A stretch of 64,000 bases of DNA from a virus (taxonomy: Duplodnaviria; Caudoviricetes), in IMG/VR virus record IMGVR_UViG_2511231106_000002, positions 1 to 64,000 of that record; one strand, 5' to 3'. Of this stretch, positions 1 to 64,000 are shown piece by piece (positions within the stretch are counted from its first letter, which is position 1; each line of letters begins with the position of its first letter). The translations under genes were made by a program, and so were the position numbers. The notes below the pieces were generated by a model. That model did not search any database and was not told where the DNA came from. It worked only from the letters and a program-made list of their open reading frames with translations.

Positions 1-939
1 TTATTCTCCATCCTCAAATGGCAATTCTATTTCTTTGGCTCTTTTTTGAAATTCCAAAACTTTGATTACTTTGTATTCATTTTTTATTGTTCCATCCGCT
101 TTGCGTATTTGTGTTCGTTCACGTCGGATTTTCAACATGTCGCCCTTGGTAAAAGATTGATCCCCGTTATCAATCTGCTTGATAAAATCTTCATCATCCA
201 TCTTAGCATAGAATTTATTTTCATCAGACATAAACCGCCACTTCAAATCTTCAAAATTTACAGTTAATATATTTACCCATTCATCTGTTTCTGTCACTTC
301 TACCTTCTCTTTTACATTTCCTATTTTTCCGCTGTCGAATTCAAAACATTTTGCTTCTTCTTTTTTTATACTCTGAACAACGGTCTTATCTTTATCCGCT
401 CTAACTTGAAAGGAATCTATGCCTTCCCGTCTTGTTGGCTCTACTAATTTATCAAAGCTTTCACGAACAGGTACAGACTGATATATATTTACTACATTCA
501 CATTAACTGTTATATGATCTGTTTCAGATTCTAATGTTACAGTTCCATCTTTATGCTTCGTAGCCTTAGTAATAACCCTGTTTTTGACCCACTTAATAAC
601 ATCAACTAAATTGGGGCCACCTACCAGTGATTGCACACTGCCGGCTAACCCTAAGTAAGCTATTAATTGTTCCATAGTTACGTTAGGCGTAAATAAACTT
701 TGTAGCTGTGCCGCTAATGTTCTAATTAGTTCCAGCTGAATTTCAAAAGAACCTTTTTTAAAATCAGCATTTACCTTTACTGCAATAGTAGAATTATCAT
801 CATTCAGGACTTTGTTTGCTTCATTAACAAGTGCACTCAATGCCATTAATGCAGGCCCTAGTTCTTGTACGTCCATAGTCCCATCATCTACTAGCGGTCC
901 AGTATATGCAATGATAAGCTTGCTCTTTGCGCTACACAT
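1..939 (-). CDS. Hypothetical protein, AT-rich phage moron (312 aa)
   Basis: Full ORF with GGAGG RBS and its own promoter; visibly lower GC than neighbours. Confidence 0.8.
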   Translation of the reverse strand: MCSAKSKLIIAYTGPLVDDGTMDVQELGPALMALSALVNEANKVLNDDNSTIAVKVNADFKKGSFEIQLELIRTLAAQLQSLFTPNVTMEQLIAYLGLAGSVQSLVGGPNLVDVIKWVKNRVITKATKHKDGTVTLESETDHITVNVNVVNIYQSVPVRESFDKLVEPTRREGIDSFQVRADKDKTVVQSIKKEEAKCFEFDSGKIGNVKEKVEVTETDEWVNILTVNFEDLKWRFMSDENKFYAKMDDEDFIKQIDNGDQSFTKGDMLKIRRERTQIRKADGTIKNEYKVIKVLEFQKRAKEIELPFEDGE

Positions 940-963
940 ATTTCTCCACCTCCTAACACATCT

Positions 964-992
964 ATTTTATTAGCCATTTATTCCTGTGTCAA
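964..992 (-). promoter_or_regulatory. sigma70-type promoter TTGACA-N17-TAAAAT
   Basis: -35 at 992-987 and -10 at 969-964, upstream of ORF 1..939. Confidence 0.75.
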
Positions 993-1001
993 ACGGTTTA
1001 C

Positions 1002-1044
1002 AAAAAATGCCCCGTAAAGCCAGTTAATGCCTGACTCTACGGGG
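1002..1044 (-). terminator. Intrinsic terminator after the late/MTase operon
   Basis: CCCCGTAGAGTCAG...CTGGCTTTACGGGG stem (with G-U pairs) followed by a U6 tract on the minus strand. Confidence 0.75.
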
Positions 1045-1121
1045 ATTCTTCATTTTGCGGCAGCTTCAGCACCCATCAGTTCTTTCAGCTCCCGTTCCGA
1101 CAGTTTCCATTTATAGGTATT

Positions 1122-1168
1122 GGCTTCCTGCGCCTGTCTGGCGGCTTCCTGCGCCTGTCTGGCGGCTT
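1122..1168. repeat. 21-bp tandem repeat (x2.2) encoding AARQAQE
   Basis: GGCTTCCTGCGCCTGTCTGGC at 1122-1142 and 1143-1163. Confidence 0.9.
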
Positions 1169-1685
1169 TCTGGGGAACGATGTACCCGCCACCGAATATC
1201 GTTTTATGCTTAGCTCTCTGGCTGTCCAGAGCCCGGGTATACACACCCACGTCTGTCTGGTAGTCGATGCCCATTTGGCTGAATAGCGCCACCCGGCTGG
1301 CCGTTAAGACGTTGCCTGGATATCTGTATTTTGGCTGCTGTGGCCCCTTGACCTTTTTGCTGTTCAACCGATTCACGGCATCCAAATCCCTCCACAGGTC
1401 AGGTGCAGACCGGATTAGCGGGCCCCGGCTTGTGACGAAGGACGTCGGCACCAGAGCACCGTTGGCATATGTGATATTACTGCCTACACATACATAATGG
1501 CTGATATGGTTGCTGAAGCAGGTCAGCTGTGGAGCGAACAGGAAATAGTCGATTCCCCGTTCGTTGTACCATTTAAGAATTTTCGTCAAAATAGAAAATG
1601 GTGGATTGTCTATCACCACGCCGTTTTTCGGGTATTCGTATTTCTGATAGTCGCCGCCGGGCCAGAACGGTCGAACGATAGGTCT

Positions 1686-1694
1686 CCCCCCCCC
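1686..1694 (-). repeat. G9 homopolymer (candidate phase-variation tract)
   Basis: C9 on the + strand exactly at the MTase frameshift. Confidence 0.85.
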
Positions 1695-1832
1695 ATTCGT
1701 ATTCCTTGATCGCCCATGCCTTCACCGTTTCATAGACGTTTTCCGGCGTATAGCAATCGTCAGTAGTTAGTTTGGATTTGAATTTGTCGACAAATTCTTC
1801 ATAGGTTTCGCCCTTTCCCATGTTTCCCTCCA

Positions 1833-2357
1833 TCAAAAATGTACTTTAATCCCGCCCATGACAGTAGACTTACTTCCTGCAACCCAGCCTCCGACGTGTC
1901 CCTTGAGAGGGAACCCGACCATGCCCGCAGGCTGTCCGTGCTTATCTACGCCGACGCCCAGCTCCCACTTGCGGGTCTCATCGACGACAGGCACCTTGAT
2001 GTCAACGCTCGCCTTGGACTGCTGGTCCAGGGTAATCTTGTTTTTGTCCAAAACGTATTTTTCCGTGTCTGACTTTTTAAATGTCTGTTCGTGCCCATTG
2101 ACTTTGACCGTCAAACTCTGCTTGGGGATGGTCACATCAACGTCGGCGTCTTTGGGTGACTCCTTTTCAACGTAGCGAACAACCGTTTTCGTTTCTGTCT
2201 TAGTTTTCGCCTCCATACTTTCGTTCTGGGCGGGTTTTACAACGGGGCATTTATGATTTATCGCACGGAAAGAAAAACCGCTCAGAAAGCCGAAAAGGAA
2301 GCATACGACGGTGTAGGCGAAAAACTTAATTCGTATGCTTGTTTGAAGCCTAATCAT
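1833..2357 (-). CDS. Lysis-cassette membrane protein (N-terminal TM helix, C-terminal Gly-rich beta strands ending in Phe)
   Basis: Overlaps the endolysin stop; hydrophobic segment at about residues 12-30; ends ...TVMGGIKVHF. Confidence 0.6.
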   Translation of the reverse strand: MIRLQTSIRIKFFAYTVVCFLFGFLSGFSFRAINHKCPVVKPAQNESMEAKTKTETKTVVRYVEKESPKDADVDVTIPKQSLTVKVNGHEQTFKKSDTEKYVLDKNKITLDQQSKASVDIKVPVVDETRKWELGVGVDKHGQPAGMVGFPLKGHVGGWVAGSKSTVMGGIKVHF

Positions 2358-2865
2358 GGTACTGCCCGTCCTCGTCGTAGTGCTGTTGATACCATATGGC
2401 CTTGCCTCTGATCGTTTGTAGCTGGCTATACAGGGTATATCCCGGACAAGCTGTGGCCATTAAATCACGGTGTCCAACTACGGTATCAGTATCAATGTCA
2501 ATGCCGTATTTATCTGCCAGCCAAGCAACGAGGGTAGCGCAGGATTCAATTTGTTGTGGTGTTGGCTCTGCCAGTTCAAAATTGCCGCAAACGTGAATCC
2601 CGATAGAACAATTATTATATCCGTAGGCATGAGCACCTATGGTATCCATGGGACGCCCCAGCTCAATGGAACCGTCCTTTCTGATGACAAAATGATAACC
2701 AATTCCAGCCCAGCCTTGCGCCAGATGTGATTCATGAATCTCTTCTGCACTTAAATCATCATCCGTGGGATTCCCGGTATGGTGGATTACAATTAAATCG
2801 GTTCTCCCTCGTTCCATGAGTGGTTCAAACATTAGTCCATAATCAACGAACGTTTGTGTTATCAT
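2350..2865 (-). CDS. Endolysin, N-acetylmuramoyl-L-alanine amidase (Amidase_2 type)
   Basis: IVIHHT, GWAGIGYHF, GAHA, SIGIHVCGNF, GHRD...TACPG; start moved to MITQ at 2865. Confidence 0.92.
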   Translation of the reverse strand: MITQTFVDYGLMFEPLMERGRTDLIVIHHTGNPTDDDLSAEEIHESHLAQGWAGIGYHFVIRKDGSIELGRPMDTIGAHAYGYNNCSIGIHVCGNFELAEPTPQQIESCATLVAWLADKYGIDIDTDTVVGHRDLMATACPGYTLYSQLQTIRGKAIWYQQHYDEDGQYHD

Positions 2866-3166
2866 CTTTTTCCTCCTCTTCCCACTCATCAGGCACTCCG
2901 TTCCCGTCGTCGTCTATTAAACTTTTCCCGATGAATCCGACAGCGGCGATAAAACTTGCTCCTGTGAGTGTCTGTAGCAAGCTGTTCATAGCCCCTAGGT
3001 CAATCTTTCCGGTATGGAATAGCCATAACCAACCGCCAATATACAGACATACGCTCCCGATGATAAGTAGCATAAGAATAATTACCAAGGCTCGTGGCAA
3101 CCCTTTAACCTTCATTCTCCCCATGCCACCCATGATACGTAACAGTGCCTTTTGTAACTCCTTCAC
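2843..3166 (-). CDS. Putative holin
   Basis: 107 aa, two hydrophobic segments, charged acidic C-tail, directly upstream of the amidase. Confidence 0.7.
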   Translation of the reverse strand: MKELQKALLRIMGGMGRMKVKGLPRALVIILMLLIIGSVCLYIGGWLWLFHTGKIDLGAMNSLLQTLTGASFIAAVGFIGKSLIDDDGNGVPDEWEEEEKDDNTNVR

Positions 3167-3459
3167 TTTCTCACTTCCTCGGCCATGTGGAGAACTTCGT
3201 CATGCTTTGCTGTCATGACTCCGTTTTCGGCTAGTTTTTCATAGACGCTGTACATCTCTTCAAATACTTGTTTTTCTTCCGCCGTTGGTGCAATGATCTG
3301 AAAACGGTTGTACATGTCGTTAAGAGATGCCCGCAGAATCAGTTGCATACCCTTTCTGATTGCTTTTAGACCAGTAACATAGGCCACGACGTAGCCGATA
3401 AGCCCGCCCACGGCAAGGCTGATAACTGTGCTTAATCCCTCGATGATGATGTCGTTCAC
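3163..3459 (-). CDS. Small membrane protein of the lysis cassette (holin-like)
   Basis: N-terminal TM helix; stop overlaps the start of the next gene. Confidence 0.6.
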   Translation of the reverse strand: MNDIIIEGLSTVISLAVGGLIGYVVAYVTGLKAIRKGMQLILRASLNDMYNRFQIIAPTAEEKQVFEEMYSVYEKLAENGVMTAKHDEVLHMAEEVRK

Positions 3460-3472
3460 GCTTTGTCCTCCA

Positions 3473-3741
3473 TTAAAGTTTCATGATAAAAGCTAGGGTG
3501 TAGTATGGCGGCATATTATTGTGGGGCTGGCCGCCGCCTGTTGGTTCAATAAATTCGCTCTGGAAATAATAGCCATGATTACCGTCAGCATAATATCCAG
3601 ATACTTTCCTGTCGGTGAAAGTACCGTTTATGCTGTTGTTTGATTGACCAGCATTGTACAAGATAGATTGCGGCTCGGTCTGTGGAAACCCACCCTTGGC
3701 CAATGCTATCCTGTGACCATGAGATGGCATCTCATCGGTGG
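3473..3741 (-). other. Silent alternative C-terminal cassette for tail fibre 2
   Basis: Begins right after the TAG of 3742..4401 with CCACCGA-TGAGAT; encodes TDEMPSHGH...GGGQPHNNMPPYYTLAFIMKL*, paralleling the expressed tip. Confidence 0.85.
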
Positions 3742-4401
3742 CTATGCGGTACGCCTCCACACATAGGCCGCCACGCAGGGAGACAGGTTGTTGTGAGGGA
3801 CATCTTTACCGAAATCCATGACAAACCCGTCACCTTGCCCGCTTTGTGGATTTGACTCGAAGCTGACATTTTCAATGGATGCAGGAGCCGAAAATACGCC
3901 GTGGGTGGTCAGCTTTTGATTTGGATCTTGTCTAGCAAAATCGAGGACATCTCCTCTGATATGGGGCAGTTCATCGGTGGTGAGCTTGTGCATTCGCTCG
4001 CCGTATTTCGTGCCCGCCACGTAGTTAAACGAGCCGAAATCATCTGTGCCGGAACCCTGTGCGATGAGCGTGTAGCCTGCTGGCAGGGCTTCCCACGTAC
4101 CGCCGAACAGGTCAGCGGGGCTGGTGCTTTTGTCGCTGAAGTAGTACGAGCCGACGGGGTGGGCGTCGAGCTTTGCTTTCGTCTGGGCGGCTGAAACTGC
4201 CGTGCTGATGGCTTGCTCGTAGGCCGCTTTTTGTTTAGCCAGGGCATCGGCCAGGAGCTTCTGGACCCACGCCGTGGTAGGCACTTTCTGAGAGTTATCG
4301 TCCTTTTCCGGTGACGAGACGTACATAGCTCCCCAATTTAACCCTTCAATACCAAGGGATCCTTCGCCATCGCCGTTGGGCACGATTGCTCTTGTCGTCA
4401 T
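3742..4401 (-). CDS. Tail fibre / receptor-binding protein 2 (gp53-like tip)
   Basis: HPVGSYY...SPADLFGGTWE...GERMHKLTTDELPH...HNNLSPCVAAYVWRRTA. Confidence 0.85.
   Translation of the reverse strand: MTTRAIVPNGDGEGSLGIEGLNWGAMYVSSPEKDDNSQKVPTTAWVQKLLADALAKQKAAYEQAISTAVSAAQTKAKLDAHPVGSYYFSDKSTSPADLFGGTWEALPAGYTLIAQGSGTDDFGSFNYVAGTKYGERMHKLTTDELPHIRGDVLDFARQDPNQKLTTHGVFSAPASIENVSFESNPQSGQGDGFVMDFGKDVPHNNLSPCVAAYVWRRTA
3968..3986 (-). repeat. Crossover site 2a AGCTCA-CCACCGA-TGAACT (partner 2b at 3729-3741)
   Basis: Inverted 6-bp arms around a 7-bp spacer; the spacer is repeated at 3741-3735. Confidence 0.75.
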
Positions 4402-4529
4402 TTAGACTCACCATCCTTCTTTTCATCGGCTTGCTGTTCCGGCTTATAAGCAATGCAGGCCGGGTTTACGCATTTATCGTCCACCAGCTTGTGAGCGCAA
4501 TATTCGCAACGCTTCGGGATCTTAAACAT
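4398..4529 (-). CDS. Small Cys-rich protein (43 aa), at the position of an XkdX-type gene
   Basis: Read manually: MFKIPKRCEYCAHKLVDDKCVNPACIAYKPEQQADEKKDGESK*; overlaps both neighbouring genes. Confidence 0.7.
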   Translation of the reverse strand: MFKIPKRCEYCAHKLVDDKCVNPACIAYKPEQQADEKKDGESK

Positions 4530-4971
4530 TCTCCATCGCCTCCTTGTATTGGGCTTGCAGGTCTTTAAAATCTGCCCGGATACTTTCCTGAGCGTCCGTG
4601 TCGCCGGTCAGGAGAGCCACGGCCATGCTGTCGGTCAGGTCCTTGACTGCACTGTCATAGTCGGCCTTGAGGCTGGCTTTCTGTGCCTCCTGTCGCTCTT
4701 GCTCCGTGAGCTCCGCCGGTGGCACGTAGGTACGTTTGGCCTGGGCATCCAGCAGGTCCTGGATGCGTTCACAGTAACCGCTGTAGGTGCCGTTGGGATA
4801 AGGTAAAAAATCTCCATCCACCACGCAGCACTCCTGTGTATCGTCATAGATAACGGATTCCGGGACGGATACAGCCCCGGCGTCGAGTAAAAAATTATCG
4901 ACGGTCTCGCTGTATGTGCGGTCGCCGTCGATGATCAAAACATTATTTTTTAAAATCTGAAAAACATGCAT
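4522..4971 (-). CDS. Putative tail fibre assembly/chaperone protein
   Basis: 149 aa, directly downstream of the tail fibre 1 cassettes; AAGGAG RBS. Confidence 0.6.
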   Translation of the reverse strand: MHVFQILKNNVLIIDGDRTYSETVDNFLLDAGAVSVPESVIYDDTQECCVVDGDFLPYPNGTYSGYCERIQDLLDAQAKRTYVPPAELTEQERQEAQKASLKADYDSAVKDLTDSMAVALLTGDTDAQESIRADFKDLQAQYKEAMENV

Positions 4972-4980
4972 TTTTATCTC

Positions 4981-5003
4981 CTTTCACTGAAAGTGAACTG
5001 GCA
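4981..5003 (+). repeat. Crossover site 1C CTTTCA-CTGAAAG-TGAACT-GGCA
   Basis: Inverted relative to sites 1A and 1B. Confidence 0.85.
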
Positions 5004-5267
5004 CCTCACAGCCACCTCGCCACGGCGGCAGTTGCAGGGAATCACAATCACAATATTCAATTAAGTAATTCATTAGGCGACGACTGGGGGCAATACAATA
5101 AATGCGCTCATAAAGGCCGTGACGGGTCCAGAATATGGAAAACTGAACCTATCTCGTACGCTGGCGATCATTCCCACAACATCACCATTTCTACGACGGG
5201 CGGCGGGGCCGCTCATGAGAACAGGATGCCGTATAGCGGCGTTGCCTACTGGGTTCGCACCCAATAA
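4986..5267 (+). other. Inverted silent C-terminal cassette C for tail fibre 1
   Basis: Open frame with no start codon: TESELAPHSHLATAAVAGNHNHNIQL...YAGDHSHNITISTTGGGAAHENRMPYSGVAYWVRTQ*. Confidence 0.9.
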
Positions 5268-5562
5268 CAAACGCCTTGGAACGGGGGCCTGTTTTCGTGG
5301 CTTTCATTGCCACCGATAGATCCTATTGCGATAGAAGGGGACAAGGTTTCAAGGACGTTGCGGACCTCTATTCCGTGGTCCTTGGCCCCTCCGCCCGATT
5401 CTTCACCGCTGACAATTGTTCCCGACCAACCATTTTTCGGAACATCTTTGTATTGGTTGGTTGACGAGTAATTTGTAACGACCCCATGAATTTGTGCAAC
5501 CCTAGATACAGCCAGCGTAGACGACGCAATTTTAGGCGTGATTTTTGCTAGTTCACTTTCAG
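5246..5562 (-). other. Silent C-terminal cassette B for tail fibre 1
   Basis: Open frame with no start codon: ESELAKITPKIASSTLAVSRV...IGGNESHENRPPFQGVCYWVRTQ*. Confidence 0.9.
5546..5562 (-). repeat. Crossover site 1B CTGAAAG-TGAACT-AGCA
   Basis: 17/17 identical to 5849-5865; lies 4 bp after the tail fibre stop codon. Confidence 0.88.
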
Positions 5563-5566
5563 CCCG

Positions 5567-6754
5567 TTAAGCCGTTCTTTCCCAATATGCCACGCCCTGA
5601 TACGGTTGGCGGTTTTCATGTCCTTCACCAGTCCCAGACGTGCCCAAAGAAACGGTGACAGCGTGGGAATGTGCGCCGTCAGTCGTGGTTTTTCCGAGGT
5701 AGTTATCGTGATCTGTTCCGGATGCCCCAGCATACCCACCTTGTGACGAATATTCGCCCAATGGATTGTTTTGTTTTACGTCACCTCTCCCACCGTGGTA
5801 ATGAGCGCCGTTAGTACTGCAAGCCGCAGAAGCTCTGTGGGTGTGAGGTGCTAGTTCACTTTCAGTGAGTTTGTGTTCAGCTTCGCCGCCCGTATCCCCC
5901 ACGGAATAGCTAAACTTTTTCCCGTTCTCCCAATATTCGCCAGCTCCGATAGGCACACGGCCCTGCAACGTGCGTTTCCAAGTCGTGCCTGCCCACAGCT
6001 GGTTTGGGTTTTGGTCGCCAGTGGTAGCGATGACAAATCCAACCGGATAGATGATGTCGATGATGTCCTTGACGGACCGCTGCTTGACCTGCTTCCAGGT
6101 ACCGTCAGCGTTCAGATAGTACTCGTTGTCCTGGCCGGCCATGGGACGGGGAACAAATCCCCGCTGCCCGTTAGCGGTCGACGTGCAACCTTTGAAGTCG
6201 CTGTGGGCGTTGACGTCCGTCAGGTGGGCCTGGAACTCTGCTTCCCCTACCGTCTGGGTATCTGATACATGGACGGATACGGTTTCAGCGTCACCCACGC
6301 TGGTGTAGATACCGACTTCCTGGGGCGTCATGGGGGTATCCTTGCTGGGCAGCCAGTCCGTTTTTCCTTCGTCGGCGTACCCATAGCAGAACAGGACAGC
6401 ATCCCCGGTGTACCCATCCCAGCTGTCCCCGGTGTAGTAGGAAGATTCTACCTTGGCCCACAGGCCCACTTCAGAGATGTGGAACCCGGTGGCCAGCGTG
6501 CTGTTCGAGAATTTCCCGAACGCTGCGTACCGGCCTTCCGTAGTGTCAGTGTTCTTGATTTTCTTCAGGCTAGTGATGTCGCTGGTCAGCTTCTCGTCGA
6601 CCAGGGCCGTCATGGCACTGATGGTGCTGGTGTCCGTCGGTCTGCTGTCGCCGATGGCCATTTTCGTAAACACCAAAGGGCATTTGTTCACCCTGGACAG
6701 GGCAATCAGGTTGAGGCCCTGTTTTGTGGTGACACATTGATGAAATTCAGCCAT
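5567..6754 (-). CDS. Tail fibre protein 1 (baseplate-attachment N-terminus, gp53-like variable tip)
   Basis: TTKQGLNLIA...FTKMAIGD...FHISEVGLWAK; IYPVG...GGEAEHKLTESELAPHTH...HENRQPYQGVAYWERTA. Confidence 0.88.
   Translation of the reverse strand: MAEFHQCVTTKQGLNLIALSRVNKCPLVFTKMAIGDSRPTDTSTISAMTALVDEKLTSDITSLKKIKNTDTTEGRYAAFGKFSNSTLATGFHISEVGLWAKVESSYYTGDSWDGYTGDAVLFCYGYADEGKTDWLPSKDTPMTPQEVGIYTSVGDAETVSVHVSDTQTVGEAEFQAHLTDVNAHSDFKGCTSTANGQRGFVPRPMAGQDNEYYLNADGTWKQVKQRSVKDIIDIIYPVGFVIATTGDQNPNQLWAGTTWKRTLQGRVPIGAGEYWENGKKFSYSVGDTGGEAEHKLTESELAPHTHRASAACSTNGAHYHGGRGDVKQNNPLGEYSSQGGYAGASGTDHDNYLGKTTTDGAHSHAVTVSLGTSGTGEGHENRQPYQGVAYWERTA
5849..5871 (-). repeat. Crossover site 1A AACTCA-CTGAAAG-TGAACT-AGCA inside tail fibre 1
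   Basis: Encodes KLTESELA at the constant/variable boundary. Confidence 0.88.
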
Positions 6755-6758
6755 TGTC

Positions 6759-7538
6759 TTACTCCTTTACTCGTATCGTTCCATCACTGTTAATGACGAA
6801 GACGTCATCCGTAGCACCCACCGGGGCTGCAGTAGCGGGAGACACTGTGCTGGTATTGGCGTTCCATACCGTGTTCGCCTTGAGGCCAAGCTCTGTCAGG
6901 TGGATGGCATCGTCTTTTATCTCGAATACCGGCGTATCCACGGACCACAGAACAGCCGTCTGCAGCACTTCGTCGTTGGCCAGCAGGCCGCATTCCACGC
7001 CCCTGGACGCCATCCGAATTACCGTACCGATGTACTCGGATGCATCCAGATGGGTCTTGAAGTGGTAGGTGCGGCCTAGGTGGGCTGGCAGGTAGGTATT
7101 CACAGCCTCGTCTATTTTCGTGAAATCGTGCGTTCCGCTATCGGGTAGGTAAATATCCACCGTATACTCGGATGGATGTTCCACAATCTGCGTGGCAGCC
7201 ACTGTGGTGAACAGGTTAATCATCCTGGTCAGGAAAGCGGGAGTCACCGTGGGCGGCTTCCCCATTTTGGCCAGTACGGATGCCCGTCTGGTCTCCAGGT
7301 CCACACTGGTATTCACATTGATGCCCAGCATACGCTCCCAGGCCGCCATGCCCCAGGTAGCCGTTTCCGCGTGGAACTGTTTGGTTACGTCAATCTGGGC
7401 CAGCCGCTGACGTTCGTGCTCTTTCTGCAAACTGTCCTGGATGGCTTTGAATTCCGGGCTCAGATATAGGAAAACCGGCAGATACCTTTTCAGGTTTACC
7501 GGGTCCGTTCTCAAGAATTGGAAATCTGGTGCTTTCAC
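6759..7538 (-). CDS. YmfQ/DUF2313-family baseplate protein
   Basis: LKRYLP...QFHAETATWGMAAWERMLGI...PAHL motifs. Confidence 0.85.
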   Translation of the reverse strand: MKAPDFQFLRTDPVNLKRYLPVFLYLSPEFKAIQDSLQKEHERQRLAQIDVTKQFHAETATWGMAAWERMLGINVNTSVDLETRRASVLAKMGKPPTVTPAFLTRMINLFTTVAATQIVEHPSEYTVDIYLPDSGTHDFTKIDEAVNTYLPAHLGRTYHFKTHLDASEYIGTVIRMASRGVECGLLANDEVLQTAVLWSVDTPVFEIKDDAIHLTELGLKANTVWNANTSTVSPATAAPVGATDDVFVINSDGTIRVKE

Positions 7539-7573
7539 AGGAACACCACCTCTTTCACATGAGGAATCTCAAA
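7535..7573 (-). pseudogene. C-terminal remnant of baseplate J gene
   Basis: Reads ...EIPHVKEVVFL* with a GTGA overlap onto the YmfQ start; resembles the baseplate J end of prophage R (QIPVAGKVVL). Confidence 0.55.
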
Positions 7574-7633
7574 GGTGTCTGTATTTGATACAATCGAACG
7601 ATAGCAGGGATTTTGAACACCCCCGTGTTCACT

Positions 7634-8566
7634 TCAATCGTTGTTGTACTGATTGGCTATCTTCTTGAGCAGAAGTGCTTTTTCCATGAACCAGTCAAAG
7701 TAAGTTTTATATTCTTTTCTATCAAACGCCGCATCAAGCTCCTTGGTCAAAAGCATACGTCCATCTTTTTCACCTTCTGACCACTCAATGGAAGCGCCTA
7801 ATTCCTTTTCTATCGTATCTTGATTATCTTTCAGCTGCCTATACCAATCCTTCCCCTTGGCAACATACAAGCCCGCTGTCGCCCGATGGCGGGATGTGTT
7901 GATTGTAAATTCTACCACCACAGATGATACGCCGGTACTCAGGTTGTACCAATTGGTCGCGAAAGCCTTTCTGCATGAGAAGCTCTTGCTGAACTTACTG
8001 TCTTTATCGAAGGCATAGTCACAGAACTGCTGCCAGAAGTTCAATTGGAATTTCCGCAGCGGCGTCAGGGTTTCTGCAGCTTTCACCGTTTTTGCCCATT
8101 CGTTGGGACGTTCTACAACATTAAACCGTGGTGCTGGCAGCGAATCCCCAATGCGCCAGAGTTCAATTTCAATCAGGAAAAAACCAATATTTTCATCCGT
8201 ATGCTGATTCAGCCATCCGATAGCCTGTTTATGCTCATCACGAGCCCTTTTGACAATCCAGACTATAATTTCAGCGTCTTTCCCTGCCGCATACGTAATG
8301 ATTTTTCCCAAATGATCATGGTCGGTATCTTCCAGCTGATTCTCGATGATAATCCCACGGGAACTCCCGCTTTCGCGGGCGTAGATGTCTACACTGAAAC
8401 TTCCTACTGGAGATTCCGTTTCCTCAAGCTCTAGGTCAATTTCAATGGCATCACTCAGCTGTTCCAGATTTTCTTTTTGGGCAAGCCATTTTGAAAAATC
8501 CTGTTCCTCATGCGGCCAGATAGACCGCAAGTCATCAATCCGTTTCATGCACCCTAGTTTTTCCAT
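7634..8566 (-). CDS. DUF4268-domain protein with N-terminal PD-(D/E)xK (NucS-like) domain
   Basis: WPHEEQDFSKWL, VGSFSVDI, IIIENQLEDTDHDHLGKIITYAAG; C-terminal FW...NWY...IEKELG. Confidence 0.8.
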   Translation of the reverse strand: MEKLGCMKRIDDLRSIWPHEEQDFSKWLAQKENLEQLSDAIEIDLELEETESPVGSFSVDIYARESGSSRGIIIENQLEDTDHDHLGKIITYAAGKDAEIIVWIVKRARDEHKQAIGWLNQHTDENIGFFLIEIELWRIGDSLPAPRFNVVERPNEWAKTVKAAETLTPLRKFQLNFWQQFCDYAFDKDSKFSKSFSCRKAFATNWYNLSTGVSSVVVEFTINTSRHRATAGLYVAKGKDWYRQLKDNQDTIEKELGASIEWSEGEKDGRMLLTKELDAAFDRKEYKTYFDWFMEKALLLKKIANQYNND

Positions 8567-8591
8567 ATATGTCACTTCACTTCCCGATGCT

Positions 8592-9806
8592 TTAGAAATG
8601 CTTCTCCTCTGCCGCCTTGAAATTATAGACTGGTTTCATCACGTCGATAACGTCCACGGTGTCACCGATGACATCCAAGATATCGTCAAGGGATTTGTAG
8701 GCCATAGGAGCCTCGTCAATGGTACCTTCGTTTACCGATGTTGTATATACGCCTGCCATCTCCTGCTGGTATTCCTTGAGGGAAAGCTCTTTGATTGCCT
8801 GGGTACGGGACATGATGCGGCCTGCGCCGTGCGGGGCAGAGTAATTCCACTCGGCATTGCCTTTGCCGAGTGCCAGGATGCTTCCGTCACGCATGTTGAT
8901 GGGAATGAGAACCTTTTCACCCTTATGTGCGGCGATGGCTCCTTTTCTGAGAATCATCTCATCGACATCGATGTAGTTGTGAATGGTATGAAACGCTTCG
9001 CCGGGCTGAAGGCCGGCTCTTTCCAGCAGTTTTTTGGCAATCTGCTCCCGGTTCAGTCTAGCAAACTGCTGGCAAAGAGCCACATCATGCAGATACTGCC
9101 TCAGGTATTTTCCGGAGACAAAGCAAAGATCTTCCGGCAGCTTTTCTCTGCGTTGTTCTGACTTCGCCTGCTGGATGGCCTTCTGGATTTCTTTTTGCCG
9201 TCCTGCTGCCTTGTATTCTGCTATGATATGCTGGAGCCGTTCTTCCAGTGTTTCATCATGGGCATTCAGCTCAACGGCCATGCGCTGATAAATCTCCGCC
9301 ACCTGTTTTCCCAGGTTCCGGCTTCCTGTATGGATGACGAGATAATGTCGACCATCATGGGTTTTATCGACCTCGATGAAATGATTCCCGCCTCCCAGGG
9401 TACCGATACTGCAGGCAATCCAAGACAGTTTTTTCAGCTTGTCATAACAATAGAGCCGCTGCAAATTGAAGTCAGCCTGTTTCTCAGGCCAGACATTCAT
9501 CCCGGAAGGTACGATGTGAGCCGCTTCATCGAGTCTGGCAAAATCAATCGGCTGCTTGTCAAGAGCAATCGTATACATGCCACAGCCGATGTCCACGCCG
9601 ACGATGTTCGGTACTGCCTTGTCTGTGATTGTCATCGTCGTACCAATCGTACAGCCTTTCCCGGCATGGACGTCCGGCATAATCCGCACCCGGCTCCCCT
9701 TCGTCAGCTCATAGCTGCACATGCGGCGGATTTGTTCCCTCGCTTTCTCATCGATACTCTTGGCATACGATATTGCCGTTGTAACTGTTCCTTCAATCCG
9801 TTCCAT
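8592..9806 (-). CDS. rtcB: RtcB family RNA 2',3'-cyclic phosphate/5'-OH ligase
   Basis: MPDVHAGKG, VGVDIGCG, GTLGGGNHFIE, HTGSRNLG, HNY, RKGA, SAPHGAGR, DEAPMAYK; start moved to MERIEG. Confidence 0.93.
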   Translation of the reverse strand: MERIEGTVTTAISYAKSIDEKAREQIRRMCSYELTKGSRVRIMPDVHAGKGCTIGTTMTITDKAVPNIVGVDIGCGMYTIALDKQPIDFARLDEAAHIVPSGMNVWPEKQADFNLQRLYCYDKLKKLSWIACSIGTLGGGNHFIEVDKTHDGRHYLVIHTGSRNLGKQVAEIYQRMAVELNAHDETLEERLQHIIAEYKAAGRQKEIQKAIQQAKSEQRREKLPEDLCFVSGKYLRQYLHDVALCQQFARLNREQIAKKLLERAGLQPGEAFHTIHNYIDVDEMILRKGAIAAHKGEKVLIPINMRDGSILALGKGNAEWNYSAPHGAGRIMSRTQAIKELSLKEYQQEMAGVYTTSVNEGTIDEAPMAYKSLDDILDVIGDTVDVIDVMKPVYNFKAAEEKHF

Positions 9807-11216
9807 TGTCGCTTCACCTGCCGTCCCTGAGTTCCATAATTTTCTACTATTATACAACAGTTTACAGCTTTTAAGCCGCTTGCTCATCGCCCCAAGCCAA
9901 TGCTTGCAAAGCCTTGAGCAATGTGCTTGAATTTATGCTACTTTGGGCTTTGGACACCAAAGTGGCGAAAAATACTTCCTTGTGGATCTGCTGGCTTAGC
10001 GCGTGCCGCAGCTCTTGCGGGCTCTTGTCCCGGTAGGTGTTCAGCCGCTCGTCCTCATACGGCAGGATCTTCATGAGAGCGTGCCCGGAATTCGTTAGGT
10101 TCAGCAGATGCTCAATCGCAGTCTTTGTGCGAACTTTGTAGCTGCCGAGCTCCCAGAACATCTTCTGCTCGTAGTAGTTCGTCTCAATGCCCCAGCGGAG
10201 CTTGTAGAGCTTGAGCGGGTAAATCGCCATATGCTTGGAGCTGGTGTTGCGGAGCCCTTTGTTCTCCTGCCAAGCAATGCTCATGTGCAGCGCCATCGGA
10301 TCTATGGTGCTGAAAAAGAGACGGTACGAGCCACTCTTGCTCAGCGTCACATAGGCATGGACGGTATGGTCGCCAAAGATGCGCGTTTTCACCAGACGGT
10401 GAGCAACAAAATAGTTGTCCATCCGGCAAAGGTAATTCGTGAGATCATTGGCAATCTCGTCCAGCATCAAGCGTTTACCGTACTTTGGTGGACGGCCGCG
10501 ACGGCCTGCCGTCGAATCCGGCAACTCGAACATGGCCGTATCGTGGCGTGCATTGCAGGTCACATTGAGATTCGGATAGCTGAGAGCATGTGCGAGCAAC
10601 TCGCGCTTGGCGTACCAGCTATCGAAGAGCAGGATGACCTGGCGTTTTTCAAGGATTGGCATGACTTCATCGAGAAGCTGGCAGGCAAGTGTCAGCTTCG
10701 AGGCTTCGCCGTTGCTCATGACGTAGCCAATCGGCACCGCGATATAACGGATCTGCTGCTTGCCTGCGGTCTCATGGAGGACCGGCACGCTCATCGTCAG
10801 GCTGACGAAGGCATGCCCATTGAAATAGGACTTGCCATCGTGTTTGGCGTGGTCGTACAGGATGCCTACACCGTCGAAGTGCTTGCCCCACTTGGCAATG
10901 GACGTGTCGTCCACGCTGAGCAGGATAGGCTCCTGCCGCAGTGCCTCTGGCACTATGGCAAGCGCCTGCAGCGCCAAGGCCTGGCGAATGGATGCATCCG
11001 TGACGAGGCCGTTGCCAAGGGCGCGGTAATAGCTGTTGAGCGATGCGTCCGTCTGCTTCGATAGGAACTGCCGGAACAGGCAGCGCACCGACGGCGCCGA
11101 CTCCAGAGCCAGTTGAGCAATGAGTAACCACGCCAGCAGATGGCGCGTCCGTCTCGTCGCAGATGGGAACAAGGAAGAAAAAGTCGTCAGGAGTCTGTTA
11201 ACTGTATTCGTATATT

Positions 11217-11888
11217 AAGCCCCCATCTGAGATGGGGGACCCGGTGGAGCCGTAGCTTTGCCTAGAGTATAAAAAATCCTCCAGTGTTAGAATAAAGAGG
11301 GTCTAGCAAACCACTTTAGCTAACAAAGGAGGAGTCCAAATGGACAACAATAGTATAGCTCATACCAAATGGAATTGCACATATCATATCGTATTCATCC
11401 CAAAATATCGCAAGAAAGTATTCTACGGGCAAATGAGGAAAGATTTGGTTGAAATCATCCGAAAATTGTGCGAGATGAAGAAAGTGGAACTGATCAAGGG
11501 AGCTGCATGCGTGGATCATGTGCATCTGTATCTCGGGATACCGCCGAAGTTGAATATATCAGACGTAGTAGCCTATATCAAAGGGAAAAGTGCGTTAATG
11601 ATATACGACCGGCATCCCGAGATAAAAGCCAGATGGGGAGAACGGCATCTCTGGGCACGAGGCTATTATGTAGAAACCGTCGGGAATATCAACGAAGAAG
11701 TTATCAAGCGTTACATTTCAGAGCAAGAAGAAAGCGATAAGTTCGAGAAGTAAGTAAGACGAATAAGCGAAAGAGTCGCCATAGGCGGCTGTAAGTACAA
11801 AGACGATTTGCTAGACCTGCCATAGGCAGGTGTCAGTACAAAACCCCGGAGGGGTTCCAAATAAACCCCCATTTGAAATGGGGGTTGC
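11217..11888 (+). mobile_element. IS200/IS605-family element (tnpA only)
   Basis: Subterminal hairpins CCCCCATC-TGA-GATGGGGG (11220-11238) and AACCCCCATT-TGA-AATGGGGGTT (11864-11886); no target duplication. Confidence 0.88.
11340..11753 (+). CDS. tnpA: IS200-family Y1 (HUH) transposase
   Basis: YHIVFIPKYR, DHVH (HUH), KGKS, LWARGYY, YI..Q. Confidence 0.95.
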   Translation: MDNNSIAHTKWNCTYHIVFIPKYRKKVFYGQMRKDLVEIIRKLCEMKKVELIKGAACVDHVHLYLGIPPKLNISDVVAYIKGKSALMIYDRHPEIKARWGERHLWARGYYVETVGNINEEVIKRYISEQEESDKFEK

Positions 11889-12082
11889 TAACTGTCGGCT
11901 GACTGGTGTATGATTGAGACATCACGTAGCACCTCTCGTGTTTGGTTTGTGGTGAATCTTGAAGTGGTAAACTAAAATTGGACACGGAGGGGGTAATTTT
12001 TGGACATACGGTGTATACTGTACGGATAGTACGAAATTAATTATCGGACAGAAATTCTCCCTCACAGGACAGGAGGTTTGCC

Positions 12083-12433
12083 GTGAAGTACACAAAAGAA
12101 CAGAGATTGGACATTGGCCGCCGCATTTACGACGGCGAAATCAGCCGGTATGAAGCTGCAGAGGAATACGTTATCAATGAGCAGACGGCACGGAATTACA
12201 TGAGAATGTACCGGGATGCCAACCAGTTGCCGCCCAAGCAGGGACGAAGAAGCATCTGTGCGCCCTCGTTCAAGAAAGCTCCGGCAGAGCTGGATGAACT
12301 GAAGGCGATGACAAAGGAAGAACTTATCCAGGAACTAATCAAGGCCAAGATAACCGAGGCACGGCTAAAAAAAGGCTACGAGGTGAAGGGGGATGGTACT
12401 GTAATTCTGTACGGCAACAAGATTATCAAGTAA
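12083..12433 (+). CDS. IS3 OrfA (HTH)
   Basis: MKYTKEQRL.. HTH; A7G -1 frameshift motif at 12367-12374. Confidence 0.85.
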   Translation: MKYTKEQRLDIGRRIYDGEISRYEAAEEYVINEQTARNYMRMYRDANQLPPKQGRRSICAPSFKKAPAELDELKAMTKEELIQELIKAKITEARLKKGYEVKGDGTVILYGNKIIK

Positions 12434-12440
12434 TCATGGA

Positions 12441-14021
12441 CTCAAACTTCGCACACCTGAAACCCTTATGAGACAAGGATTCATCGGGTTTTCAGACATC
12501 CGTCGTCATCACATCATGCACACTGTTTCAGGCACTTTCCCCATAAATCGGGCAGTTTTGCCATGAACAGATCGAGCAGCTGGTTAACCTGCTCTTCGTC
12601 AAGAATCTCTGCTTCTTTCGCGCAGTCCATCAGCAGGCTCAGGAGTGAGGCCAGAGCGTCCAGATAATGCAGGTCTTCTAACTCGTCCATCGTCAGATAA
12701 AAAAGCTCGCCAAGGCTCCGTTCATCCATGTTGCGCCGCTGCTCTAAAGCGAGCATCATGTACCGCGCAAAGACAATGGCCGTGTGAGCGGTCAGGGCGT
12801 CGTAGGAGATGGATCTCGTCTCTTTGCCCAGCTTCAGGTAGGACTTGCACATCTTGAAGAAGACCTCGATGTTCCAGCGCTTGCCATAAGTCTGGATGAT
12901 CTCTTCTTCTGACAGTGTCAGGTCCGTCGAGACCAGGACGAGGTAGTCGCTGCGCTTGTTCTTGTTGCGGACATAGACCAGCCGTACGGGAAGGCGCTCG
13001 CCATCCTTGACGGCCTCGGCCTCTACGGAGAGCAGGTAAGCGGAGCGCCCGCGGCGCTTCTTCTGGCTCCGGTAGATGGCCATGACGTCCTGCATGCGGC
13101 CTTGGAAACAGAAGTGCATCTTCTCGCTTTTCTTGACACGCGCGATGACGTCGTAGCCGAGTTCATGGATCTGGTGCAGCGATGCCGGTGAGCAGAACCA
13201 TGAGTCGAACAGGACGTGCTGGGCAGGGGCACCTGTCTCACGCGCTTCCTGCAGTAACGTTAGGACTACTTCTGGAGCCTTGCACTGTGCCAGCTTGCGC
13301 TGCTTGCCGCCGTTGCTGCGCGGGTCAACGTCTTCCGACGCGCCCTGCAGTTGCTGCTGCTTCGATGACGAGGACAACAGGCAGTGGCTGAGCGGCAGGA
13401 AGGTATTCCCGTCGCTCCAGCCGAGCGTGAGCATGCGAAAGCCCTTCATGTACGTGCCGCTGACATGGTCGTAGACGCGGGCCAGCAGCTCTACTTTCTT
13501 GGAGCGGTTGCGGCTGAACAGCGAGTCGTCGATGATGAGGACATTCCTGCGCGCCCCGCTCGTCAGCGGTGCGATGGCCTTCTGAATGATGGCTGTGCCC
13601 AGGAGCAGCGTGAACTTGCGCCAATGGATGGCGCAGGAGTTCAGGAAGCGGTAGAACGTATCCCGCTCAAACGGGATGGACTCTGGCGCATCCTTCTTCC
13701 GTTGGTAGAAGGAACGCCGCTGGAACGCCGCCTCAAACGCGACGAGGAAGATGGCCATGACTGCAAAGCCGCGCAACTTGTAGGCATTGCAGCTCCGCAG
13801 GATCTGGCTAACATGGAACTCAGTAAAGAATTGCTGAATCTTGGAAGAAGCGGCTTCACAGGAGTGATGATGATGTGGTACAATATTCATAGCATAAGCC
13901 CTCCGTTTGTGTTATGGATTTTGGTTACTTCATTATACAAAATGGAGATGGCTTATGTTATTTTTATTTTGCAGATTGCTGCTAAGAATAAATCAGCAGC
14001 TTAGCAACTGCGAAGTTTGAG
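12441..14021 (-). mobile_element. IS4-family element, intact
   Basis: 13-bp TIR CTCAAACTTCGCA; 7-bp target duplication TCATGGA at 12434-12440 and 14022-14028. Confidence 0.92.
12514..13890 (-). CDS. IS4-family DDE transposase
   Basis: IIDDS, LFDSWF, YGKRWNIEVFFKMCK (YREK motif). Confidence 0.92.
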   Translation of the reverse strand: MNIVPHHHHSCEAASSKIQQFFTEFHVSQILRSCNAYKLRGFAVMAIFLVAFEAAFQRRSFYQRKKDAPESIPFERDTFYRFLNSCAIHWRKFTLLLGTAIIQKAIAPLTSGARRNVLIIDDSLFSRNRSKKVELLARVYDHVSGTYMKGFRMLTLGWSDGNTFLPLSHCLLSSSSKQQQLQGASEDVDPRSNGGKQRKLAQCKAPEVVLTLLQEARETGAPAQHVLFDSWFCSPASLHQIHELGYDVIARVKKSEKMHFCFQGRMQDVMAIYRSQKKRRGRSAYLLSVEAEAVKDGERLPVRLVYVRNKNKRSDYLVLVSTDLTLSEEEIIQTYGKRWNIEVFFKMCKSYLKLGKETRSISYDALTAHTAIVFARYMMLALEQRRNMDERSLGELFYLTMDELEDLHYLDALASLLSLLMDCAKEAEILDEEQVNQLLDLFMAKLPDLWGKCLKQCA

Positions 14022-14023
14022 TC

Positions 14024-14878
14024 ATGGAACTATCCGGAGAAATTCCGGTGAAGCTTCTTTGCAAGACAATGGGCATCCAGAGGAGCAGTTTCTACGCTTG
14101 GAAAAAACATCTTTCTCAGCCGTCGGGCAAAGAAAAGCGCCTTTTGAGCAACGTCCTGCTGTTCCAGGAGTACCATTGGAAGTATCCATCGCACGGCTAT
14201 CGCTGGCTGAACGCCAAGATACGGTTGGACAAAGAGATTGTCCTGTCCGATCCCTATGCCCACAAATGCTGTAGGATTGCGGGAATCAAGAGCAAATCCA
14301 AGCACTACAGGTACAAGAAGGCTGGCGATCCAGCGCGGATATTTCCCAACCTGCTCATGTCTGAAATGCAGATCGATGGGCCAATGCAGTGCATCGTGAG
14401 TGATATGACCGCTTTTTATGTGAAAGGCATCTACCATGAACTGACTCTTTATATGGATCTATGGAACAATGAGATTGTCAGTCATTCCCTCTCTGCAAAA
14501 CGCGGTGATCGCATGACTTACATCAGCGGACTGGAAAATCTGATTGAGTGGCAAAAACGGCATCCGGAGCACCAAATGGTTCTCCATTCTGACCAGGGAT
14601 CGGTCTACGCCTCCAAAGCCTACAACGAGCTATTGCCCATGTACGGCATCACCCGATCCATGTCACGTGCCGGGACCCCCACAGACAATGCCGCTATGGA
14701 GTCCATCAATGGATGGATCAAGGCGGAGCTGTTCATGGACTTGCATGTGACCGGCGAGAAACCGGTCAAGGAGGAGGTGGATGACTACATTCTTTTCTTC
14801 AATGAACAGAGGCCAGCCTATTCCTTAGGCTACCTGACGCCGAAGCAGTATCGGGAACGTCACACGCCCATCTGCTGA
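14024..14878 (+). CDS. IS3 OrfB (DDE integrase core), separated from OrfA by the IS4 insertion
   Basis: VSDMT, HSDQGSVY, SMSRAGTPTDNAAMES, FNEQRP. Confidence 0.9.
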   Translation: MELSGEIPVKLLCKTMGIQRSSFYAWKKHLSQPSGKEKRLLSNVLLFQEYHWKYPSHGYRWLNAKIRLDKEIVLSDPYAHKCCRIAGIKSKSKHYRYKKAGDPARIFPNLLMSEMQIDGPMQCIVSDMTAFYVKGIYHELTLYMDLWNNEIVSHSLSAKRGDRMTYISGLENLIEWQKRHPEHQMVLHSDQGSVYASKAYNELLPMYGITRSMSRAGTPTDNAAMESINGWIKAELFMDLHVTGEKPVKEEVDDYILFFNEQRPAYSLGYLTPKQYRERHTPIC

Positions 14879-15055
14879 TCTCGTCTGCATTATCGATGGC
14901 ATGGTTTGTCTAACAAGCTTGAAGGATGTCAGAAAAGTTGATGAATCTTGTACATCGATTCGTTTTTTATGCCTGATTTTTTTAGTTTTGTGTCCAATTT
15001 TTGTTGACAAGTGCAAGTGACTGCATCTTTGATTGTATGAAGTGATGTATTAGTA

Positions 15056-15157
15056 ATGGCAATAAGAGTGCTAATTGCTGATGATCACGCTCTATTGAGC
15101 CAATACGACCCGTTGAATTTGGCGGGTCGTTCAACAGATAGTAGGAGGTTATTATGA
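15056..15157 (+). pseudogene. Chimeric 33-aa ORF starting with the N-terminus of a NarL/DegU-type response regulator
   Basis: MAIRVLIADDHALL, then unrelated sequence; its TGA overlaps the bla ATG (ATGA). Confidence 0.7.
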
Positions 15158-16008
15158 AGAAATTTTGTTTTTTGTTTTTGATAATCTGTGGCTTGATGGT
15201 TTTCTGCCTTCAGGATTGTCAAGCGCGGCAGAAATTAAATCTTGCTGATCTGGAAAATAAATATAACGCCGTGATTGGTGTTTACGCCGTTGACATGGAG
15301 AATGGAAAAAAAATTTGCTACAAACCTGATACGCGTTTTTCCTACTGCTCGACACACAAAGTTTTTACGGCTGCAGAATTGCTAAGACAAAAAAATACCT
15401 CCGATTTGAATGAAATTCGTAAGTTTTCGGCGGAAGATATTTTGTCCTACGCGCCAATCACCAAAGACCATGTTGCTGATGGCATGACGCTGGCGGAAAT
15501 TTGTTCGGCATCGCTCAGGTGGAGTGACAACACGGCGGCAAATTTAATTTTGCAGGAGATCGGCGGCGTGGAAAATTTCAAGGTGGCACTTAAAAATATT
15601 GGCGACAAAACTACCAAACCTGCGCGAAATGAACCTGAACTTAATCTTTTCAATCCAAAAGATAATCGTGATACTAGCACGCCGAGACAGATGGTAAAAA
15701 ATTTGCAAGTCTATATATTCGGCGATATTTTGAGCGACGACAAGAAAAAACTGCTGATTGATTGGATGAGCGACAATTCCATAACCGACACGCTTATCAA
15801 GGCAGAAACTCCGCAAGGTTGGAAAGTTATCGACAAGAGCGGTTCAGGCGATTATGGGGCGCGGAATGATATTGCCGTGATTTATCCGCCCAATCGCAAA
15901 CCCATTGTCATGGCGATAATGTCGCGCCGCACGGAAAAAAATGCAAAATCTGACGACGCTATGATTGCGGAGGCGGCAAAACGAATTTTTGATAATTTAG
16001 TATTTTAA
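15154..16008 (+). CDS. blaACI-1: Class A beta-lactamase ACI-1
   Basis: Signal peptide, STHK (SxxK), SDN, EPELN and KSG motifs; the 284-aa sequence is recognised as ACI-1; AGGAGG RBS. Confidence 0.95.
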   Translation: MKKFCFLFLIICGLMVFCLQDCQARQKLNLADLENKYNAVIGVYAVDMENGKKICYKPDTRFSYCSTHKVFTAAELLRQKNTSDLNEIRKFSAEDILSYAPITKDHVADGMTLAEICSASLRWSDNTAANLILQEIGGVENFKVALKNIGDKTTKPARNEPELNLFNPKDNRDTSTPRQMVKNLQVYIFGDILSDDKKKLLIDWMSDNSITDTLIKAETPQGWKVIDKSGSGDYGARNDIAVIYPPNRKPIVMAIMSRRTEKNAKSDDAMIAEAAKRIFDNLVF

Positions 16009-16088
16009 AGGGGCTTGATAGCATCGGTATTGCCGATGGGCAGAGAGGGCCATCACGCAAAAATATTTCGCCAAACATTTATATCTCA

Positions 16089-16116
16089 CTCAAACTTCGC
16101 ACACCTGAAACCCTTA
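16089..16116. repeat. Orphan 28-bp copy of the IS4-family element end
   Basis: CTCAAACTTCGCACACCTGAAACCCTTA, identical to 12441-12468. Confidence 0.9.
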
Positions 16117-16118
16117 CT

Positions 16119-16148
16119 ATTATATCATATTCCGATTTTCTTCATCAA
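16119..16148 (-). promoter_or_regulatory. Putative promoter TTGATG-N18-TATAAT with extended TG
   Basis: Minus strand TTGATGAAGAAAATCGGAATATGATATAAT; points leftward. Confidence 0.5.
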
Positions 16149-16204
16149 AAATACGGCAGAGAATCCTGCGTTTCCTCTTGGATTCTCTGCCGTAATCCTT
16201 TTTT
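16146..16204. terminator. Bidirectional terminator after the recombinases
   Basis: 15-bp stem TACGGCAGAGAATCC/GGATTCTCTGCCGTA flanked by A and T tracts. Confidence 0.85.
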
Positions 16205-16209
16205 CCTGC

Positions 16210-17778
16210 TTATGCTCTGATTTCCGTCCCGTCCTTGAAGGTCACCCGGATATCGTCTTTGCTGTACACTGTGATGAAATCCACCAGGCTGCCCCACAGC
16301 CGGGCATCGAACTCCTTAATGAGATCCTGATTCCTAAGCTCCTTGATGAAGCTGTCCATCTGACGGCTCCGGGCCTTGCGATACTGGATGGCTTCACAGG
16401 TCTTGTCGTACTGCGTCTTCGCTGCTTCATACCGACTGACCAGTTCGTTGTAGTTCCGGTCATAATCATCCTGGTTCTGCGCGACCCTGGCGTTCTCGGC
16501 TATGAGCTGCTGTATCTTGTCGGCCAGCAGGTTCAAATCTGTGCTTATCCTGTCCCGCTCCTCTTCCAAGTCTTCTGTGTCAGTGAGCCGTTCCTTCAGC
16601 AGTGTGATGCTGTCAAGTACGTCCGCTTTGTTTTCGATGAGCTGATTGACGGCCCGGACGAAGGCTTCCTTGATATCATCCTCTGTCAGATGTGGTGTCT
16701 TGCAATGGCTCTTGAACTTATCGTTGCATCGGTAGATGGTTCTGCGGTACTTGTCGGTCGAATGCCAGACCTTGGCCCCGTACCAGCCTCCGCACTGGCC
16801 GCACTTGATTTTGCTGGAGAAGATGGATACGCCGCTGTAACGTCCCCTGCCTTCACGCCGCCGCTTGATTTCTTCCTGTACCCAGTCGAAGACCTGCGGG
16901 CTGATGATGGCTTCGTGGTTATTTTCCACATAGTACTGCGGCACTTCCCCTTCATTCGCTTTCGTTTCTTTGGTCAGGAAGTTGACGGTGAACCGCTTCT
17001 GCAGCAGGGCATCGCCCTTGTATTTCTCATTTGTCAGGATGCTCTCTACCGTCCCCGGATACCAGCGTTTCTTTCTTGCCGGAGTTTCCAGCCCTCTGGA
17101 AGTCAGCTCCCTGGCAATGGAGTGGAAGGTATACCCGTCCAGGAACAAGCGGTAAATCAGTTTCACCGTCTTGGCCTGTTCCCGGTTGACGACCAGATTC
17201 CCGTCCGGTCCCCGGTCATAGCCAAGGAAATGGCCGAACGGCACACACACCTTCCCGTCAGCGAATCGCTTCCGATGGCCCCAGGTGACGTTTTCCGAGA
17301 TGCTCCTGCTTTCTTCCTGCGCCAGGGAACTCATGATGGTGATGAGGAGTTCGCCCTTGGCATCGAGCGTCCAGATATTTTCCTTCTCGAAATATATCTC
17401 GATGCCCTTGTCCTTGAGCTTGCGTACCGTTGTCAGGCTGTCTACGGTATTTCTGGCGAAGCGGCTGACTGATTTTGTGACGATGAGGTCGATTTTCCCA
17501 TCCATGGCATCCCTGACCATCCGCTTGAAGCCATCGCGGTGACGCGTGTTGGTAGCCGAGATGCCTTCATCGGTGTAGATGCCGACAAATTCCCAGTCAT
17601 CCCGTTCCCTGATATAGTTCGTATAATAATCGACCTGTGCTTCATAGCTGCTGATCTGGTCATCATGGTCCGTGGAAACCCTGGCATAGCCCGCTACTCT
17701 CCGCTTCTTCCGGCTGTTAATCGGAGCCGCCGTATAACGGCTGATGGTGGCCGGGATGGCCCTTACTGTCTTTGCCAC
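16210..17778 (-). CDS. Large serine recombinase 2
   Basis: YARVSTD, DEGISA, TKSVSRFARN, AQEESRSISEN, Zn ribbon CGQCG, coiled coil. Confidence 0.95.
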   Translation of the reverse strand: MAKTVRAIPATISRYTAAPINSRKKRRVAGYARVSTDHDDQISSYEAQVDYYTNYIRERDDWEFVGIYTDEGISATNTRHRDGFKRMVRDAMDGKIDLIVTKSVSRFARNTVDSLTTVRKLKDKGIEIYFEKENIWTLDAKGELLITIMSSLAQEESRSISENVTWGHRKRFADGKVCVPFGHFLGYDRGPDGNLVVNREQAKTVKLIYRLFLDGYTFHSIARELTSRGLETPARKKRWYPGTVESILTNEKYKGDALLQKRFTVNFLTKETKANEGEVPQYYVENNHEAIISPQVFDWVQEEIKRRREGRGRYSGVSIFSSKIKCGQCGGWYGAKVWHSTDKYRRTIYRCNDKFKSHCKTPHLTEDDIKEAFVRAVNQLIENKADVLDSITLLKERLTDTEDLEEERDRISTDLNLLADKIQQLIAENARVAQNQDDYDRNYNELVSRYEAAKTQYDKTCEAIQYRKARSRQMDSFIKELRNQDLIKEFDARLWGSLVDFITVYSKDDIRVTFKDGTEIRA

Positions 17779-19442
17779 TTTTCTCCGCTCTCCTTTCTCC
17801 GTGCCTTGGGACGCCGCTTGGATGGCGTAGGCGTATAAGAAATCTCTTCTGTTCTCCCACTCTTGAAATGGACAGTCAAGCAGTCTGGCTTTCCGGCTTC
17901 GATAGATTCCACTTTTCCCCGGAATCTATCCTCATCAAAGTCCTCTAACCCCATGGCCTCTGCGGCCACACGCTTCAGGTCATCTTCCCGGATGCTGACC
18001 GATTCACATTTGCCGCCTTTGCTGCATCGCCAATAAACAGGCCTGTCATGCTTCGTTTTGCACCTCCGGAAAGAGGATCCGCACAAGGCGCACCGGACAC
18101 GTGTCGTAAAGGCGGAGAACCGTGTTCCCTTGCCATTGGCCATGTAGTTTTTCATCCATGCCCTCTGGCGATCCTTATACTCATCGGTCCAGCAATCCTT
18201 TTTCGCCGTTGATACCCAGTGCCGGATAAGCTTCTGTCCGTTTTTCATACAGAAAACCATCACGTGGTATTCTGGCACTACTATCTTTTCGACCTGGTCA
18301 AGGAAGGCCTGCTCATCGAAATCATCCAGGCCTAGGACTTCTGTACTCTCCTTTACAAGGACTGCATGCGGGATACTTCCTTTTGCGCCGCAATTCCGGC
18401 CTTTCAGCTTATGGGAGCCACAATCCCAGAATTCTTCAAAGCCCCGGTCTGTGCGGCGATTGTGCATATAACTCCGACCGCAGATGCCGCATTTGATTTT
18501 CCCCGTGAAGCAGGTCGTATTCAAGGACTTATTGGCCAGCGCCCCCAGTTCCTTTCGCCGCGCCATCTCCTGCTGCACGTAATCAAAGGTTTCCTTGTCG
18601 ATGATAGGCTCATGCGTATTTTCAACATAATACCTAGGAAGTTCTCCCCGGTTCTTCTTCCGCTTCTTGAGGATTGGATCCGTCACATATTCCTTCTGGA
18701 AAAGCATATTGCCGGTATAGGTAACATTGGTCAGGACAACCCTGATGTTGGAATCCATCCAGCGGCGGCCATTCCGGGTCGTGATGCCTTCGGCAGCAAA
18801 TTCCCGTTCGGTTTCAAGACGTGACTTGCCATCCAGGAAATTCTGGAAGATGCGTCTGACAACAGCCGCTTCCTTGGGGACTATCACCAGGGTATCCCCT
18901 TCCCAACGATACCCGTAAACACGGAACCGCCCGTTAGGATTCCCCTGCTCAAATCGTTTCTTCACTCTCCATCTGACATTTTCGCTGATGGAACGGCTCT
19001 CTTCCTGGGCGAAGGAGGCCAGGATGGTCATCATCAGCTCGCCGTCCCCGCTCATGGTATGGATATTCTCTTTTTCAAACCAGACTTCGACGCCTAGCTC
19101 TTTCAAATGCCGGACGGTACGCAGAAGGTCTACGGTGTTGCGTGCGAAGCGCTGGATGGACTTGGTCAGGATGATGTCTATCTTCCCGGCTTCGGCATCT
19201 TCCAGCATCCGCAGGAATTCCTGCCTCTTCTTCATCCCCGTCCCAGAGATGCCATAGTCGGCATAGACCCCGGCGTATTCCCAGTCCGGGTTCTTCTGGA
19301 TGAGGCTGCTGTAATAACTGACCTGCGCCGAAAGGGAATGGTGCATCCGCTCCGATTCCATGGATACGCGGGCATAGGCTGCGACTTTCTTTCGCTGCTT
19401 CAAATTTGGTATGCGTCGTTCAATCTTACGGATAGTCCGCAT
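17763..19442 (-). CDS. Large serine recombinase 1 (two Zn ribbons)
   Basis: YARVS, TKSIQRFARN, AQEESRSISEN, CGICG and CALCG; start moved to MRTIRK. Confidence 0.95.
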   Translation of the reverse strand: MRTIRKIERRIPNLKQRKKVAAYARVSMESERMHHSLSAQVSYYSSLIQKNPDWEYAGVYADYGISGTGMKKRQEFLRMLEDAEAGKIDIILTKSIQRFARNTVDLLRTVRHLKELGVEVWFEKENIHTMSGDGELMMTILASFAQEESRSISENVRWRVKKRFEQGNPNGRFRVYGYRWEGDTLVIVPKEAAVVRRIFQNFLDGKSRLETEREFAAEGITTRNGRRWMDSNIRVVLTNVTYTGNMLFQKEYVTDPILKKRKKNRGELPRYYVENTHEPIIDKETFDYVQQEMARRKELGALANKSLNTTCFTGKIKCGICGRSYMHNRRTDRGFEEFWDCGSHKLKGRNCGAKGSIPHAVLVKESTEVLGLDDFDEQAFLDQVEKIVVPEYHVMVFCMKNGQKLIRHWVSTAKKDCWTDEYKDRQRAWMKNYMANGKGTRFSAFTTRVRCALCGSSFRRCKTKHDRPVYWRCSKGGKCESVSIREDDLKRVAAEAMGLEDFDEDRFRGKVESIEAGKPDCLTVHFKSGRTEEISYTPTPSKRRPKARRKESGEKWQRQ

Positions 19443-19459
19443 AGAATCAGCTCCTTTCG

Positions 19460-19495
19460 ACACTATATATCACTCTGTTTGATACAATTATCAAG
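19460..19495 (-). promoter_or_regulatory. Motif II copy 1: TTG(C/A)TA-N12-AGAGTGATATAT
   Basis: Same motif and spacing at 47397-47432 and 48362-48392. Confidence 0.7.
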
Positions 19496-19652
19496 TGTAT
19501 AAGTCCCCGGAAAACGGCGGATAGCGGCGGATCATCTCCTGCACGAAGTCCCGGTACTCCTTCCCGGTGATGAGCTTTTCGGCCAGCATCCGCCTTGCCA
19601 GATGCATCACCACCTGGAAGGCTGTTTCATTTTGAAACGACCTCTTATCCAT
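19491..19652 (-). CDS. Small SHOCT-like recombinase-associated protein
   Basis: ARRMLAEKLITGKEY; usual position upstream of tandem serine recombinases. Confidence 0.65.
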   Translation of the reverse strand: MDKRSFQNETAFQVVMHLARRMLAEKLITGKEYRDFVQEMIRRYPPFSGDLYT

Positions 19653-20046
19653 GGCGGACACCTCCGAACCGGTATGCAATATAGCAGGCATGGGAGCAGA
19701 ACTTCCGATGGCTGTTGCCGTAGACAGTGAATTTCTTCCCGCAAGCCGGACAGGTATAGGTGTAGACTGCTTTCCGCTTCACCAGCTCCAGATGTGCATT
19801 CCACCACTTATTCCGGCAGACATCGCAGCAGAACCTTTTCCGCTTCCGTCCCGGATTCTGTTCAATCGGCTTTCCACACTGCTCACAGACTGCCCCCGCT
19901 GTACTGGCAGCAAGACTGTGCCGTCGGCAGAACGACTTCACCGTGTTGATGGAAATCTGGAGCCGCGCCGCAATCCTGCCATACCCCGCCCCATCCCGGC
20001 GCAGGGCAATGATCTGTTGTTTCTGTTCGTCCGTCATCGAGGACAC
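19645..20046 (-). CDS. HTH plus Zn-finger DNA-binding protein
   Basis: GAGYGRIAARLQISINTVKSFCRR; CEQCG, FCCDVCR, CPACG, FCSHAC. Confidence 0.85.
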   Translation of the reverse strand: MSSMTDEQKQQIIALRRDGAGYGRIAARLQISINTVKSFCRRHSLAASTAGAVCEQCGKPIEQNPGRKRKRFCCDVCRNKWWNAHLELVKRKAVYTYTCPACGKKFTVYGNSHRKFCSHACYIAYRFGGVRHG

Positions 20047-20069
20047 CTCCTGAAAATTTAGCTTTTAGG

Positions 20070-20101
20070 AGTAATAGGACAGAACAGCTATCGTTAAGTA
20101 C
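20070..20101 (-). promoter_or_regulatory. Motif I copy 1: GTACTTAAC-N11-TGTCCTATTACT
   Basis: 32-bp motif repeated at 58283-58314 and 62779-62810. Confidence 0.75.
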
Positions 20102-20110
20102 TTTGATGGC

Positions 20111-20147
20111 AAAAAAATACGGATGCCCATGTGAGCATCCGATTTTT
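20111..20147. terminator. Bidirectional hairpin terminator
   Basis: A-tract, CGGATGC...GCATCCG stem, T-tract. Confidence 0.65.
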
Positions 20148-20266
20148 CATTACTCGTACTAAATAATAAGTACGGCTGTGCTGTACCTATAGTAGCTGTC
20201 GTTTCAGTGTGTTATAATTAAAGAAACTCAATATAAACACACCACGGCTTAGAAAATTTACAGACG

Positions 20267-20947
20267 GTGTGTACACAAGGAGCTTCTATGGCCGCTATCG
20301 TCACCTTGAATCAAGACAGCCCTTCTGTCCAATATTTATGCAAAAAAGATAAACGACTGACAAAAGTCATCAGCATGGTTGGCCCGATTACCTATGAACC
20401 ACACACTGATAATCCCTTTCCTTTTCTGATCCATGAAATCATCGAGCAGATGCTGTCGATAAAAGCCGGAGCCAAAATCTATGGGCGGTTTGAAGAATTA
20501 TGTGCTGGTCAGATAACCCCGGAGTCTATTTCAAAGCTCTCCGTTGAGGAAATCAAGGCAATCGGTACTTCTACTGCGAAGGCTAACTATATAAAAAACG
20601 CAGCTTCAGCCGTCTTGACAGGAGAACTTGATTTTACGAAGTTTCCTGATATGACAGATGAAGCTGCGCTCAAAGAATTAGTCAGTCTTCGCGGCATTGG
20701 TACTTGGACTGCAAAGATGTATTTGATCTTCGTCCTGGACAGACAGGATATCCTGCCATTCGAAGACGTTGCTTTTTTACAAAGCTACAAATGGCTTTAT
20801 AAAACAGAAGATGTGTCGAGAGCATCCATAGAAAAGAAATGTAAAAAGTGGAAGCCCTACTCCTCCATTGCTGCCCGGTTTCTTTACCGGGCTTTGGACA
20901 TGGGATTTACAAAAAAAGAATTTCATCTATTTAAAAGGAATGATTAA
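20267..20947 (+). CDS. AlkA-like HhH-GPD DNA glycosylase
   Basis: IIEQMLS, LVSLRGIGTWTAKMYLIF, DILPFED, WKPYSS; TGnTATAAT at 20210-20218. Confidence 0.88.
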   Translation: MCTQGASMAAIVTLNQDSPSVQYLCKKDKRLTKVISMVGPITYEPHTDNPFPFLIHEIIEQMLSIKAGAKIYGRFEELCAGQITPESISKLSVEEIKAIGTSTAKANYIKNAASAVLTGELDFTKFPDMTDEAALKELVSLRGIGTWTAKMYLIFVLDRQDILPFEDVAFLQSYKWLYKTEDVSRASIEKKCKKWKPYSSIAARFLYRALDMGFTKKEFHLFKRND

Positions 20948-20949
20948 TT

Positions 20950-22038
20950 ATGGGAATGCGAGAAGAAGCAGAAAAAATACTAAAAAAAGCATATGCTGTT
21001 GCGAGTTATAATCCAGAGTCAACTTGTACACATGAAGAGTTAATTGATTATGTTATTGACAACACCCATCTGACTTATAAATATGTACTGTTTACAGCTC
21101 TTTTATCTAAAGCTACTGATGAAAAAATAAATCCTCTTTGTCTTCAAAAGAAATCAACGCTTCCAGGAGCCTATGACGCAAGAACAATTTGTCATAAAGT
21201 AATTGTGCCTTTTGAGATGGAAGTCTTAAAAAAAGCGATGGGTGGCTCTAATGAACCTTTTTTAAACAAACCGGCCCGGTTCCCTGAACTAAGCAAAACC
21301 AACGCAGTTCGCAGAGGAAATGACCAAAATATATTAAATGCATTATGTGATAATTTACCTACAATAAAAACATCACAAGATGCATTTGATTGTTTGGTGT
21401 ACTTACTCTGTAAATTAATCAAATTACGAGATGCACAAAAAAAATCTTTGAATTTCTATGTACGTGAAACTTCGAATACCCCAGCTTTGTTATGGACATA
21501 CATCATAAAAGCGCTGAAAGAAAGCTTCGAAGGTGAAATTCTTACTTTAATGGTTGCAGGAACGTATCATTTAATTTATAAAGACCGTCCTGGTGCAAGA
21601 GTCGAAGTCCATCCCGTTAATCAAAGCGGTGCGTCAGGACGAGAAGTCAGCGATTTAGATATCTACGTCGATAATGAGTTAATTTCTTCTAACGAATTAA
21701 AAGATAAAAATTTCTCTGAACCAGATGTTCGACATGCTGCAGATAAAGTTATTACTGCAGGCGGAAATCATATGTTATTTATTTTTGGTCCTCGAGCATG
21801 TCCTGAATCAGATTTCATTAATGATATTCAGCAAGAATATCTAAGTAAAAATTTTTTCTTACGTGTAGTACCCTATAACGAATTCTTTTCTAGCTTACTG
21901 AACTGTATCGCCGAACCAGACACTAAAGAATTTATGAAGTTCATTCTAAAAGTTGCGCATGACACTAAATTCAAAGAAGAAGTCATCGCATACCTAGACG
22001 CCTTAGGTCAACAAATTTTTGGGTTGAAGCATATTTGA
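20950..22038 (+). CDS. Type II restriction endonuclease, SacI-like family
   Basis: YDARTICHKVIVP, SNEPFLNKPAR, D..ELKD catalytic-type motif; convergent with a C5 MTase. Confidence 0.75.
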   Translation: MGMREEAEKILKKAYAVASYNPESTCTHEELIDYVIDNTHLTYKYVLFTALLSKATDEKINPLCLQKKSTLPGAYDARTICHKVIVPFEMEVLKKAMGGSNEPFLNKPARFPELSKTNAVRRGNDQNILNALCDNLPTIKTSQDAFDCLVYLLCKLIKLRDAQKKSLNFYVRETSNTPALLWTYIIKALKESFEGEILTLMVAGTYHLIYKDRPGARVEVHPVNQSGASGREVSDLDIYVDNELISSNELKDKNFSEPDVRHAADKVITAGGNHMLFIFGPRACPESDFINDIQQEYLSKNFFLRVVPYNEFFSSLLNCIAEPDTKEFMKFILKVAHDTKFKEEVIAYLDALGQQIFGLKHI

Positions 22039-22066
22039 CTAATAAAGATGGAGAAATATGAGTTCC

Positions 22067-23134
22067 TTACTCATACTTCTCCATGTACTTCAATGTAGCT
22101 TTAGCTACAGCCTCGGCTAGATTGCAAGGTACAGCATTACCAATTTGTGTATATATTTTCCCTTTATTTCCACAAAAAATATAGTCATCAGGGAAAGTCT
22201 GTATACGAATAGCTTCATTGATTGTCAAACGACGTAATCGTTTTGGAGCTTCTTCGAATTGGGGAGTTATTGATCCATCAAGTAATCCTTTATGGTATTT
22301 TACTACCCAGTCTTCATCAGCCTTTCCGTACAAATATTCTTCATCTACAAAAGGAGTTTTGTTTCCTCCCATAGAAGCTGGCAGCGTATTTGCATATCCA
22401 TCGATATTGATTGGTCTTCCCTGGCCATTGAAGTACATTCCTGCATATGGTGATTTTCTCATAATTGGATGAGTTGCGAATGTAATTTTGGCCGTACATG
22501 TATTTGGGTTTTTATCCGTACCAGCCTTTCCTAAATCTTTTAATAAGTCTCTAATGATAGGGGCTTTTTTCTTTTCCTCATCTAAAAGCTCATTCATATG
22601 GTACTCGAAAAAGATGTCTGAATTATCCCTAACCCCAACAAAAAATACACGTTCCCTTTTTTGCGAAACATTAAACTCAGTTGCATTCAAAACAAAGGGT
22701 AAGCATTGGTAGCCTAACATTGCGGCTGTATCTAAATATCGTTTTCTGACGTCCCCCCACTTTTCTAACTTTGCCAAAGCTTTTACATTTTCCATCACGA
22801 ATGCCTTGGGCCGTACTTTTTTTATAACATCCAGAAATGTAAAAATCAATTTACTTCGACTATCATCAGGGTCCATTTTACCCGCTACAGAAAACCCTTG
22901 GCAAGGCGGCCCCCCAAAAACAAAATCTACTCCAGAATACTTATCAAGCTCATTAATGACATTGTTGATGTCATCATTAATCATTCTGCTTTCCTGATGA
23001 TTGGCTTTATAAGTTTCTGATGCTTCTGGCATAATTTCGTTTGCAACAAGAACTTGGATTCCCGCTTTTTCAAAGCCAACATCCATTCCTCCCGCACCTG
23101 AAAACAATGAAATCGCAGTTTTTTTCTTATCCAT
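22067..23134 (-). CDS. DNA cytosine-5 methyltransferase (cognate R-M MTase)
   Basis: FSGAGG, GGPPCQGFS, ENV, QKRER, RIQTFP, QIGNAV. Confidence 0.95.
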   Translation of the reverse strand: MDKKKTAISLFSGAGGMDVGFEKAGIQVLVANEIMPEASETYKANHQESRMINDDINNVINELDKYSGVDFVFGGPPCQGFSVAGKMDPDDSRSKLIFTFLDVIKKVRPKAFVMENVKALAKLEKWGDVRKRYLDTAAMLGYQCLPFVLNATEFNVSQKRERVFFVGVRDNSDIFFEYHMNELLDEEKKKAPIIRDLLKDLGKAGTDKNPNTCTAKITFATHPIMRKSPYAGMYFNGQGRPINIDGYANTLPASMGGNKTPFVDEEYLYGKADEDWVVKYHKGLLDGSITPQFEEAPKRLRRLTINEAIRIQTFPDDYIFCGNKGKIYTQIGNAVPCNLAEAVAKATLKYMEKYE

Positions 23135-23153
23135 ATGAACAACTCTACTTTCT

Positions 23154-23345
23154 TTATTTATTGGCTTTTATATATTTTCCTGTATGTATTCTTGCATCGA
23201 TAGGTTTAAGTGCATCAATCGGAATTGCCCACACTCTACTGAAACGAAAAGCGCCTTCAATTCTTCCTTCGCTGCATAACACTTGAATACGTCGCATAGT
23301 AATATTCCACTTCTTAGAAGCTTCCTTAACCGTCATATATTCCAT
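23154..23345 (-). CDS. Small excisionase-like HTH protein upstream of the MTase
   Basis: MTVKEASKKWNIT.RRIQVLCSEGRIEGA. Confidence 0.8.
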   Translation of the reverse strand: MEYMTVKEASKKWNITMRRIQVLCSEGRIEGAFRFSRVWAIPIDALKPIDARIHTGKYIKANK

Positions 23346-23377
23346 GATTACTTATCTCCAGAATTTACGTATGTCTG

Positions 23378-23406
23378 ATTTTATACCATTAAGCGAACAA
23401 TATCAA
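23378..23406 (-). promoter_or_regulatory. Promoter TTGATA-N17-TAAAAT for HTH-MTase
   Basis: -35 at 23406-23401, -10 at 23383-23378. Confidence 0.65.
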
Positions 23407-23431
23407 GTAAAAACAGGGCTTACGGCTATTC

Positions 23432-23725
23432 TTAATACCGATTTACAAAGACTTCATAAAAGTCACTACGTTTCTCTTCATCATCGAAATCTGCATCAAT
23501 GAACATCTGCAGTTCTTTCTTCATTGATTCATACAGAGAAGATGAATCTTTGGCATCAGAATAAGCAGTGTGAACCATTTCGCCGTACACACCACAGGTG
23601 ATGGCATCGTAACGAATGCATCGTTCTAAGGTAATACGGCATTGTCCTTTATATTCTTCATCTTTTAGAATCTTGCCGCCTTCAGAGCCGATTTGATTTA
23701 ATTCTTCGGTGAGTACCTTCCACAT
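23432..23725 (-). CDS. Hypothetical protein
   Basis: 97-aa ORF with GAGG RBS. Confidence 0.65.
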   Translation of the reverse strand: MWKVLTEELNQIGSEGGKILKDEEYKGQCRITLERCIRYDAITCGVYGEMVHTAYSDAKDSSSLYESMKKELQMFIDADFDDEEKRSDFYEVFVNRY

Positions 23726-23840
23726 GTTGCTTTCCTCTCAATCAGCCATTTACAGTCCAGACATTGAAAGTTCTTATTTTTCATTGTAACATAAAAAGCC
23801 AGTACAGAACATCCTTCCCGATGTCCCATACCGGCTCTTT

Positions 23841-24113
23841 TCATGCAATCTTCTGTTTTACATCAGCCACGATGGCTTTGACCGCCTGCTGCATCAAGGT
23901 GATATACAGCCTGTTCCGGATCTTCACCCACCAGCTTGTGGTGGTCTGGATTTCGGCTTCCAGCGGGTCTGTGAGGTTCTTCATCTGCGCTTCCACCAGC
24001 TTCTGGACATCATCCAGGTCGATGGACTTGATGGCCGCTTCGGCTTCGCTCCTGGCAAAGGATACGACGGCATCGGCGACGGCTTTCTTGATTTCATCAC
24101 GATTCATAGTCAC
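23841..24113 (-). CDS. Hypothetical lysis-cassette protein
   Basis: Overlaps the endolysin end; followed by a terminator-like hairpin at about 23792-23821. Confidence 0.65.
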   Translation of the reverse strand: MTMNRDEIKKAVADAVVSFARSEAEAAIKSIDLDDVQKLVEAQMKNLTDPLEAEIQTTTSWWVKIRNRLYITLMQQAVKAIVADVKQKIA

Positions 24114-24667
24114 TTACCTCCTAGAATCAGCTGTTCGTAATCGGTGATGCCCCGTGCCACTGCTCTGGCCAAGGCATCCTGAGCATTGGCCAGGATTTCT
24201 TCATCACTAGGATTGGTGATGAAGGCCAGTTCGACCAGGACAGCGGGCATGTCCGTGTTCGTGAGGACATACAGGCCGTTGACGCCGGGCGTGGCAATCT
24301 TCACGCCCCGGTCTGTCGTATCCAGGGCATCGACAATCTGGTTCTGGATGCAACTAGCCAGCATGCTGCCACGGTAACTGCCGGCACAGGCCCAGGTTTC
24401 CGTGCCGTTGGCTTCTTCGGATTCAGCGGCATTGCAGTGGATGGACACGAAGATGTCCGCATCACTGGCATTGGTGGCCTCGCAGATTTCCTCCAGGCTG
24501 TCAGACTGGAGCAGTTCTGTTGCTACTCCTGCCGCATTCAGGTAACTTTCCGCAGATTGACCGACTGCCAAAGCGACATCGCACTCACGCAGACCGCTTT
24601 CACTATTGACGGCCCCCGGATCGGGATGGCCGCCCGGCGCATGGCCGGGATTCAGGAATACTTTCAT
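24110..24667 (-). CDS. Endolysin, Amidase_3 type
   Basis: NPGH...DPGA...E, FVSIHCNA, LYVL..TDMPAVLVELAFITN. Confidence 0.92.
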   Translation of the reverse strand: MKVFLNPGHAPGGHPDPGAVNSESGLRECDVALAVGQSAESYLNAAGVATELLQSDSLEEICEATNASDADIFVSIHCNAAESEEANGTETWACAGSYRGSMLASCIQNQIVDALDTTDRGVKIATPGVNGLYVLTNTDMPAVLVELAFITNPSDEEILANAQDALARAVARGITDYEQLILGGK

Positions 24668-24848
24668 GTTTTTCTTCTCCTTTCTGATGAACGGCGGACT
24701 TCACGGTGCCGCCGATGTAACCGAGAAGCCCTGACGCAATGGACATAGCCAGTTCGTTCAGGGCATAAAAAATCGCCAGGATTAGTGCTGTGACCAGACC
24801 GATAATGACGATACAGTCGGGGATATTCACTTTCTCAAACAAACTCAT
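24603..24848 (-). CDS. Putative holin
   Basis: Two short hydrophobic segments upstream of the endolysin. Confidence 0.6.
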   Translation of the reverse strand: MSLFEKVNIPDCIVIIGLVTALILAIFYALNELAMSIASGLLGYIGGTVKSAVHQKGEEKHESIPESRPCAGRPSRSGGRQ

Positions 24849-25702
24849 CCCACCACCTTAACTGTCAGTATGACTTCTGCATTTGTCTCTGAAGATTCTG
24901 CCAGATAAGAATATAAAGCATCTGATATTTCCCCAATCATTATGACCCCCAGATCATTATCTTTCTCATAGAACAATTCTGTGGTATCCGATATTCCTGT
25001 CCCTGTCGTAAGTTCAACTTTGCAACCTGCATATCGTTTTTCTTCATCCAACAGGAACAGCAGCCCTTTACGGCTTCCATTTTCCAGAGCCCCCACGCCG
25101 ACTATCTTAGGGCTTTCCGGGGATTGCTTCGTCGTCATAAGCATATGGCCAGTCAGCCACTGCGTGCCCTGTCCCGTCATCGTAAGGCTTACATCTGTAA
25201 AAGGAACAGTGGGAATCGGGGCGGCGTCGGTTGCACTGACAATCATGCCATTACTGATGGGTGCCGATATATAAGCAAGTTGAGGATTGGTACTGCTGTT
25301 TTCCTGCTCTTCCCCGTTGATAGTGATTTTCCCCGCATAATAATCGGTATCTGCTTTCAAGTTGATGCTCAAGGTATCCTGATACGTTGTAGCATATACG
25401 GTATTTCCATCTGAGTCTGTTTGTGAGGATAACTCCGGATGGTTGCAGGTAAGCGTAATGGTCTGATGCTCTTTTTGAATCAGGGTTATCGTCTTTCGTG
25501 CATCTGCCTGTGACAGGTCAGCCGTCCCCGTCACCAGTTCACCCTCTGAAGTATAAAACTTTTTCCCCTTAGCCACATCGGCGGCTTTCGCCGTTGTGTC
25601 AGACACTTCGCAGAACCGTGCCCTGCCGCCTTTTTTTAGGGGAATCAGGATGGATGGCACTTCGCTGTAACTGGCTCCGGCTATCGTCACATTTACCTTC
25701 AT
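24845..25702 (-). CDS. Tail-associated protein
   Basis: DTTAKAADVAKGKKFY...VTGT repeat type shared with 25715..26221. Confidence 0.6.
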   Translation of the reverse strand: MKVNVTIAGASYSEVPSILIPLKKGGRARFCEVSDTTAKAADVAKGKKFYTSEGELVTGTADLSQADARKTITLIQKEHQTITLTCNHPELSSQTDSDGNTVYATTYQDTLSINLKADTDYYAGKITINGEEQENSSTNPQLAYISAPISNGMIVSATDAAPIPTVPFTDVSLTMTGQGTQWLTGHMLMTTKQSPESPKIVGVGALENGSRKGLLFLLDEEKRYAGCKVELTTGTGISDTTELFYEKDNDLGVIMIGEISDALYSYLAESSETNAEVILTVKVVG

Positions 25703-25714
25703 GGCCTTCCCTCC

Positions 25715-26221
25715 TTACTCGACAGTCAGGATTTTCGTCAGGCTGTCCTGGGAAACGGAAACGGTCGTCAGACTGCCCGTCACCTTGGTACCATTGATGT
25801 AGGCCGTCTTACCGCTGACAATCGTCCCCGCGGCGGCGGTGGCATCACTGGTATCGACTACGCTGGACTTGCCGCTGATGCCGAGGACCGTCACCCCGGA
25901 CTTGATGTTCCCGCTGACCAGCTTGGCCTGTTCCTCGCTGCTGATGCGGACTGCCCCTTTGCCGTTATGGAACCCGGCCGGGATGGTATACGTGCCATCG
26001 GCCTTGCTGATACTGCCGCTGATGGCTCCGTTATTGGGCATGGAACCCGCGACGAAGCCGTTCCCGATAAAAGCGGATTTTCCCGTCAGGATATCGCCCG
26101 ATGCCGCCGCAGCCCCGGTCGTATCATAAAAGACAGCTGTCCCCTGCCCTTCTGCCAAAGGGATGGAAACCTGCGGCACTTCCGCATACACGACCGAATT
26201 GATTTTTACGTTTTTCGCCAT
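25715..26221 (-). CDS. Tail-associated repeat protein
   Basis: Repeats A..GDIL.GK.A / NIKSGVTVLGISG / IVSGKTAYING. Confidence 0.65.
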   Translation of the reverse strand: MAKNVKINSVVYAEVPQVSIPLAEGQGTAVFYDTTGAAAASGDILTGKSAFIGNGFVAGSMPNNGAISGSISKADGTYTIPAGFHNGKGAVRISSEEQAKLVSGNIKSGVTVLGISGKSSVVDTSDATAAAGTIVSGKTAYINGTKVTGSLTTVSVSQDSLTKILTVE

Positions 26222-26234
26222 GTTGATTGCTCCT

Positions 26235-26447
26235 TTACTCGACTTTCAACTCATAGCCATTAAAGCTGATTCTGCCATAGTTCGACGGGATGGCAGCTAC
26301 CGTCACCCGGGAAAGGGCCGCATGACCGCTGTCAGCGGTGACGACCTGTTCCTCGTCGGATGGGACGATGCATCTTTCCTGAAAGTCCCCGGAAGGGGCC
26401 TGGGGCATGGAAAGAATGCCGACAAGGTTGTTCCCCTTATGTGCCAT
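26235..26447 (-). CDS. Small tail-associated protein
   Basis: ADSGHAALSRVTVAAIP motif; coupled to its neighbours. Confidence 0.6.
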   Translation of the reverse strand: MAHKGNNLVGILSMPQAPSGDFQERCIVPSDEEQVVTADSGHAALSRVTVAAIPSNYGRISFNGYELKVE

Positions 26448-26808
26448 TGTCCGTCACGCCCCTTTCCAGGAAAAAAGGCCGGGGCGGAATAAGGGTATCG
26501 GTGTATCCGTTCTCCCGCACCAGCTCCACATCATAGATATAACGGCCGCAGGGAAGGTTCCGGGTATCGTCCGGCCAGAAAACCAGGAAGCACGCCGCCC
26601 CTTCCTGCCGGATGCCCTGTTCCAGTGTCTTGGTCAGGACAGGCTTTTCATCGGCAAAGTTTTGTTTCAGCGTGAACGCCAGCTCATCGTGCTTTCCAGG
26701 GATGAAAGGTTCCCCCGTCACACGGTCGCAAATGACCAGGCGGATTTCTGCCGAATCACCCCTCACAAGGCGGATCCGGTTCTGCACTACAGAGAAGCTC
26801 ATTTCCAT
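26437..26808 (-). CDS. BppU-N-like tail accessory protein
   Basis: IRLVRGDS...PDDTRNLPCGRYIYDVEL. Confidence 0.65.
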   Translation of the reverse strand: MEMSFSVVQNRIRLVRGDSAEIRLVICDRVTGEPFIPGKHDELAFTLKQNFADEKPVLTKTLEQGIRQEGAACFLVFWPDDTRNLPCGRYIYDVELVRENGYTDTLIPPRPFFLERGVTDNGT

Positions 26809-27080
26809 CCCCCCTGTTCCGGCTGCCGCTGTTCCATGGCATCCAGTCTGCGGTGGGCATGTTCTGCCAGGGCTTCCACCCGGGACAGCCGTTCCGCCAT
26901 CTTCTGCCGCTTGGCTTCCGTATCCGACAGCTGGCGGCGAAGTTCTGCGATACAGTCCCGGAGGCTCCGCACCGATTCATTCAGCGGCTTGATGACGCTG
27001 AAATTAAAGATGACGCCGCAGAGCATCAGGACCGATACCAAGGATGCGGCCATCTGTAACCATTCAGCCATATTCCTCAC
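26799..27080 (-). CDS. Membrane coiled-coil protein (XhlA/holin-like)
   Basis: N-terminal TM, coiled coil, AHRRLD motif. Confidence 0.6.
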   Translation of the reverse strand: MRNMAEWLQMAASLVSVLMLCGVIFNFSVIKPLNESVRSLRDCIAELRRQLSDTEAKRQKMAERLSRVEALAEHAHRRLDAMEQRQPEQGGWK

Positions 27081-27083
27081 CTC

Positions 27084-28067
27084 CTAGCCTGTCCGCTGGA
27101 ACATGTACACGACGATGGACGGCTGCATGTTGTTGTGCGGCTGGCCACCACCCGTCCGGGAAAGGCTGTGGGAATGATTCCCATCCCAGGAGGTATGCCC
27201 GTCCACCTGATTCCCATGCCAGCAACCGTCGCCATAACCTACGGCAACAGGTGCATCATTGCCTTCACAGGCATCCCACTGGAAGTTGCGCGGCAATGAC
27301 CCGCAGGACCAGTGACGATGATTTCCGCTGTCTCCGACTGTATGGCCATGAGCCGGAGTTTCTGGAATCGTAAGGTTGTGCTTCTCCTCACCCAGCTTGT
27401 CCCCGGCCTTGTACATGGTTCCGCTGTCTGCCGTACCGGCACCAATCAGGCAGCGGCCCATGGCAAAGGCCACCCAGGTCGTACCCGGCCAGTACGTTGC
27501 CGGATTCTTCCCGTCTGCGGAAATATAGATGGCATTGACAGGGAACGGACAGGCCTGAATCTTAGCCACGGCTTCCTCGTCCATATCGGCGTAGGTGACC
27601 TTGCCCCAGCTGCCATTGCTGTGCAGGACGGTATTCAGCTTCCCGGCTGAAGGTGACGGGACCATGCCGCTCTGGCCTGCCGTCTTTTCGCCGCAACCGC
27701 TGAAATCTGGCAGGGTGATATCCTTCGTGCCATCAAAGACAACCCGGTGAATCTTCCGCCCCGTCTGCAGCTTCGACGCACTGGCCGCATTGCCGCTGAT
27801 GCCGCTGGCATGGGCCTTGGCATCGGTCAGATGGGCATTGATGTCGGCTGCCGTAGCGGAAATCCGCTCATAGAGCCGGGCATCATTACTGACCAGCTGG
27901 GACACGGTCTTGTTCTGCTGATTGAAGACGACCGGGTCTTCTGAAAGATATTGAGGGAAAAGCACGTCATAATCCAGCGTATTCTCCACAGCTTCTGTGG
28001 GCCGGACTTCCTGTCCGGCACGGTCCGGGAAGTCGGCAGACCATTTCTCTTTGCTGTAATCATCCAT
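27084..28067 (-). CDS. Tail fibre protein with gp53-like tip
   Basis: ASKLQTGRKI..V.FDGTKDI, FPVNAIY, GEEKHNLTIPETPAHGH, HNNMQPSIVVYMFQRTG. Confidence 0.85.
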   Translation of the reverse strand: MDDYSKEKWSADFPDRAGQEVRPTEAVENTLDYDVLFPQYLSEDPVVFNQQNKTVSQLVSNDARLYERISATAADINAHLTDAKAHASGISGNAASASKLQTGRKIHRVVFDGTKDITLPDFSGCGEKTAGQSGMVPSPSAGKLNTVLHSNGSWGKVTYADMDEEAVAKIQACPFPVNAIYISADGKNPATYWPGTTWVAFAMGRCLIGAGTADSGTMYKAGDKLGEEKHNLTIPETPAHGHTVGDSGNHRHWSCGSLPRNFQWDACEGNDAPVAVGYGDGCWHGNQVDGHTSWDGNHSHSLSRTGGGQPHNNMQPSIVVYMFQRTG

Positions 28068-28626
28068 TTGTCATCACTCCTTTTTGGGATACGATGGTTG
28101 CCGTCGAGAAGGTGGCTTCTCCGTTCCAGTGAATCTTGCCATTCCAGGAATAACCCAGGTAGATGGCGTATCCCAGATGGGCCGGCTTGTAGATGTTGAG
28201 CTGCGTGATGAGCTTCTGCAAGGTCGTGGTATCTTTGTCGTTCATGATGCAGTACACCTTGAAGTAATACTCCTCATTGACTTCCTCGATATGGCCGGCA
28301 CTGTAGAGATTAATGATGGAGTTCATGAAATCTTTCGTAGACACATCCACGTGCTGCAGCTTGAAAAGGATCCGCTGCCTGCGGAATTCGTCGCTATCTC
28401 CGTCACCGGGCTTGATGCCCAGGAACGATTCATAAAGCGGCAGCGCCCAGGTGGCGGTGTTCACGAAGAAGTTGTCCGCCAGGTCCTGCAGAGCCAGGCG
28501 CAGACGGTCATGCTCCTCATTGCAGGTTTCTGCCGCGCAGTGGAACATCGGGTCTTTGGATAAGAAATTCGGCAAATACTTCAGGATATCCATCCGGCTC
28601 TGCCGCATCCAGTCATTGGCTGACAA
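28060..28626 (-). CDS. YmfQ/XkdU-like baseplate protein
   Basis: FFVNTATWAL..YE..LGI, KPAHL. Confidence 0.88.
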   Translation of the reverse strand: MSANDWMRQSRMDILKYLPNFLSKDPMFHCAAETCNEEHDRLRLALQDLADNFFVNTATWALPLYESFLGIKPGDGDSDEFRRQRILFKLQHVDVSTKDFMNSIINLYSAGHIEEVNEEYYFKVYCIMNDKDTTTLQKLITQLNIYKPAHLGYAIYLGYSWNGKIHWNGEATFSTATIVSQKGVMTNG

Positions 28627-29680
28627 GGTTCAGCACCACCTTCCCTGCCACGGGGATCTGCTCGTTCGTCAGTTCCACGTTGGCCGCTTTTCCATTAAGC
28701 TTCAAATCCTTATAATCCGTAATGCCGCTGATGGAAAGGAGGAGTTTCCCCATCTGGGCCAGGCTGACATAAGAAAGCGTGAAGCCCGTCTGCTTGAGAT
28801 AGGCTGTCATGGCTGCCTTTACGGCATCAGGGCTGGCTGTGCCATAGACATCTGCCGTCAAATCAATGGATAATGGTGCCGGCGAAACGACGGTCACGGT
28901 CGCACCGATAGGCCGCTGGCTTTCGATGTAGTTATAGACCTCCTGGATCAGTTCAGCCGATGCCGATTCATTCTCTGCCGTGACGATAATGACCTTCACC
29001 GTGCCATTGCCCTGCCAGAGCGGGATGACTTTGCAGTTCTCGACGCCATCGACAGACATGGCCCAGTCACGATAATGATTCGCATTGCCCGAGGTGATAG
29101 GCTGGCGCACCCGGAACAGGAGCCGGGCAAGGAGTGCGTCATCCGTTTCTTCATCCGCCCCATCGGTGCATTTCTTATGGTTAACGACTGCCGAGATATT
29201 CGGGATGGAATAGGGGATTTCTGTAATCGTTCCTTCGGCCACATTGCCACTCGCCCCGGCATCGGCAGCTTCCACGGGAATCGTAACCTCAGCGGCATCG
29301 GCAGGAATGGTGGCCGACTCCAGGGTATAAAATCGCTGGCCGTCTTTTGTCTGGAAGAGACTGCTGCGAATGATGTAGGCTCCTGCCATCCCCGTCACCG
29401 TAACTTCTCCTTTGGCCTTGACGGCTTTCTTGCGATCGACGCCAAATTCCGCTGCCCGCAGCGTCAGGTAGTCGCCCCAGGACGTTTCGGCAAAGGCCGC
29501 GTCGCGCAACATGGCCAGCTCGGCATAGCTGCTCTCAAATTCCACAGCATTGGCGTCGATCAGGTCGCGGGCAAAGGTGCCTTCCATGGTACTTTGCTCT
29601 TTTTCCGTAATGGTGTGCAGGGTCTGGGCCATGCGGCTCTCAATCACATCTTTGGTCTGTGCATCAAATAAATTGCTCAT
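28613..29680 (-). CDS. Baseplate J/gp47 (XkdT-like)
   Basis: DGADEETD, SGNANHYRDWA, GNGTVKV, RPIGATVTV. Confidence 0.92.
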   Translation of the reverse strand: MSNLFDAQTKDVIESRMAQTLHTITEKEQSTMEGTFARDLIDANAVEFESSYAELAMLRDAAFAETSWGDYLTLRAAEFGVDRKKAVKAKGEVTVTGMAGAYIIRSSLFQTKDGQRFYTLESATIPADAAEVTIPVEAADAGASGNVAEGTITEIPYSIPNISAVVNHKKCTDGADEETDDALLARLLFRVRQPITSGNANHYRDWAMSVDGVENCKVIPLWQGNGTVKVIIVTAENESASAELIQEVYNYIESQRPIGATVTVVSPAPLSIDLTADVYGTASPDAVKAAMTAYLKQTGFTLSYVSLAQMGKLLLSISGITDYKDLKLNGKAANVELTNEQIPVAGKVVLNLVSQ

Positions 29681-30135
29681 GCCTCGCTCCTTCCTGCCGT
29701 CACGGTCAATGATTCGTCACTGTAAATGGAAGTGACGTCAACCGTAATGGCCAAGTCATCCCGTTCCCGCTTCTCCACCTCGATATGGTTAATGCGGGCA
29801 ATGTACGGATTCACCATCAATCCCTCACGGATATTCTGGCAAATCCTGTCTGCCGTATACTGGCTGTTTGGCGCTCTCCCCTGATACGGCTCGATGGTAA
29901 TGCCATAGCTGTCATCATAGGCCAAGTAGCGATACCGCTCGGTGAGGATTGCCTTATAAATCCAGACCTTGAGGGCTTCATTTTCTGTCACCATCAGGTT
30001 CTGGCCTTTTTCATCGTAGCGGAAGCACTGCTTATCAAAGTCATAGCCGTATTCTACGAAAAGAGGCAGCGACTCATTCCGGTTCGCTGCCTGGATGCTG
30101 TTCATTGCTACAAAAGGATCAGCCATGGCCATCAA
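29677..30135 (-). CDS. DUF2634/XkdS-like baseplate protein
   Basis: EALKVWIYKAILTERYRYLAY..YG. Confidence 0.88.
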   Translation of the reverse strand: MMAMADPFVAMNSIQAANRNESLPLFVEYGYDFDKQCFRYDEKGQNLMVTENEALKVWIYKAILTERYRYLAYDDSYGITIEPYQGRAPNSQYTADRICQNIREGLMVNPYIARINHIEVEKRERDDLAITVDVTSIYSDESLTVTAGRSEA

Positions 30136-30538
30136 TCCTCACAATCTCATCCAAAATAATGTACTGCTGAATCCGGTCGTTGATGAGCATGGGCATGATG
30201 GCCACGTACATGCCGGGCTTCAGCGTATCCGTATAGATGACGGAATCGGTGTAGGCATTATCGATATCATGATTATGGGACTGGTAAGCCGCATCGCCGC
30301 TGCCGCCGGCACGGTTCTGTGTCGCCGATACCAGATGGCCTTTAGCCGTGCGGCCATAACCTGCCAGGAGATAATGGGAAATCCACAGCTCCTCTTTCGT
30401 CAGGATGATGCCGTTGTAACGGACTTTAATCTCTGGCGGCGAAGCAAGGATCTGCCCGATTTGAATGTCCGGGCTATTGCTGCTGCGGCTGACCTGCTCC
30501 ATCAGATTCAGCAGGCTGATATACGGATTTTTCTGCAT
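30119..30538 (-). CDS. DUF2577/XkdR-like spike protein
   Basis: IGQILASPP.IKV, LKPG.YV..MP...QQYIILD. Confidence 0.82.
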   Translation of the reverse strand: MQKNPYISLLNLMEQVSRSSNSPDIQIGQILASPPEIKVRYNGIILTKEELWISHYLLAGYGRTAKGHLVSATQNRAGGSGDAAYQSHNHDIDNAYTDSVIYTDTLKPGMYVAIMPMLINDRIQQYIILDEIVRIDGHG

Positions 30539-30544
30539 CTCCTG

Positions 30545-32074
30545 TCACCCCCTCGATGTCTTGATGATGGTCGCCGGATAATAGTCGCTCCCCATATCGA
30601 TGCTGCCTTCGTAGTGATGAAAACAGCCATAGACATTGGAGCTGTTGCCCCAGCAGCCGCCGCTTCCGTCATAGACGACGACATGCCAGTTCGGGTCCGG
30701 CTTGCTGTAGCGGTTGTACATGATGATGTCGCCCTTTTCGAGCTGCGACGGGTCATAAGGGATAGCCATACCCTGCGCTTCGGCATCGGCGCGCAGCTGG
30801 TCGCAGCCTTTCACGCCATTGTTATATTCCTGCGCTACAAAAGGGGAATAGCCCGCCGCAGCGATGGTCGCCCGGTCGACACAGCCTTCTGAGCCATAGG
30901 GAGAAACGGTACCCTCGAAATTGGCCATGCACGCATCGACCACACTGCTGCCAGCGATAGCGCCACCTGCAGGAACAGAAGATGTCGATTCCGTTTCCGC
31001 TGGCGGCACATAGTCTGGGTTGGCATTGTACGATGTACTGTCCAGTTCCTGTTTCTGCTCATCCAGCAGTTTGTTGAATACCAGATGCAGCTCCATCAGG
31101 TGCTTGTTGCCTTCGATTTTATGGCTGTCCGACTTGATGAAGAACTGGCCCTTGAGCTGTTCTTCCTGGACTGAGACAGAAAGCCCAGCGATGCACTGGA
31201 TATGACCGATGGCCCGGATGGACATGTCATGGGCGACGGTCTTCAGCATGGCCCTTGCCTGCGAGGCATCGTCCTGCTTAGGGTCGGCCTTGCAAATGGC
31301 CTGGATGAGACCAAATTTCTGGATGTCTGTAGTATTGGGCAGCTCCCCCTTCGTCTGTCCCGTACTGTCAACGACGACCACTTTCGATACCATGTCTTCC
31401 ACCGATTCAGAAACAGACGCGCCCGTCAGATTCGTCACATCGCTGATCAGGAAGTCCCCCACCACCTGGTCATTCATGCAGACCACGTTGAGCTTCCCTT
31501 CGGTCATGTAGATATGGTATCCCTTTCCATCCTGTGCAGACTGATAGGATAATGCCTGCTTGATAGCCTCCGTAGCCGAGATATCATCGGCAATGAAATT
31601 GCAGGTGACGGGCAGGTCGGGAATAGTCCCGGCCGGAATAGAAAAGTCATTGATGGTCTGGCGGATGGCGTCGGCCACTGTGACGTTCGTGTACTTCTTG
31701 GTCATGCGGGACTTGGCCAGATAGACGATATTGTCAAAGGCTGTAAAATGCATCACGGAAGAGCCGCTCTCCCGGCTGCGGCCAAAAATACGTCCCTGGA
31801 ACAGGTGGACAGTCTGCTGCGTCTTATCGTCAATGTGGATAAACAGCACCTCGTCCCCCAGTTCCAGTTCCGGATTCTGCCAAGATTTATCCCGTGTCGT
31901 ATAGGCCAGGTCGAATTCCAGCCTGCGTCCGGCCTGCTCGACGTCCCCGGACCAAGTTGCACAAATCAGCCAGCCCGTAAGGTCTGCGTTCTCGGGCTTT
32001 TTCTGGCCTTCCGTCTGAGCATCCTCGGTATTGCTTTTCTTATTGATTCTTTGCAACTGGAACATTTTCATCAT
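30545..32074 (-). CDS. XkdQ-like baseplate hub fused to a C-terminal NlpC/P60-CHAP-like domain
   Basis: WSGDVEQAGRRLEF, FDNIVYL; C-terminal GCVD...KGDII.Y...HVVVY. Confidence 0.8.
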   Translation of the reverse strand: MMKMFQLQRINKKSNTEDAQTEGQKKPENADLTGWLICATWSGDVEQAGRRLEFDLAYTTRDKSWQNPELELGDEVLFIHIDDKTQQTVHLFQGRIFGRSRESGSSVMHFTAFDNIVYLAKSRMTKKYTNVTVADAIRQTINDFSIPAGTIPDLPVTCNFIADDISATEAIKQALSYQSAQDGKGYHIYMTEGKLNVVCMNDQVVGDFLISDVTNLTGASVSESVEDMVSKVVVVDSTGQTKGELPNTTDIQKFGLIQAICKADPKQDDASQARAMLKTVAHDMSIRAIGHIQCIAGLSVSVQEEQLKGQFFIKSDSHKIEGNKHLMELHLVFNKLLDEQKQELDSTSYNANPDYVPPAETESTSSVPAGGAIAGSSVVDACMANFEGTVSPYGSEGCVDRATIAAAGYSPFVAQEYNNGVKGCDQLRADAEAQGMAIPYDPSQLEKGDIIMYNRYSKPDPNWHVVVYDGSGGCWGNSSNVYGCFHHYEGSIDMGSDYYPATIIKTSRG

Positions 32075-32774
32075 TCCTTTTGAGGTTCATCGTCGTCAGG
32101 CGGATGATATCCCCGGGCGAAAGACCGCCGTTACGGACGATGCTGCGATAGATCTGGAACTTCGAGAACTGCTCATTGTTGAGCGTCACCGATTTCCCCA
32201 CGGCCCGGCCGATGACGTTGCCGATGCTGTCACCGGGATAATAGGTGATGTTCTTCTTCATCTTCGACCAGAACGATTCCGGCCGCTTCTTCAGCCCTGT
32301 CGCAGCATCGGTCTTTCCCGTCTCTGGTGCTGTGACGTAGCGGTACTCCGTCAGGCCCAGCTCGTAATAGACATCGCCGCTGCCGTCCTTTTCACCAAAC
32401 TTGAAGGACGAAATCAGGCAGGGCATGGAAAGCGGCGTATCCGACACCGTCAGCTGACAGACGCTGTCACCGGTACGCATCGTTTCCAGTTGGGCGATGT
32501 ATGTATAAGGCGCAAGGCCCATCATGGCAAAGGGATAATCCTGTGCTGGGAAAAATCCGGAAAGGGTCAGTGTCCTGAATCCCGTCTTTCCCATCATGAG
32601 GTAGTCGCCGAAGTTATTGATGTTCACCGTGCCATGATTCGTATTGACAGATACCATCAGCTCCGAAGGCAGGACGGGAAAGACCACCGCTGCCGATTCA
32701 GAAGAGAGAGAAATCGTGAGGGAAGATGCAGCCTGGCCGATGGCGTTCAACAGAGATGCTAAGAAAGAACTCAT
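32040..32774 (-). CDS. XkdP-like tail tube initiator
   Basis: FPVLPSEL, LSGFFP, DGSGDVYYELGLTEYR. Confidence 0.8.
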   Translation of the reverse strand: MSSFLASLLNAIGQAASSLTISLSSESAAVVFPVLPSELMVSVNTNHGTVNINNFGDYLMMGKTGFRTLTLSGFFPAQDYPFAMMGLAPYTYIAQLETMRTGDSVCQLTVSDTPLSMPCLISSFKFGEKDGSGDVYYELGLTEYRYVTAPETGKTDAATGLKKRPESFWSKMKKNITYYPGDSIGNVIGRAVGKSVTLNNEQFSKFQIYRSIVRNGGLSPGDIIRLTTMNLKRNDENVPVAKNQ

Positions 32775-34894
32775 CAGAGGGTCGCTCCTTTCATGCGGTT
32801 CATGCCGTACAGTCTCATTTTTTCGACGAGTTTTTCAGCGACGGCGTCGATGTCCTGCTCGCTGCGGACGTTCATCGTATCAATGCAGATGGTGATGCCG
32901 CCGCTGCCGGCGTTCATGGCCTGACGGATGCTTTCATCATGAGGTATGACCGTACTGCCGTTGGGCAGGTGTACCAGCTCGCCCCGGCGGTCTTCATTGA
33001 TGACGGCAAAGCCGCCACGAAAGTTCTCGACACCGCTTTCAAAGTGGCTGATACTTGGGATATCAAATCCCACATGGGTCGGCGCCCCTCCCGTCAGGGA
33101 CGGAATGTCGATAGACAGGCCGTTGATGCTGGAAATCAGGCCGTTCACCTGGTCGATGACCCAGTTCACACCGCTGCGAAAGGTGTCCTTGATGCTTTCC
33201 CAGATACTGGAGGCCGTCTCGCTGATGCCGTTCATGGCTCCGTCCCAGGCAGAACTGATCCAGTTCATCCCTGCATCGACGGCGTCCGATACAGCCTGTA
33301 TAGCCTGTTCGATATAATGCGACACGGTATCCCAGTTCCTCCACAGAAGGTACAAGGCAGCAATAATCGCGGCAATGATGATAATGATGGGATTGGCCAT
33401 GGCTGCGGCGCCTACGGCACGGATGATGGTGATCATCATGCGTCCGGCAGTCAGAAAGGTACTGCCCATGCCCCTGGCCACGATGGCAATGCCCCGGCAG
33501 ACCGGAATGAGTCCTTTGAACTGGGTCGAGAGATACTTCGAGACACTGCCGGCTTTGCTAATGCCCGTGGCAATAGAGTTGAAAGTACCAAAAGCCCTGC
33601 CGCCGACCGTCAGCACCCGCCCCAGGGTGGAACCGAAGAGCTGGAAGGTCACGATGCCAAAAGCCACCTGGCCAATCAGCGTTTTCTGTTCCGGTGTAAG
33701 CGCACGAAACCAGGCAGCCAGTTCCTTGACGCGCATCGACATGGCCTTGAAGTACGGCGTAAACGACACTGCTAAATCCATGCCGGCATTCTTCAGCTGG
33801 TTCATGGTAATTTGCATCTGCTCCGACGGGGTCAGCATCTTCTCATAGGCTTCCCGGGTCATGCCGGCAGACTGGGCCATCTGGTCCATGACCTTATCGA
33901 AGTCCCCGGCTCCCTTGCCCGTCAGGACCAGGATGCTGTTCAGGCCCTCGACAGAGCCAAAGAGCTGGGCCATCTGTTCGGCATCGCCGCCTGTCGCCCG
34001 CTTCACTTCGTCCAGGAACTTCACCCAGCCCACGCTCTGCAGATGAGCCGCATTGAACTCAAGGCCAAGGGACTGAGCCAGTTTCGCCGCTTCGGCAGAC
34101 GGCTTCAGGATGTTGCTGTAAGCCGCCTTGAGTCCGGTAATGGCCTCGCTGGTCCGGATACCGTTCTTGGTCAGGACGGCGATGGAACCGAACAGTTCCT
34201 GGGTACTGACATTGAGCTGTGCCGCAATGGGGATGACATTGCCCATGGACTGGGCCATCTCGCCAAAGGATGTCTTGCCGAAGTTCTGTGCCAGGAGCAT
34301 CTGGTCCGTCACCGCCGTGGCTTCTTCTGCCGATTTTCCATAGGCATTGAGGACCGTGGTCACACCGTTAACGGCAGTCGTCGTGTCGGTGAAGCCGGCT
34401 TTCGCAGCAATTGTCATGTCTTTGACAAAGCCCACGGCATGGGCCGCATCGACACCAGCGGAAATGGCCTGGTAGACCGATTCCGAAAGATCAGCGACAC
34501 CTGCGCCCGTTTCATCGCTGACAGCACGAATCTCATCACTGACCTTCTGCATGGAAACAACCGTCGTGTCGACCAAAGTCGAAATCTTGGCGATACCGTT
34601 GGCAAAGTCGCTGTGCAGCTTGAAGCCTGCCGTTGCGGCTGCCAGGATGGGGGCTGACAGCAGGGCTATCTTGTCTGATAAGCCGGAAATCTTGCTTCCC
34701 GTCTGCTCGATGCTCTTCGCCGTCCGTTTCTGGATGCGCTCATGCTCCGTCAGCTTGTCCGACAGTCCGCTGACCGATTGTTTCGCCGCCGCCATCTGGG
34801 TCTTCATGGTCCCCAGGCTGGCATTGACGCTATGCACGGTCGGCGTGAACAAATCCCGCAGCCGGATGGCGGCATCGATGACATTATTGGCCAT
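32774..34894 (-). CDS. Tape measure protein
   Basis: 706 aa, Ala-rich; YQAISAG, QNFGKTSF; W-periodic repeats. Confidence 0.9.
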   Translation of the reverse strand: MANNVIDAAIRLRDLFTPTVHSVNASLGTMKTQMAAAKQSVSGLSDKLTEHERIQKRTAKSIEQTGSKISGLSDKIALLSAPILAAATAGFKLHSDFANGIAKISTLVDTTVVSMQKVSDEIRAVSDETGAGVADLSESVYQAISAGVDAAHAVGFVKDMTIAAKAGFTDTTTAVNGVTTVLNAYGKSAEEATAVTDQMLLAQNFGKTSFGEMAQSMGNVIPIAAQLNVSTQELFGSIAVLTKNGIRTSEAITGLKAAYSNILKPSAEAAKLAQSLGLEFNAAHLQSVGWVKFLDEVKRATGGDAEQMAQLFGSVEGLNSILVLTGKGAGDFDKVMDQMAQSAGMTREAYEKMLTPSEQMQITMNQLKNAGMDLAVSFTPYFKAMSMRVKELAAWFRALTPEQKTLIGQVAFGIVTFQLFGSTLGRVLTVGGRAFGTFNSIATGISKAGSVSKYLSTQFKGLIPVCRGIAIVARGMGSTFLTAGRMMITIIRAVGAAAMANPIIIIIAAIIAALYLLWRNWDTVSHYIEQAIQAVSDAVDAGMNWISSAWDGAMNGISETASSIWESIKDTFRSGVNWVIDQVNGLISSINGLSIDIPSLTGGAPTHVGFDIPSISHFESGVENFRGGFAVINEDRRGELVHLPNGSTVIPHDESIRQAMNAGSGGITICIDTMNVRSEQDIDAVAEKLVEKMRLYGMNRMKGATL

Positions 34895-34974
34895 GCTGTT
34901 TCACCTCTCAATGTTGTTACAGATATTAAAAATATAGTAAGATAAAAGAAATCTATCGTTACGGAGGAATTCCA

Positions 34975-35670
34975 ATGCGCTATTTCAATGAAACAGAAAA
35001 AAGATTAGCTGAACGATATCACCATATGGAGCTTGGTACTTGCAAAATCTGTGAAGAATGTCACAAGAAAGAACATTTATCCTTACCGATTGGCTGCTGG
35101 TGCGTAGGTTCCGATTTTAATAAAACTTCCAAGAGAATTCTATTTGTCGGTAAAAATGCCAGAAACAATCCCGGCACGATTGAAGACGGCTTCCGCAATC
35201 CCTTTCAATATACCCGTGAATCTCTGTGGAACAAAAGCTGGCCATATTGGAGCTATACTCGTGCTATCACTCAGAGAATATTCGGTGACGATTCTATAGA
35301 ACACATCGCATTTACCAATATTGTCAAATGCAACAATTCCGGAGGAAAGGATACTACCTCAGATTTTGTAAAATCCAACTGTATCCTAAACCTAAAAGTC
35401 CTTCAGCAGGAATTAAAGGTAATACATCCTACTCATATCATTTTTTATACATCTTGGTATTATGACGATTACATCCCTAACGTTTTTGACCGTTATAATA
35501 TTCATTACAACGGTTTTAAAGACATTGGGAAAAGAAAAATGCCCTGGCAGGAAGCCATTTCCACCCTGGGCAATCAAACCTTTCATGTACTACGTGTCGG
35601 CCACCCACAATGCAAGAAAAAAAGCGACTTCGTCTATGAAATATCTAAGTGGCTTGAGCCTGCCTTATGA
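34975..35670 (+). CDS. Uracil-DNA glycosylase-superfamily protein (moron)
   Basis: ILFVGKN, AFTNIVKC, QELKVIHP..IIF, VGHP; AT-rich and antisense to the tail operon. Confidence 0.65.
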   Translation: MRYFNETEKRLAERYHHMELGTCKICEECHKKEHLSLPIGCWCVGSDFNKTSKRILFVGKNARNNPGTIEDGFRNPFQYTRESLWNKSWPYWSYTRAITQRIFGDDSIEHIAFTNIVKCNNSGGKDTTSDFVKSNCILNLKVLQQELKVIHPTHIIFYTSWYYDDYIPNVFDRYNIHYNGFKDIGKRKMPWQEAISTLGNQTFHVLRVGHPQCKKKSDFVYEISKWLEPAL

Positions 35671-35700
35671 CTTTATGGCAGATAGCCGTATTTTCAGCAG

Positions 35701-35880
35701 TTAATCCGATAATGCTGAAGATACTTTTTTATCGCGTTCTTCCATCTCATAGCGGATGAAAGCATACAGCACCTGCCGTTCGCCGTATCCCAGTTTCATG
35801 ACCGCTGACGGCAGCAGGTGATGCTCCCGGAACAGGAGATACATTGCCTGCACTTCGCCATCGGTCCGGATCAGTTTTTT
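35701..35880 (-). CDS. -1 frameshift extension of the tail assembly chaperone
   Basis: Slippery A-AAA-AAC at 35880-35874; the -1 frame KLIRTDGEVQAMYLLFREHHLLPS...SALSD* is open to 35701. Confidence 0.75.
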   Translation of the reverse strand, partial: KKLIRTDGEVQAMYLLFREHHLLPSAVMKLGYGERQVLYAFIRYEMEERDKKVSSALSD

Positions 35881-36287
35881 ACGGCTTTGTCCGCCTTTTC
35901 CTGGGTCGTATAGCCGTTGAGTTCTGTGATCTGCGCTGTGAGATCAGCAATCTCACCTGCCAGGAAGAGCTTGCGGATGATGTCACCAGGAAGTACGGCC
36001 CCGAATTTTTCCAGCAGATCCTTGTTCTTGAGGTCCGGGTCGGCAATCCCCGCCAGGAGCGTCTGGGTCTGCATCTGATAAATGTCGATGTTATCGGCGC
36101 TGCCGTTGGTGAAGTCCACGGCCATCTTCTGGATATCGGCGTAGCGTTCTGGGTCGATAGCCCGGAGCGTGATGATAAAATCGAATCCGAACAACTTCGA
36201 GAGCCGTTCCATCTTCACTTTCTTTTCAGGCCGTTCGGCCAGCTTGTTCACTACATCTGCTTTCAGCAGTCGGTCTACCATATTCAT
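35871..36287 (-). CDS. Tail assembly chaperone (XkdN-like)
   Basis: PDLKNKDL...LFLAGEI...ELNGY..VKN*. Confidence 0.88.
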   Translation of the reverse strand: MNMVDRLLKADVVNKLAERPEKKVKMERLSKLFGFDFIITLRAIDPERYADIQKMAVDFTNGSADNIDIYQMQTQTLLAGIADPDLKNKDLLEKFGAVLPGDIIRKLFLAGEIADLTAQITELNGYTTQEKADKAVKN

Positions 36288-36300
36288 GTGCTTGTTCTCC

Positions 36301-36729
36301 TTATGCTAAATCCAAGAGGTCCCAGTCCGAGAAAGTGAAGCTGTAGCTTTCCTCGCCCATCTTGTCCACTTCCCAGTCGGCCAGAATGAGGCTGTCAAAG
36401 GTCGCATCCTTGATGACGATGCGTTCGCTGCCTATGGCATCCTTGTCATCTAGGACGGAGACGATGGTCACGACGGTCTGCTTGCCCGCCTTAATGTTGT
36501 CGTTCATCTTCTTGATCATGTAGCTCGAGACTTTATGGAGCTTCAGCTGCCCTTTGCAGTCATAGCCCGTGACCTTGTAGCCCTTGCCGACATGGCGGAG
36601 CATCTTCACTTCTTCCTTGGTCAGGGTGACCTCGGCCTTGAAAGCCGTGGCTTCGGCCATGAGGTCGCCGTCGATATAGAGGTCGGCATACTTTCCGTTC
36701 ATCACCCGTTTGGCTTCCATGCTGTTCAC
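36301..36729 (-). CDS. Tail tube protein (XkdM-like)
   Basis: RVMNG, LDDKDAIGSERI, ESYSFTFSDW. Confidence 0.9.
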   Translation of the reverse strand: MNSMEAKRVMNGKYADLYIDGDLMAEATAFKAEVTLTKEEVKMLRHVGKGYKVTGYDCKGQLKLHKVSSYMIKKMNDNIKAGKQTVVTIVSVLDDKDAIGSERIVIKDATFDSLILADWEVDKMGEESYSFTFSDWDLLDLA

Positions 36730-36743
36730 TGTACTTCACCTCC

Positions 36744-37826
36744 TCAGATATTGACGGCAATCGTGACATCTTCCATGGCATCCAGGAGCGAAGCATCTAC
36801 GGCGATGAAGACATTGCTGCCGATGTTGGCCAGCTTGATGTCCATTTCCGACATGTCCGCCAGTTCCTCTTTCGTATATTTGCCATTGGATGCCAGCCAA
36901 ATCTTCGTGGATTCCACATCGATATAAGCCGTGTTCTGCCCCTGTTCCAGCAGGCCCTCCTGGGCCAGCTGGTCAAGATACCCCTGGATAGCCGTCACCA
37001 GGAGGCATCGGTTGGCATAGCTGTTGGCATACTTGCCAAGGTAATGATCCTGGGCTGTGGTGCGGATATCGTCATACATCATGTCCATTAAATCGACGAG
37101 CTTGATTTTCTGGAACGATACGCCTTTTCCCTGGATTGTCGTGACCAGGGAGTTGATTCCGCGGCCCAGCTTGACCTTTTCCCCGTCAAAGAAAAAGAAC
37201 AGCTTGCCGGCATCCGTCATGGTATCCATTTCTTCCTTCGTCCAGACGTCACAGCCGATGACTTCCGGCAGCGGCGCATACGTACAGGCAATGGTCATCG
37301 GCGTTCCTGCGATGATGCCCGCGATGCGCCCGCAGTACTGGGCCGTCGTGTAGGTCTTCGTTTTCGTACGGATGACTTGATTGACGAAGTTGATGACTCC
37401 TTCCGTATCCGCCGTGCAGTCCGGCAGGACGGCCTTGATGCGCTTATTCTTATTCGTCCGCATCCCCTTGATCCAGGTCGCGATAGTGTCGATGTGGTTT
37501 TCTTCGATGTCCGGGATGACTAGGTAATCGAAGCGCTTGTTCTCGATGGCCTTGAGGACATCGGTATAATCTTCTGCATCCTTGCTGATGATTTCGGCGA
37601 TGACCTTCTTCGGACTGTTCACGTAGCCGCGAAGGGTCAGTTCCAGCTGCTCACGGTTGCTGTCTGAGAGTTCTTTGGGAATGTCATCTGCCGTGTACAG
37701 GTTCACTTCCGTCTGGGACGGCAGTGTCTCTTCTTTCAGAATCAGAAGGACAATACCGCGTTCGCTGCGTTCGACGGCACTGATGCCTTTTTCTTTGAAC
37801 GCGATATTAATGGATGGCATTTTCAT
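36744..37826 (-). CDS. Tail sheath protein
   Basis: MPSINIAFKE, RGINSLVT, KIKLVD, DAMED. Confidence 0.9.
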   Translation of the reverse strand: MKMPSINIAFKEKGISAVERSERGIVLLILKEETLPSQTEVNLYTADDIPKELSDSNREQLELTLRGYVNSPKKVIAEIISKDAEDYTDVLKAIENKRFDYLVIPDIEENHIDTIATWIKGMRTNKNKRIKAVLPDCTADTEGVINFVNQVIRTKTKTYTTAQYCGRIAGIIAGTPMTIACTYAPLPEVIGCDVWTKEEMDTMTDAGKLFFFFDGEKVKLGRGINSLVTTIQGKGVSFQKIKLVDLMDMMYDDIRTTAQDHYLGKYANSYANRCLLVTAIQGYLDQLAQEGLLEQGQNTAYIDVESTKIWLASNGKYTKEELADMSEMDIKLANIGSNVFIAVDASLLDAMEDVTIAVNI

Positions 37827-37829
37827 GGG

Positions 37830-38270
37830 TTACGTCTCCTTTCCCTGATACCGCTGATGCAGTACCTTCATGATTTCTGCCGTTTCTTCTTTTTCCCGGG
37901 CGTCATAGTACTGGAAGGTCAGCGTCAGACGCCCGCCGTCATTGTCCGTCCCCATCAGCTCCTCACTCATAGACACGACAGGGAGATAACGGTTGCCGAC
38001 TTTCAGTCCGTCCCGGAATAAATTTTCCGCAGCAAAAAGCACGGCGTAGATGGCCGTGCTTTTTTCCTGCTTCTTCGGCAGATACGTAATGTAGAGGTCC
38101 GTATCCCGGTAGACCTCGTTTTCTTTCTGCGGCGTCGCTACCGTCATTGTCTTCAGGAAAAAGGCCGGCGGCGCAAAGCCTTCCTTGACTTCCTGCAAAT
38201 AGACGGGGTACGGGAACCGCTCTTTGAGTTTCTGCTGCACCGCCTGCAAGATATCGATATCATGGATCAT
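37830..38270 (-). CDS. Tail terminator/completion protein
   Basis: VKEGF..PAFF motif; position before the sheath gene. Confidence 0.75.
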   Translation of the reverse strand: MIHDIDILQAVQQKLKERFPYPVYLQEVKEGFAPPAFFLKTMTVATPQKENEVYRDTDLYITYLPKKQEKSTAIYAVLFAAENLFRDGLKVGNRYLPVVSMSEELMGTDNDGGRLTLTFQYYDAREKEETAEIMKVLHQRYQGKET

Positions 38271-38686
38271 GTGCCGCCTGCTTTCTTGAGGAGCTTCTTC
38301 GTGAGTCTCTCCAGTCCCGGCTGCAAGTCGCTGGCTTCGAAGACCTTGACGGATTTCTCCGTATAGTGCTGGCCTTCATAATAGCCCACGGTCCTGCCGC
38401 CAGGTGTTTTCTTCGCATGGCCGTTATTTAAGAGGTGATGTACGGGATGCTTGTTGATCAGCTCATAGACCAGCTCGGAACCGTTGTAGCCTTCCACCTT
38501 ATGCTTCCAGCCTTTCTTCAGCTTGCCCGTGCTGCCTTCCGGCGTGTTTTTTACGCACTCCTTCTTGAGCTTGTTGCCAAGCGTCACCAGGCCCTTTTCG
38601 GTAGTGCCGGGAAACTCTTCAATAGCAGAAAGCAGTTTTTCTGAAAGGTCATCCAATCCTTTGACCTCAAAGTCACTTCCGCTCAT
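38267..38686 (-). CDS. HK97 gp10-like tail completion protein
   Basis: TP..TGKLKKGW, HLLNNGH. Confidence 0.85.
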   Translation of the reverse strand: MSGSDFEVKGLDDLSEKLLSAIEEFPGTTEKGLVTLGNKLKKECVKNTPEGSTGKLKKGWKHKVEGYNGSELVYELINKHPVHHLLNNGHAKKTPGGRTVGYYEGQHYTEKSVKVFEASDLQPGLERLTKKLLKKAGGT

Positions 38687-39032
38687 TGTCCGTCCCCCTC
38701 ACTTCTTCCGTACAGTACAGTTCCAGAGCTTCATGGCGCATATACGGGTCAACTATGGTATCGATGTCGTAGAGGTGATCCTGATACTTCACCTTCATAT
38801 CGTGGGTGACACCCGGACGCCAGCGAATGGTGATCTTGCTGTACTCCGTGTCCGCCTTGCGTTCCATCTCATAGAACACTTTGCCCCGGGCAGGCTCGAT
38901 GGATGCCCAGCAGCGGTACACTACGACGTCGGCCTGGGTATCGAAACCATATTCATCCGTCACGGCCTGCTTTCCCAGAATCTCAATCCGTTTATTCAAA
39001 AGCCCCGTCTTCATGGGCATCCCCCTTTTCAA
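38673..39032 (-). CDS. Head closure protein
   Basis: GLLNKRIEI, WASIEP..G, ITIRW. Confidence 0.85.
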   Translation of the reverse strand: MKRGMPMKTGLLNKRIEILGKQAVTDEYGFDTQADVVVYRCWASIEPARGKVFYEMERKADTEYSKITIRWRPGVTHDMKVKYQDHLYDIDTIVDPYMRHEALELYCTEEVRGTDNERK

Positions 39033-39310
39033 AAACAGCTCCGCCGGACCCCGAACAGCAGCCAGCGCAGACGTTTCAAAAGGCCTGCGTAGTCCGCTTC
39101 CTCCCGGTGCTCATATAAAAAAGCCGCAGCGAAGAGAATCGCTTCGTGAAAAACCACGGGATTCTCTTCGGCATCGGCTTCCTCGCAACGGGATATATCC
39201 AGGCAGAGGGCCTGGGCTGTTTCCAGGGAAGACTGGATGACGTCATCATTACTCGTGTCATCTTCATCAATCCGCAGGTATTCCCTGGCTTCTTCCAGCG
39301 TCACAATCAT
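39029..39310 (-). CDS. Head-tail connector (gp6-like)
   Basis: VTLEEAREYLRID, LYEHRE. Confidence 0.88.
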   Translation of the reverse strand: MIVTLEEAREYLRIDEDDTSNDDVIQSSLETAQALCLDISRCEEADAEENPVVFHEAILFAAAFLYEHREEADYAGLLKRLRWLLFGVRRSCF

Positions 39311-39313
39311 GGC

Positions 39314-40504
39314 TTATCCCTTCGCTTTCATCTCCAGGGCCTTGACCGCTTCCTTGAGCATCAGCATGCCATCGACGCGCTGGCTGGCAAGGAAGCCGAT
39401 CTGGCCGTTGGCGGCATACAATTCGTTAAGCCGCTTGAAGGAGCGGTATTCCCTATCGGCAATCCAGTAGTAGCTGAAGTCCCCGAAGAGCATGGGACGG
39501 CTGCCCGCCGCCAGTTCCGGTGCAAAGGAAGTGCAGTAGCAGGGACGGTTCAGGATAGTATCCGGCGTACCTGCGGTGACAGACGGCTGCCAGATGTAGT
39601 TGCCGTTGTTGTCCTTCACCTTGCGCAAGGCCTTAATGGTTGCATCGTTCAGGAGCCATACGGCCTTGCGGCGGTACGGGATACGCAGGGAGTGATACAG
39701 GTCGATGACATCATCAAAGGTGATGGATGCGCCATTGGCTATCACGCCCAGCTCCGCGGACGGGAACACGCCAGTCGGCTTGTTCTTCCCGTCACCGGTG
39801 AGGAAGGCTTCTTCTTCCTTCGTGCCGATACGGCGGGCAAATTCACCGGCAATGTAGCTTTCCAGGTCGAAAGCGCTGTCGTTCAGCAGTTCTTCCGACA
39901 CACGGATAGCCGTCCCCAGCTTGTACGCCCCGATGGACTGCTGGCCGAAGGTATCCTGGCTGTCCGGGTAGAGGCCGTTCTCTTCCATCCAGGACGCTTC
40001 GCCATGACCCGTCACGATGGGAATCTTGCGGTCGCCGCTGGTGTGGATGACCGTGGCCAGGCCGCGGAAGAAATTCTCTTCCTGGAGCTTGTCGATGAGC
40101 TGGTGTTCGAATTCGTCCGGTACCAGATAGCCACCATCAGCATCGGTGCCTGCACTCAGGGCGTTCTGTACATCAATGAAGTTCTTATGGCGGATGCTGT
40201 CCCAGAAAGCCTTACGATAGGCATCGGACGCACGGCCTCTCTTTTCTGCTCCATTCTGGCCTGCGCCAGGGAGTTCAGTAATCGGCATCGTGGTCGGCTG
40301 GGACAGCTGGGCATCGAGCTGCTGCTGGCGTTCCAGGCGGTCGATTTCTTTGCCGAGGTTCACCACATCCGCTTCCATCTTGTCGTAGCGAGCCGCATCT
40401 TCTGCAGAGACCATGCCGTTTTCATCACGGACGGTATCCAGAAAATTCTTGGCGGCATCCCACAGATTCTTGCGTTTCTCACGCAGTGCTAAAATCGTAT
40501 CCAT
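39314..40504 (-). CDS. Major capsid protein (HK97 fold)
   Basis: DGGYLVP, VSEELLNDS, GDGKNKPTG, FGDFSYY, RVDG. Confidence 0.95.
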   Translation of the reverse strand: MDTILALREKRKNLWDAAKNFLDTVRDENGMVSAEDAARYDKMEADVVNLGKEIDRLERQQQLDAQLSQPTTMPITELPGAGQNGAEKRGRASDAYRKAFWDSIRHKNFIDVQNALSAGTDADGGYLVPDEFEHQLIDKLQEENFFRGLATVIHTSGDRKIPIVTGHGEASWMEENGLYPDSQDTFGQQSIGAYKLGTAIRVSEELLNDSAFDLESYIAGEFARRIGTKEEEAFLTGDGKNKPTGVFPSAELGVIANGASITFDDVIDLYHSLRIPYRRKAVWLLNDATIKALRKVKDNNGNYIWQPSVTAGTPDTILNRPCYCTSFAPELAAGSRPMLFGDFSYYWIADREYRSFKRLNELYAANGQIGFLASQRVDGMLMLKEAVKALEMKAKG

Positions 40505-40515
40505 TGTTGTCCTCC

Positions 40516-41223
40516 TTAATGAATGAGCAATGCCAGCCGGTTCTCCAGGGAAGCGGCTGGCACTTTATTGACAGGTTCACGTGGTTTTAATTTCTGTACT
40601 AACGAATTGGTGACAGTAACAGGGGTGTAAATCATGGCTTCCGGCTGCTCCCCATCGTCTTTCTTCTGGTCGAAGAGGATTTCATCGGCAAAGCCAAGTT
40701 CCACGGCCTTCTTCGCGTTGAGCCAGGTCTCGTCATCCATCATGTGCGAAATCTTCGTGCGGGCCAGGCCGCTCTTGATTTCGTAAGCGTTGATGATGCT
40801 CTCCTTGACTTCGCTCAGCATGCCGATGGTCTTTTCCATCTCTGCCTGATCGCCATAGGCCAGGGTCGCCGGATTATGGATCATCAGCATGGCCACTGGC
40901 GACATGCAGACCTTGGTCCCGGCCATAGCGATGACGGACGCAGCCGAAGCGGCCAGGCCGTCAATCTTGACGGTGACGTTCCCCGGATAATCCATGAGCA
41001 TGTTATAGATTTGGGCAGCGGCAAAACAGTCACCGCCCGGACTGTTGATCCAGAGTGTGATATCGCCGCTGCCCGCATTCAGTTCTTCTTTGAATGCCTT
41101 CGGTGTCACTTCATCGCCCCACCAGGTCTCATCCGAAATCTGGCCGTCCAGATACAGCGTCCGTTCACTGCCGAAAGAATCCGGTGCTTCGTTAGTCACC
41201 CACTTCCAAAATTTATGTTTCAT
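40516..41223 (-). CDS. ClpP-type head maturation protease
   Basis: INSPGGD, GLAASAAS, MIHNP, ETWL.A..AVELGFAD. Confidence 0.93.
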   Translation of the reverse strand: MKHKFWKWVTNEAPDSFGSERTLYLDGQISDETWWGDEVTPKAFKEELNAGSGDITLWINSPGGDCFAAAQIYNMLMDYPGNVTVKIDGLAASAASVIAMAGTKVCMSPVAMLMIHNPATLAYGDQAEMEKTIGMLSEVKESIINAYEIKSGLARTKISHMMDDETWLNAKKAVELGFADEILFDQKKDDGEQPEAMIYTPVTVTNSLVQKLKPREPVNKVPAASLENRLALLIH

Positions 41224-42469
41224 TCGTATCTCCCTTCTGGGCAAAAGCCCCGGCATCCTTGAGCTTGGTCATGCTGCCATTGACAAGGTATAGATTACCG
41301 CCCTCTTCATCCGACACGGGATTCATGTCTTCCATCTCCCGGATATCGTTGGCGGACAGCCAGCCGTTCTGCCGGCCGATGCTGTACCCGGTCATGCGGC
41401 TCTCATAGTCGCCGCGCATGAGACCGTTCACGTTGAACTTCAGGAAATACTGTTTCTTCTCTTCCGGCAGGAACAGGGCTTTCTGCATGGCCTGTTCCCA
41501 GCGGATGACCCATGGATCCAGCGTGTACTTCACAAATTCCATGGACTGCTGCTCAATATTATTGAAGGAACTTTTCTCCAGGTCGCCAATCATGTGTGGC
41601 GGGATGCGGTAGAGCCGGGCAATCTCATCGAGCTGGAACTTCCGTGTTTCCAGGAACTGTGCTTCTTCCGGCGGGATGCCGATCTGCTGGTACTTCATGC
41701 CTTCTTCCAGCACAGCCACCTTGTGGGCATTGCCCGTCCCCCGGTAGACGGCATTCCACGAATCCCGGACTTTGGCCGGATCCTTCAGAACGCCTGGATG
41801 TTCCAGCACCCCGCTGGGGCTGGCCCCGTTCGCAAAGAAAGAGGCACCGTATTCCTCGCAGGCCATGGTCATGCCCACGGCATTGCGGGCCATGGCAATC
41901 GGCGAATAACCGACCAGGCCGTCAAACCCAAGGCCGGGGATATGCAGCACTTCTTCCTTCTGCAGGGCCACCTGCCCGTACGGCTTGATGTTCGGATTCT
42001 CGTCTCCCGTCTTGGTATACAGATAAAAAATCTTTCCCCGGTCATCCCGGCAGACGGTCATCTTGTCCGGCCTGAGCGGGTATAGTCCCTGTACCCGCCC
42101 TAATCGGTCGCGGATGATCTGGGCGTAAGCATTGCCCCAGATGAGCAGGTGGCTCATGAGCGTTTCCCGGAAGATAAACGAAGTCATCTCCGGATTCGGC
42201 TCATCATGGAGCAGATGGTACAGCGGATGGTCATAGACCCGCTCCTTGCCGCCAGGCGTGTAACGGTACAGCTGGAGCGGCAAGGCCGCCAGAGTTTCCG
42301 CCAGGATGCGGACGCAGGCATACACTGCCGTCGTCTGCATAGCCGTGAACTCGTTCACCGTCTTGCCACTGGCAGAGGGGCCGAACAGATAACGAAAATC
42401 CGTGCCGATATAATAGTTCTGAGGCTTGTCCCGGGTACGGAACAGGCTGGATAAAAAGGGGATTCTCAT
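41213..42469 (-). CDS. Portal protein (HK97 family)
   Basis: VYACVRIL, PNPEMT, WGNAYA, GYSPI, SFNNIEQQ. Confidence 0.95.
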   Translation of the reverse strand: MRIPFLSSLFRTRDKPQNYYIGTDFRYLFGPSASGKTVNEFTAMQTTAVYACVRILAETLAALPLQLYRYTPGGKERVYDHPLYHLLHDEPNPEMTSFIFRETLMSHLLIWGNAYAQIIRDRLGRVQGLYPLRPDKMTVCRDDRGKIFYLYTKTGDENPNIKPYGQVALQKEEVLHIPGLGFDGLVGYSPIAMARNAVGMTMACEEYGASFFANGASPSGVLEHPGVLKDPAKVRDSWNAVYRGTGNAHKVAVLEEGMKYQQIGIPPEEAQFLETRKFQLDEIARLYRIPPHMIGDLEKSSFNNIEQQSMEFVKYTLDPWVIRWEQAMQKALFLPEEKKQYFLKFNVNGLMRGDYESRMTGYSIGRQNGWLSANDIREMEDMNPVSDEEGGNLYLVNGSMTKLKDAGAFAQKGDTNET

Positions 42470-42523
42470 AAAATACCTCCAAAAACGGGCACAAAAAAGC
42501 ACCTGCCATTTTTGCAAATGTCT

Positions 42524-45136
42524 TTAAAATGCAATAACACCTCGTTCGTCATAGACACTGCCACTGCCAGTCCCGTTGCGGATGCAGCGGTCTAGTGCCA
42601 TGATGGACGCCACGATTCCGTCAATCTTTTCGACGGATTTTTCTTTGTCCGGCTTGATGTTTCCCGCAGGATCTTGGCGCATGACGACGTTGCTGGCCAT
42701 CCATTTGAGAACGGGATTGCCGCCATGGATGATGTTCCCTTCCATCAGGAGCTTGAACAGCTCCTTCGACGGCGGCGACATATCCTTGAACCCCTGGCCG
42801 AAAGGCACCATGGTGAAGCCCATATCTTCCAGGTTCTGCACCATCTGGGTGGCGTTCCAGCGGTCATAGGCGATTTCCCGTATGTGGTACGTTTCCCCCA
42901 GGCGTTCGATAAACTTCTCGATGAAGCCGTAATGGATGACGTTCCCTTCCGTCGTCTGGATGAAGCCCTGCTTCTGCCAGACGTCGTAGAGAACATGGTC
43001 CCGGCGGCACCGCAGTTCCAGCGTGTCTTCCGGCAGCCAGAAGAAAGGCAACAGGATGTATTTCTCATCATCGCTCCGTGGCGGGAAAGCCAGTACCAGG
43101 GCCGTGATATCCGATGTACTGGACAAGTCCAGCCCGCCGTAGCACATCCGTCCCCGCAGGGAATCCAGGTCAATGGGAAGGCTCCCCTTGTCGTAGACCT
43201 GTTCCGGTATCCAGCGGATGCTGGCCGAAGTCCAGATATTGAGCCGGAGCTGCTTAAAGACATTCTCTTCCGCCGGATTTTCGACAGCATTCCGATACGC
43301 TTCCCGGACGCGGTCAATCTGTATGGTATGGCCCAGGGACGGGTTCGCCTTGTACCAGTTCGCTTCGTCCGTCCAGTCTTCCTCATGTTCCAGCCCATAG
43401 ACCACCGGGTAAAAGGTGGCATCCTTCTTCCGACCCGCCATCAGGTCCAGGGCCTTGGTATGCAGTTCGTAACAGATGCTGTTCTTGTCATTGCCCGCTG
43501 TGGTGATGATGAAAAAGAGCGGCTGCTCCCTTGCATCACCAGAGCCTTTGGTCAGGACATCGTAGAGTTTCCGGTTCGGCTGGGCATGGATTTCATCAAA
43601 GACCAGGCCGGATACATTGAGTCCGTGCTTGGTTCCTGTTTCCGCTGACAATACCTGATAGAACCCGGCATTGCGGTAGTTGATGATCCGCTTCCCGGCC
43701 GACCGTATCTTGGAACGGCGCATCAGGGCTGGACTCATCTCGACCATCTGCCGTGCCACATCAAAGACGATGGATGCCTGGTTGCGGTCACAGGCCGCAC
43801 CATACACTTCGGCACTCGGTTCGTTATCGGCGTACAAAAGATAAAGAGCTATAGCCGCCGCCAGCTCGCTGTTATGCGTCTTCACCATCGTCCGCCCCGC
43901 CAGATAGCAATGGCTCGGGCTGTCCACCTGGATGCACTGCATGGGAACCTTATCATCCAGCGGCTTGATTTCTTTCAGATAATGAAAACAGGAACGCGTC
44001 TTTTTTTCGCGTTCCCGTCTGCGGATGCTTTTTCTATGAAGTTTGCTGACCGGCTGATCCGTAAAGGCGGTGAACCGTATCTGATACAAAGTCTCGCCTG
44101 TCGGTTTCCCATATCGGGTCGAAGGGCATGACGTCATGGCGTTCTTGATGCCAAGGCTCCACAACAGTTCCTGCACTGATTCTACTAATTCTTGAATGGT
44201 ACTGACGTATACGCCCTGCCCTTTCCGTGTTCCGATGCAGCCATCGGAATCCATCAGTCCCTGCAGCAAGGCCCATCGCTGCGTTTCGGAAGCCCTGAGG
44301 TATTCCGGCCGGATGACCTTATCCCGGAAGTTTTTCACCAGGATAGATTTCAATGCCTTATACACCAGGATTTCGCTGCCGCCGCAGGTCTGTGGATAGC
44401 GGTTATGCAGCGGGTACGGAATCAGCGGAATCAGGTCTTCCACATCACTGTCACGCACCGTGATTTCCGGTTTTGTTGCAGAACCGTTTCCCAACCAGTA
44501 GCCATATAAATAAGGATCTAACGGAAGGTTCCTTTCCGGAAGGTGTAATAGCTGGTTGACGGGAATCCGGATAAGCGAGCGGTTATCTTTGGATTTTTCC
44601 CTGTACTGTTTCGTGCGGCGGTAAATCTCGCCGGTTGTCCATTGCTTTTCCCGCGTCTTTCCATGAGTATATTCCACATCCCACAGATGACGTTCACCGG
44701 CCACAATCCGTCCTCCATCCCGGAAAACCAGTTCATAGGCTTGTTCGGTATCATCTACCGGGCTTTTGGCGACAACATGGCAGGGCTTTCCCTGCTCGTC
44801 AAAGACTCTGTCGCCGACTTTTAAATCGGCCATGGTTTTCCATCCTTCCGGCGTGGGAATGGGTGTATCCAGTGCGAGCTGTTTCCCGTTCTTCTTTGGA
44901 ATCTCTATATAAGCCGTCAGGAACTGCCGTTTCCCGTTTTCCTTGACGATGCCGAAGAGATCACGCACAATCTGTTCCTGCCACGGCAGGAGCAGGAACG
45001 GCTGCCCGGCCCATTTGCCTTTGGTATGACAGAGATGCTCGATGAAGGCAACCGCCCTGTCGGCCTTGTCCTTGTCGTAATGGGAATCTGGCAGCATGAA
45101 CGCTGACGGCTTATATACAAATGCCAAACTTGTCAC
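42524..45136 (-). CDS. Terminase large subunit containing an intein
   Basis: Walker A IPKKNGK|S split by the intein; FDEIH, GLDLSS, KIDG. Confidence 0.95.
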   Translation of the reverse strand: MTSLAFVYKPSAFMLPDSHYDKDKADRAVAFIEHLCHTKGKWAGQPFLLLPWQEQIVRDLFGIVKENGKRQFLTAYIEIPKKNGKQLALDTPIPTPEGWKTMADLKVGDRVFDEQGKPCHVVAKSPVDDTEQAYELVFRDGGRIVAGERHLWDVEYTHGKTREKQWTTGEIYRRTKQYREKSKDNRSLIRIPVNQLLHLPERNLPLDPYLYGYWLGNGSATKPEITVRDSDVEDLIPLIPYPLHNRYPQTCGGSEILVYKALKSILVKNFRDKVIRPEYLRASETQRWALLQGLMDSDGCIGTRKGQGVYVSTIQELVESVQELLWSLGIKNAMTSCPSTRYGKPTGETLYQIRFTAFTDQPVSKLHRKSIRRREREKKTRSCFHYLKEIKPLDDKVPMQCIQVDSPSHCYLAGRTMVKTHNSELAAAIALYLLYADNEPSAEVYGAACDRNQASIVFDVARQMVEMSPALMRRSKIRSAGKRIINYRNAGFYQVLSAETGTKHGLNVSGLVFDEIHAQPNRKLYDVLTKGSGDAREQPLFFIITTAGNDKNSICYELHTKALDLMAGRKKDATFYPVVYGLEHEEDWTDEANWYKANPSLGHTIQIDRVREAYRNAVENPAEENVFKQLRLNIWTSASIRWIPEQVYDKGSLPIDLDSLRGRMCYGGLDLSSTSDITALVLAFPPRSDDEKYILLPFFWLPEDTLELRCRRDHVLYDVWQKQGFIQTTEGNVIHYGFIEKFIERLGETYHIREIAYDRWNATQMVQNLEDMGFTMVPFGQGFKDMSPPSKELFKLLMEGNIIHGGNPVLKWMASNVVMRQDPAGNIKPDKEKSVEKIDGIVASIMALDRCIRNGTGSGSVYDERGVIAF
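43871..44881 (-). mobile_element. 337-aa intein with LAGLIDADG domain, class 3 signature (Gln1; W-C-T triplet)
   Basis: QLALDTPIPT...HLW...MQCIQV...KTHN|S; YWLGNG and GLMDSDG motifs. Confidence 0.88.
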
Positions 45137-45603
45137 CCCCTTAACAGCAGTTCCATTTCATCCGTTTCTTTTTCTGCCCCGTTCTCTTCCCCAATCATGC
45201 GGCTCCGGGCTGACGGGGTCAGGCCAAACTGCTCACAGAATTTCAGCATGATCTTGAGGTTCGTCTGGGCAATGGATACCTGCGGTACCTGCTGCAGGTA
45301 TCCGTTCGGCGTCCGCACCATATCCCCATGCTGGGTGATGAACTCTTCCGCTCCTTTCCATCGGGCATATGCCTGGCAGTACCCGGCAAAGGCCATCATA
45401 TCCAGATTGGTCAGCATCCCCATCTCAGCGAGGACTTTCCCCAGCCGCTTCCATTCTTTCTTGGCATCGTATTCCAGCCAGTCCGGGCAGCGAGGGAGCC
45501 GTCCCTTTGGCATGGGTTCCTTCTTATTGAGGGGACGATGGCCGGGATTGCCTTCCAGCACCTTGAGCGCCGTCGGCTTCGGTTTTCTTCCTCGTACAGC
45601 CAA
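45133..45603 (-). CDS. Terminase small subunit (P27 family)
   Basis: RGRKPKPTALKVLEGNPG, FGLTPSARSR. Confidence 0.93.
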   Translation of the reverse strand: MAVRGRKPKPTALKVLEGNPGHRPLNKKEPMPKGRLPRCPDWLEYDAKKEWKRLGKVLAEMGMLTNLDMMAFAGYCQAYARWKGAEEFITQHGDMVRTPNGYLQQVPQVSIAQTNLKIMLKFCEQFGLTPSARSRMIGEENGAEKETDEMELLLRG

Positions 45604-45769
45604 TGGCGCTCACCTCCCAATAAAAAAGCCCTTGCGGGCTGTACGACAGAGGGGACCGCATCTGCGTTCCCCTCTGGTTCTCTTTTTTAATTCTTCATGA
45701 CCCATTCGATGGCGTGGCCATTGTCTTCGAACAGTTCGACGCTGACTGCCTATCCGATATTTATGCATC

Positions 45770-46381
45770 TTATTCGATGACTTCCCATTCATCAGCTCCG
45801 GGTATCAGCCCAAGACTGCTGCCCGTATCCCACTGTACATGGATGATCCCGGCATCATCGACGAACTGGACGGTGCCTTCAGTTCCCTTGGGCGGAGCTT
45901 GCCTGTCATCCATGGCGATAAGCCGGACCCGCGTTCCTTCTATCCGTTCCCGGCTGTGCCGCAGGCCGGCCCGCAGGATGGACAGGTCGAAACCGAACCT
46001 GCGGTAATCCCGCTCCATGTTCTGATAATACCAGTCCTCCGGAATACCGAACCGCCGGTCTTCGTGCATGATGTACACAAGACCGCTGATGATGCCGTCA
46101 TCTGTTTCCACATCCACTTCTTTTTTATAATAGAATCGCGGGAAGCCTTCATAGGCATCGAGCCGCCGTTCATCCGCCGGAGAAATGCGCCAGAAAACAA
46201 CCGGCACGAAGGCACCCGCCTTCTTCTCGATGGTGGCGTAACATCCTGTCAGGGAACCTTTGAAGAGGAGTTCATAGCCCCGGATTCGGCCCGTCCCTGA
46301 AAGAACGGCGTCAGGACACCGTCTTGCCATCTGTACTTCACTCATGTTGCTGCCGTAGGCAATGTAGATTCTTTGTTTCAT
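45770..46381 (-). CDS. Gamma-glutamylcyclotransferase/AIG2-like protein fused to a DUF4314-like domain
   Basis: YIAYGSNM, LDAYEG; C-terminal GTRVRL..MDD..PPKGTEGTV..VDD.G.IHV.WD.GSSL. Confidence 0.85.
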   Translation of the reverse strand: MKQRIYIAYGSNMSEVQMARRCPDAVLSGTGRIRGYELLFKGSLTGCYATIEKKAGAFVPVVFWRISPADERRLDAYEGFPRFYYKKEVDVETDDGIISGLVYIMHEDRRFGIPEDWYYQNMERDYRRFGFDLSILRAGLRHSRERIEGTRVRLIAMDDRQAPPKGTEGTVQFVDDAGIIHVQWDTGSSLGLIPGADEWEVIE

Positions 46382-46457
46382 CGCTCTCATCCTTTCTGAA
46401 GGGATTGCCCTTCTACCACCCCAAGGGCAGCCGAAGCTGCCCGTAAGGCTATCCCCT

Positions 46458-47354
46458 TCAAGCGGCGGCATTGCGCCATGCGGAATTGCCTGTGAGGTGT
46501 TTCAGGAAGTGGAGTCGGCAGGTCTTGAACTCGTCACCGATGAGTCCGAGCCGGAGCATCCAGCACCGGAAAGCGTATTTCTCATTGTCCGTTTCGGTCT
46601 TTCGGGCCGAGGCTTTCTTCTGGGCCAGGGCCTGATGAGCGACGGCCAGGCAGAACTGAATATATGCCTTGATTTCCCCAGCGTGGAGTGTCCCGTTGAA
46701 AAGCCGGAACTCGACGGTCCCTTTGGTGAAAGTGGCATGCAGGTTCAGCCCGTGGTAGCGGGTGCTGTTGTAATGATGGTTCCGTCCGTAAGGGGCTTCC
46801 TGATACCAGAGGTCGGCGATGCCATCCAGCGTGTCCGGCTTTTTCCGGTTGAGGTCCTTCAGGAAGGTGGTGTTCGTTTTCCGGCAGTATCGGCTTTCCC
46901 GCGAGGGGTTAATCTGAAGGGCGCGGTAAATCATGTCTTCTTTGCTCGCCATAATGTTCACCAGGTTCCGCAGTGTCTTTGCCGTGAAGCGTTCGGCCCC
47001 GACATGGATGTGGATGCCGCAGGACTTATTGGCAAAGGCCCCGGCCTTGCGTAGCATCCGCACCAGTTCCTGCAGCTTCGGGATGTCTTCGTAGGAAAGA
47101 ATGGGACTGACCACTTCCGTGCGGTAGAAGCTGGAAGCATCTGTAATGTTTCCGTTCACCTTCTTCTGTGGAACCAGGCTGGAGTCGTTCATGGCTTTCC
47201 ATTTCCGTCCCTGTTCATCCCTTGCGGTGTAGGTATCGTAGGCACCGCCTTCGTGCCGGCTTTCCGTCCCGAAGAAACGGGCCATGAGGCTGGCAGCCCG
47301 GCTTCTCGTAATCCCTGTCATTTCCATTTCGATGCCAAAGTGCAGTGTTTTCAT
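46458..47354 (-). CDS. Amidoligase (COOH-NH2 ligase family)
   Basis: FGIEME, DSS, EVVSPIL, SCGIHIH, RYHGLN, TVEFR. Confidence 0.9.
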   Translation of the reverse strand: MKTLHFGIEMEMTGITRSRAASLMARFFGTESRHEGGAYDTYTARDEQGRKWKAMNDSSLVPQKKVNGNITDASSFYRTEVVSPILSYEDIPKLQELVRMLRKAGAFANKSCGIHIHVGAERFTAKTLRNLVNIMASKEDMIYRALQINPSRESRYCRKTNTTFLKDLNRKKPDTLDGIADLWYQEAPYGRNHHYNSTRYHGLNLHATFTKGTVEFRLFNGTLHAGEIKAYIQFCLAVAHQALAQKKASARKTETDNEKYAFRCWMLRLGLIGDEFKTCRLHFLKHLTGNSAWRNAAA

Positions 47355-47396
47355 AATCCTCTCTGTCCTTTCTATGTGTGCGTGTGTTCTTTTGGT

Positions 47397-47432
47397 ACAC
47401 TATATATCACTCTAAAGGTACACAATAGCAAG
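47397..47432 (-). promoter_or_regulatory. Motif II copy 2
   Basis: CTTGCTA-N12-AGAGTGATATATAGTGT upstream of the amidoligase. Confidence 0.7.
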
Positions 47433-47467
47433 TCATTTTGAGAATAATTATGAATTAAATTGAAAAT

Positions 47468-48331
47468 TTATGGGTTCTGATGCCGGCGTTCTTTCTGCTT
47501 TCTGGCATGAGCCTTGGCTTCTTCTTCCGTGCGGAAGGCACTCCATCCCTTCAGGCCTTTCAGAAGGGCCATGCGCGATTCGTGGCTGGCCTTGGTCCCC
47601 ATGCCGATGCGCAGGAGCCACATCCGCAGGTAGTACTTCTCGTTTTCAGGCTTCCGTGTGTCAGTCTGAACCCGTTTCGCTTTTTTCGCTGCGCTGACCA
47701 TGAAGGCCGCTAGTTCAATCAGGGCGCGGTTCTTCACGGCATTGCCGGTTGCGGCAATGCAGAATGTCACCGTATCTGCCGCAATCCAGAAGCCCCGCCC
47801 TTCCTTGCGATAGTTCTGATAGATGGCAAAGAAGGAAGTCTGGTCGGTACCAGGTTCTTCTTTCAAGTCTTCCACCAGCCTGTCCGGCACATGGATGTTT
47901 TCATGTCCTGCCGCCCGGTTCAGCAGGTACTGCTGGGCGTGGAGCATGAAGACCAGGTTGCGGAGCTGCGCCCCGTCCATGCCATCAATGGGAACCTTGA
48001 TTTCCATCCTGTCCAGCTCCGTTTCCGTCTGCGGCAGTGCTTCCGATTCTGGCGTTTCATCCTGCTGTGGCGGGTCTTGCGTTACTTCGGTTCCTGTTCC
48101 TTCTTCCGGTTCCGGCTGCGGAAGGATTCCGGCTTCCTGCAGGAAAGCCGTGATAGCGGCTTCTGTCTTTTCATCATCGCATTCGATATCGCCATTGCGA
48201 AGGATGCGGAAGCCCTGCCCTTCGTAGGCAAAGGCCGGCGTCCCGGTGTAATGAAGCTTTTCGTTATGGTTGAAAGGAATCAGCCGTCTGGCCAGTTCCT
48301 TGCGGTCGTTCAGGTTCGTCTGGATTGTCAT
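47468..48331 (-). CDS. Conserved phage protein sharing a C-terminal domain with the amidoligase
   Basis: ENEKYYLRMWLLRIG...L.G.SAFR vs DNEKYAFRCWMLRLG...L.GNSAWR; LRNLV motif in both. Confidence 0.75.
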   Translation of the reverse strand: MTIQTNLNDRKELARRLIPFNHNEKLHYTGTPAFAYEGQGFRILRNGDIECDDEKTEAAITAFLQEAGILPQPEPEEGTGTEVTQDPPQQDETPESEALPQTETELDRMEIKVPIDGMDGAQLRNLVFMLHAQQYLLNRAAGHENIHVPDRLVEDLKEEPGTDQTSFFAIYQNYRKEGRGFWIAADTVTFCIAATGNAVKNRALIELAAFMVSAAKKAKRVQTDTRKPENEKYYLRMWLLRIGMGTKASHESRMALLKGLKGWSAFRTEEEAKAHARKQKERRHQNP

Positions 48332-48361
48332 GGTCTATGTACCTCCTTGTTTTGCTAGTAC

Positions 48362-48392
48362 ATATATCACTCTGAACGCCGATAATAGCAAA
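48362..48392 (-). promoter_or_regulatory. Motif II copy 3
   Basis: TTTGCTA-N12-AGAGTGATATAT. Confidence 0.7.
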
Positions 48393-49907
48393 TCATTTTT
48401 GCATCTTTTTCTCAAAGAAGCAGGCAATGCCGGCCAAGACGAAATACACGCAGGGAAGGGCGACACCGTTGCCCCACATCTTGTATTCCGCAGAATCCCG
48501 GTACGGTTCCTTCAGCCATTTGATAATCTGGTTCCGGGTCTTGGGCTTTGTCTTTTTCCCCAGGGCTTTCCGATGGGTCTCAAAGACATCGCTCCAAAAG
48601 CGGATGTCTTCTTCAGACGGGTTCCCTGTTTCCAGATGGCTGCACCACCAGTCCGGGAATCCCTGGAGCCTTGCACATTCTGCCGGCATCAGGCGGCGGA
48701 CACGAGCATGGCTGTTGATGAGCGGCGGATCTTTATAATCTGTAGCTACCAGGGAGCTGGCCACTTCCTTCGCTGCTCGTGTAAAGTGGGAATTCTTGCT
48801 GGCGCTGTAGGTCTGCTCCACCACGGCGATGCCGCCCTGGTTGCTCCCCGGCACATTCCCCGAACGGTCGACGGTCCGGCAGGTATCGCTCTCATAGACA
48901 TGGTTGCGCATATTGCGGGTGCCATCTGACGTCTGGCGCACATCATAGGTTCTCCGTGTTCCGTCAGCACCGCCTTGAAGCACCAGTGGCTGGTTATTGC
49001 CGCCAGTCCCGTACCGCGCCGTGAGTGATGGGTTCACAGAGAGCGGCCCCTTGTACCGGGCATCGGCTCCATGGTTCTCAAACACCGGCCCCGGCAGATT
49101 GACGATGACCGGAGGATGATGGGCTTCTGCCCGCAGCGTATTCGTCCGCTCTTCCGTCACATCCATGCGGATACCGCCCTGATCATTCAGGCAGACTGTG
49201 CCTGTTGCTCCAGTGCCAGGCGCAAGACCTCCGGCAGCACTCTGCCATGCTCGGAAGCCCTGCGCAGAATACCCTGACAGGCCCTCGGACTCAAATAGAA
49301 CCTTGGCGGCACTTTGTCCATCAAAATCTGCGACAAGGTAGATGCGTTTTCTTCTTTGGGGAACACCCCAGTACTGGGCGTCGAGGACGCGCCAGGCCAC
49401 AGAGTAACCGTTTCCCAGGATGCATCCGGCGGGCTTCCATTTCGCATATCCAGCCACTGAAACCGCAGGTTCTTTAATGCGGCAGATTTCTTCGAGGACC
49501 GTCCGGAAATCCTCACCCTTGTTACTGGAGAAAGCCCCAGGGACATTCTCCCACACGATATATCTTGGATATTGTCCATTCGTTGCTTCCCTCATTTCCT
49601 TCACGATGCGCACTGCCTGATAGAACAGCGAGGACTGCGAACCGCCAAGGCCGTCCCTTTTTCCGGCAATCGACATATCCTGGCAGGGACTGCCGAAGGT
49701 AATGATGTCTACCGGCTCGATTTGTGCGCCGTTTACGGCACTCACATCACCGTAATGCTTCACAGATGGCAGCCGTCTCGTCGTCACGCGGATGGGGAAC
49801 GGCTCGATTTCCGAGTTCCATACAGGACAGATGCCCGCCAGGATGGCGCCCAGTTCAAAGCCACCGCTCCCGGAGAACAGGCTGCCCAGCTTAATCTGTT
49901 CCATCAT
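48393..49907 (-). CDS. Phage DNA cytosine-5 methyltransferase
   Basis: LFSGSGG, GSPCQD, ENV, QRRKR, RLQGFP, GNGV; start moved to MMEQIK. Confidence 0.92.
   Translation of the reverse strand: MMEQIKLGSLFSGSGGFELGAILAGICPVWNSEIEPFPIRVTTRRLPSVKHYGDVSAVNGAQIEPVDIITFGSPCQDMSIAGKRDGLGGSQSSLFYQAVRIVKEMREATNGQYPRYIVWENVPGAFSSNKGEDFRTVLEEICRIKEPAVSVAGYAKWKPAGCILGNGYSVAWRVLDAQYWGVPQRRKRIYLVADFDGQSAAKVLFESEGLSGYSAQGFRAWQSAAGGLAPGTGATGTVCLNDQGGIRMDVTEERTNTLRAEAHHPPVIVNLPGPVFENHGADARYKGPLSVNPSLTARYGTGGNNQPLVLQGGADGTRRTYDVRQTSDGTRNMRNHVYESDTCRTVDRSGNVPGSNQGGIAVVEQTYSASKNSHFTRAAKEVASSLVATDYKDPPLINSHARVRRLMPAECARLQGFPDWWCSHLETGNPSEEDIRFWSDVFETHRKALGKKTKPKTRNQIIKWLKEPYRDSAEYKMWGNGVALPCVYFVLAGIACFFEKKMQK
49187..49579 (-). 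CDS. Alternative-frame ORF nested in the C5 MTase (EcoHK31I beta-like)
   Basis: GGGAAG RBS; C-terminus STLSQIL..VPPRFYLSPRACQGILRRA..G..LP..L..AL. Confidence 0.6.
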   Translation of the reverse strand: MDNIQDISCGRMSLGLSPVTRVRISGRSSKKSAALKNLRFQWLDMRNGSPPDASWETVTLWPGASSTPSTGVFPKEENASTLSQILMDKVPPRFYLSPRACQGILRRASEHGRVLPEVLRLALEQQAQSA

Positions 49908-51141
49908 CTGCCACCTCCGCATACGGGATTTTCTCATCTCCGCGCAGGATAAACACACCCGCGTCCCCATATTCACTGATGTAGCGCCTGACGATGACGT
50001 CGACGAACTTCTCGTCCAGCTCGATGCCGTAACAAATGCGGCCCGTCTGCTGGCAGGCCATGAGTGTGGAACCGGAACCGAGGAACGGATCCAGGACGAT
50101 ACAGTGGCTCATAGACGAATTCTGTATTGGGTACGCCATCAGGGCTATAGGCTTCATGGTGGGATGCTCTTTGCTGGCTTTCGGCCGGTCGTATTCCCAG
50201 ATGGTCGTCTGTTTGCGGTCGGAATACCATTGATGCCTGCCGTTCAGCTTCCAGCCAAAAAGGCACGGTTCATGCTGCCATTGATACGGGCTACGTCCCA
50301 GTACCAGGGCGTTCTTCTTCCAGATGCAGCAGCCAGACAAGTAGAATCCTGCGTCCTTGAATGCCTTGCGGAAGTTCAGCCCCTGGGTATCTGCGTGGAA
50401 TACATAGATGGAAGCATCCTGCTCCATGTTCTGTTCCATATTGACGAAGGCCGCGAAAAGGAACTGGTAGAACTTGTCATCCGGCATATTGTCGTTCTTG
50501 ATCTTGCCGGCCGTTTCTTCGACATCGACGTTATACGGCGGATCCGTCAGCACCATGTTGGCCTTCTTCCCCGCCATCAGCCGTTCATAGGTTTCCGGCA
50601 GCGTCGCATCGCCACAGATGACGCGGTGGTCACCCAGGAGCCAGATATCTCCCGCACGGGCGACAGTCGGCTTTGCCAGTTCGCCATCGACATCAAAGTC
50701 ATCTTCCTTGATTTTCTTGTTGTACACTTTCGAGAAGAGCTGCTCGACTTCCGGTGCTTCAAAGCCCGTCAGGTCGACGTTGAAGTCGACGCTCTGCAAA
50801 TCGACGATGAGGTCGGCCAGGAGCTGTTCGTTCCAGGCACCCGTGATTTTGTTGAGCGCAATGTTGAGCGCCTTGACCTTATGCTCATCCTCGATATGGA
50901 CAACGACACACTGGACTTCTTCGTAGCCCAGGTTCTTCAGTACGGTCAGGCGCTGATGCCCGCCGATGACCGTCATGTCGTAATTGACGATGATGGGTTC
51001 CACATAGCCAAACTCCTGAATGGACTTCTTGATTTTCTCGTATTCCTTGTCGCCAGGCTTCAGCTGCTTCCTGGGGTTATATGCCGCAGGCTTCAGCTGG
51101 CCGATGGGCAGCATCTTCCATTCCATATCCGATGTCTTCAC
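49891..51141 (-). CDS. ParB-like N-domain plus N6/N4 DNA methyltransferase
   Basis: YNPRK, GGHQR, DPPY, HPTMKP, DPFLGSG. Confidence 0.92.
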   Translation of the reverse strand: MKTSDMEWKMLPIGQLKPAAYNPRKQLKPGDKEYEKIKKSIQEFGYVEPIIVNYDMTVIGGHQRLTVLKNLGYEEVQCVVVHIEDEHKVKALNIALNKITGAWNEQLLADLIVDLQSVDFNVDLTGFEAPEVEQLFSKVYNKKIKEDDFDVDGELAKPTVARAGDIWLLGDHRVICGDATLPETYERLMAGKKANMVLTDPPYNVDVEETAGKIKNDNMPDDKFYQFLFAAFVNMEQNMEQDASIYVFHADTQGLNFRKAFKDAGFYLSGCCIWKKNALVLGRSPYQWQHEPCLFGWKLNGRHQWYSDRKQTTIWEYDRPKASKEHPTMKPIALMAYPIQNSSMSHCIVLDPFLGSGSTLMACQQTGRICYGIELDEKFVDVIVRRYISEYGDAGVFILRGDEKIPYAEVADDGTD

Positions 51142-51316
51142 ACGCTTGCTCCTCTCTGAAGGCAGCCGCCACCGCTCTGCCGTAACCGGCGAGGTGGTGC
51201 CACCTGCAATAATTCCGTACGCTGTCCCGTGACAGCTTGGTCTTCCTGGCGATGGCTTTGTAGCCCATCCCCTGCTTCCGCATGGCTTCTATCTGCCGAC
51301 GCTGGCAGTCGTTCAT
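51077..51316 (-). CDS. Small HTH protein
   Basis: GMGYKAIARKTKLSRDSVRNYCR, similar to the N-terminus of 19645..20046. Confidence 0.7.
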   Translation of the reverse strand: MNDCQRRQIEAMRKQGMGYKAIARKTKLSRDSVRNYCRWHHLAGYGRAVAAAFREEQACEDIGYGMEDAAHRPAEACGI

Positions 51317-51389
51317 GACAGGCTCCTTTCACACAACAAAAAAGCTCCGGGCCAAATAGCCTGGAGCAGATGATTCGATTTTAGATGCC

Positions 51390-51490
51390 GGGTATCCCCC
51401 CTTATGAATTTCGCGTTTTTTCACGTTTGAGGGGGCGGCGGTCATGGACGGAAGGGCTGTAGAGATTGACATCCCCCCGGTCGCCCTATA
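51390..51490. other. Putative cos/packaging region
   Basis: GC-rich GGGGGG...GACCGCCGCCCCC...GGGGGG noncoding stretch downstream of HNH in a P27-terminase phage. Confidence 0.45.
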
Positions 51491-51506
51491 CGTGTGGATT
51501 AAACCA

Positions 51507-51569
51507 TTGACAAATTGCAGTCTGATTCTTATAATATTATTGTTAGTAATGTTATTATTGCTAGTAATG
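51507..51569 (+). promoter_or_regulatory. Consensus promoter TTGACA-N17-TATAAT followed by two operator-like repeats
   Basis: -35 at 51507-51512, -10 at 51530-51535; ATTATTG(T/C)TAGTAATG at 51536-51551 and 51554-51569. Confidence 0.85.
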
Positions 51570-51580
51570 ATTAGGGAGGT

Positions 51581-51985
51581 ATGATTATGTCAGAAAAAAA
51601 ATCAGCTTTTATAGTTTCCTCTGTATCACAACAACCTACTGAACAAGAAAAAAAATCTCCAACAATTAAAGATACAGCCAACAATTTTATAAACAACTAC
51701 AACTTTGATAATTATTCCCTTGACTACAAAAATGGTAAAGCTTTTGTAGTGGGACACAAAGGGAACCAAACATTAACGTTAAAAGTAGAACAAACGGGAC
51801 ACGGTGGCTCTATTGAAGCTACTAACTATAACCTGTCCTGTCCAAAGTCAGATTTGACATCCGATATTATGGCATTACGCAAACAGGGAAAAACCCAAAC
51901 TGAAGTTGCAGCAATATTAAACATCTCTCAGTCTTATGTGTCCTTTCTCGAACGTCAATACAACAATAACCTAAAAAATGATTAA
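51581..51985 (+). CDS. AT-rich moron with C-terminal HTH
   Basis: GKTQTEVAAILNISQSYVSFLE; GGGAGG RBS. Confidence 0.75.
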   Translation: MIMSEKKSAFIVSSVSQQPTEQEKKSPTIKDTANNFINNYNFDNYSLDYKNGKAFVVGHKGNQTLTLKVEQTGHGGSIEATNYNLSCPKSDLTSDIMALRKQGKTQTEVAAILNISQSYVSFLERQYNNNLKND

Positions 51986-52362
51986 TACCTGTACTCGATG
52001 TCCCGGTCTTCGATCATCGTCTTATGGTCATGGCAGCTCTTGCACAGGGGCTGCCAGTTCGTTTCGTCCCAGAACAAGTCCGGGTCGCCGCGATGCGGCT
52101 TGATATGATCCACGACTGTTGCCGGGACGAGCCGTCCTTTCTCTTTGCATCGGACGCACCAGGGGTGACGCTTCAGGAAGAACTTCCTGGCTTTCTGCCA
52201 CTCTCTCCCGTAGCCACGCAGCACCGCGTTCTTCCGTTCACCCTGGCACTGCTGTTCATGTTCGTCACAATATTTTCTCCCATACGGCACCAGCCTTGGG
52301 CATCCCGGATACTTGCACGGTGTCCGCGGTCTTCTTGGCATTCGTATCATCTCCGGCATCAA
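51982..52362 (-). CDS. HNH endonuclease (packaging-associated)
   Basis: CVRC, VDHIKPHRG, NWQPLCKSCHDHKT. Confidence 0.92.
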   Translation of the reverse strand: MMPEMIRMPRRPRTPCKYPGCPRLVPYGRKYCDEHEQQCQGERKNAVLRGYGREWQKARKFFLKRHPWCVRCKEKGRLVPATVVDHIKPHRGDPDLFWDETNWQPLCKSCHDHKTMIEDRDIEYRY

Positions 52363-52462
52363 AAAAGGACCGATGGCTTCAAGCCTCGGTCCTTATCTTT
52401 TTCTTGCTGATTATAGTATATCTTACAGAAGCCTGTGACATCAAGTGCTGCTTTAGTGACAT

Positions 52463-52912
52463 TCAGTGACATTCGCCAGGAATCTCGATGTGTTTCAGGG
52501 CTTCGTCATGCAGCCGGTACACTTGGCGGATATGAAGTCCGAGAGTATCGGCAATGGATGCCCAGTCTTTAAAGGCCAAGTAGCGGAGTTCTAAGATGAC
52601 CCGTTCCCGGGCATCTGGCACTCGGCTGACAGCCATCATGATGTCTGCCTTGAGTTCGACCAGGACGTCGATGGCTTCATCCACTTCCTGTTCCATATCC
52701 ATCATACGGGCGATGGTTTCTTCCAGACGGTGCGGATTGGGTGTCCCGCTTGGCGGCACCGGGCTGAGTGTCGATGACGCCTTGATAGCCAGCTGCCGCA
52801 AAGACGATACCTGCTCCAGCTTGCTGTCTATCTGTATGTTGATGTTCCGTGCCTGTTCCAGGTACGCCTTGGCTTCCATACGCTTTTCTTCTCCTTCTGT
52901 TTCCGGTTTCAT
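52463..52912 (-). CDS. Late transcription activator (ArpU/RinA-like)
   Basis: AKAYLEQA...ILELRY...W..IA..L...RQVYRLH..AL. Confidence 0.8.
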   Translation of the reverse strand: MKPETEGEEKRMEAKAYLEQARNINIQIDSKLEQVSSLRQLAIKASSTLSPVPPSGTPNPHRLEETIARMMDMEQEVDEAIDVLVELKADIMMAVSRVPDARERVILELRYLAFKDWASIADTLGLHIRQVYRLHDEALKHIEIPGECH

Positions 52913-54279
52913 AGTATACCCCCATTTTCTGTTTCCGTCATGCCCAGGTCAGCCTTTACGGCTTCAATCAAAGCCGCCTGGGTTCCGTCTTTGTGTTTCA
53001 AGACGTTCAGGATGCGTTCATCAATCGTGTCCTTGGCTACGATGTGCTGTATGATGACCGTCTCGTCCGCCTGCCCCTGCCGCCAGAGCCGGGCGTTGGT
53101 CTGCTGGTACAGCTCCAGACTCCAAGTCAGGCCAAACCAGATCAAGATGGAACCGCCCTGCTGCAGGTTCAGGCCGTGTCCGGCAGAGGCCGGATGGATG
53201 AGGGCCACAGGAATCTTTCCCGCATTCCAGTCGGCGAAATCCTGCGGCTCCTTCAGCTCCCGGGCTTCCATCCGCTGCTGGATACGGTCTTTATCATGCT
53301 TGAACCAATAGGCCACCAGGACCGGTTTCCCGTTGGCGCTTTCCACCAGGTCTTCTAAGGCATCCAGTTTCCGGTCATGGATGGCCGCCACGTCCTTGCC
53401 ATCGGTATAAATCGCGCCATTCGCCATCTGCGAAAGCTTCAGGGTAAGCGATGCGGCATTAGCAGAGGTGACCTCGCCGCCTGGAAGCTCCAGTACCAGG
53501 GACTTCTTCAGCTTATCGTACCGTTTCTTTTCCGTTTCACTCAAGCAGACCTCTTTCGCTACGCTCACCAGTTCCGGCATCTCCAGATAATCTGTTGCCT
53601 TCATGGACACGGTGATGTCGGAAATCTGGTGATAGATGGCTTCTTCCGCTCCCGGCAGTGGCTTGTAGGAATACACCACCATGCCGTTGCGTTTGTCTGG
53701 CTGGAAGTAGAGGTTCCGGTACTGGCTGATATATCTTCCCAGACGCTCTCCCATATCCAGGATGCGGAACTCAGCCCAGAGGTCCATCAAGCCATTGCCG
53801 CTGGGCGTCCCTGTAAGGCCGACGATGCGTTTCACTTTAGGACGCAGGGCCTTCATGGCACGGAACCGCTTCGACTGGTGGTTCTTGAAACTCGACAGCT
53901 CGTCCAGAACGACCATATCGAAATCCAGGCGGCTGTTCTCATAGAGCCAGGCCAGGTTCTCGCGGTTCACGATATAGATATCCGCATCCTGCTGCAAAGC
54001 CCGCCGCCGTTCTGCCACGGTTCCCACGACCACACTGCAGGTCAGCTCTTTCAGGTGATCCCACTTTCTGAGTTCATCCGGCCAGGTGTCTCTCGCCACC
54101 CGCAGCGGAGCTATCACCAGCACCCGCTTAACTTCAAAGGCATCATACATGAGGTCACGGATGGCCGTCAGCGTTGTCACCGTCTTGCCAAGGCCCATGT
54201 CTAGGAACAGGGCTGTAATGGGATGGGACTTGATGTATTCGATGGCGTATTTCTGATAATCATGCGGCATGAACTTCAT
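52909..54279 (-). CDS. SNF2-family helicase
   Basis: DMGLGKT, DELS, LTGTP, GHGLNLQ, RLWRQGQ. Confidence 0.93.
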   Translation of the reverse strand: MKFMPHDYQKYAIEYIKSHPITALFLDMGLGKTVTTLTAIRDLMYDAFEVKRVLVIAPLRVARDTWPDELRKWDHLKELTCSVVVGTVAERRRALQQDADIYIVNRENLAWLYENSRLDFDMVVLDELSSFKNHQSKRFRAMKALRPKVKRIVGLTGTPSGNGLMDLWAEFRILDMGERLGRYISQYRNLYFQPDKRNGMVVYSYKPLPGAEEAIYHQISDITVSMKATDYLEMPELVSVAKEVCLSETEKKRYDKLKKSLVLELPGGEVTSANAASLTLKLSQMANGAIYTDGKDVAAIHDRKLDALEDLVESANGKPVLVAYWFKHDKDRIQQRMEARELKEPQDFADWNAGKIPVALIHPASAGHGLNLQQGGSILIWFGLTWSLELYQQTNARLWRQGQADETVIIQHIVAKDTIDERILNVLKHKDGTQAALIEAVKADLGMTETENGGIL

Positions 54280-54584
54280 GCACCTCCGCCCCCTTTCCCA
54301 TCAGGCATGTGGGCGATAGCCTTCAGGACTGCGGGAATATCCTCCATGGCATCCAGGACGAATACCTGGTAGCCCAGCCGTCGCAACATGGCATGGCGCT
54401 TCAGCTGCAGCGGCCTTGGCTTCTGCCCCGGCGCCTTTACTTCCACAAAGCCCATCTTCCCATCAGCCAATAGAATCAAGCGGTCCGGCATACCTGCAAA
54501 TGATGGCGAAACAAGCTTCACTGCCTTACCGCCAGCCTTCTCCGTTTCCATCACCAGGTGGTGTTCGATTACTTTTTCTCGCAT
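54276..54584 (-). CDS. VRR-NUC domain nuclease
   Basis: GMPDR, FVEVKAPG, RPLQ. Confidence 0.9.
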   Translation of the reverse strand: MREKVIEHHLVMETEKAGGKAVKLVSPSFAGMPDRLILLADGKMGFVEVKAPGQKPRPLQLKRHAMLRRLGYQVFVLDAMEDIPAVLKAIAHMPDGKGGGGA

Positions 54585-54606
54585 ATTACTCACCTCTTTT
54601 TTATAG

Positions 54607-54712
54607 GGGTGCAGGTCGGTGAAGGTCGTTTCATAAACTTCCCTTAAAGACATTTTTTCTATTTTTCAGCCCTAAAGGGGGTTTATATATTGACCTGCAC
54701 CGACCTGCACCC
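54607..54712. other. Putative replication origin (inverted iteron pairs around an AT-rich core)
   Basis: GGGTGCAGGTCGGTGAAGGTC (54607-54627) inverted against GACCTGCACCGACCTGCACCC (54692-54712), just downstream of the primase. Confidence 0.55.
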
Positions 54713-54723
54713 TTCCCTTTTTC

Positions 54724-56967
54724 TTACAGGAAATCTGTGACTTTCAGCTTCAGCCCATAAATGAAATACCCGGCTTTCCGCTTACGCCTGTCAAACCCAG
54801 TTTTCTCTAATGCTCCGTAAAAATCCGTCGTACTGCGGGTATACTCGTTCATCTGCTGGCAGTACAGCCGATAGGCCGTATAAAGTTCCCCGGACTTCTC
54901 GCTGAAAGAGGCATCTTCTTCACAGCAGTCATCCAGGAAATGCCGAAGCCAGTCATTCTGCCCGCGGTATTCATTGATGGCAGATGCGACGCAATCAGGC
55001 GTATCCAGGTGATAGTTCTTGGCAATGACCCTCTCCGCCCCTTCGATAATCCACTGCAGGATGGCAGGACCGGCTTTCTCCACCAGGTAGTCTGCGTAGT
55101 TCTTGATGTCGCTCTTCCCTTCGAACTGGGCCTTGAAGGGCATGACGATAAGACGCCGCCATGTCCCTTCGTCATTGGCTCCCACCCTGGGCAGGTGGTT
55201 CGTGTAGAGGACCAGCGTGTGTGTCGGTACGAACTTAAAAGGATCCTTATACTTCTTTTCGCCGCTCACTTCATCCGTCGAGCAGAGCTGTTTCAGGATG
55301 GACGTAGAAAGCCGGACGCCTTCTTCCATTTCGGCGGCAATGATCATGCGCTTCCCCTTCAGCTCCGCCATTTCCGGACGGACGTTCCGCTTGCAGCCTG
55401 CCGTCAGGGCATCGGCAGAGATGCCGCCGCAGTAGCTGCCAAGGACGCGGGCCAGGGAATTCCAGTAGGTCGACTTGCCGTTGCGGCCGTCGCCGTACGC
55501 GATGACCAGGGCTTCTACATAGACTTTGCCGATAGCCATGAGACCGCTGATTTCCTGGGCGTAGTCGATGAGCGCCGTATCGCCGGTAAAGAACTGCCGG
55601 ACGGCCTGTTCCCAAATAGCTTTCCCTTCGATGCCCGGGTCTACAGAGGTACATTTCGTGATGAAGTCCGTCGCTCGGTGTTCCTGCCGTCCCCGCATCC
55701 CTTTCCGCAGATCATATGTATAAGACGGGGTGTTCAGCAGGAATTCATCTGCATCCAGTGCCTGGATAGGCATCTGGACCATGGGTTTCAATGCTTGCAA
55801 GGCCGACAGGATATAGCGCATATCGCGGCGTTTCAGGACAAACTTCCGGTACGCTTCTGCGGCAAGGTAGGCGGCGTAGGCTTTGGTCTGCTTTTCCTCA
55901 ATCATCTTCTCCAGGTTCCGTCCGCCCTTACGGATGATATCTTCCGAAATCCCTGTCCCTGCTAATTCCCTGAGTGCCTGCTCGGACTGTTCATTAGCAT
56001 CAGCCAGCTGCAAATCCAGGAATTCTTCCGCTGCACCGACCGCTGCCTGCCGCGATTCTTCCCAGCAGATGCCATCGTAGCGGATGAAATCCGTGCTGTC
56101 GGTGTAGCGCAGCTCGTTGCCGTATTCTCTGGCGATGACCTTGGCCTGGCCGATATCCGAATAATCCTCCGGCCGCAAGGAGTCCCGGGTGCCGAAATCG
56201 TTGTTGTATTCATCCGGGCTGACGTAACCTTCCTGCTTTGCGATGCGCTTGCCGAACCGTACGGCACTGCCCCAGATAGTGTTCAGCTCGGTGTCGGGAA
56301 GCGGCGGGTCGCACTTTTCCGCTTCGTCGAGGAAAATCTGGTACGCCTTTTCCGTCGCCCCGTAACGTTTGATGACGCGGCCGGCAAAACGGCTCATAGT
56401 GCTGTTCCGGCGTCCGGCCGGGATACTGCGTGACTCGGTATCTCCCACTTTGAGTACCTGGTCGATTGTCGTTTCCCCGTCCTGCCACAATACTTTCTCG
56501 ACAGGGCAGCCATAGATGAACCGGGCTGCATCGAGAGCCGCTTCATCGAAGAAGGGATACGCCCGGTGGATTGCCCGTTTCAGTTCTGTATAGTGCTGTT
56601 CATCCGTAATATCCGGGATCCCGAAATAAGCATGGAAGCGCGGTCTGGCACACTTCCCGTCCTTGGGTTTCATGTGATTCCTTGATGGCACGACGGCCAC
56701 CGAGACTTTCGGCAGTATGGCCAGGAGCTTTTCCATGGAAATCCAGTCAGCAGGATTCTCCGAGTGGGTGTTGTCACAATCCATGACCAGGACGTCGGCG
56801 GAGAGAAAATTCTCCCGCTTCCGATAACAATCTTTGAAGGCTACGCAGACATGATCGAAGGCGGCTGCCGCCTTCAGGTCCTCGGCACAGCTGATTTTCT
56901 GCTGCCTGGGATAGCGGCAATTCGCTTCCACGCCAGCAAAGTCTGACCTATAAAGTGTAAAATCCAT
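54724..56967 (-). CDS. P4-family primase-helicase (PriCT + D5 SF3)
   Basis: MDCDN, RFH, GRRNS, GDGRNGKS, TNHLP, WRR. Confidence 0.92.
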   Translation of the reverse strand: MDFTLYRSDFAGVEANCRYPRQQKISCAEDLKAAAAFDHVCVAFKDCYRKRENFLSADVLVMDCDNTHSENPADWISMEKLLAILPKVSVAVVPSRNHMKPKDGKCARPRFHAYFGIPDITDEQHYTELKRAIHRAYPFFDEAALDAARFIYGCPVEKVLWQDGETTIDQVLKVGDTESRSIPAGRRNSTMSRFAGRVIKRYGATEKAYQIFLDEAEKCDPPLPDTELNTIWGSAVRFGKRIAKQEGYVSPDEYNNDFGTRDSLRPEDYSDIGQAKVIAREYGNELRYTDSTDFIRYDGICWEESRQAAVGAAEEFLDLQLADANEQSEQALRELAGTGISEDIIRKGGRNLEKMIEEKQTKAYAAYLAAEAYRKFVLKRRDMRYILSALQALKPMVQMPIQALDADEFLLNTPSYTYDLRKGMRGRQEHRATDFITKCTSVDPGIEGKAIWEQAVRQFFTGDTALIDYAQEISGLMAIGKVYVEALVIAYGDGRNGKSTYWNSLARVLGSYCGGISADALTAGCKRNVRPEMAELKGKRMIIAAEMEEGVRLSTSILKQLCSTDEVSGEKKYKDPFKFVPTHTLVLYTNHLPRVGANDEGTWRRLIVMPFKAQFEGKSDIKNYADYLVEKAGPAILQWIIEGAERVIAKNYHLDTPDCVASAINEYRGQNDWLRHFLDDCCEEDASFSEKSGELYTAYRLYCQQMNEYTRSTTDFYGALEKTGFDRRKRKAGYFIYGLKLKVTDFL

Positions 56968-56968
56968 C

Positions 56969-57367
56969 TTATTTCACCTCGTTAATATACCGAATTGTTT
57001 TTCCTTTTCTTTGGGCGTACTGGATTTCTTTTTCCATTCCCGCCGAAATCACATCGCCAAAGACCCAGAGTTCGACGCAGCGGGACAATAGTGCGATATC
57101 CATAAAGAGTGCCAGTTCCCGTTCCGATTCTTCGTCGAGGAACTGCGGTAGATACAGATGCGGTGCCAGAGGGATATATCCCTGGTCTACCGTATAGCGG
57201 CAGTAGGCACAGGCTTTCCGGATATTTTCTTCCACATCCCCGGCATAGGGCGAACACACGTACACAACAGGCATGAACGGGAACCTTTGTGGTTCCACGT
57301 TCCTGATTGCCTGATACGCTGTCGGGTCCGGATAGTACTCTGCATTACGTTTCGGATTGTTTTCCAT
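56969..57367 (-). CDS. DUF4406-like protein
   Basis: VYVCSPYAGD, PLAPHL, ELWVFG..ISAGM..EI. Confidence 0.8.
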   Translation of the reverse strand: MENNPKRNAEYYPDPTAYQAIRNVEPQRFPFMPVVYVCSPYAGDVEENIRKACAYCRYTVDQGYIPLAPHLYLPQFLDEESERELALFMDIALLSRCVELWVFGDVISAGMEKEIQYAQRKGKTIRYINEVK

Positions 57368-57566
57368 GCAGTTCCATCCACCCCTCCGCACATTCATCGC
57401 ACAATACTGCCGTTCCCACCAGGTCAGCGTCACTGTCTGACAGGACATTCTTCAGATTGACAGGTACTTCCCTGCCACAGACCGGGCAACGGCAGAAAAC
57501 GTTTTCGTCATTGATTTCGACCGTCACATCGACACCATCCTTAAGTGGTTCTTTTACGTAAAACAT
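57345..57566 (-). CDS. Small Zn-ribbon protein
   Basis: CPVCG and CDEC. Confidence 0.75.
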   Translation of the reverse strand: MFYVKEPLKDGVDVTVEINDENVFCRCPVCGREVPVNLKNVLSDSDADLVGTAVLCDECAEGWMELHGKQSET

Positions 57567-57569
57567 GTT

Positions 57570-58232
57570 TCATCCCTCCAGTTCCGTCTTGTAATAGGTC
57601 ATGAGCATCTGCTTGCGCTGCTGGAAATCCGGGCAGGAATACAGCAGGCCGTAATCCAGGTGCTGCAGCCGGTCCAGAGCATGGATCTGCTGTGCAGTCA
57701 GATAAGGCCGGATGCTCTGCCCTTTTTCGATGCCGTTGGCCAGCCGGAACTGCTTGGCAGACATCCCCAGGACGATGCGGTTCAGCATGTCGGCTTCATT
57801 GCTGAAGTGATATGCCTTCGGGCTTTCATGCAGCCGGCAGATCATGTCCGTCAGCATCGGGAATTCCTGCCGGGCAGACAGGAGCGACCGGATGCACTGC
57901 TCCATCTCGTTGAAACGCTGGATATAGAGTTCCTTGAAGTGCATCGCCTTCGAGCCTGTGTAGCCCATGACCAGCATGGTGAACCCATCGCGGGTCAGCA
58001 GGTAACGTGGCAGTTTTCTTCCCCTGGCATCACGATATGTATTGCCCTCAAAATTGAGTGCAATGAATTCCGGGCTTAATCCAGAATTGGATGCAGTGAT
58101 TCGTCCGATATCACGCAGAACGTTATAATGCTGTTTTTCAAAAGTCGCTGCAACAAACAGGCTGTCGACCCTTGGTACACCTCTCTGATCAGCAAACACG
58201 CCAAATTCATCTTCTGGAATCAAAAACTTCAT
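57570..58232 (-). CDS. Rha-family phage regulatory protein
   Basis: VA..FEKQHYNVLRDI, LTRDGFTMLVMGYTG..A..FKELYI..FNEME. Confidence 0.9.
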   Translation of the reverse strand: MKFLIPEDEFGVFADQRGVPRVDSLFVAATFEKQHYNVLRDIGRITASNSGLSPEFIALNFEGNTYRDARGRKLPRYLLTRDGFTMLVMGYTGSKAMHFKELYIQRFNEMEQCIRSLLSARQEFPMLTDMICRLHESPKAYHFSNEADMLNRIVLGMSAKQFRLANGIEKGQSIRPYLTAQQIHALDRLQHLDYGLLYSCPDFQQRKQMLMTYYKTELEG

Positions 58233-58282
58233 AGCGAATCCCGCCTTTCTTAAAATAAATATCCGAGGAAATTCCCTCTGAT

Positions 58283-58314
58283 AGTGAAAGGACAGGAATC
58301 ACTATGTTAAGTAC
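58283..58314 (-). promoter_or_regulatory. Motif I copy 2
   Basis: GTACTTAAC-N11-TGTCCTTTCACT upstream of rha. Confidence 0.7.
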
Positions 58315-58321
58315 CGGGAAA

Positions 58322-60310
58322 TCAATCTTTTTTATAAAATTCGCACTCATACCCGTCTGCCCGGAGTAATAGCCCTTCAGCCCACGACGGCGTCCGGCCC
58401 ATCTGCTCACAGATGGCATCGACGCTAGTGTCTTTGGAACACTCGATAATCAGTTCATCATGGACATGGCCGACGATGGCGCAGCATCGCAGCGTCTGCA
58501 TGGCATAGCAGAGGATGTCCCGGCTGATGCCCTGGACGATGTTCTCCACGAACTTCGGGCCATAGCTTTCGAGCCGTTCCCACTTCTTCGTTGCGCCGAT
58601 GCCTTCATAGGTGACGGATTCCCCACCGAAGCGGTTCTCGCCTATCCGGGGCTTTATGTAGGAAAGCCGCCGTCCGCTGGGGAGCTGTATGAACAGCATG
58701 CCGCTCTGATACAGAAAGCGGATGCAGCCAGTCCGCATGGGGATACGTTCCTTGATGGCTGTCTTCACGGCGGCGTCCACCTGCCACCAGAAATCGACGA
58801 TGTGCGGATTGGCTGACCGCCAGGACCGCACCAGAGGATACAGCTCATTTTCCGTAAGTCCCATGTCCAGGGCGCCCATGGCCTTCAGCGCTCCTACGGA
58901 GCCGCCATAGCCAAGGGCCAGTTCTGCGATTTTCCCTTTCTGCCGGAGATGCCCGTTGACGCCATGCTTTTCTACGGGAACGCCGAACATGGAGCTAGCC
59001 GAGGCGCAGTAAATGTCGCCATTCCTGGCAAAGACATCCGAACGCCATGTTTCTCCTGCCAGCCACGAAAGCACCCTGGCTTCAATGGCCGAAAAATCCG
59101 CTACGGCAAACTTCAGTCCCTGCCGGGGCACAAAGGCCGTACGGATCAGCTGGGAAAGGACATCGGGGATGGAATCATACAGGAGTTCCATGGCTTCGTA
59201 ATTTCCCTGGCGTACCAGTTCCCGGGCTTCCGAAAGATCCGGCAGATGATTCTGGGGAAGATTCTGCAGCTGGATGTGCCGGCCGGCAAACCGCCCGGTC
59301 CGGTTGGCCCCATAGAACTGGAACATCCCTCTGGCCCGGCCATCCTCGCAGGCCGTCATCCCCATGGCCTGGTATTTCCGGACCGAGGATTTGGCCAGCT
59401 TCTGCCGGAGCAGCAACACACTGCGCAGCGGTTCTTCTGCCGTCTTCAGCAGCTTTTCTACCTGCTTTTTGCCCAAGGAATCGGTCTTCATCCCATGCTG
59501 TTCCAGCCAGCCGATCATCTGTATGACGGAGTTCGGGTTCTCCAGACCCGTCTTTTCCTTCAGCACAGCCATCAGGCTGTCCCGGCTGCGGGCATCGATG
59601 ACGATGGCATTTTTAGCCAGCGTCCTGTCGATGGCGATGCCCCGGTCATTGATTTCCTGGTCGAGATGATATTCATCCCATATCGGTTCCGGGACGGGAT
59701 ACTTCTTCAGCCGCTCCTGGATGGCCATTTCCACTTCCACATCCCGTTTGTTGTAGGACTTGAACAGTGTCCATTTGTCCAGCGCATGCTGAGGAAGGTT
59801 TCTTGTCCGGCCGCCATTCGATTTTGTTTCCTTGCAGGGAACACAGAAATAGCGGATCAGGTCTTTGCCTTCCTTTATCTTCTGGCTGTCCAGCTTCAGC
59901 ACGGCTCCTACGCCTTCCAGGGAAAGGGGCAGGCCCATATAGGCCGACCAGACCATGGAGCATTTCCATCCTGCCGGATTGAGGAACCTGGCACAGTCCT
60001 GGGAAAGCGGATGATGGTCACGGAACGGGTCCAGGCTCATCCCCAGGTCACACAGGTAGCGCGACAGGCAGACCCGTTCAAAGCTGGCATTGAACGCCCA
60101 CTTGGTAACGGATTCATCGGTCAGGGCATCCAGGATATCGTCCGGGATGCCCTCTCCCTGCGCCAGGTCAACGACCTGCACTTCGCCGCCGTCCACCGAA
60201 TATCCAAAGAGAAGGATTTCAAAGGCTGGCGATTCGGCATATTTGTACACACCGCATTTTGCCAGATTGATATCGCTGAATGTTTCAATATCGATACTGA
60301 TGGTTTTCAT
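58322..60310 (-). CDS. Phage DNA polymerase, family A
   Basis: DIET exonuclease motif, TGRFAG, DFSAIEAR, K.AELALGYG, HVHDE. Confidence 0.93.
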   Translation of the reverse strand: MKTISIDIETFSDINLAKCGVYKYAESPAFEILLFGYSVDGGEVQVVDLAQGEGIPDDILDALTDESVTKWAFNASFERVCLSRYLCDLGMSLDPFRDHHPLSQDCARFLNPAGWKCSMVWSAYMGLPLSLEGVGAVLKLDSQKIKEGKDLIRYFCVPCKETKSNGGRTRNLPQHALDKWTLFKSYNKRDVEVEMAIQERLKKYPVPEPIWDEYHLDQEINDRGIAIDRTLAKNAIVIDARSRDSLMAVLKEKTGLENPNSVIQMIGWLEQHGMKTDSLGKKQVEKLLKTAEEPLRSVLLLRQKLAKSSVRKYQAMGMTACEDGRARGMFQFYGANRTGRFAGRHIQLQNLPQNHLPDLSEARELVRQGNYEAMELLYDSIPDVLSQLIRTAFVPRQGLKFAVADFSAIEARVLSWLAGETWRSDVFARNGDIYCASASSMFGVPVEKHGVNGHLRQKGKIAELALGYGGSVGALKAMGALDMGLTENELYPLVRSWRSANPHIVDFWWQVDAAVKTAIKERIPMRTGCIRFLYQSGMLFIQLPSGRRLSYIKPRIGENRFGGESVTYEGIGATKKWERLESYGPKFVENIVQGISRDILCYAMQTLRCCAIVGHVHDELIIECSKDTSVDAICEQMGRTPSWAEGLLLRADGYECEFYKKD

Positions 60311-60366
60311 ACGCTTCACCTCGAAAAAGCGGCGAGGCACAAGGCCCCGCCGCTATTCACTACTAC

Positions 60367-60561
60367 TTATTTCCGGAAGGATTCCATCTGCTTGCGGTGG
60401 TACTCTTCTTCCCGTTCATCCCGGTGCCGAGCCATTTCTTCATCCCGCTGGTCTTTTTTGATATCCGTATAGATCATAGCCACGAAGAATCCTCCGGCGC
60501 ACAGTGCAACCAGGCAGTACAGGCCATCCAGAATCAGTCTCATCATAGTTTCCATAATCAC
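60367..60561 (-). CDS. Small membrane protein
   Basis: One TM segment plus charged tail; AGGAGG RBS. Confidence 0.6.
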   Translation of the reverse strand: MIMETMMRLILDGLYCLVALCAGGFFVAMIYTDIKKDQRDEEMARHRDEREEEYHRKQMESFRK

Positions 60562-60567
60562 GCCTCC

Positions 60568-61134
60568 TTATGCCAGGAAATCATCATCGTCAGCCGTAGC
60601 GAAGTCATCTTCTGCACGCGGCTTGCCGCCAAGGGGTTCACCATCACGGATTTTCTGCAGGTTGTTCAGGCCGCAGGCGATGCCCTTGTTGCCATTGCTG
60701 TTGAAGGCATAGAAGTTGATGGATGCACGGCCATAGACGCCGGAGTAGACTTCAGAGCGTTCCAGGATATGCTGGCAGTCAGCATCAACGATGCCCGGCT
60801 TGGTCGCCGAGTTGGCATTGACGAAGAAGCTGTCTTTATAGGCATCATCGCCCGGGCGTTCCAGGTCGCCGTCACGGAGCGGCGTTTTGATGGCTTCGAG
60901 AGCCGGTACAGTGCGGCCATTGCCCTTGAGCTTGCTTTCGCCTTCTTCGTAAGCAGCCTTGATGGCAGCGCGGATTTTTTCTACGGTCTTTGTATCCGAC
61001 TTAGGGATGATCAGGCTGACGCTGTATTTCGGCGTACCGCCGTTGATGGACTTCGGTTCCCAGACGTTGGCGTAAGACCAGCGCGTATTGACTCCGGTGA
61101 TTACCTTGCACGGATTGACGTAGTTGTTAGACAT
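60568..61134 (-). CDS. DUF2815 ssDNA-binding protein
   Basis: RWSYANVWEP, PLRDGD, YSG.Y, GLNNLQK.RDGEPLGG, acidic tail. Confidence 0.9.
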   Translation of the reverse strand: MSNNYVNPCKVITGVNTRWSYANVWEPKSINGGTPKYSVSLIIPKSDTKTVEKIRAAIKAAYEEGESKLKGNGRTVPALEAIKTPLRDGDLERPGDDAYKDSFFVNANSATKPGIVDADCQHILERSEVYSGVYGRASINFYAFNSNGNKGIACGLNNLQKIRDGEPLGGKPRAEDDFATADDDDFLA

Positions 61135-61147
61135 AGTAGTTTCCTCC

Positions 61148-62281
61148 TTAATTTGCAGCGTTAAAATCATCAGCCGCCGTATGCATCGCCGGACGCTTGT
61201 CCGATTCCGGTACCAGGACCGGTTTTCCCTGCGGCTTTTCGACTAAATTTGACAGCAGTTCTTCGAACCGCTTCTTGCCGAGCTGTTTTGTCATTGCCGT
61301 GATGCCGAGCAGCTTCTTTTCATATGGGTCGAAGCCCGCTTCTTCCACTTTGGCGGCGACTGCTTCTTCACTTACGTAGCGGCGGTTCGACCGGCCTTCG
61401 ACCAGTTTCCATCCGTCCCACTGCTTGCCGGAAAGGGCTTGCTGCAATGCGTATTCCTTGACATCCCCGGCCCAGTTCACCAGTTCATCGGCCCTCTCCA
61501 GGACGGCTTCGATTTCTTCATCCTGCAGCGTGGACGGGACGGCAAAATCATACCGGGCCAGTTCCAGATTGTACTCGGCCCGCTTGCGGCAGGTTGCCTT
61601 GATCTTGCAGAAGCGGCAGTGGTCACCGGCTTTATATTCGCCCTCACCTTTCGCCGCCAGTTCTGCCGCAGGCTTCAGCACCGTTTCGGCCCACTGGAGC
61701 AGTTCTTCCTTGCTCATGGTGCAGGTGCTGACGTTGTCCCGGCGGGGCTGGAAGATCGTCATGGACACCTGGCGGATATCATAGATGCCATCAAACAGGT
61801 TCAGCGCACCGAGGGCATAGCACATCATCTGCGGATTCTTCTCGGAATCCACCAGGACTCCCAAGCCATGCTTGTAATCGATGACTGTCAGGGTATCGTC
61901 GGCTACGATGAGGCAGTCGCCTGTTCCAAAACCGCCTGGCACCCACTGGGAAAAGTCCAGCCGCTGTTCGATCATGATCATCGGGTCCTTGCAGGATGCT
62001 TTGGCTGTGGCCAGGCATTCCATGACGAACTGCGCGTATTCATCAGTGCATTCCGCCATCTCCTCATCAAAGTACGTGAGTCCCTTCGTCGGATCTTCCA
62101 GTTTCTGCCCCAGCGCCGTCTTCACCTTGAATTCGCAGAGCGTATGGGCATCCGTTCCCTGGCGGGCGAATTCACTGGAGGTATCCGGCAGCTTGGCACA
62201 TTCCTTCGCAGACGGCGGGCAGGCCAGCCAGCGGTAGCAAGAAGATGCGGACAGCACCGCATGTTTATCCGGCATGGCCAA
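61148..62281 (-). CDS. DUF2800 Cas4-like exonuclease
   Basis: HAVLSAS..RW..CP.S, GFGTGD, IDYK.G, NPQM..YA, C.FC. Confidence 0.9.
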   Translation of the reverse strand: MAMPDKHAVLSASSCYRWLACPPSAKECAKLPDTSSEFARQGTDAHTLCEFKVKTALGQKLEDPTKGLTYFDEEMAECTDEYAQFVMECLATAKASCKDPMIMIEQRLDFSQWVPGGFGTGDCLIVADDTLTVIDYKHGLGVLVDSEKNPQMMCYALGALNLFDGIYDIRQVSMTIFQPRRDNVSTCTMSKEELLQWAETVLKPAAELAAKGEGEYKAGDHCRFCKIKATCRKRAEYNLELARYDFAVPSTLQDEEIEAVLERADELVNWAGDVKEYALQQALSGKQWDGWKLVEGRSNRRYVSEEAVAAKVEEAGFDPYEKKLLGITAMTKQLGKKRFEELLSNLVEKPQGKPVLVPESDKRPAMHTAADDFNAAN

Positions 62282-62597
62282 TCACCTCCAGTTCCTTCAG
62301 GAACGCTTCATACTGTGCCGCATCAATGCCGGACAGCTTGTCCGCCCCGTACTTCTGGATAAGGCTGCGAACTTCGTCCGTGAATCCCTTGCGGGCCTTG
62401 TCGGCAGCGACTTTGCGGACATCTTCCAGTGTCAGCGGCTTTTCCAATTTCTCTGATTTCGCTTCCGAAGCTGTCGGATTATCTTCTTTCACCGCCATGG
62501 CCTCGGAAATCTTCAGCAGTGCCTTGCCGCAATCGCCCAGGGCCGCTGCCAGTTTCTGCAGTTCATCGTTTGTCATACGGATTGACTCCTTTCGCAC
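62265..62597 (-). CDS. Conserved phage replication-module protein
   Basis: LTLEDVR...V..LI.KYGA.KLS.I. Confidence 0.75.
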   Translation of the reverse strand: MRKESIRMTNDELQKLAAALGDCGKALLKISEAMAVKEDNPTASEAKSEKLEKPLTLEDVRKVAADKARKGFTDEVRSLIQKYGADKLSGIDAAQYEAFLKELEVIGHAG

Positions 62598-62733
62598 ATC
62601 TTTGCATTGATAAGAGATGGATGTTCCTAGCGATACTGCGGGTCGTGGCGCTGATGGTCATCAGCACCGCCGCCAGTTCCCGGTCCAGCTTTTGCTGCTG
62701 AGCCAGTTTTTCAGGTGTCTGTGTGTACATCAT
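62563..62733 (-). CDS. Small hypothetical protein (56 aa)
   Basis: Read manually: MMYTQTPEKLAQQQKLDRELAAVLMTISATTRSIARN...; AAGGAGG RBS. Confidence 0.65.
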   Translation of the reverse strand: MMYTQTPEKLAQQQKLDRELAAVLMTISATTRSIARNIHLLSMQRCAKGVNPYDKR

Positions 62734-62778
62734 CTTGGGTTCCTCCTTCCTAAAGGGCTTCTTCGTTCGCCCTCCACC

Positions 62779-62810
62779 AGTAATAGGACAACCGCATCAT
62801 CGTTAAGTAC
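62779..62810 (-). promoter_or_regulatory. Motif I copy 3
   Basis: GTACTTAACGAT-N-TGTCCTATTACT at the head of the replication operon. Confidence 0.75.
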
Positions 62811-62818
62811 CGATTCCG

Positions 62819-62859
62819 AAAAAAAACCGGCCACATTTTTTGTGACCGGGTCTTTTTTC
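62819..62859. terminator. Terminator after the sigma-like gene
   Basis: A-tract, CCGGCCACA...TGTGACCGG stem, T-tract. Confidence 0.7.
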
Positions 62860-62862
62860 TTC

Positions 62863-63363
62863 TTAACGGAAGTCTTTGAGATGTTCCTTCAGGAGTGCAT
62901 ACAGCTTGTGTTTGCGCTTGTTCACCGCTTTCTGGCTCAAGCCGACGGCCTTCCCGGTCGCCGCTTCGCTGGCACCATCGGCAAGCATCAGCAAGATGGT
63001 CCGGTCGATATCCTGCAGAGCTGCCAGTTCATGGCGCAGCGCTGCCAGCAACTCTTTCTTCACGACTTCTTCCTCTAGGTTTAAGTCATCAGGCACCTCC
63101 AGCTCGTAGTCATCCCGCACTTTGTCCGCCGATACCTCATCGGCACCATGCCGCTGCTGGCGCTTATCTTCCCGCCAGAGCGGACGCATGAATTCATAGT
63201 ACTGTTCTTTGGTTGCTGGAATCAGGATTGTACGTACCTTACGACAGCCGATTTTTGAGCAGCGGACTTCACAGTCCTTGTACGCCTCGGTGATGACGGT
63301 TTCTGGAGTGAGTTCCAGAGGAATGTAAAAACGTTTCTCATTGCTTGTCTGTTTTTTATACAT
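62863..63363 (-). CDS. Sigma-70 region-4-like transcription factor
   Basis: WREDKRQQR; C-terminal HTH SEAATGKAVGLSQKAVNKRK; start moved to MYKKQ. Confidence 0.75.
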   Translation of the reverse strand: MYKKQTSNEKRFYIPLELTPETVITEAYKDCEVRCSKIGCRKVRTILIPATKEQYYEFMRPLWREDKRQQRHGADEVSADKVRDDYELEVPDDLNLEEEVVKKELLAALRHELAALQDIDRTILLMLADGASEAATGKAVGLSQKAVNKRKHKLYALLKEHLKDFR

Positions 63364-63672
63364 TTTTGTCTCCATTCCGTCCGAGAAGAACGGCGGAGAC
63401 AAAAAGCTGGCACTGATACAGCATCAGCGCCAGTTTTCTGACAGCCCAAATAGGCATAGAAAAACACGGTGGATGCATGATCAGCAAAGTACAATCATCG
63501 GCTGTACTTTCTGCTTTATGCAACCGCCGCCCTTATAGCGCTATTCGGACTACGATTTATTTGTGGCCAGGGGCTCTCTCCCTTGCCTGCCTATAGTCTA
63601 TGCCAAAATCAAAATCGTGTAATTGACATGAAGTGGCGTAAAATGGAATAAAATGGTTTGCTGAAAAAAGGC

Positions 63673-63710
63673 AAAAAAAATAGGCTTCTCACCTTAGTGA
63701 GAAGCCTATT
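63673..63710 (-). terminator. Intrinsic terminator
   Basis: AATAGGCTTCTCAC/GTGAGAAGCCTATT 14-bp stem with a U tract on the minus strand. Confidence 0.85.
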
Positions 63711-63719
63711 ACAAATAGT

Positions 63720-64000
63720 TTATTCTTGATATCCGTCAATCAAGCCATATCTCCCTATCCCCTTGTTTTTTGTAAAGTGAATAAGGTTTGCACCTTCATA
63801 ATCGATAGATGGAATTTCATTTTCAATAACAATCGTTTGTGGAGAATCCGCCCTTGTCAAAAAATATCTAAATAAATGCTCTTTCATGGGCTCCGTAACA
63901 TACGAATCTCTCTTTGAATCTTTTTCTTTTAATGAAAGAATCGGGGAATCTATAACGAAAAGCGTAGGATGATAATGCCCCATCTTTTCCAGACAATTTT
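63720..64000 (-). CDS. C-terminus of an SMC/ABC-type ATPase (gene runs off the window)
   Basis: Walker B-like LFVIDSP, Q.IVIEN, terminal RYG; AT-rich. Confidence 0.6.
   Translation of the reverse strand, partial: NCLEKMGHYHPTLFVIDSPILSLKEKDSKRDSYVTEPMKEHLFRYFLTRADSPQTIVIENEIPSIDYEGANLIHFTKNKGIGRYGLIDGYQE

Follow-up and report, generated by a model that had tools for sequence, protein, structure and literature searches.

A probable three-site shufflon exchanging the tips of a tail fibre in an Acidaminococcus intestini prophage

We analyzed a 64-kb stretch of DNA (the window), positions 1 to 64,000 of an IMG/VR provirus record 99,952 nt long, and found that it most probably carries a shufflon with three sites and three cassettes that exchanges the C-terminal ~100 residues of the fibre of a myovirus-type A. 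intestini prophage. We put the probability of this reading at about 0.8. Recombination between oppositely oriented sites would invert the intervening DNA, and one of the tips A, B and C would thereby be joined in frame to the constant part of the fibre, which ends in HKL-T. The part exchanged would be the distal portion of a Gp10_C/collar-like fibre tip. The same fibre protein is encoded in the NCBI assembly GCA_000230275.1, in record CP003058.1, which we take to be Acidaminococcus intestini RyC-MR95. The ACI-1 beta-lactamase and the transposase cluster found at 9.9-19.5 kb fit this strain. The prophage context of RyC-MR95 has been described (bioRxiv 10.1101/235788); inversion is not mentioned there. 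A search of species-representative genomes identified one relative, in A. intestini DSM 21505.

The 17-nt sequence CTGAAAGTGAACTRGCA occurred exactly three times in the 64-kb window, against a chance expectation of 0.05, and three copies were reached in none of 100 shuffles of the window. When up to two mismatches were allowed, no further copy was found in the 64 kb. The repeated sites are therefore above chance frequency, and they are present in both orientations. Site s3 (5849-5865, minus strand) lies within the fibre gene, where it forms the codons T-E-S-E-L-A (residues 297-302), and the fibre reads ...HKL-TESELAPHTH... through it. Site s2 (5546-5562, minus strand) is direct relative to s3, begins 4 nt past the stop codon of tip A and heads cassette B. 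Site s1 (4987-5003, plus strand) is inverted relative to the other two, heads cassette C and directly adjoins the ribosome-binding site of the gene that follows. To their left, the sites have mutually unrelated sequences: the end of the constant part at s3, the end of tip A at s2 and that ribosome-binding site at s1. Our re-scan returned the same coordinates and orientations for the three sites as had been given in the initial annotation of this DNA. We also noted that the site encodes a conserved coding motif, HxLTxxEL.

Tail fibre 1 is encoded by a 395-aa ORF on the minus strand (5567-6754; stop codon at 5567-5569). Its constant part, residues 1-296 (5867-6754, minus strand), comprises a Phage_tail_fib N-terminus and the first half of Gp10_C, and is followed by tip A, the tip installed now (5567-5866, minus strand; 99 codons and a stop). 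Cassette B (5246-5563, minus strand; 105 codons and TAG) and the inverted cassette C (4986-5267, plus strand; 93 codons and TAA) are silent and start-less, and both are open and in frame with the site. The two converge in a 22-nt overlap of their 3' ends (5246-5267, both strands), a near-palindrome that encodes YWVRTQ-stop on each strand. The motif HENRxP(Y/F)xGV(A/C)YWVRTQ closes B and C and also tip A, and the middles of B and C are unrelated. On re-reading the sequence, the earlier description of B and C as start-less in-frame cassettes with common ends and unrelated middles proved accurate. The same layout, with a constant 5' part and at least two start-less in-frame cassettes, was present in more than 30 related contigs.

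Gp10_C spans residues 231-394 of the fibre, which places s3 in the middle of the domain, and the family alignment is conserved as far as H294-x-L-T297. The match to Gp10_C (PF21939) spanned the junction with an E-value of 4e-15 for tip A, 1.3e-8 for a natural fusion to tip B and 4.5e-14 for a fifth tip, E; for tip C the fusions carried a precomputed PF21939 hit. Natural fusions to tips B, C and E thus all score as Pfam Gp10_C, while the cassettes alone gave no hit in Pfam. A profile search of solved structures matched T4 gp10 weakly (E 0.011), and an AlphaFold2 model of the fibre, built from an alignment of 16 sequences, was too poor (pLDDT 45, pTM 0.33) for a fold search. Among GenBank phages, blastn of positions 4400-7600 found no match, and tblastn of the fibre found only relatives at most 37% identical over the C-terminal 40-58%.

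The silent cassettes of the window occur as installed tips elsewhere. Cassette B is fused to the fibre in six related contigs (L007, L008, L010, L022, L069 and L077) and cassette C in two (L084 and L073) as well as in the proteins P0009-P0016. Ten full-length fibre protein clusters bear tip C at 47-97% identity, eight of them at 84-97% and with a length of 384-390 aa. Conversely, a copy of tip A that is 95-99% identical is inverted and silent in L007, L010, L079 and L084. The tips probably differ in receptor specificity, and a switch of tip would then be expected to affect host range.

We mapped sites and cassettes in each of more than 40 related contigs, which were obtained by IMG/VR and JGI/ENA metagenome scans and by exact-protein look-ups. 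Two of these, L017 and L018, are from independent sequencing runs and both encode a fibre identical to that of the window. Relative to the genome of the window (L016), their flanks were identical at 1686 of 1686 nt (the gp48-fibre-tip A stretch), at 290 of 290 nt and, downstream, at 1730-1731 of 1732 nt. The 550 nt between the cores of s2 and s1, on the other hand, matched at only 142 positions in direct alignment and at all 550 as the reverse complement. Since the 17-nt repeat is shorter than the word length of an assembler, the flip cannot come from assembly. This is exactly the B-C inversion (s1 x s2) that had been predicted from the sequence, observed in DNA that is otherwise identical. 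Two further pairs of contigs showed the same behaviour: L005 and L079 have 100% identical flanks and a whole array that is inverted (927 of 927 nt), and L084 differs from L074 by an inverted B/C segment (576 of 576 nt).

Starting from the arrangement of the window, a model restricted to inversions at oppositely oriented sites gives four states. If a cassette in fibre orientation is written as > and an inverted one as <, with the first-named tip fused to the fibre, then the window is A>B>C<, L017 and L018 are A>C>B<, L007, L075, L010 and L074 are B>C<A<, and L084 is C>B<A<. All four reachable isomers are therefore present in natural sequences; the relatives in this census are 78-98% identical to the window in the cassettes and only ~50-54% identical in the constant part. 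The initial annotation had reasoned that a B-C inversion followed by an A-C inversion would install tip B, and the arrangement that it foresaw, with C and A inverted, is the one found in the four contigs named above; the arrangement with tip C installed, which it had also anticipated, is that of L084. Homologous prophages, where it had suggested looking for alternative cassette orders, hold several such orders rather than a single arrangement. A parallel cassette set {A, D, B} was found as three isomers, A>D>B< (L005), A>B>... (L067) and B>D<A< (L079 and L061), and the two-cassette versions {E, B} and {C, B} were each found in both orientations. A junction-specific pattern for the C-installed isomer of the window's own allele had no match in IMG/VR. 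The family is highly mosaic around s3, and mosaic junctions at s3 in L061 and L084 may hint at an exchange of modules between phages.

The position of the crossover could be narrowed with pairs of contigs that differ by little else. The contigs L005 and L067, at 99.9% identity, have sites that are polymorphic beyond position 7. At their junctions the left flank and the sequence CTGAGAG stay in place, while everything from position 8 onward moves with the cassette, and nt 8-14 of the site thus travel with it. Similarly, when L016 was compared with L017 and L018, the left flanks of the sites were unmoved, and the A or G that comes next to the 13-nt core followed the cassette. Within each array, the 7 nt are identical across all sites and the arm after them is slightly variable; the 7-nt region is CTGAAAG in the window and CTGAGAG in relatives, and the conserved right arm is TGAACTRGC. 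These sequence comparisons place the crossover within the first 7 nt of the site. The site accordingly has an asymmetric, sfx-like layout with a short crossover region and a conserved arm on one side only. The sfx sites of the R64 shufflon are asymmetric and have the same architecture. A 7-nt region fits the 6-8 bp overlap of tyrosine recombinases, and a 2-bp exchange of the serine type is also compatible with it.

We found no small serine invertase and no tyrosine recombinase in the window. The possibility that a 312-aa gene at 1-939 is a hidden recombinase was rejected, as it had no Pfam match and no recombinase-like motif. The 99,952-nt record encodes one tyrosine recombinase, a 355-aa integrase at 98.9-99.9 kb, and two large serine recombinases (522 and 566 aa) inside an insertion. 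On the other hand, a 322-aa tyrosine recombinase (PF00589) was identified in ~19 distinct related contigs, for example in L019 (838-1806, minus strand). Its gene is convergent with the late operon and lies ~1.9-2.4 kb downstream of the array; it has fibre 2 on one side, where it adjoins the fibre-2 array, and the holin-lysin genes on the other. The catalytic R, K, HxxR, H and Y positions are present in this enzyme and an arm-binding domain is absent from it; XerA and XerD are its best solved relatives. An exact lookup of one recombinase variant returned no match. Serine recombinases (PF00239) were absent from four of five related phage records (three rated complete), and the fifth had a large one at the far record end. 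Both the complete relative G001 and the DSM 21505 prophage encode the 322-aa enzyme together with a separate integrase. Given its catalytic motifs, its lack of an arm domain, its likeness to XerA and XerD, the scarcity of serine recombinases and the presence of a separate integrase, this Xer-like 322-aa family, which most relatives encode, is our candidate for the invertase.

We weighed these data against readings in which there is no programmed inversion or in which another enzyme performs it. On the first of these, the repeats are only a coding motif, the cassettes are debris, and homologous recombination between phages produced the different cassette orders. Two facts favor it: the motif encoded by the site is conserved, and mosaicism is high around s3. 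Against this, s2 and s3 do not differ at any of their 17 nt, third codon positions included, the breakpoints lie exactly within the 7 nt, with 100% identity in the rest of the DNA, and 17 nt is too short for RecA-type exchange. The silent cassettes also speak against debris. In comparisons of the window with its relatives, cassette B had a dN/dS of 0.06-0.15 and cassette C one of 0.03-0.26, at dS values reaching ~1-2; among these were pairs of genomes that both carry the cassette in silent form. Such values indicate purifying selection on the silent cassettes, in which case the cassettes must be translated part of the time. We consider an origin of the orders in the absence of programmed inversion extremely improbable. 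An invertase of the Gin/Cin/Min type acting on the sites, as in Mu, P1 and p15B, would be in line with the enzymes used by the classic tail-fibre inversion systems, and its 2-bp crossover would find room within the 7 nt. The sites, however, lack the 12-2-12 dyad symmetry of gix and cix on reading all three, the putative chaperone gene lies outside the invertible DNA, and the PF00239 survey left only the two large enzymes of the insertion in the record of the window, all of which makes a serine invertase very unlikely. The integrase of the phage itself could double as the invertase, being the sole tyrosine recombinase in the record and 98% identical to the integrase of G001. Yet it has an arm-type DNA-binding domain, which is typical of integrases, the relatives have a separate, dedicated recombinase beside their arrays, and no copy of the site was present, at up to two mismatches, in the prophage-host junction region of L016. 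We therefore regard a dual role of the integrase as unlikely, and favor the 322-aa family.

The 322-aa gene is missing from the window's phage type, including the intact copies L017 and L022, and it appears that this phage has lost it. With the gene lost, inversion here would need an enzyme from elsewhere acting in trans, and a related prophage in the same host could be its source. This raises the question of whether the locus is a relic, a shufflon by descent that no longer inverts in this strain and has tip A fixed. Such a state would be in keeping with the lack of a recombinase in cis, with the splitting of the prophage at ~7570 by 59.8 kb and with a fibre-2 array that is down to two direct sites, and the contigs of another recombinase-less lineage, L022, L069, L070 and L077, are all in one orientation (4 of 4). 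On the contrary, the equally recombinase-less L016 and L017/L018 differ by an exact inversion between 100% identical flanks, the trace of a recent inversion in this phage type, and the cassettes of the window are intact. Moreover, in the lineage of L010, L074 and L084 an internal deletion in the recombinase removes the first catalytic Arg, and the exact inversion (576 of 576 nt) is still seen. A frozen locus in this strain is possible, but we lean against it. The simplest reading of the inversions in the recombinase-less type would be that a related enzyme acted in trans, and recombinase-less copies that invert suggest that prophages share the invertase in this way.

A second, smaller array was detected at tail fibre 2 (3742-4401, minus strand; 219 aa, Gp10_C). 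Site 2a (3965-3980) is within the fibre 2 gene, and site 2b (3726-3741), direct relative to 2a, forms the beginning of a silent, start-less cassette 2b (3473-3741, minus strand). No inverted partner for the two sites was found in the fibre-2 array of the window. The corresponding array of L005 and L079 has four sites of the pattern CCACCGA-TGARYTRCC, and a comparison of the two contigs revealed inversions that change the tip of fibre 2. The fibre-1 and fibre-2 arrays have the same type of right arm and different 7-nt regions. We tentatively propose, as an idea that may well turn out otherwise, that one family of Xer-like recombinases drives both arrays, that the 7-nt differences block cross-reaction between them, that the enzyme acts in trans on recombinase-less prophages and that the sites are hot spots at which modules of a tip plus downstream DNA are exchanged between phages.

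The initial annotation had likened the layout both to the R64 pilV shufflon and to the invertible tail fibres of Mu and P1. With an asymmetric site and a tyrosine recombinase in relatives, the layout stands nearer to the sfx/Rci and Rin type than to the serine-invertase type of Mu and P1. In the R64 pilV shufflon, the tyrosine recombinase Rci acts on sfx sites in the gene of a pilus adhesin. The resemblance to pilV of R64/IncI plasmids (Rci, sfx) has several aspects: one gene would have its C-terminal segments swapped by multiple inversions; each site is asymmetric, having a 7-bp crossover region with a conserved arm to its right and variable sequence to its left; direct and inverted sites coexist stably; and the enzyme, here a candidate, is a tyrosine recombinase. 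The present locus differs from R64 in that it concerns a phage fibre and not a conjugative pilus adhesin, the site sequence is unrelated and the enzyme of the relatives looks Xer-like. Tail-fibre inversion in Mu (Gin), P1 (Cin), e14 (Pin) and p15B (Min) is carried out by serine invertases. The swapping of tail-fibre C-termini by inversion is common to those systems and the reading proposed here, and a change of host range is a feature of those systems; unlike the present locus, they have small serine invertases, dyad-symmetric 26-bp sites, an enhancer and assembly genes within the invertible DNA, none of which was found here. Min has several crossover sites and many isomers, according to the summary given in PMC6109161.

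The closest parallels are with shufflons of other temperate gut phages. The Rin shufflon of Bifidobacterium prophages has an invertase of the tyrosine family, and its isomers were found by prophage comparison (Mavrich et al. 2018, PMC6109161). Rin and the present locus share a temperate gut phage, a receptor-binding gene with a constant N-terminal part that is followed by start-less C-terminal cassettes, a short asymmetric repeat before each cassette (the 11-bp rix in Rin) and an invertase without an arm-binding domain beside the cassettes, which in our case is seen in relatives. They differ in the host, here a Negativicute, in the contractile tail and in the Gp10_C/collar-like tip (Rin is TP901-1-like). 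In addition, the site here is within a conserved coding motif, the relatives have two arrays (fibres 1 and 2) and this copy has no recombinase. In BV01-like Phocaeicola phages, a shufflon of three cassettes is equipped with directional 10-bp motifs and has a recombinase at its flank, and reads showed it in all of its configurations (PMC13596623, 2026 preprint). It too is in a temperate gut phage and has three tail-fibre cassettes. The host phylum and the fibre type are different, and its cassettes alter the position of the stop and the length, while here homologous tips would be swapped inside one domain. Tail-fibre genes are also enriched among the targets of programmed inversion across bacteria (PMC9881135). 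The kind of system is thus already known from the p15B Min, Rin and BV01 shufflons; the host class and the fibre family are new. The present locus offers a clean natural case of programmed tip switching in phages of Negativicutes, for which public data yielded every predicted isomer and the crossover could be placed within 7 nt, all without an experiment. To our knowledge, the phages of this diderm Firmicute group have hardly been studied. Annotation misses two of the three receptor-binding tips, which matters for the prediction of host range from gut viromes.

The prophage that encodes the fibre is of the myovirus type. In the intact L017 and L018, genes for sheath, tube, tape measure, baseplate J and gp48 are upstream of it, and in the window a gene for a Mu Gp48-like baseplate protein (6759-7538, minus strand; PF10076, E 2.3e-22) is directly upstream of the fibre. 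Positions 1-9188 of L017 correspond to 67376-76563 of the record at 100% identity and positions 9186-9216 to 7539-7569, and the prophage is thus split at ~7570, between baseplate J and gp48, by a 59.8-kb insertion. The inserted DNA comprises transposases, aci1, the two large serine recombinases, a restriction-modification system and a second prophage. With the prophage split, the switch may have no consequence in this genome. The locus is in a prophage that, in the reference strain, bears the aci1 beta-lactamase insertion, and the behaviour of its tail genes bears on whether the prophage is still mobile.

A second tail-fibre module at 27084-28067 was checked for an array and had one weak inverted repeat only; a 226-aa ORF that overlaps this module looks spurious. 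An exact-protein lookup of a 189-aa gene returned no match. Downstream of the fibre-1 array, a 149-aa gene (4522-4971, minus strand) always follows, along with a 43-aa gene and fibre 2, and this synteny was observed in more than 30 loci. A search of Pfam assigned no family to the 149-aa protein, and an Atlas lead pointed to Caudo_TAP with a score of 0.90 and few shared features; as a lead, the gene may encode a fibre assembly chaperone.

The site nearest the downstream genes, s1, directly adjoined the ribosome-binding site and ATG of gene 4522-4971 (window 4972-5003), and this arrangement was found in every relative. Because s1 abuts these start signals, transcripts of gene 4522-4971, fibre 2 (the second tail fibre) and the lysis genes must traverse the entire tail-fibre 1 array whichever orientation it is in.

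Fibre 2 has sites of its own, both on the minus strand, at 3965-3980 (CCACCGATGAACTGCC) and 3726-3741 (CCACCGATGAGATGCC). A start-less silent cassette of fibre 2 lies within window 3473-3986, and its C-terminal end reads ...HNNMPPYYTLAFIMKL. Since the fibre-2 array of the window has no inverted partner site, it is unable to invert, and installing the silent cassette on fibre 2 is possible by deletion only. The fibre-2 arrays of two relatives, L005 and L079, contain four sites, and inversion does occur there.

We noted that the array-adjoining recombinase was just 214 aa long in the lineage of L084 (8332-8976), L010 and L074, an internal deletion having removed the region with the first catalytic Arg. 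Despite this loss, L084 and L074 differed by an exact 576-nt inversion. A 312-aa gene (window 1-939; phrog_3243), which has the lysis genes on one side and an HTH_59 gene on the other, was seen only in loci without the 322-aa Xer-like recombinase, and it was missing at the syntenic position in L030, a relative that carries this recombinase. No Pfam family matched the 312-aa gene.

A mosaic joint was located at s3, the site within fibre 1, or in its vicinity in L061 (1263), in L084 (5873) and in the comparison of L068 with L069. L061 shared its constant part with the window's fibre (100% aa identity), and its cassette set and the genes downstream with L005. L084 matched L076 (99.9%) in the upstream genes, and L074 in the array and the genes that follow it. 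Inter-phage exchange may have a hot spot at site s3 or in the conserved stretch preceding it.

In contig L004 (3291-6246), two convergent constant regions, with 87% and 41% identity to the window's constant part, enclosed four cassettes, and the 7-nt regions of the array were of two kinds, CTGCTGA and CTGTCGA. Possible readings of L004 are an array with two ends, a join between two prophages and a chimera created in assembly. More distantly related phages (L045, L051, L055 and L057) formed a group whose sites read CTGTCGGRGARNT (TVGEL...). The arrays of this group held two to four short cassettes of 62-85 aa each, all four of those in L055 being in direct orientation, and a recombinase with 36-54% identity was encoded nearby.

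The fibre's prophage is itself divided between baseplate J and gp48 by a 59.8-kb insertion, its two parts meeting the foreign DNA within window 7539-7600 and at record positions 67376-76563. Besides a second tailed prophage, the insertion carries DUF4268, RtcB, IS elements, the ACI-1 beta-lactamase, a restriction-modification system of the SacI type and two large serine recombinases. At the join, three bases of the intact relative were common to both sides.

Follow-up and report, generated by a model that had tools for sequence, protein, structure and literature searches.

The Gin system of phage Mu, the Cin system of P1 and the Min system of p15B, the last of these being a multiple-cassette inversion system, all employ small serine invertases that act at sites of about 26 bp and involve a Fis-dependent enhancer, and in all three the invertible segment also holds tip-specific assembly genes (U/U'). 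The shufflon of the R64/IncI1 plasmids employs a tyrosine recombinase (Rci) that acts at 19-bp sfx sites, and what it varies are the pilV tips of a conjugative-pilus adhesin; we know of no report that the convergent cassettes of this shufflon have any coding DNA in common. Antiparallel gene overlaps as such are common in phages and bacteria in the form of short 4-nt overlaps of stop codons (CTAG, CTAA or TTAG). The closest described system to the locus considered here is the Rin shufflon of Bifidobacterium prophages, for which Mavrich et al. describe a constant part of the RBP together with variable cassettes and short repeats (2018, PMC6109161).

The present locus lies within a stretch of 64,000 nucleotides from a virus of the Caudoviricetes (positions 1 to 64,000 of IMG/VR record IMGVR_UViG_2511231106_000002), which in its entirety is referred to below as the window. 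At positions 5246-5267 the window contains the 22 bp CTACTGGGTTCGCACCCAATAA, from which YWVRTQ followed by a stop codon can be read on both strands. The interpretation preferred here, to which a probability of roughly 0.8 might be attached, is that these 22 bp are the junction of two convergent tips, B and C, which together form one invertible segment of a tail-fibre shufflon in an Acidaminococcus-type prophage. The two-strand reading was originally noticed in a first-pass annotation made from the sequence, and it holds on closer inspection: the plus-strand frame (translated from 4974 to 5267) ends ...ENRMPYSGVAYWVRTQ-stop, with its stop codon at 5265-5267, and the minus-strand frame (translated from 5575 to 5246) ends ...ENRPPFQGVCYWVRTQ-stop, with its stop codon at 5248-5246. 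The same annotation described B and C as convergent, overlapping and possessed of a common C-terminus, which is exactly what the two translations give over the length of the overlap. The features of the locus are collected in Table 1.

Table 1 Features of the tail-fibre locus. Positions are counted from the first letter of the window.
Feature	Position	Strand	Remarks
Amidase	2350-2889		downstream of fibre 1
Second Gp10_C fibre (fibre 2)	3742-4401		downstream of fibre 1
149-aa gene	4522-4971	-	directly downstream of the cassettes; occupies this flanking position in every relative
Crossover site before C	4987-5003	+	opposite in orientation to the other two sites, with 16 of 17 positions in agreement
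Silent tip cassette C	5004-5267	+	87 codons plus stop; start codon absent; in frame with site 4987-5003
Antiparallel dual-coding overlap, 22 bp	5246-5267	both	last six codons plus stop of C (+) and of B (-)
Silent tip cassette B	5246-5545	-	99 codons plus stop; start codon absent; in frame with site 5546-5562
Crossover site before B	5546-5562	-	direct repeat of 5849-5865; 4 bp past the stop of tip A
Tip A (C-terminal part of the expressed fibre)	5567-5848	-	ends YWERTA-stop; no overlap
Crossover site within the expressed gene, where constant part and tip meet	5849-5865	-	17-bp repeat, families D5/I1/I3
Tail-fibre gene 1, constant N-terminal part	5866-6754	-	whole ORF 5567-6754, 395 aa
Mu gp48-like baseplate gene	6759-7538		precedes fibre gene 1

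The 17-bp repeat that marks the crossover sites is present in three copies and nowhere else in the 64-kb window, and each copy precedes an in-frame tip of 87-99 codons, of which A is expressed and B and C are silent. All three tips have the motif HENRxP[Y/F]..V.[Y]W.RT. in common. The arrangement is therefore that of a shufflon in two respects, namely in having a constant 5' part with promoterless in-frame 3' cassettes behind repeats (A, B and C), and in having its cassettes bounded by crossover repeats of both orientations. The module is packed very tightly; behind the expressed fibre gene come B and C, which have no promoter and converge on the 22 bp, and the 149-aa gene (for which the sole match is PHROG 32639, a family of unknown function) starts 15 nt from the outermost site, with its ribosome-binding region abutting that site. 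As regards the fibre itself, the ORF at 5567-6754 matches Pfam Gp10_C with an E-value of 4e-15 and Phage_tail_fib at its N-terminus, as well as tail fibre and tail protein families of PHROG. Against the profile PF21939 Gp10_C (the C-terminal domain of the T4 baseplate protein gp10), for which the cut-off is 27 bits, fibre 1 scores 57.4 bits over residues 231-394 and fibre 2 scores 52.7 bits; cassettes B and C in isolation give no match to this profile. A PDB sequence search with the fibre found no relative, and an AlphaFold2 model of the fibre carrying tip B, built on an alignment of 14 sequences, was unusable (mean pLDDT 38, pTM 0.20).

When the 22-mer is compared with its own reverse complement, 16 of the 22 positions are identical, and each of the six mismatches (positions 1, 4, 10, 13, 19 and 22) is a wobble position in both frames, since an overlap of 3n+1 bases brings the third codon positions of the two strands face to face. 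By exhaustive enumeration, the property of encoding the same hexapeptide and a stop on both strands belongs to 1,913,278 of the 4^22 possible 22-mers (a fraction of 1.09e-7), which corresponds to an expectation of about 0.007 such overlaps per 64 kb; the window has one, at 5246, and a sample of 2e7 Markov-random 22-mers yielded none. Enumerated as peptides rather than as DNA, 8,745 of the 64 million hexapeptides (0.014%) can be written on both strands.

The reason why this particular peptide should appear lies in the way codons pair across the two strands in this register, where TAY (Tyr) stands opposite TAR (stop), TGG (Trp) opposite CAR (Gln), ACN (Thr) opposite GTN (Val) and CGN (Arg) opposite CGN (Arg). 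It had been suggested in the annotation that the terminal Gln would be forced by the double coding, and rightly so: TGG is CCA on the other strand, which leads to CAR and hence Gln, and enumeration confirms that for a sequence Y-W-x-R-y-z Gln is obligatory as z. There remain 23 possible (x, y) pairs, among which y = Thr occurs solely with x = Val, making YWVRTQ the one peptide that can be coded on both strands with Y, W, R and T retained; Val is thus forced by the Thr of the opposite strand, by the same logic as Gln is by Trp. The leading Tyr is likewise required, because Phe, as found in FWRRTA tips, provides no stop on the opposite strand. Outside the overlap the consensus of the family is [Y/F/C]-W-[E/R/K]-R-[T/N/Q]-[A/T]-stop, and Val or Gln is found at the two forced positions in none of 18 non-overlapped tips. 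Since the non-overlapped tips have neither residue there, and neither strand gives up the conserved Y, W, R and T, Val and Gln can be regarded as the price of sharing the DNA. The alternative dual-coding ends YWERSQ-stop and YWRRRQ-stop each gave one match in IMG/VR, both of them chance matches with no fibre context.

One obvious check, already proposed in the annotation, is to look for the same antiparallel overlap in homologous pairs of cassettes. A whole-fibre search was made with peptide patterns taken from the constant part and tip A, so that the 22-mer played no part in it; of the ten IMG/VR loci found, five (L011, L012, L013, L014 and L016) have both B-type and C-type tips, and in all five the 22-nt overlap is present. 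A scan with a degenerate pattern for the palindrome gave 7 viral, 6 genome and 29 metagenome stretches. Judged by context, these contain true tip pairs on 20 distinct contigs, including one of Acidaminococcus intestini DSM 21505, so that the scan adds 15 true contexts beyond the five protein-derived loci, all with HENRxP...YWVRTQ-stop on both strands; a further 22 stretches, having neither the tip motif nor long open frames on both strands, were rejected as chance matches. It must be borne in mind that most of the 20 contigs were found with a pattern that itself fixes the invariant bases, so that on the question of invariance only the five protein-derived loci are independent, and those five are interrelated. 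A B/C-type pair without the overlap was found in no relative, and a search with tip B against a representative set of 1.84 billion proteins gave only two close clusters, neither having a non-overlapped end; a second scan of IMG/VR, with tip B as query, gave no further loci.

In every overlap one partner is B, the other being C, C' or D (which are 40-48% identical to one another), and the junction is always the same. Other convergent tips of the family meet by 4-nt stop overlaps (CTAG, CTAA or TTAG) or a 3-nt gap, or are separated by gaps of about 210 nt; the recurrence of the 4-nt overlaps and the 3-nt gap implies that close abutment is common among them, and an overlap of 22 nt is peculiar to the B lineage. 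As a separate observation, tip A of L011 (4895-5173) is 100% identical in amino-acid sequence to that of the window, the constant parts of the two being 46% identical, and tips B and C of relatives are 79-97% identical to those of the window as against 46-63% for the constant parts; the far better conservation of the tips suggests an exchange of tip cassettes between different phages. In L010 (3291-6246) four tip cassettes lie between a convergent pair of tail-fibre constant regions, one 87% and the other 41% identical to that of the window, an arrangement in which one pool of cassettes may serve both fibre genes.

If the locus is a shufflon, recombination between the site within the gene and an inverted site would put another tip behind the constant part, and the cassette orders found among relatives can be compared with those that this would generate. 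Written with the constant part on the left, the window has A> B> <C, L037 has A> C> <B, five loci (L013, L016, L039, L047 and L054) have B> <C <A, and L056 and L038 have C> <B <A; with D as partner, L011 has A> D> <B and L030 and L035 have B> <D <A, and several loci with two cassettes show C'> <B, B> <C' or B> <C. All four cassette orders attainable by inversion are thus observed, and the orders observed are exactly the states attainable by inversion between the junction site and any inverted site. With no crossover site between them, B and C always move as one unit, joined throughout at their 3' ends. B is the expressed tip in L013, L014, L016, L030, L032, L039, L044, L047, L048, L054 and L057, and also, with an apparent frameshift, in L035 (a contig of 1.3x coverage). 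C is the expressed tip in L056 and probably also in L038, where the locus is cut before the constant part; homologues of C in relatives have 86-97% amino-acid identity.

Evidence for inversion at the repeats also comes from comparing near-identical contigs with one another, which differ only by clean inversions there. L030 and L011 have flanks that are 99.7-99.8% identical and between them a 927-bp segment that is 100% identical and inverted, with 19 bp in common at each breakpoint. Between L045 on the one hand and L048 and L057 on the other it is the 561-bp B/C' segment that is inverted, within flanks about 95-99.9% identical. The breakpoints of these inversions in relatives coincide with the homologous crossover sites. 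Among assembled contigs of public sequencing runs, none of the runs covering at least 90% of the stretch, one from run X4 joins 4986 to 5562 on opposite strands and one from run X2 joins 5545 to 5849, in both cases exactly at the sites; as these runs are without the rest of the locus, the joints may belong to related phages instead of to isomers of the present one.

With regard to the enzyme of inversion, a Resolvase search of the record from which the window comes gives only recombinases of more than 500 aa and no small serine invertase (of about 190 aa), and the same search of five related records gave nothing in four of them; membership of the Gin/Cin/Hin/Min group of serine invertases was accordingly rejected, there being no small serine recombinase in the record or in those four. 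What the record does contain is a pair of large serine recombinases (at 16.2-19.5 kb) and, distally, a single tyrosine integrase. In relatives, a tyrosine recombinase of 322 aa adjoins the fibre-2 cassette array, oriented against the late genes, and a homologue of it lies 2-3 kb from the cassettes in most of them; the contig of A. intestini DSM 21505, in which B is paired with C', encodes an identical copy (100%). Family searches with the 322-aa protein gave only general integrase families (Pfam Phage_integrase and PHROG 1), Xer-like NCBIfam matches being sub-threshold. We infer that this recombinase is the invertase. The dedicated recombinase beside the array that is present in relatives is absent from the window, and no homologue of the 322-aa protein was found anywhere in the window's record; because the gene is missing, the copy in the window is probably frozen as A> B> <C unless it receives the enzyme in trans.

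The comparison with L017, which is 98-99% identical to window 3534-5002, is instructive as to what the window no longer shares with it. In L017 the stretch 3141-5320 holds the 322-aa tyrosine recombinase and a fibre 2 with four tips, of which two converge in a 4-nt stop overlap (4531-4534). The window has neither the recombinase nor the two convergent fibre-2 cassettes that lie next to it in L017, and its remaining silent fibre-2 cassette (3473-3760) diverges at about 3534 into a different ending (...FIMKL-stop). In L016 (7350-7985), L047 and L056 (8418-9399) the recombinase homologue matches in two pieces, and may there have suffered an internal deletion or frameshift; some shufflons may therefore, like that of the window, have lost their enzyme.

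Some features of the neighbouring DNA may be mentioned here. The two large serine recombinases, at 16210-17778 and 17763-19463, adjoin the gene for a class A beta-lactamase of 284 aa (15154-16008; Beta-lactamase2, E 4e-40), which lies among DDE and rve transposases, with an IS200 Y1 transposase (11340-11753) some 3.4 kb from it. A preprint (10.1101/235788) describes the aci1 (ACI-1) transposon region within a cryptic Acidaminococcus intestini prophage, and the gene set of window 12514-19463 agrees with the text description given there. The genes immediately upstream of the gp48-like gene (window 7539-11753) encode a DUF4268 protein, an RtcB ligase and two transposases, one a DDE transposase (DDE_5/DDE_Tnp_1 type, possibly IS4-like) and the other the IS200 transposase; none of them is a baseplate gene, and at the equivalent position L017 has an ORF of 346 aa (8557-9597); to judge from this gene content, the prophage may be interrupted upstream of the gp48-like gene.

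Returning to the cassettes, the annotation had argued from the double reading that both strands are under coding selection, and this proves to be so. Among relatives the median NG86 dN/dS is 0.093 for B (139 pairs) and 0.126 for C (38 pairs), at synonymous divergences (dS) of up to 1-2 among the cassettes compared, and some relatives express the one cassette as their tip, some the other; selection is purifying on B and C alike, and the two frames that form the overlap are both open. The reading frame is open in all 18 aligned copies of B and in 9 of 10 copies of C, the sole broken copy being the silent C of L014 (5176-5436, minus strand), in which a Glu codon has become a stop 39 codons before the end. 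Stops or frameshifts in homologues had been named beforehand as what would tell against the annotation's view, and those that exist amount to this stop in L014, which lies outside the overlap, and the apparent frameshift in B of L035, other copies being open.

Within the overlap itself, interpretation needs rather more care. Over six haplotypes, variation is confined to positions 1, 4, 10, 13, 19 and 22, but this wobble-only pattern could come from selection on one strand alone, since the third positions of the two frames coincide in this register; the comparison of substitution patterns that the annotation had recommended is thus only partly diagnostic. Two sites are nonetheless informative. 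The first is the third base of the Thr codon, which is four-fold degenerate on its own strand and is fixed as C by the TGG opposite, and the second is the codon family used for Arg. Across 18 distinct overlapped tips Thr is ACC in 18 and Arg is CGN in 18, the fair sample for such fixed bases being the six protein-derived or own loci (12 tip ends), all of which agree. In the 18 distinct non-overlapped tips of the same loci, by contrast, Thr is ACG in 7, ACT in 3, ACA in 1 and ACC in 1, and Arg is AGR (AGA or AGG) in 5; tip A of the window, with AGA for Arg and ACG for Thr, has two codons that are both incompatible with dual coding. Coding selection inside the overlap, as had been proposed, is therefore upheld by the contrast with non-overlapped tips.

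These results bear directly on the possibility that the silent cassettes are dead and that the palindrome is a chance coincidence or decaying relic, reflecting no more than the common ancestry of two pseudogene ends. The absence of a recombinase from the window and the stop codon in one relative's silent C would both fit such a view, but chance predicts only 0.007 cases per 64 kb, the overlap has been retained at dS values of 1-2 with dN/dS near 0.1 on both cassettes, both tips are expressed in other genomes, and clean inversions are seen between near-identical phages; the cassette orders, the selection values and the inversions largely refute it, and we regard it as very improbable indeed. 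What had been claimed in the annotation, that both silent cassettes are functional, holds for the lineage; it does not extend to the window, which is without the recombinase of its relatives, nor to the silent C of L014 with its premature stop.

A different possibility is that selection acts on the palindrome for the hairpin it forms in RNA or DNA, for example as a bidirectional terminator or as a stabiliser of the mRNA 3' end in either orientation, and that the peptide is secondary. The sequence does fold better than shuffled sequence (-22.5 kcal/mol, z = -4.3, on the minus strand and -16, z = -2.2, on the plus strand), and for L011 the figures are more pronounced still (-25.5, z = -6.4). Against this, there is no U tract after the stem on either strand, and the strict 3-nt periodicity of the conserved positions is wholly accounted for by coding. 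The wobble pairs, 1/22, 4/19 and 10/13, offer a more specific test, in that coding would permit complementary choices (for example TAC with CAG), yet over the six haplotypes these pairs are Watson-Crick complementary in just 4 of 18 cases, and in L016 the outer stem is lost without compensation. As an intrinsic terminator the palindrome has a hairpin with no T run on either strand, and a scan for terminators and promoters finds nothing there; a weak terminator-like site at 5273-5288 (plus strand) is within background. The RNA hairpin looks like a by-product, and its being the primary object of selection seems distinctly unlikely.

Much the same evidence can be brought to bear on the idea that some dimeric protein, perhaps a regulator or an accessory factor for recombination, binds the palindrome in the middle of the invertible segment. 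A near-perfect 22-bp palindrome is indeed central in the minimal invertible segment of 561 bp, but it varies only at third positions of codons, with the central positions 10 and 13 taking all four bases, convergent pairs of the FWRRTA type invert without any such palindrome, and beyond this lineage the motif occurs as chance matches only. Such a function is accordingly very hard to credit.

As to how the overlap came about, B and C both come from a family with the C-terminus [Y/F/C]-W-x-R-T-A-stop, the codons for which are nearly self-complementary in this register, so that the last six codons and the stops can be shared provided that x becomes Val and the last residue Gln, as both have done here. 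The overlap might then have arisen either through loss of a spacer or through fusion at the short coding palindrome of V-R-T, and it would persist because any change other than at a wobble position would harm both tips together. A more elaborate account treats the overlap as a scar of its origin, in which a cassette was duplicated in inverted orientation by hairpin-primed fold-back synthesis at V-R-T (GTN CGN ACN); this we consider unlikely, if not fancifully so, and it is with similar reserve that one would suppose the resulting tail-to-tail pair, fused at the centre of the palindrome, to have had its arms later diverge or be replaced. The centre of symmetry is the Arg codon of the intrinsically palindromic V-R-T, and the same junction is retained with three different partners of B, as this account would have it. 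B is, however, only some 38-43% identical to its partners, no closer than other pairs of tips, which leaves no trace of a duplication, and other convergent pairs of the family meet by 4-nt stop overlaps or gaps without such a fusion. An origin of this kind does not conflict with dual coding at the present day.

Going one step further, the Y-W-x-R-T motif could be conceived of as a pre-adapted coding palindrome that seeds new tail-to-tail pairs by fold-back replication at V-R-T. This is a speculative extension and rather an unlikely one, but if it were true, fold-back would give at one stroke two complete and correctly terminated tips with common ends, and the 22-bp overlap would be the footprint of the birth of shufflon cassettes, going beyond mere compaction.

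Whatever its origin, the B/C junction offers a natural case of two alternative ends of one protein written on opposite strands, in which the genetic code dictates the changes of x to Val and of Ala to Gln, and it shows how tightly the host-range switches of phages can be packed. It also has a practical use, in that ends in ...RTQ with ACC and CGN codons serve as a marker for silent but functional tip cassettes that gene callers overlook. The overlap is a well-supported curiosity and does not reveal a new mechanism.

It remains to set the locus beside the systems with which this account began. With Gin, Cin and Min it has in common that inversion swaps the C-terminus of a fibre, and with it host range, and that a site lies within the fibre gene; it differs in that one unchanged downstream gene serves all states and in that the convergent ends overlap. 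The R64/IncI1 shufflon is similar in having multiple-inversion segments with convergent alternative C-terminal cassettes of an adhesin. Like antiparallel overlapping genes elsewhere, B and C are both translated and both of their frames are under purifying selection; unlike the usual cases, the products are alternatives of one protein, and the overlap, 7 codons long, encodes the same peptide on both strands.

In the case of Rin the likeness extends to a phage-borne location, to promoterless C-terminal cassettes each behind a short repeat, and to arrangements that vary among related prophages, as the published account describes them (PMC6109161). That account places an Xer-like tyrosine recombinase without an arm-binding domain beside the array, where here a tyrosine recombinase is found in relatives only; it gives the repeats as 11 bp, as against 17 bp here, and the hosts as Actinobacteria, as against Negativicutes; and in its description the Rv genes are small and separate, with no mention of ends that overlap and are shared (PMC6109161). 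The phage type also appears to differ from that of the Rin phages, the presence of a Mu gp48-like baseplate gene beside a Gp10_C fibre pointing to a myovirus. Literature searches found no description of such a same-peptide overlap. The shufflon is thus of an already known type, and the conserved same-peptide antiparallel overlap is, within the literature searched, an undescribed variant of it, by which tail-fibre shufflons with tyrosine recombinases are extended from the phages of Bifidobacterium to those of gut Negativicutes.
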